Positions 1-18,627 of a stretch of DNA of 18,627 nucleotides are shown in pieces. The position numbers were made by a program, and so were the translations under genes. This DNA is from Candidatus Krumholzibacteriota bacterium. GTDB lineage: Bacteria; Krumholzibacteriota; Krumholzibacteriia; LZORAL124-64-63. The notes beneath the pieces are model-generated. The model saw only the letters and a program-made list of their open reading frames with translations, did not search any database and had not been told where the DNA came from. The stretch covers positions 1-18,627 of the forward strand of contig JBDLKA010000071.1 in NCBI GenBank assembly GCA_039714075.1. The letters run 5' to 3'. How positions within the stretch are numbered: the first letter of the stretch is position 1; each line of letters begins with the position of its first letter.

Positions 1-3000
1 GTCAGCTTGCCCACCCGTTTCTGATCCCCGGCCCCGAACATGTAGAAATACACTCCCGAAGCTGTGACCTGCCCGCCGGCGTCGCGCCCGTCCCAAACCT
101 GTTTGTGGCTGCCGTTCACGTAAGGACTCTCGTCCAGCAACCTGCGCACCAACCGCCCCTGCAGATCGTAGATGTCGAGCGATACATCCATGGCCCGGGG
201 CAGCTCGAACGCGATCGTGGTCGAGGGATTGAACGGGTTGGGATGGGCGTAGACCGCCACCTGCCGGATACCAGGGATGCCCGGTGCATCGCTGACGCCA
301 TCGGCGCCCAGCCAGACCAGCAGGAAATTCAGTAAATCGGCCCGGGGTGAGAACACGCTGGCGCTCTTGGCGGATCCAGGGGCCAGGCCGCTCACCCGCT
401 CAAGGTCAAACGGCAGCACGGTGGTGCGGTTGCCCAGGATCTGGTCGTCTACGGTCAGCACGGCAGCGTAGGTTCCGCCGGGCGTTCCTTCCGGATCCAG
501 GGTGGCGCTGGTCTGGCCGGTAAGGCCCGGGCTGATGGCGTCGAACCTCCTGACCTCGGGACAACCGGAGTCCACCAGCCATTGGACGCCCTCCGGCAGT
601 ATGCCGTTACCGGGCACGGGCGAAATCTGAAGATCCCAAACGCCTCCGTTGAATTCGGAGATATCATCGTGTTGGAGCCCGACACCCAACCGGTCCATCA
701 GAAGGTATCCATCATTTCCACCTTTTGGGCCAACTAGGCCGGTGCACAGGCCGTCGCCGGCAAACAGAGCCTGTTTCCCGCCCGTGTCGAGCCAGTCGGA
801 AACGAGCTTGGCGTCATTGGATTCGGGCTCTCCCGAAAGAGTGACATGGCTCCGGGTCCCCGTGGTCAGGAGCATGGTCTGGTAATCGGCCAGGTGGGCG
901 ACCTTGGCGATGGCGCCGAGACCTATGCCATAGCCATGTAGTTGGTAGCGTACCGCCATGGCATCGTAATCCACACCCCGCTCGAAACCCAGTTCATGCA
1001 AGGCGTCATACCATACGGCCGCCGCTTCGGGATCACCCGTACTGTCGTAAAAAAGAAGGGAGGGTTGGGTGAACTGCCCGGGCACCGGTTGCGTGAGCGT
1101 GGGCAAAGCGCGAGCCTCGACCCTGCGGGGATAGGAAGAGCCGGGGGTGAAGTCCAGCACGGCCGTGGTGTCCGGCGGCCAGACCGAAGTGCGCAGGTCG
1201 CCGGCGAGGTCGCCGGTGGCGGTGATGTAGTAGCGCAACCGGTCGCCGGGGAAAAACCAGCCGGTATCCGGCAGGTCGAAGGACCACTGGTTTTCCAGCG
1301 GGGTGCCGGATCCATTATCAATCATGCCGCCGCTGATCATGCCGCGCAGAATTCCCTGGCCGTTCGGCGCGCCGGGTCGCACCGAGTCAAAGGTGGGATT
1401 GCACTCCATCACCCAGTGCAGGGACGGCGGATCGGGCACGGTGGCGCCTTGGCGCAAGGGGGTCACCTGGGCGGTCAGGGAATCGCCGATGGTTGGAACG
1501 CCCAGGACGCTTTTTATGCCCGCCATGTCCACCCGGCACCAATTCTCGACGAGGTTTGTCGGGTCAAAAGTTTCCTGTTCGGGAAAGGCATCCCCGAAAA
1601 GGTTGTTTTCCTTGACCAGGATCTCCGGCCCGTCGGGCGCCCAGACCCTCATGGTCACATTATCGAAATAGGGCGCGGGCGTGCCGTTGAGGCCGGTCCA
1701 GTTCCACATCCAACCCATTTCGTTGACGCCCAGGGCAATCTGGACCCACTGACGATCGGCCACCAGCAGGTCGCTCACGGGTTCGATGTGCCGCTTGTAA
1801 TCAGGGTCGCCGTAGAACACGAAATTGCGGCTTGTCCAAGAGGCGAGTTCGAGATCGGCGGGGTCGGGGCTGGCTGTCGACCGCACATGCCACAAATAGA
1901 ACACGCCGGGCGAATCCGCGAACAGTTGCTCGTGCACGTAGACATCAAAAGACAGCTCGGCTCCGTCGGTGCCGGGCAGCCAGGGCAAAGGCGGCGAAAC
2001 TACCTGGTTTTCAATGAACCAACCACTTGGGTCGTTTTCCAACAGTCCACCGGTATTGTTGACGATCCAGCCACCGGGATCGTAGCACCAGGTGATGCAT
2101 GGAGTGCCGCCGGTTCCGGGCACCACCACGCCGTCGTCGACGAAGTTCACCTGATAGGTGTTGTTGTCCTGGCAGGGGTCGATGTCGCCCAGATCGTTGC
2201 GCAGGTTGGTGAAATCCCCGACGGCCAAGGGTTCGGCGTGGGTCCAGTTGACGGGGCTGCCGGGCTCGAAATCGTCGAAGGTGATCAGGGAATCGTCGAA
2301 GAATACCGCGATGTCGTCGATGCGGGCCGCGCCGTGACCGGGTCCGGGCGTCTTGCAGTCCACGTCGTCATAGGCGCCGTCGGACCAGACGCGCCACCAC
2401 AAGCGCACCTCGTCGCCGTCTGGGCCGGAGTACTCAGCCGGGGAAAGCACGGTGGTGAAATCCAGAGTGTCCACGGCGCCGCCGGTACCTGTCCAGGTGG
2501 CCAGCATGTCCGGGTATTCTCCCCTTTGGACGAAAAATTCAAGAAAATCCCAATCCGCGTCGGTGAGATCGTAATTCATGAACCCGGTCAGCCGGACTGT
2601 GACCGGTTGGGAGGTATCGGCCACCGCGTGCCGCCATTCGAGGTCGTCGAACCAATTGTGACCGTAGCCCCCGATGGTGTCGGGCGGATCACAGGCGGGA
2701 ATGGTCTCATCGACGCAGTTCATGGCGAAGTTGCCGGGACCGTGTCCGCCCAGGTTTTCGGCCCAGTAGGTGGAAATGTGCCAGTGGTTGCCCGAGGGGG
2801 TGTTCAGGTCCTCGTGGGTCCAGCCCTGCCAGTCGGGCAGGCCGCCGGCGGTTTCGAAGCTGCCGTCCAAACTGCCGGGGCCGCCCATGATGTAGAGGGT
2901 GTCGACCAGGGCTTTGGTCGACGGGGCCGGGAATCGAACCCACGGCGTGGGGCCGTCATGGGGCTGGGGTCCGCCAACAATGGGATCGGGCCGGGCATGG

Positions 3001-3056
3001 GCGGACTGGGCGAGAAAAGCTGATAATACGAGGGAAATAACGGCTACGTATCGCAT
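1..3056 (-). CDS. Large secreted protein (>1018 aa, 3' end beyond window) with Sec signal peptide and C-terminal FlgD-Ig / T9SS type A-like sorting domain
   Basis: Translated by hand from ATG at 3056 (GAGG just upstream): MRYVAVISLVLSAFLAQSAHA-RPDP..., open without a stop to the window edge. It ends ...AHPNPFNPSTTIAFELPRAMDVSLDIYDLQGRLVRRL...VWDGRDAGGQVTASGVYFYMF...KRVGKL, the typical FlgD-Ig C-terminal motif. Not in the ORF track because the stop lies outside the window. Confidence 0.92.
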   Translation of the reverse strand, partial: MRYVAVISLVLSAFLAQSAHARPDPIVGGPQPHDGPTPWVRFPAPSTKALVDTLYIMGGPGSLDGSFETAGGLPDWQGWTHEDLNTPSGNHWHISTYWAENLGGHGPGNFAMNCVDETIPACDPPDTIGGYGHNWFDDLEWRHAVADTSQPVTVRLTGFMNYDLTDADWDFLEFFVQRGEYPDMLATWTGTGGAVDTLDFTTVLSPAEYSGPDGDEVRLWWRVWSDGAYDDVDCKTPGPGHGAARIDDIAVFFDDSLITFDDFEPGSPVNWTHAEPLAVGDFTNLRNDLGDIDPCQDNNTYQVNFVDDGVVVPGTGGTPCITWCYDPGGWIVNNTGGLLENDPSGWFIENQVVSPPLPWLPGTDGAELSFDVYVHEQLFADSPGVFYLWHVRSTASPDPADLELASWTSRNFVFYGDPDYKRHIEPVSDLLVADRQWVQIALGVNEMGWMWNWTGLNGTPAPYFDNVTMRVWAPDGPEILVKENNLFGDAFPEQETFDPTNLVENWCRVDMAGIKSVLGVPTIGDSLTAQVTPLRQGATVPDPPSLHWVMECNPTFDSVRPGAPNGQGILRGMISGGMIDNGSGTPLENQWSFDLPDTGWFFPGDRLRYYITATGDLAGDLRTSVWPPDTTAVLDFTPGSSYPRRVEARALPTLTQPVPGQFTQPSLLFYDSTGDPEAAAVWYDALHELGFERGVDYDAMAVRYQLHGYGIGLGAIAKVAHLADYQTMLLTTGTRSHVTLSGEPESNDAKLVSDWLDTGGKQALFAGDGLCTGLVGPKGGNDGYLLMDRLGVGLQHDDISEFNGGVWDLQISPVPGNGILPEGVQWLVDSGCPEVRRFDAISPGLTGQTSATLDPEGTPGGTYAAVLTVDDQILGNRTTVLPFDLERVSGLAPGSAKSASVFSPRADLLNFLLVWLGADGVSDAPGIPGIRQVAVYAHPNPFNPSTTIAFELPRAMDVSLDIYDLQGRLVRRLLDESPYVNGSHKQVWDGRDAGGQVTASGVYFYMFGAGDQKRVGKL

Positions 3057-3209
3057 GGCGACCTCTTTTTTTGAGCGAAACAGAGGGATTGCGAAACAAA
3101 TTAGTAGTCAATCGTAGTTGGATATCAGTGTACGAAATTGGGGTGGAAAAATCCACCAAATAGGTATGGTATTAATTAAACAGCACAGTTGTAATCCAGA
3201 ATATTTATT

Positions 3210-4538
3210 TCAATCTCCGGTTTTTTCCAAAAGCAAAAGCGTCTCGATATGGCTGGTCTGAGGGAACATATCCAATACCTGCAACCGCTTGGCCTGATAG
3301 CCCTCGGCCGTGAAAGCGGCCGCGTCGCGGGCCAGGGTGGCCGGATCGCAGCTCATGTACAGCAGGTGGCGCGGCTTGATGTCGAGCAGGGTTTTGACCC
3401 CGTCTTTGCCCAGACCGGTGCGCGGGGGATCCACCAGGCAGAAACTCGCGTCCCACAGCGCGGGGGGCGCCAGATCGGGCTGGGCCAGGATCTTGGCCAA
3501 ACGACCGGAATACACCCTTGCCTTGTCCTTGGCCGCTTCACTGCGTTTGACGTTGTTTTCGGCGTCGCGGCAGCCACTCTGATCGCTGTCGATGGCCACC
3601 ACCTTCTCGAACAGGTCCGCCAGCGCCAGGGTGAACAGACCCACGCCGCAGAACAGATCCCCCAGCATGACTCCCAGCTTGCCGTCGTCCTTCAATTCGG
3701 TGATCCAGGTCCGGATCACGGACAGCGCCTCTTCGGTCATGGCGTGGTTGCCCTGGAAAAAGCTCTGGGCGCCCACGCGGTACTTGTGCCCGGCGATCTC
3801 GTGGATCAGATAGTCGCGGCCCCACAGGGGCAGATTGTTGAACAGCAGGCCTTTGCAGCCAGGCGCCGGGGGCTCGCCCTCGGGCAGCGCGGCCAGGACC
3901 TTGCGCATGACCTTCAGGCGCTGGGACGGTCCGAAGACGGAAACCAGCCAACCGCCGTGGCCGTCCATCCGGACGACGATCTGTTCGGCCGGCGGCAGCA
4001 TGCGCAGCCAAGGCAGGATGTCGCGGTTGAACTGTTCGGGCATCACCGCGCAGTTTTCGAAGGGCACCACCTCGTGGGTGCCGCGGCGCATCAGGCCGTA
4101 ATGATTGACGGGATTGGAAAAAACGCGGATCCGGTTACGGTAGCCCAGTTCCACTCCGGCCTCCGGGCCGGTCAGCAGTTCGGAGACATCCATCTTGCCC
4201 AGGCGTCCGAAGCAGTCGGTGACGATGGCGGCCTTGGCGCGGCGCTGGTGTTCCGGATCAAGATGCATCAGATCGCATCCCCCGCATTGCCCGTAATAGG
4301 GGCAGGGCGGGTCCTGGCGGCCGGTTCCCGGATCCAGGATTTCTGCCACGGTCGCGCGGGCGAATCCCCGGCGGCGTTCTTTCACCGCGACCCGCACCCG
4401 GTCTCCGGGGGCGGTCAGGGGTACGAAAATCGCTTCGCCCTCGTGACGGGCCAGTCCATCGCCGCCGGTGACCAGCTTTTCGATGGTGACTTCGAGGACT
4501 TCGGATTCCGCTGATTTGTCTGGATGCTTGTCATTCAT
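3210..4538 (-). CDS. rlmD: 23S rRNA (uracil-C5)-methyltransferase, RlmD/RumA family (TRAM + Fe-S + SAM domain)
   Basis: TRAM domain (IEKLVTGGDGLAR...FVPLTAPGD), CPYYGQCGGC plus a later Cys (Fe-S ligands), YRNR, SFFQGN, DLFCGVG, DPPRTG, YMSCDPATLARD, DMFPQTSHIE. Confidence 0.93.
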   Translation of the reverse strand: MNDKHPDKSAESEVLEVTIEKLVTGGDGLARHEGEAIFVPLTAPGDRVRVAVKERRRGFARATVAEILDPGTGRQDPPCPYYGQCGGCDLMHLDPEHQRRAKAAIVTDCFGRLGKMDVSELLTGPEAGVELGYRNRIRVFSNPVNHYGLMRRGTHEVVPFENCAVMPEQFNRDILPWLRMLPPAEQIVVRMDGHGGWLVSVFGPSQRLKVMRKVLAALPEGEPPAPGCKGLLFNNLPLWGRDYLIHEIAGHKYRVGAQSFFQGNHAMTEEALSVIRTWITELKDDGKLGVMLGDLFCGVGLFTLALADLFEKVVAIDSDQSGCRDAENNVKRSEAAKDKARVYSGRLAKILAQPDLAPPALWDASFCLVDPPRTGLGKDGVKTLLDIKPRHLLYMSCDPATLARDAAAFTAEGYQAKRLQVLDMFPQTSHIETLLLLEKTGD

Positions 4539-4646
4539 GGTCCGCTTAAACTAGCATGGGGGTGGTCCCGGGGCCAGAAATCTGAATGGCCGGGTCCGAT
4601 TGGAAGAGTTTGCCCGATGGCCGGCAGCCCCAAAGGAACGGATTCC

Positions 4647-5321
4647 GTGGCGGGTATCAAATTGAAAAGCATCCCGGTGTTGGGTATCTTCGCCTCTGTT
4701 TTGGCGGGAGTGCTCCTGACCGGGTGTACCCCCAAGCGGGTCTTGCGGAGGGACCCCGCCCCTGTGCCCGTGCCGGAGGCGGAACCGGCCTCGGCTCCGG
4801 TCCAGGAGGAATACGCGTCCGAAAGACCGCCGGGTGAACCGGATTTGAGTCTGCCGGAGCCGGAATTCCGGGGTGCCACGGGAACATCGTCATTGGAAAC
4901 GTCCTCCGCCAACCCGCCGGGCACGCCCGCCGCGCAGCCCCCGTCGGGATCATCCCTGGGCCTGGCGGCCGCGGCTCTGGCCGAAAAGCAATTGGGCAAA
5001 CCGTACCAGTGGGGTGCTTCGGGACCCGAAAAGTTCGATTGCAGCGGCCTGGTCATGTACGTCTTTGACAATCTGGGGGTCAAACTGCCCCGGGTCTCGG
5101 GCCAGCAGGCCTACGCGGGGGTCCACGTGGACCGCGAGGATCTGCAGCGTGGCGACCTGGTGTTTTTCAAGTTGACCGGCTCCCGGATCGACCACGTGGG
5201 CATCTATGTGGGCCACAGCAAATTCATTCACGCTCCGCGCAAGCACGTTCCTGTGAGCACGGAAAGTCTGAACAATTCCTATTGGCGGCGGCGATTCAAG
5301 GGGGGCCGGCGCCTGAAATGA
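4647..5321 (+). CDS. NlpC/P60 (C40) cell-wall peptidase lipoprotein with Pro/Glu-rich linker
   Basis: Probable GTG start at 4647 after AAAGGA (ATG 4617 is an alternative). Lipobox LLTG-C. C-terminal GKPYQWGASGPEKFDCSGL...LPRVS...GDLVFF...HVGIYVG...FIHAP with Cys-His-His triad. Confidence 0.92.
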   Translation: MAGIKLKSIPVLGIFASVLAGVLLTGCTPKRVLRRDPAPVPVPEAEPASAPVQEEYASERPPGEPDLSLPEPEFRGATGTSSLETSSANPPGTPAAQPPSGSSLGLAAAALAEKQLGKPYQWGASGPEKFDCSGLVMYVFDNLGVKLPRVSGQQAYAGVHVDREDLQRGDLVFFKLTGSRIDHVGIYVGHSKFIHAPRKHVPVSTESLNNSYWRRRFKGGRRLK

Positions 5322-6820
5322 AGGATTCGTTTTTGACCGTCCGCAATTCCCAAAAAAGAGATAGCCGGTCGGCCGGACCAGGCCCCCTTGCCGTGGCCCT
5401 GGTACTGGGGATGGTGCTGTTCGCCATGTGCGGCGGCCCGGCGCGGGCCCAGAACCCGCCCGGAAACGGCTTCGGGACCACAGCCCAGGCAGCGGAAGAT
5501 TCCCTGGACGCCGGCACGGAAAGTTACTGGGGCCCGGTGCCCGCCCATCACGACAGCGTTTCGGCCCTGCTGGTGAAGCGCTCGCGGGGTGCCTGGGAAA
5601 CCGCGGTGATGGTGCCCTACTGGGTCGTCGGCGTTCCCTTCCGCGTCGTGTACCTGGGGATCGACCAGACCGTCATCGGCATGGACAAACTGGGGCTGTT
5701 CGGCGCGGCCGCGGAACATCCGGGCATCAAGGGTCCGTTCGACACCTACCTGATGCCCGTGGTTTCCATCGGCGACGTGGAGGGCTTCACCCTGGGCCTG
5801 GATGTCACCCGCTTCGATTTTCTGGGTCCGGGCAACATGCTGTTCATCCAGGGGTCCCGGTCCACCCGCAAGGCCGACGAACTGTCCGGCGGCACCCTGT
5901 TCCACCTGGGAAAAAGCTGGACCGTGCAGGCCGGCGGCGGGGTCGAGGAAAAGAACCTGATCCGGTATTACGGGTTGGGGCCCGACTCGATCTACGGCGA
6001 CCTGTCCTACTATCATCGCACCACCACCTGGGGCGGACTCGAGGTGGAAAAGAATGTCGGCAGGAAAATCGGGCTGGAACTGCGCTCCTATTTTTCCCAG
6101 GTCGAGGCCGTCGAGCCGGTCTACGAAATCCATCGGTCCCTGGCCAAGATCCACTCCGGAAACATCCCCTTCGGATACCCCGGCCAATCCAACGGCTGGA
6201 CCATGCGCCTGGCCCTGTACCGCGACAACGCCGACCAGCGCGGCCGGCCCCGCAGCGGCGGGTTCCAGTCGCTGGGCGTTTCGCTTTTCGAGGCCAGCGA
6301 CGGCAGCCGGCTGCGGTACCTCACCTATCACGCCAACCTGGAAAAATACTTATCCCTCTGGCACACCGACCGGACCCTGGCCCTTCGGGCTTTCGTCAAT
6401 CGCATCTCCAATTCCGGCCCGGTGGAGATTCCGTTCAACCGTTTGGTGACCTTTCAGCGCCCCGACGAACTGCGCGGTTTCAATTCACTGCGCTTCTACG
6501 GGATGGGCTCGGTGGGCATGTCGGCGGAGTACCGCTGGCCCGCCTGGGTGGCCCGCGGCCGTAACGACATGGGGGTGGACGCCTATGTCTTTTCGGATAT
6601 CGGCCAGGTGTATGACCGGACGGCGGAAATCAGCATGGATCATATGAAGTTCACCGGCGGGGCGGGCCTGCGCCTGGTGAATTCGGACCGGGGTTTCGCC
6701 GCCCGGTTCGAAGTGGGGTTCAGCAGCGAACAGACGGTCGTCAGGCTGAAGTTCAGCCAGACGTTCCAGTACGACCCGAAAGGCATTCTCTATGGCAAGA
6801 ACCCGACCAAGGTTTACTGA
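5318..6820 (+). CDS. Omp85 (BamA/TamA superfamily) outer-membrane beta-barrel protein without apparent POTRA domains
   Basis: ATG at 5318 overlaps the upstream TGA (ATGA). Signal peptide ending PARA-Q. Alternating beta-strand pattern. Omp85 hallmarks: LRGF (L6 VRGY-like, DELRGFNSLRFYG), SAEYRWP, FSDIGQVY, GGAGLRL. Confidence 0.85.
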   Translation: MKDSFLTVRNSQKRDSRSAGPGPLAVALVLGMVLFAMCGGPARAQNPPGNGFGTTAQAAEDSLDAGTESYWGPVPAHHDSVSALLVKRSRGAWETAVMVPYWVVGVPFRVVYLGIDQTVIGMDKLGLFGAAAEHPGIKGPFDTYLMPVVSIGDVEGFTLGLDVTRFDFLGPGNMLFIQGSRSTRKADELSGGTLFHLGKSWTVQAGGGVEEKNLIRYYGLGPDSIYGDLSYYHRTTTWGGLEVEKNVGRKIGLELRSYFSQVEAVEPVYEIHRSLAKIHSGNIPFGYPGQSNGWTMRLALYRDNADQRGRPRSGGFQSLGVSLFEASDGSRLRYLTYHANLEKYLSLWHTDRTLALRAFVNRISNSGPVEIPFNRLVTFQRPDELRGFNSLRFYGMGSVGMSAEYRWPAWVARGRNDMGVDAYVFSDIGQVYDRTAEISMDHMKFTGGAGLRLVNSDRGFAARFEVGFSSEQTVVRLKFSQTFQYDPKGILYGKNPTKVY

Positions 6821-8534
6821 AAAACTATCTTGGTTGGCCCTGCTGGGCCTGGTGTTCGCCTTGCCGGCGGTCCCGGGGCCGGCCTTTGCCCGGGAACCCC
6901 TGCGTGACGAACCGGTGGTCTGGTACGCGGAAGACCGGGAACCGATTCCCGTCCCGGAATTCCAGGAGCCGGGCCTGGTGCCCTACGCGGTCGACTCGTT
7001 CGTGGGCCGGCCGTTTTCCCGTTTCTGGCACCCGGGCCGTTTTTTCCGCTGGGTGGGCACCGGCGATCGGGCACCCGAAGCGGGGGACATCAATTCCCTG
7101 GACGAAGTGGTCAACTCGACCTGGTTCACCAACCGGATCGGTCTGGCGCCGCTGACCCGGGCCGAGCTTGCCGAAGGTTCCGCCCACGGGCGCGATCTGG
7201 CCGCCGGCCCCGACCGCAGTGCTCCGTGGACCATCGTCGGCGCCAAGACCGCCGGGGTGACGCCCGGTTTCCGGATCAAGGACGCCAAAGGCGATGTCTG
7301 GCTGCTGAAGTTCGATCCCCCGTCCCATCCGGGCATGACCATCCGGTCGGGCGTGGTGACCAGCCTGCTGTTTCACGCCATCGGTTTCCATGTGCCGGTG
7401 GACCGGTTGGTGACATTCTCCCGCGCGGACCTGGTGGTGGGCGAGGGCGCCATGATGCGCCTGCAGCGCGTGGGCGAGGTGCCCATGACCGAGGCGAATC
7501 TTGATTCGGTCCTCACGGCCACCGGCTCCATCTTCGGCGGCGAGTACCATGCCCTGGCCAGCCGGTATCTGGACGGGAAACCCCTCGGACCGTTCGACGA
7601 CCAGGGAATGCGCCGGGACGATCCCAACGATACGATCCATCACCAGGACCGCCGCGAACTGAGGGCCCTGCAGGTGTTCGGGGCCTGGGTCAACCACTTC
7701 GACACCAAGATGCACAACTCGCTGGACATGTACGAGGGCGAACCCGGGCAAGGTCACGTCCGGCATTACCTGATCGATTTCGCTTCCACGCTGGGCGCCT
7801 TCGGCGATACGCCGGTCAAGCGGTTCGGTTTTGAATACGGGTTTGATGTTTTTCCCATCACGGGCCGCACCCTGACCCTTGGCCTGGTGGAGGATGACTG
7901 GGTTCCCCTGGAACGGCCCGAGGGTCTGGACGAAGTGGGTCTGTTCGACGTGGCCAACTTCGAAGCCGACGGATGGAAACCCGATCTGCCCCACAGCGCC
8001 ATGGCCGACATGACCGCCCGGGATGGTTACTGGGCGGCGAAAATCCTGTCGGCCTTCACCGACGAAGACCTGCGCCTCATCGTCGGGCAGGGTCACTATC
8101 AGAATCCGGCCGCCGTGGATTTCCTGGTTGAGACCCTGGCCGGCCGCAGGGACAAGATCGTGCGGCACTGGTTCGGGAAAATTCCTCCCCTCGATTTTTT
8201 CACCCTGACGGCTGCGGGCCTGGCCTTCCACGATCTGGCCGTCGAAAGAGGATATGCCGACACGGACAGTCCCCGGTATCGGTACCGGATGTCCACCGTG
8301 AACAGCGACCGTGGACAGGACGACGAAGGCTGGACTCCCTGGCGGGAGACAACCGCTACTTTGGTGCCCCTGTTCGATGAAGCCGGGCGTTTGGCGGCCG
8401 ACGTTCCGCCGGGCGGAGCCGAGTACCCGTTCCTGGCCGTCGAGGTGCAGGTCGACCACGGCGCCGGGTGGAGCCGCTCGACCACCGTTTACGGAGCCTA
8501 TGCCTCGGGCCGCCTGGTGGCCCTGGATCGATGA
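6792..8534 (+). CDS. Exported protein with atypical protein-kinase-like fold (HipA/PI3K/CotH-like motif spacing), 580 aa
   Basis: Signal peptide (LSWLALLGLVFALPAVPGPAFA-R). Gly-rich GAKTAGVTPG, beta3-like WLLK173FD, catalytic-loop-like NHFD304TKMHN309 (DxKxxN), Mg-binding-like YLID329F. Overlaps the Omp85 gene by 29 nt. The CDS is secure; the kinase call is motif-based. Confidence 0.75.
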   Translation: MARTRPRFTEKLSWLALLGLVFALPAVPGPAFAREPLRDEPVVWYAEDREPIPVPEFQEPGLVPYAVDSFVGRPFSRFWHPGRFFRWVGTGDRAPEAGDINSLDEVVNSTWFTNRIGLAPLTRAELAEGSAHGRDLAAGPDRSAPWTIVGAKTAGVTPGFRIKDAKGDVWLLKFDPPSHPGMTIRSGVVTSLLFHAIGFHVPVDRLVTFSRADLVVGEGAMMRLQRVGEVPMTEANLDSVLTATGSIFGGEYHALASRYLDGKPLGPFDDQGMRRDDPNDTIHHQDRRELRALQVFGAWVNHFDTKMHNSLDMYEGEPGQGHVRHYLIDFASTLGAFGDTPVKRFGFEYGFDVFPITGRTLTLGLVEDDWVPLERPEGLDEVGLFDVANFEADGWKPDLPHSAMADMTARDGYWAAKILSAFTDEDLRLIVGQGHYQNPAAVDFLVETLAGRRDKIVRHWFGKIPPLDFFTLTAAGLAFHDLAVERGYADTDSPRYRYRMSTVNSDRGQDDEGWTPWRETTATLVPLFDEAGRLAADVPPGGAEYPFLAVEVQVDHGAGWSRSTTVYGAYASGRLVALDR

Positions 8535-8547
8535 ATAAAGGAAGCCG

Positions 8548-9927
8548 ATGAATCACGATCATGACACCGGCCGGCCGACCATCCTGGTCCGGACCCTGCG
8601 CCTGTTCGCCCCGGTCCGCGAGGGCGAAGGCGGCACGGTGCTGCTGATGGCCCTGAACGTGTTTCTGCTGTTGACCGCCTACTACATCATCAAGCCCGTG
8701 CGCGAGGCGCTGATTCTTTCGGAGTGGGGGGCGGAGGCCAAGATCTACGCCTCGGCCGGACAGGCGCTCCTGTTGCTGGGCGTGATCCCTCTTTACAGCC
8801 GCCTGGCCGACCGGATGAACGTGCGCCGCCTCATCGCCACGGTGCTGGTGTTTTTCGCCGCCTGCCTGGTGGCTTTCTACCTGTTGGCCCTGATCCGGGT
8901 CCCGCTGGGGATTCCCTTCTATCTGTGGGTGGGAATTTTCAACATGATGGTGGTGGCCCAGTTCTGGTCTTTCGCCAACGACTACTACACCGAAGAGCAG
9001 GGCAAGCGGCTGTTCGCCATCATCGGGTTCGGCATGTCCGCCGGCGCCGTGTTCGGCGGGTTCATCACCAAGAAACTGATCAACCCCCTGGGGCTTTACC
9101 AACTGATGCTGCTGTCGGCCGCCCTGCTGATCGTCAGTCTTGTGCTGACGGTGGCCGCGGCCAATCGCCGGAAACGAGCCGGCCGGGTTTCGACGGATCG
9201 CCCCCCAGTGGAAGAAGACGGGATGGAAGGGCCCGGCGGGTTCGCCCTGGTCCTGAAGAACCGCTACCTGCTGCTGATCGCGGTGATGATGATCCTGGCG
9301 AATCTGGTCAACACCACCGGCGAATACATCCTGGGGGCCAAGGTCAAGGACGGGAGCGAGCAGGCGGTGGCTGAAGTCGTCCGGACCTCCGGCATGAGCG
9401 ACGTTGCTTTCAGCGCCGCCGTGGTCGAGCGGCAGGCCGAAGTGGGCCGGTCCATCGGCGATTTCTATGCCGGGTTCTTCGCGATCGTGAACCTGGTCGG
9501 ATTGCTGACCCAGCTTTTCCTGGTGTCGCGCATCGTTCGCTGGCTGGGAGTGAACCGGGCCCTGATGATCCTGCCCCTGGTGGCCACGGGCGGTTACATC
9601 CTGATGGCCCTGTTCCCGGTTCTGGGGGTGGCCCGCTGGTCCAAGACCGCCGAGAATTCCACCGACTATTCCCTGCAGAACACCGTCCGCAACATGCTCT
9701 TTTTGCCCACCACGCGGGCCGAGAAATTCAAGGCCAAGCAGGCCATCGATGCTTTCTTTGTCCGCGCGGGGGATGTTTTTGCCGCGCTTCTTGTCCTGGG
9801 CGGCACCACGCTTGTTGGTTTAGCTCCTCGTGGATTTGCTCTTGTTAATGTTGGGATAGCTCTTCTCTGGGTGGTGCTGGCCTGGTTCATTGGTCGGCGG
9901 TACCTCCTCTTGTCCCGGGCTGGATAA
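8548..9927 (+). CDS. Npt/Tlc-type NTP/NDP exchange transporter (AAA family ATP:ADP antiporter homologue, MFS-like fold)
   Basis: About 12 hydrophobic segments. Family motifs YYIIKPVREAL, FYLWVGIFN...QFWSFAND...KRLF, DYSLQNTVRNMLFLP...KFKAKQAID..FVRAGD. AAAGGA RBS; starts 13 nt after the kinase-like gene. Confidence 0.88.
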   Translation: MNHDHDTGRPTILVRTLRLFAPVREGEGGTVLLMALNVFLLLTAYYIIKPVREALILSEWGAEAKIYASAGQALLLLGVIPLYSRLADRMNVRRLIATVLVFFAACLVAFYLLALIRVPLGIPFYLWVGIFNMMVVAQFWSFANDYYTEEQGKRLFAIIGFGMSAGAVFGGFITKKLINPLGLYQLMLLSAALLIVSLVLTVAAANRRKRAGRVSTDRPPVEEDGMEGPGGFALVLKNRYLLLIAVMMILANLVNTTGEYILGAKVKDGSEQAVAEVVRTSGMSDVAFSAAVVERQAEVGRSIGDFYAGFFAIVNLVGLLTQLFLVSRIVRWLGVNRALMILPLVATGGYILMALFPVLGVARWSKTAENSTDYSLQNTVRNMLFLPTTRAEKFKAKQAIDAFFVRAGDVFAALLVLGGTTLVGLAPRGFALVNVGIALLWVVLAWFIGRRYLLLSRAG

Positions 9928-10073
9928 CGCTTCCGCCAAGCCCCCTTCCCGTTATGAATAATCCGGGATGTCCTCGTCGCGGCCCTTCGGGCCGCTTCCT
10001 GCGGATTACCCGGATTATTCATAACGGGAAGGAAGCTTGGCACAAGGGTTGCCCTTCCCGGGACAAGAGGAGG
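9903..10073. repeat. Long imperfect palindrome (element 1) spanning the transporter stop codon, with conserved hairpin core
   Basis: Perfect arms 9944-9967/10009-10032 (24 bp), 9935-9941/10035-10041 (7 bp) and 9903-9919/10057-10073 (17 bp, left arm inside the CDS), all on the same axis. Inner hairpin GCGGCCC-TTC-GGGCCGC. Confidence 0.93.
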
Positions 10074-10312
10074 ATCACGGGTCAAAGAAACAGGTGCCTC
10101 CCAAGAGATTGAACCCCGAACCAAACAAGCGCACAAGCTGAGCAAAAACAACAGGTTGTGTTGTTTGTAGGGGTTGAGCGCAGGGGAAAAGAAGGAACTT
10201 TTAAGATCCCCCTGCGGCAAAAAAACGAAAAAGGGCGGATGACGAGCGGCCAATTTCCTGCCGGGCGGGGAAGAAATGCCGCGGGAATCGGAACAGAACA
10301 CGGAGGATGACG

Positions 10313-10813
10313 ATGGCTCCCGAATGCGCAGTTGCAACCATGGCCCAGGCCGGAAAATACCTTTCGTTCCGGCTGGATGACGAGGAATACGGCCTGGAAA
10401 TTCTCAAGGTCCAGGAAATCGTCAGCGCTGCCGGTATCAACGAATTTCCCCGGAATCCTGAAAATGTGCGGGGCCGGATCCGTTTGCGGAGCCGGGATAT
10501 TCCCGTGATCGACATGCGGGGGGTGTTCGGGTTGAAGGCGGTGCTGGAATCGGAAAAGAGCTGCATCATCATCGCCCAGGTTTCCCTGGGGAGTGAATTG
10601 ATCACCATGGGTCTGCTGGTGGACGAGGTTTGCGACGTGCTGAACATCGCCGCGGAGGAAATCCAGTTTCCCCCCACCTGGGCCGGCGGCATGGAAGGCT
10701 CCGACTTCATCAACGGTTTGGGAAAGCTGGAGGACAGGGACGTCATCCTGCTGGAAAGCGAAAAAATCTTCAGCGAGGAAGAACTCAAGGCCGTCGTCCT
10801 GTGGGACGATTAG
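10313..10813 (+). CDS. cheW: Chemotaxis adaptor CheW
   Basis: GKYLSFRLDDEEYGLEILKVQEI...IPVIDMR..FG...CIII...MGLLVDEVCDVLNI...FINGLGK. GGAGG RBS 6 nt before ATG 10313. Confidence 0.92.
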   Translation: MAPECAVATMAQAGKYLSFRLDDEEYGLEILKVQEIVSAAGINEFPRNPENVRGRIRLRSRDIPVIDMRGVFGLKAVLESEKSCIIIAQVSLGSELITMGLLVDEVCDVLNIAAEEIQFPPTWAGGMEGSDFINGLGKLEDRDVILLESEKIFSEEELKAVVLWDD

Positions 10814-10862
10814 AATCCGGTAAGGTAATTACCGTCAACCCATTAAAGAAACGGGTCTTGTT

Positions 10863-11732
10863 GTGACAGTCCGCAACGACATTCTGGCCAAGGTGCGCAC
10901 GATTCCCTCCATGCCTTCGGCCGTGGTCAAGCTCAAGCAATACCTGAGCGATCCCGACGTCAGCTTCGACGAGCTGGCGAAGGTCATAGAATTCGATCCC
11001 GGCTTGACGGCGAACCTGTTGCAGTTGGCCAATTCGGCCTACTTCGGCTGGTCGGGCCACATCAAGACCGTGAAGGAAGCCGTCACCCGGCTGGGCACCA
11101 ACCGCATCTTCCAGATGGTGTTGTGCATGTCGGTGGCTCCCCTGGTGCGCAAACCGGTCAAGGGTTACGACATGGGGTCGAACGGCCTGTGGCACCACTC
11201 CATCGCCACGGCCATCTGCGCCGAACAGCTTGCCGGGACCCTGGATTTTTCCAATCCCGAAGAGGCGTTCACCGCGGGCCTGCTCCACGACATGGGCAAG
11301 ATCCTGCTGGGAACGTTCGTGGAGATCGACGACGAACCCATCAAGAACCTGGTCGAGAACGAAAGCCTGTCCTTCAACGAGGCCGAGCGCCGGGTGCTGG
11401 GAATCGATCACGCCGAAGCGGCGGCCGAACTGCTGCAGTACTGGAAACTGCCGGAGAACGTGGTAGCCGCGGCCAGATGGCATCACGATCCCGACCAGGC
11501 CGATGAAAAACACCGTGACATCGTGGACCTGGTCCATGTGGCGGATATTCTCTGCATCAGGATGGGCTGGGGCATCGGAACCGACGGCCCGTTGTACTGC
11601 CTGAACAACGAAGTGGAAGAACGGCTGGGAGTGGACGCCCAGGTGGAAGACATCGTGACCGACAAGGTGGGCGCCGCCATCGACGATCTTCAGGGGATTC
11701 TGCAGGGCAAACCGGAGCCCGTGCTCAGCTGA
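10863..11732 (+). CDS. Stand-alone HDOD domain protein
   Basis: IPSMPSAVVKL, DPGLTANLLQLANSAYFG, LWHHSIATA, AFTAGLLHDMGK, ERRVLGIDHAE, WKLPE, WHHDP. Confidence 0.92.
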   Translation: MTVRNDILAKVRTIPSMPSAVVKLKQYLSDPDVSFDELAKVIEFDPGLTANLLQLANSAYFGWSGHIKTVKEAVTRLGTNRIFQMVLCMSVAPLVRKPVKGYDMGSNGLWHHSIATAICAEQLAGTLDFSNPEEAFTAGLLHDMGKILLGTFVEIDDEPIKNLVENESLSFNEAERRVLGIDHAEAAAELLQYWKLPENVVAAARWHHDPDQADEKHRDIVDLVHVADILCIRMGWGIGTDGPLYCLNNEVEERLGVDAQVEDIVTDKVGAAIDDLQGILQGKPEPVLS

Positions 11733-11744
11733 CCGGACCGGCGG

Positions 11745-12974
11745 CTACTCGCCGCCGATTTTCACCACCACCGCCTCATTCACCGCTTCACGGACGGCTT
11801 CGTCCAATTCCATTTTCGAGGAAAACTTCAGAAGGTCCATGGCCCGGGCGGTCAGTATGGGCTTGGGCGAGCGGATGGAGCAGCAGTCCCGGTAGGGCAG
11901 GATCGACGTGCCGAAGGCCCCGATCTTCTTGGACCAGGCGGTGATCTCCATCTTGTCCATGCCGATCAACGGCCGCAGGATGGGCAGTTCCACATCCGAA
12001 CTGATGGCGCCCAGGTTGTGCATGGTCTGGCTGGCCACCTGGCCCAGGCTGTCGCCGGTGACCAGGCCCAGGCAGCTGTTGCGACGTGCCAGGCGGACCG
12101 CAGTTTTCACCATGAACCGGCGGAACATGACCATGTCGTAGCTGTCGGAAATCACCCCGATGGCTCTCATCTCGTAGGGAACCACCGGTACCAGGAACAG
12201 CTTCAACGGCACCGGCGAAAACCGCGCCAGGATTTCCACCAGTTCCTTGATCTTGTCGACATCGGCTTCGGCGACGTTGCGGCCCGCATAGAAGTGGACG
12301 AAGTCGGGCCGGCTGCCGCGCCGCATCATCAGCCAGGCGGCCACGGGCGAATCGATGCCGCCGGACAACAGGACCATGGTGCGCCCGCTCGAACCGAAGG
12401 GCAGCCCGCCCCAGGCGGGTTCCTTGCCGGTGAAAACCAGTACGTTCTCTTTCAGGACCAGCACGTTCACCGTAAGTTCGGGCCGGCTCATTTTTCCCGG
12501 CAGCCCCGTGCACTGGTGCACGGCCGCGCCCACGATGCGGCTGACCTCCGGCGACTTCAGGCCGAAGCCGCGGTCGCTGCGGCGGGTCTCGACCTTGAAG
12601 TTGGCCGCCGTGCCCTGGTTTTCGCGCGCCAGCTCACAGGCTGTCCGGCAGATTCCGTCCAGAACGGGTTCGCGGTCGTTTTCCAGGTCGTCGCGCAGGG
12701 CGGGATCGATCTCGCCGCGCGGCACCGTCACCACCGGCGACATCCACTGTAGACCGAACACGTTCCGCAGTTTGGCCGTCACCTCCGGGGCGCGGGCCGG
12801 ATCGGTCAGGTAGACCAGCAGCCGGCTTTCCACGTGCCTGATCGCCTCGACCGGTTCGCCCTTGAGTGCCGCGTTCATGTTGTTGATCAGCTTGCGCAAA
12901 AACATCTTGCGGTTGCGGCCCTTCAGGGCGATTTCCGCGTAGGCGCAGGCGATGATGGGGGTGGCCAGGGCCAT
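11745..12974 (-). CDS. thiI: tRNA 4-thiouridine synthase ThiI (THUMP + PP-loop, no rhodanese domain)
   Basis: YAEIALKGRNR, THUMP (FKVETRRSD), GGLP.GSSG, LLSGGIDSPVA, TGDSLGQVASQT, RPLIGMDK, SILPYRDCC. Start placed at ATG 12974 because of an upstream GGAG; 13010 is an alternative. Confidence 0.93.
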   Translation of the reverse strand: MALATPIIACAYAEIALKGRNRKMFLRKLINNMNAALKGEPVEAIRHVESRLLVYLTDPARAPEVTAKLRNVFGLQWMSPVVTVPRGEIDPALRDDLENDREPVLDGICRTACELARENQGTAANFKVETRRSDRGFGLKSPEVSRIVGAAVHQCTGLPGKMSRPELTVNVLVLKENVLVFTGKEPAWGGLPFGSSGRTMVLLSGGIDSPVAAWLMMRRGSRPDFVHFYAGRNVAEADVDKIKELVEILARFSPVPLKLFLVPVVPYEMRAIGVISDSYDMVMFRRFMVKTAVRLARRNSCLGLVTGDSLGQVASQTMHNLGAISSDVELPILRPLIGMDKMEITAWSKKIGAFGTSILPYRDCCSIRSPKPILTARAMDLLKFSSKMELDEAVREAVNEAVVVKIGGE

Positions 12975-13106
12975 GACGACTCCGGGGGCTTGATTCTCCG
13001 AGTGATCCATGTATTCTGCTGTCTGCTGTTCCCATGCAGAATCTAACAGGAGTGGTTTGGGGCGCAAGAGCGCGTTACCGGCCGTTAGCGGCAAAAGGAC
13101 ATTACG

Positions 13107-14402
13107 ATGGTCGAAAGCGGCGGCATCAAGCTGGACATTTCGGGGCTGGACGGATTCCTGCGGCCCGGCGAGTTGGAGGCCATGGCCCCGCGGGTGGCGG
13201 CCGCCGCGGCCACGCTGGAAAACGGGACCTGCCCCGGCGCGGATTTCCTGGGCTGGCTCGATCTGCCCGCGCGCATCTCCGACGCCGACCTGACCGCGAT
13301 CGAATCCGCGGCCGACCGGGCCCGCCGGGACACCGCCAGTTACGTGGTGATCGGCATCGGCGGCTCTTACCTCGGCGCGCGGGCCGTCCTGGAGGCGCTG
13401 GGCGGCCCGGCTTCCGGCTGTCCCGAAATCCTTTTCGCCGGGACGGGATTGTGCTCGGCCACCCTGGACCGGTTGCTGACCCGGGTGCGGAAGCGGGATT
13501 TTCGCCTGTGCGTGATCTCGAAATCCGGCACAACCCTGGAACCCGCGGTTGCCTTCCGGCTGCTGCGCGGCGAGCTGGAAAAAAAATACGGTCGGGCCGG
13601 GACAGCGGAACGGATCACCGCCGTGACCGACGCCAAGCGGGGCGCGCTACGCGGGCTGGCCGAGGCCGAAGGTTTCGAAACCCACGTCATTCCCGATGAT
13701 GTGGGCGGACGATTTTCCGTCCTCACTCCGGTGGGCCTGGTGCCCTTGGCTGTCGCGGGCGTGGATATCCGGGGACTGGTGGCCGGCGCCCGGGCCATGC
13801 GCGATGCCTGCCTTTCCAGCGACCTGACCGCCAATCCCGCCCACCTCTACGCCGCGGCCCGCAATCTTCTTTACGAAAAGGGTTTTCTCAACGAGGTCAT
13901 GAGCACTTTCCACGGCGATCTGCAGATGTTGCAGGAGTGGTGGAAGCAGCTTTTCGGCGAGAGCGAGGGGAAAAACGGGCAGGGCATCTTTCCGGCCTCG
14001 ACGGTTTTCACCACCGATCTGCACAGCCTGGGCCAGTACATCCAGGACGGCCGCCGCAACCTTCAGGAAACCTTCCTGTGCGTGCGGAGCGGGGTCGGCG
14101 GCCTGACGGTGCCGGGCCAGGACCCGGGCGATCTGGACGGCCTCAACTACCTGGGCGGCCGGAGCCTGGACGATATCAACTGGAAGGCCTACCAGGGGAC
14201 CAGGCAGGCGCATCTGGCCGGGGGAGTTCCCTGCACGAGTTTCGAGGTGGAAACCCTGACGCCCCAGGCAGTTGGCGGGCTGCTCTACCTGTTTGAAAAG
14301 GCCGTGGCGGTGAGCGGTTTGTTGTTGGGAGTCAACCCCTTCGACCAACCGGGGGTGGAAACCTACAAGAAGGAAATGTTCCGCCTGCTGGGTAAATCCT
14401 GA
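13107..14402 (+). CDS. pgi: Glucose-6-phosphate isomerase
   Basis: VIGIGGSYLG, ISKSGTTLEP, DDVGGRFSVLTPVGL, EWWKQLFGESEGK, TDLHSLGQYIQDG, NPFDQPGVETYK. Confidence 0.97.
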   Translation: MVESGGIKLDISGLDGFLRPGELEAMAPRVAAAAATLENGTCPGADFLGWLDLPARISDADLTAIESAADRARRDTASYVVIGIGGSYLGARAVLEALGGPASGCPEILFAGTGLCSATLDRLLTRVRKRDFRLCVISKSGTTLEPAVAFRLLRGELEKKYGRAGTAERITAVTDAKRGALRGLAEAEGFETHVIPDDVGGRFSVLTPVGLVPLAVAGVDIRGLVAGARAMRDACLSSDLTANPAHLYAAARNLLYEKGFLNEVMSTFHGDLQMLQEWWKQLFGESEGKNGQGIFPASTVFTTDLHSLGQYIQDGRRNLQETFLCVRSGVGGLTVPGQDPGDLDGLNYLGGRSLDDINWKAYQGTRQAHLAGGVPCTSFEVETLTPQAVGGLLYLFEKAVAVSGLLLGVNPFDQPGVETYKKEMFRLLGKS

Positions 14403-14430
14403 ACCATACAGGTCTTGATTCACTCGCGGT

Positions 14431-14459
14431 TTGATCTCCCATCAATGACGTTATATTTT
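14431..14459 (+). promoter_or_regulatory. Candidate sigma70 promoter for the lipoprotein gene with overlapping TTGAT-N5-ATCAA palindrome
   Basis: TTGATC (14431-14436), 17 nt, TATTTT (14454-14459). Inverted repeat TTGAT/ATCAA at 14431-14445. Confidence 0.35.
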
Positions 14460-14534
14460 CGACAGGTGATGCGATAATCCCCGGGACCGGATTCCGGTTT
14501 CCCGATGTTTTTCCCCCAGATTGAGGAGAAACCC

Positions 14535-15323
14535 GTGAAGAAGTCAGCCCTTGTCTTCACAGTGATGGCCGTCGTCCTGATGATCGCGGTCGCCGGTTGC
14601 GGCGATAAGAAGGAAACGGCCGAAAGCGCGCCCGCCCCCGCCGCGGATGCGACCACGGCCCAGGCTCCCGCCCAGGCCGCCAACCCCGACATGTGGGAAG
14701 GCACCGTTCTGGAAACCATGAACTCCGGTGGGTACACCTACGTCCACCTCGACACCGGCAGCGAAAAGATCTGGGCCGCCGGTCCGGAAGCCACCGTTTC
14801 GGTCGGCCAGAAAATCGTGATGGACAAGGGCATGGCCATGGGGGAATTCCACGCCAAGTCCCTGGACCGCACGTTCGATCAGATCTACTTCGTCGGCTCC
14901 ATCAAGGGCGAGGGCGAAGCGCCCACCCAGGGAGCGCCCCACGGCGACATGGGTGGAATGAGCTCCCCCGAAGCCGCGTCCCACAGCACCGTGGATAAGG
15001 CCGACATCACTGGTGTCGCCAAGGCCGCCGACGGCTATACGGTCGAGGAGATCTTCACCAAGAGCGCCGAACTTTCCGGCAAGAACGTGAAGGTGCGCGG
15101 CCAGGTCGTGAAGTTCACGCCCAACATCATGGGCACGAACTGGGTGCACATCCAGGACGGCACCGGCAGTGGGCCGACCTCCGATCTTACCGTGACTACC
15201 AGTGCCGTCGTGGCCAACGGGGACATGGTTGTTGTCGAGGGGGCGCTGACGGTCAATAAAGACTTCGGTGCCGGGTACAAGTATGACGCCATTATCGAAG
15301 GTGCTACCGTCACCAAGGAGTAG
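14535..15323 (+). CDS. Lipoprotein with NrfJ-like and OB-fold domains
   Basis: GTG start after GAGGAG. Lipobox IAVAG-C. First domain GTVLETMNSGGYTYV...WAAGP. His/Met linker (PHGDMGGM). Second domain KVRGQVVK..PNIMGTNWVHIQDGTG...KDFGAGYKY. Confidence 0.8.
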   Translation: MKKSALVFTVMAVVLMIAVAGCGDKKETAESAPAPAADATTAQAPAQAANPDMWEGTVLETMNSGGYTYVHLDTGSEKIWAAGPEATVSVGQKIVMDKGMAMGEFHAKSLDRTFDQIYFVGSIKGEGEAPTQGAPHGDMGGMSSPEAASHSTVDKADITGVAKAADGYTVEEIFTKSAELSGKNVKVRGQVVKFTPNIMGTNWVHIQDGTGSGPTSDLTVTTSAVVANGDMVVVEGALTVNKDFGAGYKYDAIIEGATVTKE

Positions 15324-15466
15324 ACCGGAGGCCGGGTGTGACTTGACTCGGCTTAGCGGATGCGTCCACAACAAAAAGGCCCGGCATAAGCCGGGCCTTT
15401 TTGTTGCGAACACGTCCGATGCACCTCGTTCAAGCCGCACCCGGCCTCCGGTCTACTCCTTGGTGA
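15310..15466. repeat. Long imperfect palindrome (element 3) mirroring the lipoprotein 3' end, centred on a terminator hairpin
   Basis: 37-bp arms 15310-15346 and 15430-15466 (2 mismatches), including the stop codon. Axis within 1 nt of the inner 17-bp stem. Confidence 0.93.
15369..15406. terminator. Bidirectional Rho-independent terminator
   Basis: CAACAAAAAGGCCCGGC-ATAA-GCCGGGCCTTTTTGTTG, 45 nt after the lipoprotein stop, with a T-tract on both strands. Confidence 0.88.
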
Positions 15467-15547
15467 AGCACCGCCCTTGATGATGCCGGCATTTGCAACA
15501 TGGCGCACCCAAGGCTCGACCGGTGGCGTCACTTTGACATTCAATGT

Positions 15548-15575
15548 AAAAATCCGAGGTTGGCCTCGGGTTTTT
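15548..15575. terminator. Second bidirectional terminator-like hairpin
   Basis: AAAAATCCGAGG-TTGG-CCTCGGGTTTTT. Confidence 0.6.
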
Positions 15576-15613
15576 GGTTGAATAATCAAAACAGGGTCTT
15601 CATGGGGGTATGA

Positions 15614-15657
15614 GAAAACCGGCGCTTCATCCCATTAAGGGGAAGCGCCGGTTGTTC
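15614..15657 (-). terminator. Rho-independent terminator of the globin gene
   Basis: 12-bp stem AACCGGCGCTTC/GAAGCGCCGGTT (15617-15628/15642-15653) ending in TTTTCTC on the minus strand, just after the globin stop. Confidence 0.7.
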
Positions 15658-15672
15658 GGGCGAGAGATTCGA

Positions 15673-16218
15673 TTACTTGTAGATCACCATGTCCTTCATG
15701 GAGACCAGGATGCAGACGACCTCGTTGATTTCATTTTCGCCGTGGCCGAGGTTCTTCATGGCCTGGCCGACATCGTGGCCGGCCGAGAGGAAGTCGGCTT
15801 CGGTGAACTGGTGGCGGGCATGGGCGGCCTTCATGTTCTGGCCGTGGTAGCTTTCGGTGCCTCCGGTGCCCGCAGCGACGAAATCGGCCACGCTCTTGGC
15901 CAGCTTATCGCCGTCCACGTACTTCATCATCAGCCGGAAATCCTCATTCTCCTGGTGGAGACGCACGATTTCCTTGGTCAGGGCGTGGATTTTCTCGTAT
16001 CCGCCCAGGCGGTCGTACAATGATTTTTCGGCCTGGCGGGCGCTCCGCGCATCCGCGGATTCCTCGCACATGGTCACCAAACCCTGCATGGCCGCCGAGG
16101 ACGAGGGTTGCTCTTTGGGGTGCTCGCCAGGGTGCTCATTCCCGCCGGCGATCGCCAAAACCGGGATAAATACCAGCAAAACAGCCATTTTGACCAGGAT
16201 CGACACTGAATTCTTCAT
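15673..16218 (-). CDS. Group I truncated (2/2) haemoglobin with N-terminal signal peptide
   Basis: ATG 16218 after AAGGAG. Signal MKNSVSILVKMAVLLVFIPVLAIA-G. Globin motifs SLYDRLGG, AAGTGG...Y.G..M..AH (proximal His F8), FTEADF. Confidence 0.88.
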   Translation of the reverse strand: MKNSVSILVKMAVLLVFIPVLAIAGGNEHPGEHPKEQPSSSAAMQGLVTMCEESADARSARQAEKSLYDRLGGYEKIHALTKEIVRLHQENEDFRLMMKYVDGDKLAKSVADFVAAGTGGTESYHGQNMKAAHARHQFTEADFLSAGHDVGQAMKNLGHGENEINEVVCILVSMKDMVIYK

Positions 16219-16256
16219 GCTAAAGACTCCTTCTGGGGATTGAAAGTGATGTTCAT

Positions 16257-16311
16257 ATTCTACATGGTTTTTTGGGAGTTGCATGAAAATCCGATGAAAA
16301 ATGTATGTGAT
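16257..16311 (-). promoter_or_regulatory. Candidate globin promoter with 11-bp-period direct repeats (OmpR/PhoB-type operator)
   Basis: Plus-strand ATGAAAA at 16283 and 16294 and ATGTGAT at 16305 (TTTTCAT on the minus strand). TAGAAT -10-like hexamer at 16257-16262 (minus). No consensus -35. Confidence 0.55.
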
Positions 16312-16324
16312 CTGGAAATTTTTA

Positions 16325-18280
16325 TCAATTCCGGCGCCAGCGATAGCCGAAACCCCTTACCGTTTCTATTCTTGCCTCTTCGGCGCCCAGTTTCCGGCGC
16401 AGCGTTTTGACCACTGCGTCCACGACGTTGCTGCCCACATGGGCCCCGTCCGAGTCCCAGACGGCCTCCAGGATGTCATCCCGCGAGGCGGTGGCCCCGC
16501 CGAGGGCTTCCAGATACTCCATGAGTCCGTATTCGAGTGGTGTGAGGGGCACTTCCTCGCCGTCGAGAACCAGGGCGCGGCGGTCCCGGTCCAGCAGCCC
16601 GCCTTCCTGGACGCCCAGTTCCTCGCCCACCAGTCCGGTGATCCAGCCGTCCACCGAGGCGGGGCCGAAGTCGAGCATCGCGGCCGGGAAGGAAGTGGAG
16701 CCCAGCTTGGCCGCACAATCCTCGAGAATCCGGAATCCGAGACGGGTCGCCACTTCCGCGTAGGGGCCGAGGTCGGCCACCGTGAGATAGGCCCGCCGCA
16801 GGGCCGGGCGCAGTTCCATATAGGTCCTTTTCATGTCTAGCCAGCAGGCGGCCTGTTCGGCCGAGGGGATCTCCCCGTCCCGGTCCGCCAGCCAGCGGCG
16901 GATGAAAAGGCATTTGCTCCCGGCGGGGATCGGCTCTTCCGCGAGGTGCCGGCTCCAGGACTTGGCAACCGGGTCCTTTCGCAACAACGCCGCGGGCAGG
17001 TCGGCGGCCTCGCTCATGCAGTAGAAACCGACCACACTGTCTTCGCGGTCGCGCACGACACGGAAAGCGTCGGGACGAAAGGTCCACCATGCTTCCAGGG
17101 CGGCGGCGCCGTCCGGACCGTCGTGACGGGCGGCAATCGCCTGAACCGCCTTTGCATCCTCGGCACGGGCGGCCTCCACGGCGAACTCCAGGTTTCCGGA
17201 GGGGAAAAAGGCCTCGCGGACGACGGGATTTTCGATCAGGTAGATCATGTCGGCGGTGTAGCGCCAGATGTCGGCCACCGGCGCGGCGCTCACTTCCCGG
17301 CGCAACTGCCGCCAGACCCGGCGGCGGCAGGCGTAGTACTGCTCCGGGTCGTTGGCCTTCAGGGTTCGCGCCATGGCTTCGCGGACGGTCTCGTGGAGAC
17401 AGAGCCCATCCCGCCGGATATCGACGATGGGCAGCTCGCGCAGGGCATCGAAAAGTTTCTCGTCGCCGAGGGAAAACGCGCGCAAAAGCGAGCGCGTGAT
17501 CCGGCGGGCCACACTGGCGAAACGCAGGGCGTCGCGAAGCGAGGGATCGGCGACGTCGTCCAGGAACATGGCCGCGAGCTGCTGCATCACTTCCTGGATG
17601 GCCCTTTCGCGAAAGGCCTCCGCCCCATGGACGCGGGCGGATGAAGCGGCGAGTTTCAGGGCCATGGGATTGCCGTGGGTCACGGCGGCCAACTGGTCGG
17701 CCGCAGCGGAATCGAGACCCGCGGCGGTCAGCAGCTCCATGCCGTCGGCCCTGTCCAGCGGCTCGACGGGCCGGGCGTGGACCAGGCCGTACCAGTCGGG
17801 CGACGTCAGCCACTGGGTTACCGGCGGGCGCCGGCCGGCCATCAACAGGCGGACGTTGTCCGGCATGGCGGGCAAAAAGACGCCGCGCAACCAGGTGTCC
17901 ATCAGCAGAAAAGAATCGTAGTGATCCACCGCCAGGATCACGGTGGCGTCGGTCTTCCCCAGAATCCCCACCGCGTCGTCGAGACTTGCCGCCGCGTCAC
18001 CGGTCAGCCGGCCCAGCTCCGACAGGAAGCCGCGTTCGGTCGGTTCGACGAGCCGCCCGTCCATCACCAGGACCTGTGCCCCTTTGTCGCCGGCCTGCTC
18101 GGCGAATTTCATCACCAGTGATGATTTTCCCACCCCGGGAATGCCGTGAAGGAAGACAACCAGGGGTTCGGCCCCGTCCAGCAACTTGTGCAGATGGGCG
18201 AGATCCTCATCGCGTCCGACAAAGGCTTCGCCGGCCCTGCGCGCAAGCAGGCGGTCGATGGATTTGGATTGATCCCGCAT
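16325..18280 (-). CDS. STAND-like AAA ATPase fused to a C-terminal OmpR/PhoB winged-helix DNA-binding domain (transcriptional regulator)
   Basis: FVGRDEDL, Walker A GIPGVGKS, Walker B ILAVDHYD, GxP motif THGNPMAL. C-terminal LTPLEYGLMEYL...SRDDILEAVW...SNVVDAVVKTLRRKL...IETVRGFGYR. Confidence 0.9.
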   Translation of the reverse strand: MRDQSKSIDRLLARRAGEAFVGRDEDLAHLHKLLDGAEPLVVFLHGIPGVGKSSLVMKFAEQAGDKGAQVLVMDGRLVEPTERGFLSELGRLTGDAAASLDDAVGILGKTDATVILAVDHYDSFLLMDTWLRGVFLPAMPDNVRLLMAGRRPPVTQWLTSPDWYGLVHARPVEPLDRADGMELLTAAGLDSAAADQLAAVTHGNPMALKLAASSARVHGAEAFRERAIQEVMQQLAAMFLDDVADPSLRDALRFASVARRITRSLLRAFSLGDEKLFDALRELPIVDIRRDGLCLHETVREAMARTLKANDPEQYYACRRRVWRQLRREVSAAPVADIWRYTADMIYLIENPVVREAFFPSGNLEFAVEAARAEDAKAVQAIAARHDGPDGAAALEAWWTFRPDAFRVVRDREDSVVGFYCMSEAADLPAALLRKDPVAKSWSRHLAEEPIPAGSKCLFIRRWLADRDGEIPSAEQAACWLDMKRTYMELRPALRRAYLTVADLGPYAEVATRLGFRILEDCAAKLGSTSFPAAMLDFGPASVDGWITGLVGEELGVQEGGLLDRDRRALVLDGEEVPLTPLEYGLMEYLEALGGATASRDDILEAVWDSDGAHVGSNVVDAVVKTLRRKLGAEEARIETVRGFGYRWRRN

Positions 18281-18318
18281 AAATAGTCCCTTTCCCGCTC
18301 ATAAGCGGGTTTTGGCGT

Positions 18319-18420
18319 GGGGCCTGTCCCCATATATGGAGAACCCGGGAGGTCCTCGCTGCGATCCTGCGGATCGCGGCTGCGGAGTACCCGGGTTCTC
18401 CATATATGGGGACAGGCCCC
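18319..18420. repeat. Long palindrome (element 2): 31-bp perfect arms around the same hairpin core as element 1
   Basis: GGGGCCTGTCCCCATATATGGAGAACCCGGG (18319-18349) and its exact reverse complement (18390-18420). Inner hairpin GCGATCC-TGC-GGATCGC. Confidence 0.95.
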
Positions 18421-18431
18421 GAAGCAACTAC

Positions 18432-18627
18432 CTACTTATGGTCGGTAAGATACTTCGCCACACCTTCGGCGGTGGGGGTCATGGCGTCGTCGCCTTTGGA
18501 CCAGTTCGCGGGGCAGACTTCCCCGTGCTCCTCGAGGTGCTGCAGGGCGTCGACCATGCGGATCATCTCGTCGATGTTCCGGCCCAGGCCCAGGTTGTTG
18601 ACGGTGCTGTGCTGCACGATGCCGTCC
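18432..18627 (-). CDS. ahpC: 2-Cys peroxiredoxin (AhpC/Prx1), C-terminal fragment; 5' part outside window
   Basis: DGIVQHSTVNNLGLGRNIDEMIRMVDALQHLEEHGEVCPANWSKG...: GRN motif and resolving VCP motif. Confidence 0.92.
   Translation of the reverse strand, partial: DGIVQHSTVNNLGLGRNIDEMIRMVDALQHLEEHGEVCPANWSKGDDAMTPTAEGVAKYLTDHK

What the first reader, a model, noticed from the sequence alone, without database searches (positions are those of the whole stretch)
5318..9927. Omp85 barrel + exported kinase-fold protein + nucleotide translocase: candidate extracytoplasmic ATP-dependent phosphorylation system
Seen: three tightly coupled genes (29-nt overlap, 13-nt gap). They encode an Omp85 barrel, a protein with a cleavable signal peptide and kinase-like motifs, and an Npt/Tlc-family transporter. 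Established: characterised Npt/Tlc proteins (Rickettsia, Chlamydia, plastids) exchange ATP/ADP or other nucleotides across the inner membrane, and the periplasm is generally thought to lack an ATP pool. Inference: in an apparently free-living bacterium the translocase may export ATP and recycle ADP for a periplasmic or surface kinase, with the Omp85 protein as its partner, channel or translocator. An alternative is scavenging of extracellular nucleotides. I do not know of a characterised system with this composition.
Basis: partly seen in the sequence, partly recalled or inferred. Interest (0 to 1): 0.88.

Follow-up and report, generated by a model that had tools for sequence, protein, structure and literature searches.

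The report
Outer-membrane barrel, exported kinase-like enzyme, nucleotide carrier
A conserved gene set in little-studied soil and sediment bacteria pairs an outer-membrane barrel with an exported enzyme that looks like a kinase, often next to a carrier of the family that moves ATP across membranes, which suggests that these cells may supply ATP to the space outside the cytoplasm.

Summary
Three co-directional genes lie at 5318-6820, 6792-8534 and 8548-9927, with a 29-nt overlap and a 13-nt gap. Gene 1 is a 16-stranded Omp85 barrel without POTRA domains. Gene 2 is a 580-aa protein with one N-terminal signal-like hydrophobic segment and no Pfam or NCBIfam family. Its model resembles only kinase folds, and weakly (Fam20, HipT, CtkA, PI4KII). 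Its K173, H302xD304xK306xxN309 and D329-F-A motifs are nearly invariant in 151 diverse relatives. Gene 3 is a TLC/NTT-family carrier: it passes the Pfam cut-off and its profile matches solved ADP/ATP carriers at E 3.8e-15.

Across 80 related loci from Krumholzibacteriota, Eisenbacteria, Gemmatimonadota and Latescibacterota, the barrel sits directly upstream in 71 of 71 loci with room. A TLC-family gene lies downstream in 49 of 67 (adjacent in 39); 18 have none. The barrel and kinase-like enzyme are therefore the obligate core, and the carrier is a frequent, ancient but dispensable third part.

Transport substrate, transport direction, kinase activity, enzyme location and barrel binding are all untested. 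I found no described system with this composition.

The parts
4524..5321 (+). NlpC/P60 peptidoglycan endopeptidase, probably a lipoprotein. It lies upstream, and its stop overlaps the ATG of the barrel gene. It belongs to the unit only in the Krumholzibacteria-type clade.
   Evidence: Pfam NLPC_P60, E 4e-33. Hydrophobic segment 50-68 ending in L-T-G-C. ATGA overlap at 5318-5321. A homologue lies upstream in 20 of 80 loci, all within the P0002 clade that holds the window and is made up largely of Krumholzibacteria-labelled records.
5318..6820 (+). POTRA-less ('noNterm'-type) Omp85 outer-membrane barrel. It has a signal peptide, a roughly 50-residue low-confidence stretch, one long helix (residues 104-136 counted from the TTG at 5282), then 16 beta strands.
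   Evidence: Pfam Omp85, 40.4 bits against cut-off 24. AlphaFold model: pLDDT 80.2, 16 strands over residues 155-490, no POTRA. Foldseek: BamA 7ojf E 2.5e-12; TamA barrel 4n74 TMt 0.70; Sam50 7btw TMt 0.66. The L-R-G-F and F-x-D-x-G-Q motifs are invariant or nearly so in 38 homologues. Directly upstream of the kinase-like gene in 71 of 71 loci with room.
6792..8534 (+). Exported 580-aa protein of an unnamed family. Order of parts: signal peptide, conserved N-terminal region of low secondary structure (35-145), kinase-like core (about 146-465), C-terminal beta-sandwich (about 465-580).
   Evidence: No Pfam, NCBIfam or PADLOC family. Model: pLDDT 81.1, pTM 0.85. Apart from two that match only the C-terminal beta-sandwich (a monobody fusion, an FN3 domain), the Foldseek matches I name are kinase folds and weak; the C-terminus matches FN3. 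3737 representative clusters at E<=1e-3.
6792..6893 (+). Predicted Sec signal peptide of the kinase-like protein (residues 1-34, A-F-A|R-E).
   Evidence: Read from the sequence. It is the only hydrophobic segment of the protein. All 25 aligned homologues have an N-terminal hydrophobic stretch. No cysteine at the predicted cleavage site, so not a lipoprotein.
7239..7310 (+). Glycine-rich loop (G150-F160) and the lysine at the end of the third strand (K173), in the positions of a kinase's nucleotide-binding elements.
   Evidence: K152, G155, G159 and K173 are invariant in A1. Among 151 diverse representatives: K173 in 146, G155 in 143, K152 in 138. Strands 146-152, 159-163 and 169-173 are followed by helix 183-197.
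7695..7790 (+). Catalytic-loop-like H302-F-D304-T-K306-M-H-N309 and metal-binding-like D329-F-A-S-T.
   Evidence: Sequence. D304 in 149, N309 in 144 and D329 in 148 of 151 representatives; position 306 is K in 64 and R in 62. The motifs follow helix 293-300 and strand 321-327 respectively, as in kinases.
8548..9927 (+). TLC/NTT-family (TC 2.A.12, MFS-related) inner-membrane carrier, 459 aa, roughly a dozen hydrophobic segments.
   Evidence: Pfam TLC, 53.3 bits against 21. A profile of 32 homologues matches solved ADP/ATP carriers: 9j3n E 3.8e-15, 9j3j E 4.3e-11. Shared motifs: FW-FAN, KR-F/Y and K-x-K-x-K-x-A-I-D. Hydrophobicity scan. Sources' automatic names are 'AAA family ATP:ADP antiporter', 'Npt1/Npt2 family nucleotide transporter', 'translocase' and 'MFS transporter'.
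9935..10041 (+). Very stable long hairpin just after the carrier's stop codon, probably the 3' boundary of the transcription unit.
   Evidence: RNA fold -83.2 kcal/mol, z-score -10.1, matched by 0 of 200 shuffles. Below-threshold Rfam match to mraW RNA, 43.7 against 50 bits. A 380-nt gap follows before CheW.

Best explanation
This is an envelope module. Its obligate core is a POTRA-less Omp85 barrel in the outer membrane and a Sec-exported enzyme with an atypical protein-kinase-like fold. The enzyme has a complete set of nucleotide-binding and phosphotransfer residues. The two most likely work together at the inner face of the outer membrane. The TLC/NTT-family carrier is co-transcribed here and linked in most related genomes. 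It sits in the inner membrane and most plausibly exchanges cytoplasmic ATP (or another NTP) for periplasmic ADP, giving the exported enzyme its phosphate donor. This is the same logic as the ER/Golgi ATP/ADP exchanger that feeds the Fam20 secretory kinases of eukaryotes. The enzyme then phosphorylates, or nucleotidylates, an envelope substrate that is still unknown; it could be a protein, a lipid or a glycan. Shown: gene order and coupling, family and fold assignments, residue conservation, and conservation of the neighbourhood. Inferred: periplasmic location, catalytic activity, carrier substrate and direction, physical contact between barrel and enzyme, and the identity of the substrate.
For: (1) Coupling in the window: 29-nt overlap, 13-nt gap, ATGA overlap with the upstream gene, and a strong hairpin after gene 3. 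(2) The barrel is directly upstream in 71 of 71 loci with at least 1300 nt of room, and in 76 of 80 overall. The 4 misses all have 36 nt or less of upstream sequence. (3) A TLC-family gene is adjacent downstream in 39 of 67 loci with room. In 7 more it lies 1.7-3.3 kb downstream, and in 3 more it is a convergent TLC paralogue, giving 49 of 67. The other window neighbours (RlmD 20, NlpC/P60 20, CheW 16 of 80) are nearly all in the window's P0002 clade; RlmD also has one weak distant hit in L031. (4) TLC linkage is spread over the whole P0002 tree, with at least 13 state changes among 78 rows, so the link is old rather than a quirk of one clade. (5) The catalytic-type residues are nearly invariant in 151 representatives that were not chosen by motif. 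Their order relative to predicted strands and helices is that of a kinase. Apart from two that match only the C-terminal beta-sandwich, the Foldseek hits I name are kinase folds. The nearest named Atlas clusters are Fam20C, HipA_2, LepB_N and PI3_PI4_kinase. (6) Export: the only hydrophobic segment is N-terminal, with a positive n-region and an AxA site. One relative (P0209) fuses the domain, behind a signal peptide, to a PAP2 phosphatase domain, a family I recall as having extracytoplasmic active sites. (7) The carrier family profile matches solved ADP/ATP carriers and keeps their signature motifs. (8) NTT homologues are known to be widespread in free-living bacteria with unknown roles. All characterised ones come from parasites or plastids (PMC5381601, read in part).
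Against: 18 of 67 loci with room have no TLC-family gene in the stored flanks. These include L003 and L004, at 76-77% identity to the window protein, where CheW follows the kinase-like gene. Their downstream genes show no replacement transporter. Catalytic residues are equally intact with or without a linked carrier (though the genome scan's own search patterns bias this set). The enzyme therefore either does not strictly need the carrier or is served in trans. The kinase-fold evidence is statistically weak: 0 Foldseek hits at E<=1e-3, TM-scores of 0.28-0.50. The hhalign comparison with Hanks kinases gives probability 0.07%. The only PDB sequence hit is HipA_C at E 1.3. The carrier is a distant family member: TIGR00769 scores 33.6 bits against a cut-off of 387.2. 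At least one NTT homologue is reported not to transport nucleotides (S. negevensis NTT4, cited in PMC5381601). Every characterised NTT imports into the compartment that holds it; none is known to serve export. Periplasmic phosphatases and nucleotidases, as described for E. coli (PMC7432876), would compete for exported ATP.
Confidence: 0.4

Rival explanations
1. Two-partner-type secretion or surface display. The Omp85 barrel moves the kinase-like protein across the outer membrane or anchors it there, as TpsB does for TpsA. The enzyme then acts outside the cell, for example on neighbouring cells or on matrix material. The TLC carrier plays a separate role, such as nucleotide uptake.
For: Strict barrel-then-cargo gene order in 71 of 71 loci. 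The conserved N-terminal region of the enzyme (35-145) is poor in secondary structure and could engage a barrel. Two of the best structural matches, Fam20 and H. pylori CtkA, are secreted kinases by my recollection of the literature. A paper on Leptospira noNterm Omp85s raises a TPS-like role for such barrels (PMC11358297, passages).
Against: The barrel has no POTRA domain, whereas TpsB proteins have two by my recollection. The enzyme has no TPS domain or beta-helix. An extracellular kinase would have no ATP source, and this reading leaves the carrier linkage (49 of 67 loci) unexplained. High sequence conservation (45-83% identity across several candidate phyla) and a housekeeping genomic setting do not resemble polymorphic effectors. 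No PADLOC match.
Confidence: 0.2
2. Nucleotide or other metabolite uptake. The carrier imports a substrate from the periplasm, as all characterised NTTs import into their compartment. The barrel serves as the outer-membrane entry pore. The kinase-like protein binds or converts the substrate in the periplasm.
For: Import is the only direction shown for the family (PMC5381601). A 16-stranded barrel without POTRA domains could act as a pore. A second, longer TLC paralogue lies nearby in 24 loci; HEAT repeats were found in 2 of the 3 scanned. This suggests a broader transport locus.
Against: The conserved HxDxKxxN and DFx residues point to catalysis rather than plain binding. Free NTPs are scarce in soil and sediment, and I know of no Omp85 barrel that acts as a nutrient pore. 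The barrel-enzyme pair persists without the carrier in 18 of 67 loci. Relatives have large genomes, for example chromosomes of 2.9-6.5 Mb, which is unlike energy parasites.
Confidence: 0.15
3. The pair is an outer-membrane biogenesis or quality-control factor in which the kinase-like protein is a non-phosphorylating scaffold or a different kind of enzyme. The carrier is linked only by shared regulation or inherited synteny.
For: In the Gemmatimonadota/Eisenbacteria clade the neighbourhood also holds an HtrA/DegP-type protease (14 loci) and membrane-embedded Ser/Thr kinases (19 loci). In the window's clade it holds a peptidoglycan endopeptidase. A longer Acidobacteriota relative (P0277) has HxN in place of HxD and R in place of K306. 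Pairwise distances of all three proteins correlate (r 0.80-0.94), as plain co-inheritance would also give.
Against: D304, N309, D329 and K173 are kept in 144-149 of 151 diverse representatives. That is hard to explain without nucleotide-dependent chemistry. Synteny of the other neighbours decays within the window's P0002 clade while the carrier stays linked across clades labelled with several candidate phyla.
Confidence: 0.15

Closest known systems
Eukaryotic secretory-pathway kinases (Fam20 family) fed by an ER/Golgi ATP/ADP exchanger (AXER/SLC35B1). Recalled knowledge, plus PMC7948968 seen as a search listing only.
   Same: A signal-peptide-bearing atypical kinase works in a non-cytosolic compartment that gets ATP through an antiporter. 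Hydra Fam20 is the best structural match of the 580-aa protein (5xom, probability 0.98). Fam20C is the nearest named Atlas family.
   Different: No sequence-level membership: there is no Pfam Fam20C match, and the TM-score is only 0.28/0.41. The carrier belongs to a different family (TLC/NTT, not SLC35). The eukaryotic system has no Omp85 partner.
Nucleotide transporters of Rickettsia (Tlc1), Chlamydia (Npt1/Npt2) and plastids (NTT1); TC 2.A.12.
   Same: Pfam TLC is above its gathering score. The family profile matches the solved carriers 9j3n and 9j3j and shares their motifs. The protein has roughly a dozen hydrophobic segments.
   Different: It scores far below NCBI's NTP/NDP-exchanger cut-off. 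It is shorter, at 459 aa against 586-610 aa for the solved chains. It occurs in apparently free-living bacteria with large genomes. It sits in an operon with envelope proteins, and the proposed net direction is export. Its substrate is untested.
Two-partner secretion (TpsB/TpsA, e.g. FhaC/FHA) and TamA/TamB.
   Same: An Omp85 barrel gene is paired with a single dedicated partner gene in one operon.
   Different: The barrel has no POTRA domains. The partner has neither a TPS domain nor a TamB-like fold. The gene order and the linked nucleotide carrier have no counterpart in these systems.
'noNterm' Omp85 proteins (Heinz and Lithgow 2014, PMC4104836; Leptospira paralogues, PMC11358297).
   Same: A 16-stranded Omp85 barrel without periplasmic POTRA domains. 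The function of the class is unknown (passages read).
   Different: This barrel has an extension of about 100 residues with a long helix in front of the barrel. The neighbours described for the Leptospira genes are lipoproteins and adhesin-like proteins. The word 'kinase' occurs 0 times in that paper.
Atypical bacterial kinases of the HipA / PI3-PI4-kinase-like group and H. pylori CtkA.
   Same: They are weak structural matches: HipT 7ab5, PI4KIIalpha 4hnd, and CtkA 3akj with TMt 0.50. The only PDB sequence hit is a HipA_C protein at E 1.3. The Atlas gives leads to HipA_2 and LepB_N.
   Different: There is no significant sequence match. The catalytic loop reads HxDxKxxN, as in Hanks-type kinases, rather than the HipA pattern as I recall it. 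The protein is exported, is roughly twice the length of the core, and has its own conserved N- and C-terminal regions.

Membership tests
Omp85 superfamily | [quoted passage not shown] | tested here: met
   Model with 16 strands. Foldseek: BamA E 2.5e-12; TamA barrel TMt 0.70; 114 hits at E<=1e-3. Pfam Omp85, 40.4 bits against 24.
Omp85 superfamily | Signature motifs at the tip of loop 6 (RG-F/Y) and on the inner barrel wall (F/G-x-D-x-G). The motif wording is recalled; the existence of two signature motifs is stated in the abstract of PMC4490367 (listing). | tested here: met
   The sequence has D-E-L-R-G-F and F-S-D-I-G-Q. In 38 homologues R398, D433, G441 and Q442 are invariant, and G399 and D439 are nearly invariant.
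BamA / TamA / TpsB (POTRA-bearing Omp85 classes) | One or more periplasmic POTRA domains in front of the barrel | tested here: not met
   No POTRA family in Pfam. The model shows only a disordered stretch and one helix before the barrel. NCBIfam BamA equivalogs are far below cut-off: 43.8 against 297, and 23.2 against 1050.
Two-partner secretion | Cargo with an N-terminal TPS domain and a beta-helical fold | tested here: not met
   No Pfam family. The model is an alpha/beta kinase-like core plus a beta-sandwich.
Protein-kinase-like superfamily | Bilobal fold: an N-lobe of strands with a helix, and a C-lobe carrying the catalytic and metal-binding loops | tested here: inconclusive
   The order of secondary-structure elements fits. 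Apart from two hits to the C-terminal sandwich, the Foldseek hits I name are kinase folds with probability up to 0.98. However, the best E is 1.3e-3 and TM-scores are 0.28-0.50.
Protein-kinase-like superfamily | Catalytic residues: strand-3 Lys, HxDxKxxN-type loop, DFG-type Asp | tested here: met
   K173, H302/D304/K306/N309 and D329-F-A are present. Across 151 representatives: K173 in 146, D304 in 149, N309 in 144, D329 in 148; position 306 is K in 64 and R in 62.
Hanks-type Ser/Thr kinases (Pfam Pkinase) | Significant sequence or profile similarity | tested here: not met
   No Pfam match. hhalign of A1 against 12 Pkinase domains from the loci gives probability 0.07% and E 0.72; only the catalytic loops aligned.
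Fam20, HipA, PI3/PI4 kinase families | Match to the family profile | tested here: not met
   No Pfam or NCBIfam match at E<=0.01. PDB HipA_C at E 1.3. One relative (P0243) gives HipA_2 at E 0.058, below cut-off. Atlas scores of 0.79-0.84 are leads only.
TLC/NTT nucleotide transporters (TC 2.A.12) | Match to the family profile and to characterised members | tested here: met
   Pfam TLC, 53.3 bits against 21. The A2 profile matches 9j3n at E 3.8e-15 and 9j3j at E 4.3e-11, with shared motifs.
TLC/NTT nucleotide transporters (TC 2.A.12) | NCBI's superfamily model for NTP/NDP exchange transporters (TIGR00769) at its curated cut-off | tested here: not met
   33.6 bits against a cut-off of 387.2.
TLC/NTT nucleotide transporters (TC 2.A.12) | Transport of ATP/ADP or other nucleotides, by counter-exchange or proton symport | not testable with these tools
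   This needs uptake or exchange assays. The charged residues reported as critical in plant NTT1 are recalled only and could not be mapped. No structure paper was found in the library.
Type IX secretion cargo | C-terminal sorting domain | tested here: not met
   The 580-aa protein has no Por_Secre_tail/CHU_C match in Pfam and no match to any NCBIfam model at E<=0.01. The 1018-aa protein at 3-3056 (-) does match these families weakly.

The most novel reading that the evidence does not exclude
These bacteria run a dedicated periplasmic ATP supply. A TLC/NTT antiporter exports ATP and takes back ADP, so that a kinase docked on a POTRA-less Omp85 barrel can carry out ATP-dependent phosphorylation at the outer membrane. 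This would give a first physiological role to the NTT homologues of free-living bacteria and to noNterm Omp85 proteins. It would be a bacterial counterpart of the eukaryotic secretory-pathway kinase system.
Probability: 0.3. Interest if true: 0.92.

Novelty: categorically new. Interest (0 to 1): 0.78.

Why it matters
The usual view is that the space between the two membranes of Gram-negative bacteria has no ATP supply of its own. Outer-membrane processes are thought to borrow energy through trans-envelope machines instead. A review notes that ATP is nevertheless measurable in the periplasm, and that nobody knows how it crosses the inner membrane (PMC7432876, passages). Three other points are also open. 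NTT carriers are widespread in free-living bacteria, but all characterised ones come from parasites or plastids (PMC5381601). POTRA-less Omp85 barrels have no assigned function (PMC4104836, PMC11358297). The 580-aa family, with thousands of members, has no name at all.

This locus ties all of these unknowns into one testable unit with three clonable genes. If the carrier exports ATP for the exported enzyme, that would establish extracytoplasmic ATP-dependent phosphorylation as a normal part of bacterial envelope biology. If it does not, the strict barrel-enzyme pair (71 of 71 loci with room) still defines a new Omp85-partner system.

Tried and rejected
1. Barrel-plus-enzyme complex prediction (A3 residues 60-512 with A1 residues 35-580). 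It was not sent on. There was no usable answer. No verdict exists, so binding stays unchecked.

2. Sequence-level placement of the 580-aa protein. Pfam, NCBIfam and PADLOC gave nothing. The PDB sequence search gave one hit at E 1.3. The hhalign comparison with Hanks kinase domains from the loci was not significant.

3. Fused forms as a Rosetta stone. Eight longer proteins were found, and none is fused to an Omp85 or a TLC domain. One carries an AMP-binding enzyme and is possibly a gene-calling join. Six are forms of about 1160 aa with an unknown C-terminal half. The PAP2 fusion P0209 is a single sequence on one contig, so it counts only as weak support.

4. A replacement transporter in the 18 loci without TLC. 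Their downstream genes are heterogeneous.

5. The test 'loss of the carrier goes with loss of catalytic residues'. The motif is intact in 77 of 81 sequences, and the 4 exceptions are fragments or single changes at residues other than K173, D304, N309 and D329, regardless of carrier status. The loci were fetched with those very motifs, so this test is uninformative.

6. Mapping published nucleotide-binding residues of NTTs. No structure paper for 9j3j or 9j3n is in the library.

7. Type IX secretion signal and lipoprotein signal in the enzyme. Neither was found.

8. Anti-phage defence reading. No PADLOC match.

9. The wider P0002 family in Acidobacteriota and Myxococcota could not be surveyed for neighbours. 

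Full report
**Observation.** The window has about 63% G+C. Its closest related locus is L001, a record titled Candidatus Krumholzibacteriia. L001 has 82% identity over the 580-aa protein and the same nine genes in the same order. On the + strand lie four genes:
- an NlpC/P60 gene (4524-5321);
- an Omp85-like gene (TTG 5282 or ATG 5318, to 6820);
- a 580-aa ORF (6792-8534);
- a 459-aa ORF (8548-9927).

The ATG at 6792 lies 29 nt before the end of the barrel gene. Thirteen bases, containing AAGGAAG, separate the second and third genes. In addition, the NlpC/P60 stop overlaps the ATG at 5318. A hairpin of -83 kcal/mol (z-score -10) follows the third gene, ahead of a 380-nt gap. The consensus promoter and terminator scan found nothing above the shuffle expectation.

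**Gene 1, the barrel.** Pfam Omp85 is above its cut-off (40.4 against 24 bits). The NCBIfam BamA models are far below theirs. A model built from 38 homologues has pLDDT 80 and pTM 0.70. It shows a signal helix, a low-confidence stretch, one long helix (104-136) and 16 strands, with no POTRA domain. Foldseek returns BamA, TamA and Sam50 barrels: best E 2.5e-12, TamA barrel TMt 0.70, and 114 hits at E<=1e-3. The loop-6 R-G-F and barrel-wall F-x-D-x-G motifs are conserved; the names of these motifs are recalled. The protein therefore belongs to the Omp85 superfamily and to the POTRA-less type that Heinz and Lithgow called 'noNterm'. The function of that type is unknown (PMC4104836 and PMC11358297, passages only).

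**Gene 2, the exported kinase-like protein.**
- *Family.* No Pfam, NCBIfam or PADLOC family matches. The family is nonetheless large. The word-indexed search found 4119 proteins at E<=1e-3 among the 8000 candidates scored; the named ones were all 'hypothetical'. The exhaustive profile search found 3737 representative clusters at E<=1e-3 and 1227 at E<=1e-30.
- *Export.* The only hydrophobic segment is N-terminal (12-33). It has a basic n-region and an A-F-A|R-E site, with no cysteine. By the usual sequence rules the rest of the protein lies outside the cytoplasm. No experiment or dedicated predictor was available.
- *Fold.* The model from 25 homologues has pLDDT 81 and pTM 0.85. It has three short strands, a helix, further strands, a helical lobe and a C-terminal beta-sandwich. 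Foldseek against the PDB gives no hit at E<=1e-3. Apart from two that match only the C-terminal sandwich (a monobody fusion, and an FN3 domain at probability 1.00), the matches I name are kinase folds: Hydra Fam20 (E 1.3e-3, probability 0.98, TM 0.28/0.41), HipT, Fam20A, CtkA (TMt 0.50), PI4KIIalpha and many Hanks kinases.
- *Motifs.* The sequence has K-x-x-G-V-x-x-G-F between the first two strands, K173 at the end of the third, H302-x-D304-x-K306-x-x-N309 after a helix, and D329-F-A after a strand.
- *Conservation.* In 151 representatives taken from the HMMER search, and so not chosen by motif, K173 is kept in 146, D304 in 149, N309 in 144 and D329 in 148. A family-specific D277-D-P-N-D280...H284...R288...R291 block is kept in 149-150.
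- *Against.* A profile comparison with 12 Hanks kinase domains from the loci is not significant (probability 0.07%), although the one alignment it offers puts the two catalytic loops on each other. The only PDB sequence hit is a HipA_C protein at E 1.3. The Atlas leads (Fam20C, HipA_2, LepB_N, PI3_PI4_kinase at 0.79-0.84) are below the level that counts as evidence.

I conclude that a kinase-like fold with an intact active site is likely but not proven. The family is not a member of any named kinase family.

**Gene 3, the carrier.** Pfam TLC is above its cut-off (53.3 against 21 bits), with an overlapping MFS_1 match. A profile of 32 homologues matches the two solved ADP/ATP carriers at E 3.8e-15 and 4.3e-11. 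It shares the FW-FAN, KR-F/Y and K-x-K-x-K-x-A-I-D motifs with them. The single sequence reaches E 3.7e-5. NCBI's NTP/NDP-exchanger model scores only 33.6 bits against a cut-off of 387.2. Public sources give automatic names such as 'AAA family ATP:ADP antiporter'. The protein is therefore a distant but genuine member of the family, and its substrate is unknown.

**Neighbourhood survey.** One genome scan with the family alignment returned 80 loci. By record title they come from Krumholzibacteriota, Eisenbacteria, Gemmatimonadota, Latescibacterota and unclassified MAGs, and share 44-82% identity with the query. The scan used the two catalytic motifs as its search patterns, so it reaches only relatives that keep them.
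- *Barrel.* The Omp85 homologue lies directly upstream on the same strand in 71 of 71 loci with at least 1300 nt upstream, and in 76 of 80 overall. The four misses have 36 nt or less of upstream sequence.
- *Carrier.* 67 loci have at least 1300 nt downstream. The P0003-type carrier is adjacent in 39 (38 by the script, plus L070, which a second hit had mislabelled). It lies 1.7-3.3 kb downstream in 7 Gemmatimonadota loci. In L048 the gene in between is a Ser/Thr kinase on the other strand. L029 has a 30%-identical TLC gene on the opposite strand. L039 and L041 have a longer TLC paralogue converging on the kinase-like gene. Eighteen loci have none.
- *Loci without a carrier.* They include L003 and L004, the sisters of carrier-bearing L002 and L005, and the close pairs L057/L060 and L066/L077. 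Their downstream genes are unrelated to each other.
- *Distribution on the tree.* On a FastTree of 78 proteins (L035, L050 and L074 left out as short), the carrier state changes at least 13 times. L007 (with carrier) and L030 (without) come from one MAG, so a genome can hold two pairs and one linked carrier.
- *Other neighbours.* The window's other neighbours are nearly all in its own P0002 clade: RlmD 20 (including one weak distant hit in L031), NlpC/P60 20, CheW 16 of 80.
- *Distances.* Pairwise distances of the three proteins correlate over 39 loci: r 0.94 for enzyme and barrel, 0.80 for enzyme and carrier. This fits co-inheritance and does not prove interaction.

**Further context in the related loci.**
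- A second TLC-family ORF of 744-951 aa lies nearby in 24 loci. Three were scanned with Pfam: two have HEAT repeats and one has TLC only. This matches the NTT-HEAT class described by Major et al. (PMC5381601).
- In the Gemmatimonadota/Eisenbacteria branch, 19 loci carry Ser/Thr kinases with five or six N-terminal membrane segments. The basic residues after the last segment predict a cytoplasmic C-terminal kinase domain. In L070 and L076 this gene lies immediately upstream of the barrel gene.
- 14 loci have an HtrA/DegP-type protease upstream.
- One relative, P0209, has a signal peptide, the kinase-like domain and a PAP2 phosphatase domain in one chain. It is a single sequence on one contig.
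- Acidobacteriota forms of about 1160 aa carry the domain with HxN in place of HxD.

**Mechanism.** The data establish a strict two-gene core (barrel plus exported kinase-like enzyme) and an old, frequent but dispensable link to a TLC/NTT carrier. The simplest reading that uses all three parts has three steps. The enzyme needs a nucleotide outside the cytoplasm. The carrier, working as an exchanger in a cell whose cytoplasm is rich in ATP, delivers it and recovers ADP. The barrel holds, positions or is acted on by the enzyme at the outer membrane. I give this reading 0.4.

The rivals are:
- TPS-like export of the enzyme (0.2);
- import or scavenging through the carrier (0.15);
- an envelope factor without phosphotransfer, with the carrier linked only by regulation or descent (0.15).

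The remaining probability covers readings I have not thought of. The substrate is open. The PI4K, LepB and Fam20 leads and the PAP2 fusion hint at a lipid or glycan, but only weakly.

**Literature.** My searches found no paper that describes this combination.
- Major et al. 2017 (PMC5381601; parts 1-2 read, plus a term search) show that NTT genes occur in free-living bacteria, including Gemmatimonadetes, Latescibacteria and Fibrobacteres. They state that all characterised NTTs come from parasites or plastids. The words 'export' and 'periplasm' occur 0 times in that paper.
- A review (PMC7432876, passages) states that the route of ATP into the periplasm is unknown and that E. coli has no ATP/ADP translocase.
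- The analogy with Fam20 kinases and the ER ATP/ADP exchanger is recalled, not read.
- Supplements were not consulted.

**Verdict.** The module has no described counterpart that I could find. It links three open questions: periplasmic ATP, the NTTs of free-living bacteria, and noNterm Omp85 proteins. Function remains inferred throughout.

Noticed in passing
window 9935-10041: A long, near-perfect hairpin lies just after the carrier gene: -83.2 kcal/mol, z-score -10.1. It has a below-threshold Rfam match to mraW RNA, 43.7 against 50 bits. It is probably a terminator or a repeat element.
   Followed up: partly
window 4524-5321 (+): An NlpC/P60 endopeptidase with a lipobox-like L-T-G-C. Its stop overlaps the barrel gene's ATG. 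It is conserved upstream in 20 of 80 loci, all in the window's P0002 clade. This suggests a link to the cell wall in that clade.
   Followed up: partly
L048 2449-4068 (+) and 8696-10546 (-); also L070 3683-5524 and L076 3962-5629: Ser/Thr kinases with five or six N-terminal membrane segments and a C-terminal Pkinase domain flank the module in 19 Gemmatimonadota/Eisenbacteria-type loci. Sometimes they lie immediately upstream of the barrel gene. They may be regulators of the module.
   Followed up: partly
L048 3876-5537 (+), L051 4077-5501 (+): An HtrA/DegP-type protease (Trypsin_2 plus PDZ) lies directly upstream of the barrel gene. The BLAST cluster spans 14 loci.
   Followed up: partly
L021 2529-5267 (-), L048 11989-14271 (-), L041 5010-7280 (-) and 21 further loci: A second, longer TLC-family gene (744-951 aa) lies near the module. 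HEAT repeats were found in two of the three scanned. It is often convergent with the short carrier. It matches the NTT-HEAT class of PMC5381601.
   Followed up: partly
protein P0209 (782 aa) and proteins P0274-P0279 (about 1160 aa): P0209 joins a signal peptide, the kinase-like domain and a PAP2 phosphatase domain; it is a single sequence on one contig. The forms of about 1160 aa (P0277 is labelled Acidobacteriota) carry the kinase-like domain N-terminally, followed by about 600 aa (P0277 shown) with no Pfam family. In P0277 the catalytic loop reads H-x-N...R instead of H-x-D...K.
   Followed up: partly
L007 and L030 (contigs of one MAG): One genome holds two paralogous barrel-enzyme pairs. 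One has an adjacent carrier. The other is followed by MsrA and SelO genes.
   Followed up: no
window 3-3056 (-): A protein of more than 1018 aa, open at the window edge. Its C-terminus weakly matches FlgD_ig, CHU_C and Por_Secre_tail, which are type IX secretion sorting domains. This suggests the organism has a type IX secretion system.
   Followed up: no
window 16325-18280 (-): A 651-aa protein with an N-terminal AAA_16/STAND-like ATPase and a C-terminal OmpR-type DNA-binding domain.
   Followed up: no
window 14505-15440 and 15673-16284 (-): Overlapping ORFs of 272 and 298 aa on opposite strands have no family. A 203-aa ORF on the minus strand weakly matches bacterial globin (E 7.8e-7).
   Followed up: no

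Follow-up and report, generated by a model that had tools for sequence, protein, structure and literature searches.

Where would a bacterial kinase exported from the cytoplasm find its ATP, and on what would it act? The periplasm is generally regarded as free of ATP. The question is raised by the window analysed here, a stretch of 18,627 nucleotides from a Candidatus Krumholzibacteriota bacterium, in which an ORF of kinase fold with a putative signal peptide, designated K, is enclosed between two membrane protein genes. The upstream gene encodes an Omp85-family barrel and its 3' end overlaps the start of K by 29 nt, while the downstream one, starting 13 nt past the K stop codon, encodes a carrier of the NTT family (Table 1). 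These flanking genes were absent from an earlier note on the same DNA and carry most of the interest of the locus. A scan for promoters and terminators yielded nothing useful there. The combination of K, barrel and carrier hints at bacterial phosphorylation outside the cytoplasm.

Table 1. Coordinates of the K locus features within the window, with the basis of each assignment.
Feature	Coordinates	Strand	Basis
Predicted POTRA-less Omp85-family outer-membrane barrel	ORF 5282..6820, probable start ATG 5318	+	PF01103, E 3.4e-10
K, putatively exported atypical kinase-fold protein, 580 aa	6792..8534	+	Predicted structure, motifs; no Pfam/NCBIfam family at E 0.1
Predicted Sec/SPI signal peptide, residues 1-33	6792..6890	+	Basic N-region, hydrophobic helix, AFA site
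Gly-rich loop GAKTAGVTPG, 150-159, including second conserved lysine K152	7239..7268	+	Family alignment
Beta3 lysine K173, in WLLKFD 170-175	7308..7310	+	148/150 rows; 151/161 loci
AlphaC helix 183-197 (G187 at 7350-7352)	7338..7382	+	Glu or Asp at 187 in most relatives
D204, start of beta4, proposed substitute acid	7401..7403	+	187/204 counts, MI-APC
Family signature R274-x2-D-P-N-D-x3-H-x2-R-R-E-L-R291	7611..7664	+	Alignment
Catalytic loop D304-x-K306-x-x-N309, DTKMHN 304-309	7701..7718	+	Alignment
Metal-binding D329-F330-A331, in YLIDF 326-330	7776..7784	+	DFG in most relatives
C-terminal FN3-like beta-sandwich, residues 464-576	8181..8519	+	Z 7-8.3 against FN3 domains
Single-domain NTT/TLC (ATP/ADP carrier family) inner-membrane transporter	8548..9927	+	PF03219, 53.3 bits, cut-off 21

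No match to K was found for HipA_C or HipA_2 (PF07804, PF20613; only E 1.3 among PDB sequences) nor, in the Pfam search, for CotH (PF08757), Fam20 (PF06702) or PF00454, and a profile search with K against PDB sequences returned 0 matches. The setting of a HipA toxin, cytoplasmic with an antitoxin gene beside it, is also absent. The structure model of K (pLDDT 94.8) displays a bilobal kinase fold in which helix 183-197 comes after strand 169-173, plus an FN3 tail that on its own matches FN3 domains with a Z of about 8. The best structural matches, namely the top 42 rows in one search and the top 14 in another, are all kinases of the CtkA/HipA/Fam20/PI4K2/CotH branch. They include CtkA (PDB 3akk; Z 15.1, rmsd 4.2, 236 aligned residues, 13% identity), Fam20C (Z 14.0, within a Fam20 range of 13-14 that includes the N-terminal segment, at 9-10% identity), PI4K2 (Z 13.0; type II PI4 kinases 12-13), CotH (Z 12.2) and Legionella MavQ (Z 10.8). 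Assignment of K to this branch of the protein kinase-like superfamily is supported by the model, and the beta3 Lys, the catalytic Asp, the Asn five residues on and the metal-binding Asp that characterize the superfamily are all present. The atypical exported kinase family near CotH and Fam20 that the earlier note had proposed is in agreement with both fold and conservation, with CtkA and PI4K2 as further kin. The nearest named Atlas cluster, a lead only, carries Fam20C on 22% of members (score 0.80). Identity with SEAE1 was not adopted: it is set apart by its description, in the available text of bioRxiv 10.64898/2026.09.18.752743, as non-secreted and devoid of a barrel partner.

The glycine-rich loop, lysine, catalytic and metal-binding residues listed in the earlier note were found in the order and place given there, as was its helix peptide (residues 180-198). 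A 150-row alignment of K relatives, most of them 29-38% identical to the query, retains D304 in 147 rows, N309 in 145, D329 in 148 (and in 161/161 loci) and K or R at position 306 in 133. Conservation of the motif residues in 145 to 148 of 150 rows at such distances indicates that these motifs are more than chance. K152 is kept in 160/161 loci and 140/150 alignment rows, and within the family signature D280, R288 and R291 are invariant, H284 being present in 149/150 rows. The kinase core is under purifying selection, its dN/dS against five same-genus relatives being 0.12-0.15; the mean pairwise identity within the clade of the query is 52%. The family comprises 2,605 clusters at 50% identity (E up to 0.001), without annotation. 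Among 8,000 candidates, 8 proteins were longer forms of K and, as weak evidence, none was a K-barrel fusion; a K-PAP2 fusion occurs in one relative (P0235). Relatives of K were looked for in viral contigs and none was found. The signal peptide, ending in AFA, was assigned by eye, and the model gives a helix at 11-26. A hydrophobic N-terminal window is present in 145/150 family rows, and a crude script detected a lipobox-like motif in 60 of these 145.

Kinase folds with other chemistry are known, SelO and SidJ among them, and K could conceivably transfer AMP or run an ATPase cycle driving transport or assembly at the barrel. The second conserved lysine points that way, as do a large basic/acidic insert peculiar to the family (274-291) and 10 loci, forming one clade, in which Glu replaces the beta3 Lys. 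Such chemistry is nevertheless very unlikely given that K has intact D-x-K/R-x-x-N and DFG-like motifs of the canonical type, that its closest structural matches are phosphotransferases without exception and that phosphatase genes neighbour K at 47/118 loci.

The alphaC Glu, which usually but not universally pairs with the beta3 Lys, falls at position 187, with the invariant G198 following 11 residues later. The earlier note had remarked on its absence, which is true for K (G187) but is no defining character of the family. Among the 150 rows, 75 have E at position 187, 31 have D and 33 have G. Of the 33 rows that share at least 42% identity with the query, 29 have G there: G187 is a subclade trait and not a family-wide one. 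In a set of 281 rows an acid is kept at 187 in 213, about three quarters; it is found at 187 only in 200, at 204 only in 65, at both in 13 and at neither in 3, so that 278 rows have one at either position. The unusual activation that had been suggested fits less well than a relocated acid, since 65 of the 68 rows without acid at 187 carry one at 204. At the level of loci, 204 is acidic in 52/53 without the alphaC acid versus 5/108 that keep it. Of 540 columns, 204 comes first in both data sets when ranked by gain of an acid accompanying its loss at 187, and by MI-APC the 187-204 pair is number 30 of 68,635. In terms of MI, 204 couples best with 187, 191 and 255, which from kinase topology would cluster behind the nucleotide site. 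A tree-aware test gave 9 independent pairs, 3.9 changing the same way and 0.1 the opposite way (median p 0.125, not significant), and an AU test did not reject a single origin of the Gly and Ala groups (p 0.138). Judging from sequence, the alphaC acid appears to have moved in K from 187 to D204, which would on balance do the job of the missing Glu. Tracking of the 187 loss by Lys306 was also considered; visible in raw counts, it was gone in independent pairs (p 1).

The G187 subclade may instead consist of pseudokinases, serving the barrel as a nucleotide-binding gate, scaffold or sensor without phosphate transfer. Positions 181 and 187 are both non-acidic in 34/35 G187 loci, DFG reads DFA in 27/35, and Fam20A owes its inactivity to the loss of a single Glu located five residues ahead of the ion-pair Glu, as reported in the accessible part of PMC4421793. 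We consider loss of activity quite unlikely: all 35 loci retain K152, K173, H302, D304, N309 and D329, D204 was gained in 34 of them, and no second K-family member that could be regulated was found in the source genome, which is 92% complete. The role of E181 as a metal ligand like Fam20C E306 was down-weighted, the top coupling of 181 being with 437 in the C-lobe (the top MI pair), which suggests a structural role and also speaks against the pseudokinase. With the acid relocated to D204, G187 would be no mark of a dead enzyme, and POMK is active although its alphaC Glu position is occupied by Gly (available text of PMC5142810). Catalysis by K is retained as likely.

The barrel lies directly upstream of K in 148/153 loci. 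A profile search with it matched BamA (E 2.8e-13), and LRGF (397-400, loop 6) and FSDIG (437-441, FxDxG) are conserved among its relatives. No POTRA or other N-terminal domain was matched in Pfam, the mature protein having about 450 residues; the apparent POTRA absence is a sequence-based reading, the single-sequence barrel model (pLDDT 31) being left unused. By its barrel, its loop-6 (L/M)RG(F/W/Y) and its FxDxG motif the protein can be classed as a probable noNterm Omp85. The predicted K-barrel complex scored 0.47, versus 0.00 for the best control, with runs agreeing in at least 78% of contacts and a partner pLDDT of at least 85; the mark used is reached by 116/157 solved and 2/215 mismatched pairs, and the range up to 0.60 in which K-barrel falls holds only 18 such solved pairs plus both mismatches, which weakly suggests a complex. 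K may well dock on the barrel.

The same gene order, barrel then passenger, could also mean that the barrel takes K to the surface or medium, as in two-partner or PlpD-like systems, where K would use outside ATP and the carrier and phosphatases would salvage nucleotides or phosphate inward. The FN3 tail suits a surface protein and enzyme-barrel fusions are known in a related family. Outside ATP is however scarce for free-living bacteria, and 60/150 K-family members are lipoprotein-like. Neither the two POTRA domains of a TpsB nor a TPS domain on the cargo was matched in Pfam or NCBIfam, and the barrel retains both motifs, loop-6 and FxDxG, from which the Omp85 lid lock is built (according to the accessible text of PMC11358297). 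Characterised NTTs import nucleotides (PMC5381601, available text), which favors passage of K to the outside; we nevertheless regard it as unlikely and prefer a K retained at the barrel.

The carrier matches the plastid ADP,ATP carrier 9j3j in sequence (E 3.7e-5) and is far under the TIGR00769 cut-off (33.6 versus 387). An NTT gene is located within 6 kb of K in 61/118 loci, including 19/23 G187 loci, and is absent in 57/118; the proximity expected by chance is about 1% by our own arithmetic (3 NTT genes in 4.06 Mb). The loci stem from three samplings that are related to one another, and kin among them do not count as independent, which together with the 57 loci devoid of a nearby NTT would allow K and barrel to form the unit, NTT and phosphatase genes being incidental neighbours inherited by descent. 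This is highly improbable, as NTT genes reappear across distinct clades of the K tree, in no fewer than four arrangements and both as single-domain proteins and as long fusions. The NTT gene may lie downstream or upstream of K or on the opposite strand. Exported phosphatases also recur at K loci, with PAP2 within 6 kb in 26/118 and metallophosphoesterase in 23/118; in the source genome the phosphatase genes are on other contigs than K. As far as the available text of PMC5381601 goes, NTT carriers are widespread in free-living bacteria, where their role is open, and one divergent member showed no nucleotide transport.

A related architecture is offered by 'Metallo-Omp85'-type proteins, which join a PF00149 phosphoesterase, a middle domain and a related barrel. 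Heinz and Lithgow (2014, PMC4104836) note a resemblance between the noNterm and Metallo barrels, and the barrel profile from K loci matches 51/60 complete fused proteins. The middle domain, placed between PF00149 and the barrel, appears kinase-like and was previously unrecognised; the word kinase is absent from the main text of PMC4104836. A K profile search did not detect this domain. Hhalign aligned it with K at E 0.0008 (probability 24%; score 36.3 versus at most 25.0 in 20 reversed or shuffled controls) with the catalytic loops out of register, and found nothing in global mode. The two domains may be weakly related; orthology is not claimed because the loops are out of register and a global match is lacking. 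An NTT lies near 2/80 fused-family loci and the family motif had no match in viral contigs.

Building on the computed fold, motif conservation, purifying selection, gene linkage and 187/204 pattern, the following scheme is proposed. K would be an ATP-dependent phosphotransferase of the CtkA/Fam20/PI4K2 branch, exported by Sec and active in the cell envelope against the Omp85 barrel that is its partner. The NTT carrier would bring out ATP from the cytoplasm in exchange for the ADP generated outside, a direction of transport to which we give an even chance, and exported phosphatases, where present, would undo the reaction. In the G187 subclade the alphaC acid would have shifted from 187 to the start of beta4. 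The reading as a whole, in which K is an active kinase of the envelope, sits at the barrel and receives its ATP from the carrier, is about as probable as not. The substrate could be an outer-membrane lipid or glycolipid head group, a guess held at slightly less than even confidence and fitted by the PAP2-family neighbours; an envelope protein is a more tentative candidate and a glycan a rather unlikely one. Extended to many uncultured Gram-negatives, the scheme becomes a regulated envelope phosphorylation cycle in which the NTT exports ATP, K acts from its docking site beneath a dedicated Omp85 barrel to phosphorylate a lipid, glycan or protein of the outer membrane, and exported phosphatases undo the modification, with 'Metallo-Omp85' as the single-chain form bearing an unrecognised kinase domain and with the alphaC acid having migrated to beta4 more than once; this whole is put forward tentatively, as possible but somewhat short of probable.

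If true, the module would be one answer to the ATP-free periplasm and to the role of NTTs in free-living bacteria, and would provide a function for two orphan Omp85 subfamilies. The natural series with acid at 187, at both positions or at 204 is material for testing active-site migration by single substitutions. A literature search covering main texts and a minority of subscription papers found no description of a K-barrel-NTT module; a table of kinase-like families in a supplement could hold it.

Among known systems, CtkA, the best structural match, and HipA/HipT share the motif order of K, which differs from them by its signal peptide, FN3 tail, barrel partner and lack of an adjacent antitoxin gene. 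CotH spore-coat kinases have a bacterial atypical kinase fold like that of K, in a different gene context, and act on spore-coat proteins (available text of PMC7821199). Type II PI4 kinases and Legionella MavQ, with a fold in common with K, are lipid kinases on cytosolic membrane faces. The noNterm and Metallo Omp85 subfamilies have a POTRA-less barrel, as the partner of K appears to have, and the carrier belongs with the NTT/TLC proteins, export being our proposal for it. The eukaryotic secretory-pathway kinases Fam20C, Fam20B and POMK, the last a precedent only and not among the listed fold matches, act outside the cytosol as is proposed for K, whereas K is bacterial, cysteine-free and tied to an Omp85 barrel.

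The ORF at positions 6792..8534 of the window encodes a kinase-fold protein of 580 amino acids (K), which represents a real, unannotated, exported kinase family within a conserved envelope module. The kinase motifs that an earlier note had read in K were each recovered in the translated sequence at the residues proposed, and no Pfam or NCBIfam family was matched. Relatives of K accounted for 4,119 of the 8,000 scored candidates, and a separate cluster search gave 2,605 clusters at 50% identity; the close relatives bearing names belong to Candidatus Krumholzibacteria and similar uncultured bacteria. A 150-row alignment (A1) was assembled from the query, 30 of the best 120 scored candidates and 119 near-full-length cluster representatives drawn from the best 150 of the cluster search. 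The four catalytic residues named in the earlier note are conserved in this alignment: K173 in 148 rows, D304 in 147, N309 in 145 and D329 in 148. The AlphaFold2 model of K (pLDDT 94.8, pTM 0.93) was matched by Foldseek to actin-fragmin kinase, CotH, HipT, MavQ and CtkA (best E 6.7e-4), and by VIA-align to CtkA (Z 15.1), Fam20C (Z 14.0), PI4K2 (Z 13.0) and CotH (Z 12.2), a ranking also returned by a wider structure search. The proposed kinase-like fold is thus supported by the model, with CotH, Fam20C, CtkA and PI4K2 among its matches; the tail (464-576) is FN3-like. Beside these matches and the conserved residues, the alternative that the fold performs some other nucleotide chemistry is judged quite improbable.

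The alphaC Glu, expected in the helix following the beta3 lysine K173, had been described as missing. This is correct for the query, which carries G187, but not for the family, E or D being found in most A1 rows and genomic copies. Position 187 lies within helix 183-197, 11 residues ahead of the invariant G198, the interval at which the alphaC Glu stands in HipA. The residue is E in 75, D in 31, G in 33 and another in 11 of the 150 A1 rows; in 161 genomic copies, retained after removal of partial copies and one duplicate, it is E in 72, D in 36, G in 35, A in 17 and T in 1. Since E and D are common in both sets, Gly is the mark of a subclade. Changes between acid and non-acid number at least 6 on trees built without the trait columns and 15 on a 281-row tree, and an AU test did not reject the Gly and Ala groups having arisen only once (p 0.138).

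A candidate compensating acid is D204, at the start of beta4. Column 204 is mostly Asn when 187 is acidic and Asp/Glu when it is not: an acid is present at 204 in 52/53 genomic loci without an acid at 187 versus 5/108 with one, and in 12/14 versus 8/105 cluster representatives. In both data sets the column ranks first of 540 for this pattern. In the 281 pooled rows, where near-relatives may be common to the two sets, the acid is located at 187 only in 200, at 204 only in 65, at both in 13 and at neither in 3. After sequence weighting, the pair 187-204 ranks 30th of 68,635 column pairs, the best partners of 204 being 187, 191 and 255. Because some rows carry both acids, the data suggest that D204 may have arisen first and then permitted the loss at 187. 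What speaks against this is that a tree-aware test offered only 9 independent pairs (3.9 the same way, 0.1 opposite, p 0.125).

The Gly-187 copies are free of decay, since K152, K173, H302, D304, N309 and D329 are kept by all 35 of them and the kinase core has a dN/dS of 0.12-0.15 in comparisons with five genes from the same genus. POMK activity is reported to be compatible with Gly at the alphaC Glu position (PMC5142810), and Fam20A is reported to show that loss of one nearby Glu can kill activity (PMC4421793). The subclade also lacks E181, which is read as a probable structural residue because 181 couples to 437 in the weighted analysis. That this subclade consists of pseudokinases is considered improbable.

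K was present in 22/41 relatives, 60/151 genomes of the source phylum, 40/151 genomes of a second phylum sample and 583 stretches from the GTDB collection, where Acidobacteriota supply most of the best 79. The loci were surveyed in 159 fetched regions, a subset of all matches. The gene of a POTRA-less Omp85 barrel precedes K with a 29-nt overlap, and that of an NTT/TLC (ATP/ADP) carrier follows 13 bases downstream. In 148 of the 153 copies with 800 or more bases of upstream DNA, the barrel gene immediately precedes K. Within 6 kb of the 118 copies with 4 kb on each side, NTT was found in 61, metallophosphoesterase in 23 and PAP2-family proteins in 26, using profiles built from the very loci counted, with one representative per phosphatase cluster confirmed by Pfam. 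The position and form of NTT vary. An incidental presence of the NTT and phosphatase genes appears very improbable. Complex prediction gave 0.47 for K with the barrel versus 0.00 for the control, weak support for a putative complex, as the majority of passes of this kind are wrong when the pairing is not already likely a priori. No account of a kinase-barrel-NTT module was found in the literature searched.

Most likely, K would be exported and held at the barrel, where it would use ATP that NTT exchanges across the inner membrane to phosphorylate an acceptor in the envelope. The acceptor tilts towards a lipid, because of the PI4K2-like structure and the PAP2 neighbours. An alternative arrangement, in which K would be displayed on the surface and NTT and the phosphatases would salvage inward, is unlikely, if the least so of the alternatives.

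Features of the window and of the source genome (G000; C, contig)
Feature	Position	Strand	Basis
Large exported protein, >1,018 aa, C-terminal FlgD-Ig/Por-tail-like domain, no further Pfam match	window 3-3056	-	Pfam
NlpC/P60 peptidase	window 4524-5321		PF00877, E 4e-33
POTRA-less Omp85 barrel	window 5282-6820	+	
NTT/TLC carrier	window 8548-9927	+	
TRAM/RNA m5U methyltransferase, CheW, HDOD protein, ThiI, phosphoglucose isomerase, unannotated lipoprotein-like protein (ordinary neighbours)	window 3210-4538, 10307-14402, 14505-15323		Pfam
Truncated globin, N-terminal hydrophobic segment	window 15673-16284	-	Pfam
AAA/STAND-like ATPase, C-terminal winged-helix domain, upstream of truncated globin	window 16325-18280	-	Pfam
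Long NTT fusion, cNMP-binding domain at end, amid two-component genes	G000:C16:18139-21300		
Third NTT of source genome	G000:C93:8380-9675		
Two PAP2-family proteins	G000:C4:41074-41940 and C60:16014-16802		
Metallophosphoesterase	G000:C168:241-2247		
Two further small Omp85-type barrels	G000:C31:21859-23001 and C123:8694-9836		

The stop codon of the NlpC/P60 gene and the probable start codon of the barrel gene overlap in ATGA (5318-5321), and the peptidase may hence lie on the same transcript; its gene recurs by the module in 7 close-family loci only. A membrane-anchored Hanks-type Ser/Thr kinase cluster recurs beside the module in 20 loci (including L042, L062, L064, L067, L071, L072, L077, L080, L090, L104 and L111), often adjoining a long NTT fusion. 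Kinase genes or barrel-kinase units are doubled or in tandem at L065, L066, L106, L116 and L074. At L039 (G011:C50) the kinase and barrel genes are both interrupted, and a second copy, distant and intact, is present in that genome. Six proteins (P0271-P0276) extend K by an unannotated C-terminal region of ~600 aa, and in P0235 (782 aa) K lacks the FN3 tail and is fused with a PAP2 domain. Glu replaces the beta3 Lys in one clade of 10 copies (L055, L070, two at L074, L075, L085, L088, L096, L107 and L119), where K152 and the catalytic motifs are mostly kept and no NTT was found within the DNA examined around them; this clade represents either a WNK/POMK-like lysine shift or true pseudokinases.

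As described by Heinz and Lithgow (PMC4104836), the barrels of 'Metallo' Omp85 proteins resemble noNterm barrels; no kinase is mentioned in the main text. A motif search for such single chains retrieved 120 metagenome stretches, 80 of them with flanks. Among 60 complete proteins the barrel profile was matched in 51 and the phosphoesterase profile as well in 24. The middle domain displays both a Gly-rich loop and a HipA-type catalytic loop, together with an invariant R-x3-K; it matched no Pfam family and CtkA weakly (E 0.31), and is only weakly linked to K in sequence. The Atlas clusters nearest to this domain come for the most part from Bacteroidota and Gemmatimonadota. In an alignment of this domain (A3, L179-L258), Arg occupies the apparent beta3 position and the apparent alphaC position has no conserved acid. 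NTT was near only 2/80 loci. The combination of phosphatase, kinase-like domain and barrel thus occurs in two forms, as separate genes and in one chain, through either descent or convergence. K probably works in the manner of the CtkA, Fam20, PI4K2 and CotH kinases, but tests for membership placed it in none of the named families.

Follow-up and report, generated by a model that had tools for sequence, protein, structure and literature searches.

A dispersed hairpin family with a conserved tip and site-specific arms past gene ends in Candidatus Krumholzibacteriota

Two hairpins that follow genes on an 18,627-nucleotide contig of a Candidatus Krumholzibacteriota bacterium (the window, part of genome G000) belong to a dispersed family, here called family A, in which a conserved middle (the tip) is flanked on either side by an inverted repeat (the arms). 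The fixed part is a lopsided tip of 22-41 bases, usually found 25-58 bases past a stop codon, and the arms, 25-60 bp long, are unique to each site. The further copies implied by the earlier note on this DNA exist: there are 26-29 in G000 and 11-19 in each of seven genomes of the same genus, with occasional copies in records from Firmicutes and Coriobacteriaceae. When G000 was searched genome-wide for tip plus arms, 26 matches were obtained; two codon-block shuffles gave 0 and 1. We give an about even chance to the explanation that family A is a once-mobile tip lodged in terminator-type hairpins, whose arms are reworked by template switching and whose folded antisense-strand DNA would be read by a putative protein.

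Both hairpin sequences given in the earlier note were found in the window exactly as written. The 41-base tip of copy 1 (9968..10008, forward strand) consists of ATG-TCCTCG, a variable hairpin whose apex reads TTC (GAA on the opposite strand) and CTGCGGA-TTA, and lies between perfect arms of 24 bp each (9944..9967 and 10009..10032). With mismatches allowed, an inverted-repeat search extended the repeat to 9903-10073 (65 bp, 86%). The older, degraded left extension (9903..9943) takes in the end of the upstream gene, its last codons and its stop; in orthologues this extension covaries with the right-hand side. The older right extension (10033..10073) contains TGGCAC-N5-TTGC at 10038-10052, which we take, by its consensus, to be a putative sigma-54-like site and which is also present in all six other genomes in which the right flank was read. 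The upstream gene encodes a TLC/MFS-type transporter (8548..9927, forward strand; PF03219, PF07690) whose stop lies 40 bases before the tip, and the downstream gene a CheW-like protein (10340..10813, forward strand; PF01584). Copy 2 has a 40-base tip of the AGG/GTA variant with a TGC apex (18350..18389, forward strand, antisense to the family norm) between perfect 31-bp arms (18319..18349 and 18390..18420). Its upstream gene, on the reverse strand, is an AhpC/TSA peroxiredoxin gene (3' part, 18432..18627; stop 42 bases from the tip) that runs on into contig C113 (99-base overlap), on which PF00578 was matched; downstream, also on the reverse strand, an open reading frame and profile search identified an AAA ATPase with a C-terminal winged-helix regulator domain (16325..18280). 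The opposite gene context of copy 2 arises because its tip is reversed relative to four of four orthologues, and the tip is the exact reverse complement of that at the equivalent site in G001. Among contigs from two DNA sequencing runs of one study, one (possibly from the source sample itself) covers copy 1 without differences; contigs break at the tip of copy 2, whose orientation rests on the assembly. Whether folded as DNA or as RNA, and on both strands, the window hairpins have z-scores between -11.9 and -14.7, and none of 200 shuffles folded as well. The window also holds a sister element with a family B tip (TTAG...ATGC; 15310..15466, forward strand), which encloses a plain terminator and has arms that mirror the gene end; in other genomes the same gene end bears a family A tip.

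The mismatched core that had been called invariant from these two copies proved to be nearly so across the family. The fixed tip halves are near invariant in 216 armed copies, with 16 positions almost unchanged, while four-fold sites are 0.61 identical between species, giving a chance expectation for 16 positions of 0.61^16 = 0.0004. The tip is kept in all four copies that were retrieved by flank homology rather than by pattern, and its length varies among orthologues at 11 of 23 loci. At the apex, the triloop register is longer than the UNCG register in 64 versus 2 of 66 distinct tips (56 other tips have no such apex), and the loops read on the antisense strand are GAA (43), GCA (16), AAA (12) and GTA (5). 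These GNA apex loops are a DNA signature; parts of a published account describe d(GNA) loops as very stable in DNA (PMC3201870). Of 151 same-locus pairs, 56 had identical tips; for same-genome pairs the count was 19 of 606, compared with 139 of 3521 for background pairs. Tips thus track the locus and not the genome, so there is no current spread in the genus of G000; every copy is now passed on with its locus, under purifying selection.

The arms behave quite differently. Within one genome they are 95.5% complementary (93 copies, 41 of them perfect over 30 bp). Between species their identity is 0.67, falling to 0.60 in the outer 22 bases, compared with 0.61 at four-fold sites, and 1628 of 1890 differences are mirrored on the opposite arm. 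Isolated mismatches show no wobble excess (127 G.T, 150 A.C). The outer-stem differences between copies 1 and 2 had been read as compensatory changes, a reading that fails because the two stems are not homologous: arms are site-specific, and non-orthologous arms are 0.485 identical, versus 0.476 when shuffled. Arms also run into genes. The last 12 bases of the gene are mirrored in 35 of 88 copies and in none of 84 controls, and one case is a 60-bp perfect mirror spanning nine codons and the stop. At one locus (C8:52833) the copying entered the tip itself, leaving TAA in place of ATG. Arm lengths are narrowly distributed around a mean of 40. Of the long-armed hairpins in G000, 50 of 62 bear one of four recurrent tips, and most others are repeats with shared termini; plain gene-end hairpins reach at most 17 bp (2122 gene ends). 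The absence of long untipped hairpins may stem from the loss of short-loop palindromes and not from growth driven by the tip.

Copies are oriented with transcription. The mRNA has the sequence of the ATG strand in 77 of 93 copies, and in five few-contig genomes of other genera 28 of 30 copies agree, two are uncalled and none is flipped. Both orientations were nevertheless seen at 10 of 23 orthologous loci. Some flips may be short-read assembly errors, but at least one is robust, as its longest perfect runs (12 and 18 bp) are not long enough to mislead an assembler. Arms are no longer in flipped copies than in the others (34.1 versus 32.3, p = 0.51). When two copies lie between convergent genes, each belongs to the end of its own gene. 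Inverted pairs 150-2100 bases apart were considered as enzyme cassettes and rejected, being single copies behind separate gene ends. Upstream of the copies lie housekeeping genes, and their loci are conserved. The codon score of upstream genes, a crude proxy obtained with a purpose-made gene caller, is higher (0.34 versus 0.27). Clustering of the open reading frames that adjoin copies returned only orthologous host genes.

The inner arm resembles the plain terminators of G000, and a T-rich tract (at least 4 T in 6 bases) directly follows the tip in 132 of 260 copies, compared with 35 of 257 further out. The earlier note had argued from the missing U-tract that the element is not a terminator. 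Neither window copy has a clear U-tract, as it said, but for the family the conclusion was too strong, and half of the copies probably still serve as terminators.

Several observations bear on how the tip came to be dispersed. Copy number is patchy within genera, ranging from 0 to 14 in one (g39) and from 0 to 17 in another (g2). One Bacillota genome has 11 copies, whereas 250 others of its order gave a single, non-hairpin match; its arms are shorter, partly common to several loci, and retain mismatches. In the relatives of G000, 68 copies map onto 23 of the 26 G000 loci, and gene ends that carry family A in one genome may carry different tips or a plain terminator in another. No clean pair of empty and filled sites was found among close relatives at orthologous loci, and none of 19 matches in viral contigs, inspected by eye, had arms. 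Some genomes were entered under two handles, so that some counts, including those for the Y1 transposase below, are not independent. The patchy copy number, the lone Bacillota genome, the swapped tips at gene ends and the varying tip length together suggest past mobility.

The tip was likely a small mobile unit that, as it spread, entered terminator-type hairpins or travelled together with them. Template switching during replication would probably be the copying step, lengthening the arms, keeping them complementary and sometimes flipping the tip; arm homogenization and spacer inversion are just what this process yields (PMC8604942, PMC8794818). A putative protein likely recognizes the tip itself in the form of folded DNA, on the antisense strand. 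The orientation with transcription counts against a DNA reading and fits an RNA role, as does a bias in the inner stems, which on the mRNA strand have 20 G.T to 3 A.C from few independent events. It is possible, although we consider it the less probable reading, that family A is an mRNA element: a long 3'-end hairpin for termination, protection or processing, whose internal loop binds an RNA-binding protein or nuclease and whose stem is merely maintained by template switching. The position of the tip past the stop codon, the agreement of all 28 callable copies in the five few-contig genomes, the attachment of convergent copies each to its own gene and the T-rich tracts all agree with such a role. 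The triloop apex in place of a UNCG tetraloop, the lack of any G-U excess in the arms, the persistence of a robust flipped copy and the missing U-tracts of both window copies do not. An unlikely alternative to both is a selfish palindrome that builds itself, through a dedicated nicking or priming enzyme that recognizes the folded tip and mirror-copies the flank at insertion and later. The near restriction of long arms to recurrent tips, the short plain terminators, the narrow arm lengths and the mirrored gene ends would follow from it; against it, no candidate enzyme adjoins any copy, the Bacillota arms are short, partly shared and mismatched, and known template switching already accounts for the pattern.

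Profile searches of the family genomes and of the genes beside copies found no reader or mobilizing enzyme. A small GIY-YIG nuclease (one match, in a 631-aa frame), reverse transcriptases (none in G000, present in three of seven genomes of the genus) and IS110 (two of five genomes) were rejected as cognate enzymes, since none of the three tracks the family. Three known enzyme classes were compared between 24 element-rich and 56 element-poor genomes. The idea of a structured single-strand element, put forward in the earlier note, retains its invariant mismatched core, its GNA signature and its many copies, in relatives as well, and loses its proposed membership of the REP/IS200-IS605 and attC classes. 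A Y1 (RAYT or IS200/IS605) HUH transposase substrate is now very improbable and largely refuted. Family A is an extragenic imperfect hairpin with a conserved mismatch and bulge, as parts of one source describe group 2 REPs (PMC8266576), and its GNA loops suggest single-stranded DNA. However, no GTAG tag occurs in 260 copies, and the ends are site-specific and the middle conserved, the opposite of the REPINs portrayed in parts of PMC3116915. The transposase (PF01797) occurs in 13 of 91 family genomes and is absent from the element-rich, few-contig G369 and G428; it is found in 3 of 24 rich and 9 of 56 poor genomes (p = 1.0). No RAYT/HUH gene is flanked by copies, and the two PF01797 matches in G000 lie on tip-free contigs of 1.1-1.3 kb. 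Less credible still, and again largely refuted, is the idea that family A is left over from IS1380-family ends that became joined head to head with a spacer between them. The resemblance noted earlier is real for copy 1: the first 14 bases of its right arm equal CCCGGATTATTCATGAA, the terminus that bounds IS1380-family genes in relatives and also that of a MITE at G000:C98; CGGATTA is common to the terminus and the right half of the tip, and G000 has an IS1380 gene. It does not extend to the family. A match of at least 12 of 14 bases occurs in just 3 of 260 copies, in 137 of 260 the right arm begins with none of CCCGG, CCGGG and TTC, the orthologues of copy 1 carry different arms, and the transposase is found in 7 of 24 rich and 14 of 56 poor genomes (p = 0.78). 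A MITE with the same terminus in the same intergenic region of G002 could have donated the arm. An attC-like site of an integron integrase has next to no probability left and is likewise largely refuted, even though family A is a post-ORF site oriented with the ORF, with a variable terminal hairpin and a bulged base. The boxes at the base of an attC stem are RYYYAAC and GTTRRRY, and such R boxes occur in 0 of 260 copies; the upstream genes are housekeeping genes and not cassette arrays. The integrase is present in G000 and in 54 of 91 family genomes, below cut-off in G050, and found in 16 of 24 rich and 30 of 56 poor genomes (p = 0.33).

We found no description of family A in the openly accessible papers and preprint texts that were searched. 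Rfam, raised earlier as a possible source of a full match, gave only sub-threshold miRNA-type hairpins for the window and 12 loci. The closest known element is TwoAYGGAY (RF01731), which, in the parts of its descriptions consulted, is likewise multi-copy and intergenic, with a long basal stem, strongly variable copy number and no assigned function (PMC2864571; 10.64898/2026.09.22.753630). A TwoAYGGAY sister family in G000 (47.2 bits; gathering threshold 43) shares the site-specific arms and gene-end position of family A and replaces it at some gene ends, and three genomes have a hybrid locus where an AYGGAY-capped hairpin has the family A motif as its base. Divergent TwoAYGGAY doublets about 249 bp apart, as partly described (10.64898/2026.09.22.753630), have the same geometry as family A pairs on the TAA strand. 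Ordinary family A copies differ in being one short hairpin without AYGGAY loops, which appear only at the hybrid locus, and the RF01731 covariance model found no match to family A up to E = 5 (window) or 0.5 (12 loci). Flank-mirrored arms and flips are not described in those parts of the TwoAYGGAY sources (PMC2864571; 10.64898/2026.09.22.753630); a loose pattern used to orient TwoAYGGAY picked up too many chance matches to be counted as evidence. REP, REPIN and BIME elements with RAYTs are also small extragenic palindromes past genes with conserved mismatches and a bulge, as far as portions of PMC8266576, PMC3116915 and PMC3733652 describe them; family A lacks the GTAG tag and the Y1 transposase link, has a conserved middle and variable arms, and numbers tens, not hundreds, of copies. 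SPRITE of Streptococcus pneumoniae (PMC3049150) is similarly terminator-like, near 3' gene ends, with about 30 copies and no transposase or empty site found. By its description it stands apart, having a conserved sequence, an 18-bp duplex and a long U-rich tail (PMC3049150), whereas only the tip is conserved in family A. Template-switch homogenization and inversion cover perfect arms, growth into flanks and spacer inversion, in the portions of PMC8604942, PMC8794818 and PMC5941160 consulted; the cases described there are single inverted repeats, with spacers of 2-5 bp in yeast, while family A is dispersed, with a conserved spacer of 22-41 bases and neutrally drifting arms.

In summary, family A is a repeat built inside out, with a fixed middle and a stem of host sequence that keeps being replaced at the pace of neutral change. 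Stem covariation of this kind is therefore not evidence for selection on RNA, a pitfall that motif-finding pipelines should heed. That one and the same 18-base tip occurs in distant phyla, under strong selection at each locus, implies a partner that binds nucleic acid, and at its short length the tip could itself serve as bait. Through its link to TwoAYGGAY, family A gives testable access to a motif whose function has been an open question since 2010. It is tempting to speculate, though we regard it as doubtful, that an undescribed DNA-processing system inserts tips at gene ends and rebuilds stems as mirrors of the host, and that the unrelated tips of families A, B, D and TwoAYGGAY share this system interchangeably across phyla. 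If so, one mechanism would account for TwoAYGGAY and for many repeats with a constant tip and site-specific arms.

The two hairpins described in the earlier note are both present in the window, at 9944-10032 (copy 1) and 18319-18420 (copy 2), and they fold far more stably than shuffled sequences (z about -12 to -15); an Rfam search of the window returned zero families above threshold. They belong to a real family, here called family A, a form of extragenic palindromic repeat whose tip is fixed and whose arms mirror host sequence; a description of it was not found in print in our literature search. The fixed part reads ATGTCCTC(A/G), then a variable hairpin, then CTGCGGATTA; 16 tip positions are near invariant across 216 armed copies, and the outer three-base loop has a few variants, ATG/TTA accounting for 229 of 260 copies. 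The element proved to be multi-copy well beyond the window: scanning its genome (G000, of which the window is contig C71) for the tip with complementary flanks recovered 26 copies, against 0 and 1 in two shuffles, and further copies occur in relatives. A census of long-armed hairpins in G000 gave 29 members, although two of these, on contig ends that overlap, seem to represent a single locus.

Exact tip matches number 11-19 in each of seven out of seven same-genus genomes; at least one occurs in 10 of 24 genomes of the taxonomic family and in 0 of 16 from other families, and the reversed tip pattern, the control in the same genome scan, gave zero matches. A looser pattern matched in 83 of 208 genomes across the phylum, in many of them through a single chance-like match, and its counts inside genera run from 0 up to 14-18. 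Among the matches listed, named records with family A are titled Candidatus Krumholzibacteriia or -ota, and armed copies also appear in Firmicutes, Clostridiales, Coriobacteriaceae and Bacillota records; those titled Fibrobacteraceae or Gemmatimonadales were not counted as separate phyla because their neighbouring genes are common with Krumholzibacteria loci. One Bacillota genome holds 11 copies, against a single non-hairpin match in 250 others of its order. Arms accompany 89 of 130 metagenome matches to the tip and 0 of 19 viral ones.

Family A sits at gene ends. The tip lies downstream of a stop codon, mostly by 25-58 bases, and the mRNA strand is the one whose tip reads ATG...TTA in 77 of 93 copies. 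Where two copies face opposite ways at a distance of 150-330 bases, each lies behind its own gene, which ties tip orientation to transcription and not to the replication fork. Many arms have an inner 12-15 bp that looks like the plain terminators of G000 (A-run, G+C stem), and a T-rich tract follows the tip in 132 of 260 copies versus 35 of 257 further out. Where other genomes carry family A, the orthologous gene end in G000 may have a plain terminator, TwoAYGGAY (Rfam RF01731), the sister family B or another tip, a comparison made mostly between genera. Near position 10000 of contig C65 in G000, a terminator-type stem carries yet another tip, at a place occupied by family A in other genomes. 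Plain gene-end hairpins reach 17 bp at most, a ceiling that fits tip-dependent growth and also the loss of short-loop palindromes.

Among long-armed hairpins in G000, 50 of 62 have one of four tips (A 29, TwoAYGGAY-type 10, B 9, D 2). TwoAYGGAY (PMC2864571), one copy of which in G000 exceeds the Rfam threshold, is the system that family A behaves most like; a preprint on it reports divergent doublets as well as varying copy number and does not settle the mechanism (10.64898/2026.09.22.753630). A hybrid at C131 3341-3629 in G000 (locus L442; also L440 and L441), in which an AYGGAY-capped hairpin has the family A motif at its base, adjoins a TwoAYGGAY element over the Rfam threshold. Family B (TTAG...ATGC tip) is represented in the window at 15310-15466 by an element whose tip encloses an entire plain terminator; in all 9 armed copies in G000 the TTAG strand is the mRNA strand. 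Family D (GGCGAATC...GCTGAGC; C116 4114-4286 and C209 716-896), has an inner terminator and arms specific to each site; when the opposite strand is read, it resembles family B. A separate repeat family with shared termini (C16 48866-49017, C26 1360-1521, C32 33236-33395, C93 5160-5315 and C116 199-400) often contains C and G runs that form an inner palindrome, and a related palindrome stands in for the left part of copy 1 in the relative G001.

Judged by excerpted published definitions (PMC8266576, PMC3733652, PMC3116915, PMC3049150), membership tests rejected family A as a REP/RAYT, attC, IS1380 or RF01731 member. Nor do the enzymes of the earlier proposal of a REP/IS200-IS605 or attC substrate, or that of IS1380, track family A: across incomplete and related genomes, element-rich and element-poor sets did not differ significantly for Y1 transposase (3/24 vs 9/56, p = 1.0), integron integrase (16/24 vs 30/56, p = 0.33) and IS1380 transposase (7/24 vs 14/56, p = 0.78). 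Gene profiles and neighbourhoods of copies yielded no mobilising or reading enzyme and no mobile gene common to family A neighbourhoods, and neither reverse transcriptase nor IS110 had a match in G000. An integron integrase above its curated cut-off lies at C87 9542-10498 in G000, with no attC-like site found in the surrounding 4-kb locus. The suggestion that one arm has an IS1380-type end holds for copy 1, where 14 bases of the arm also terminate IS1380 genes in relatives and a MITE, and fails for the family (3 of 260). In the relative G002, a MITE with an IS1380-type terminus lies in copy 1's intergenic region, and such an element is a possible donor of the arm. A MITE-like element with IS1380-type termini (C98 9644-9828 in G000; L032) is related to the one in G002.

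For the arms, part of the 102 pattern matches in 7 relatives was retrieved and 85 copies were examined; 68 mapped to 23 of the 26 G000 loci and 17 were unmapped. Inside any one genome, the 30 bp next to the tip show 95.5% complementarity (93 copies, 41 of them perfect). Compared across species, the same arm has an identity of 0.67, or 0.60 over the outer 22 bases, where four-fold sites in the adjoining gene give 0.61. Differences were mirrored in 1628 of 1890 cases (an ungapped count of non-independent pairs), and arm mismatches had no wobble excess (G.T 28 vs A.C 41 in mRNA sense; second count 127 vs 150). The last 12 gene bases are mirrored beyond the tip in 35 of 88 copies versus 0 of 84 controls; one perfect 60-bp mirror takes in 9 codons and the stop, and one locus has the start of its tip overwritten by the mirror. 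Beside copy 1, 10038-10052 is presumably a sigma-54-like motif; it is kept in relatives, about 290 bases upstream of CheW-HDOD genes, and its first part is mirrored left of the copy. The transporter gene at 8548-9927 has its last codons within an old mirror in G000. Ahead of copy 1 it is absent from the relative G005 and from two metagenome loci, and there the element directly adjoins the gene before it.

Identical tips were seen in 56 of 151 pairs from one locus, 19 of 606 pairs from one genome and 139 of 3521 remaining pairs, so tips are inherited with the locus. Neutral survival cannot account for the 68 intact orthologues (0.61^16 = 0.0004); pattern-based retrieval is biased toward intact tips, and those retrieved through flank homology are likewise intact. 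Local exchange also occurs, since tip length varies among orthologues at 11 of 23 loci and neighbouring copies in genus g2 have a common variant. The apex is C-TNC-G in 66 of 122 distinct tips, the longer stem placing 64 in a triloop and 2 in a UNCG tetraloop register. Antisense apex loops of these tips are GAA, GCA and GTA (commonest other loop, AAA), and excerpts of two sources describe GNA-type loops as very stable in DNA (PMC3201870, PMC13037366), which would favour the tip being read as folded DNA on that strand. The tip may instead be read as RNA, as its orientation with mRNA, the T-tracts and an inner-stem G.T excess on the mRNA strand (20 vs 3, with few subfamilies behind it) would favour; by computed folding energy the strands lie within 1 kcal/mol of each other, too small a gap to favour either. 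The middle apex base varies among orthologues while flanking loop bases are mostly kept, a sequence pattern suggesting ongoing selection.

Both tip orientations occur at 10 of 23 orthologous loci; the copy 2 tip runs against 4 of 4 orthologues, and reverse-complementing it gives the G001 tip exactly. Most flipped copies have perfect runs of at least 20 bp, between which short-read assemblers can mis-orient sequence, and contigs from sequencing runs break at the copy 2 tip. An overlap of 99 bases between the window and contig C113 points to a long final word size in the G000 assembly. One two-orientation locus is safe from such error, its opposed copies having runs of 12 and 18 bp, and other flips are common to two or three assemblies; five few-contig genomes of other genera gave 0 of 30 flipped (28 follow mRNA, 2 uncalled). 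We take the flips as real, their number as possibly over-counted. At 18281-18431, the 149 bases that hold copy 2 are replaced by 235 others in a relative from run X1 (~94% alike).

The arm pattern would be the outcome expected from copying one arm off the other; slow compensatory selection is disfavoured because it would not be expected to proceed at the neutral rate. Template switching is a known process giving both arm homogenisation and spacer inversion, according to portions of the literature (PMC8604942, PMC8794818, PMC5941160). In family A it would copy one arm from the other and sometimes invert the tip. The arm dynamics are well supported, and a known mechanism exists for them.
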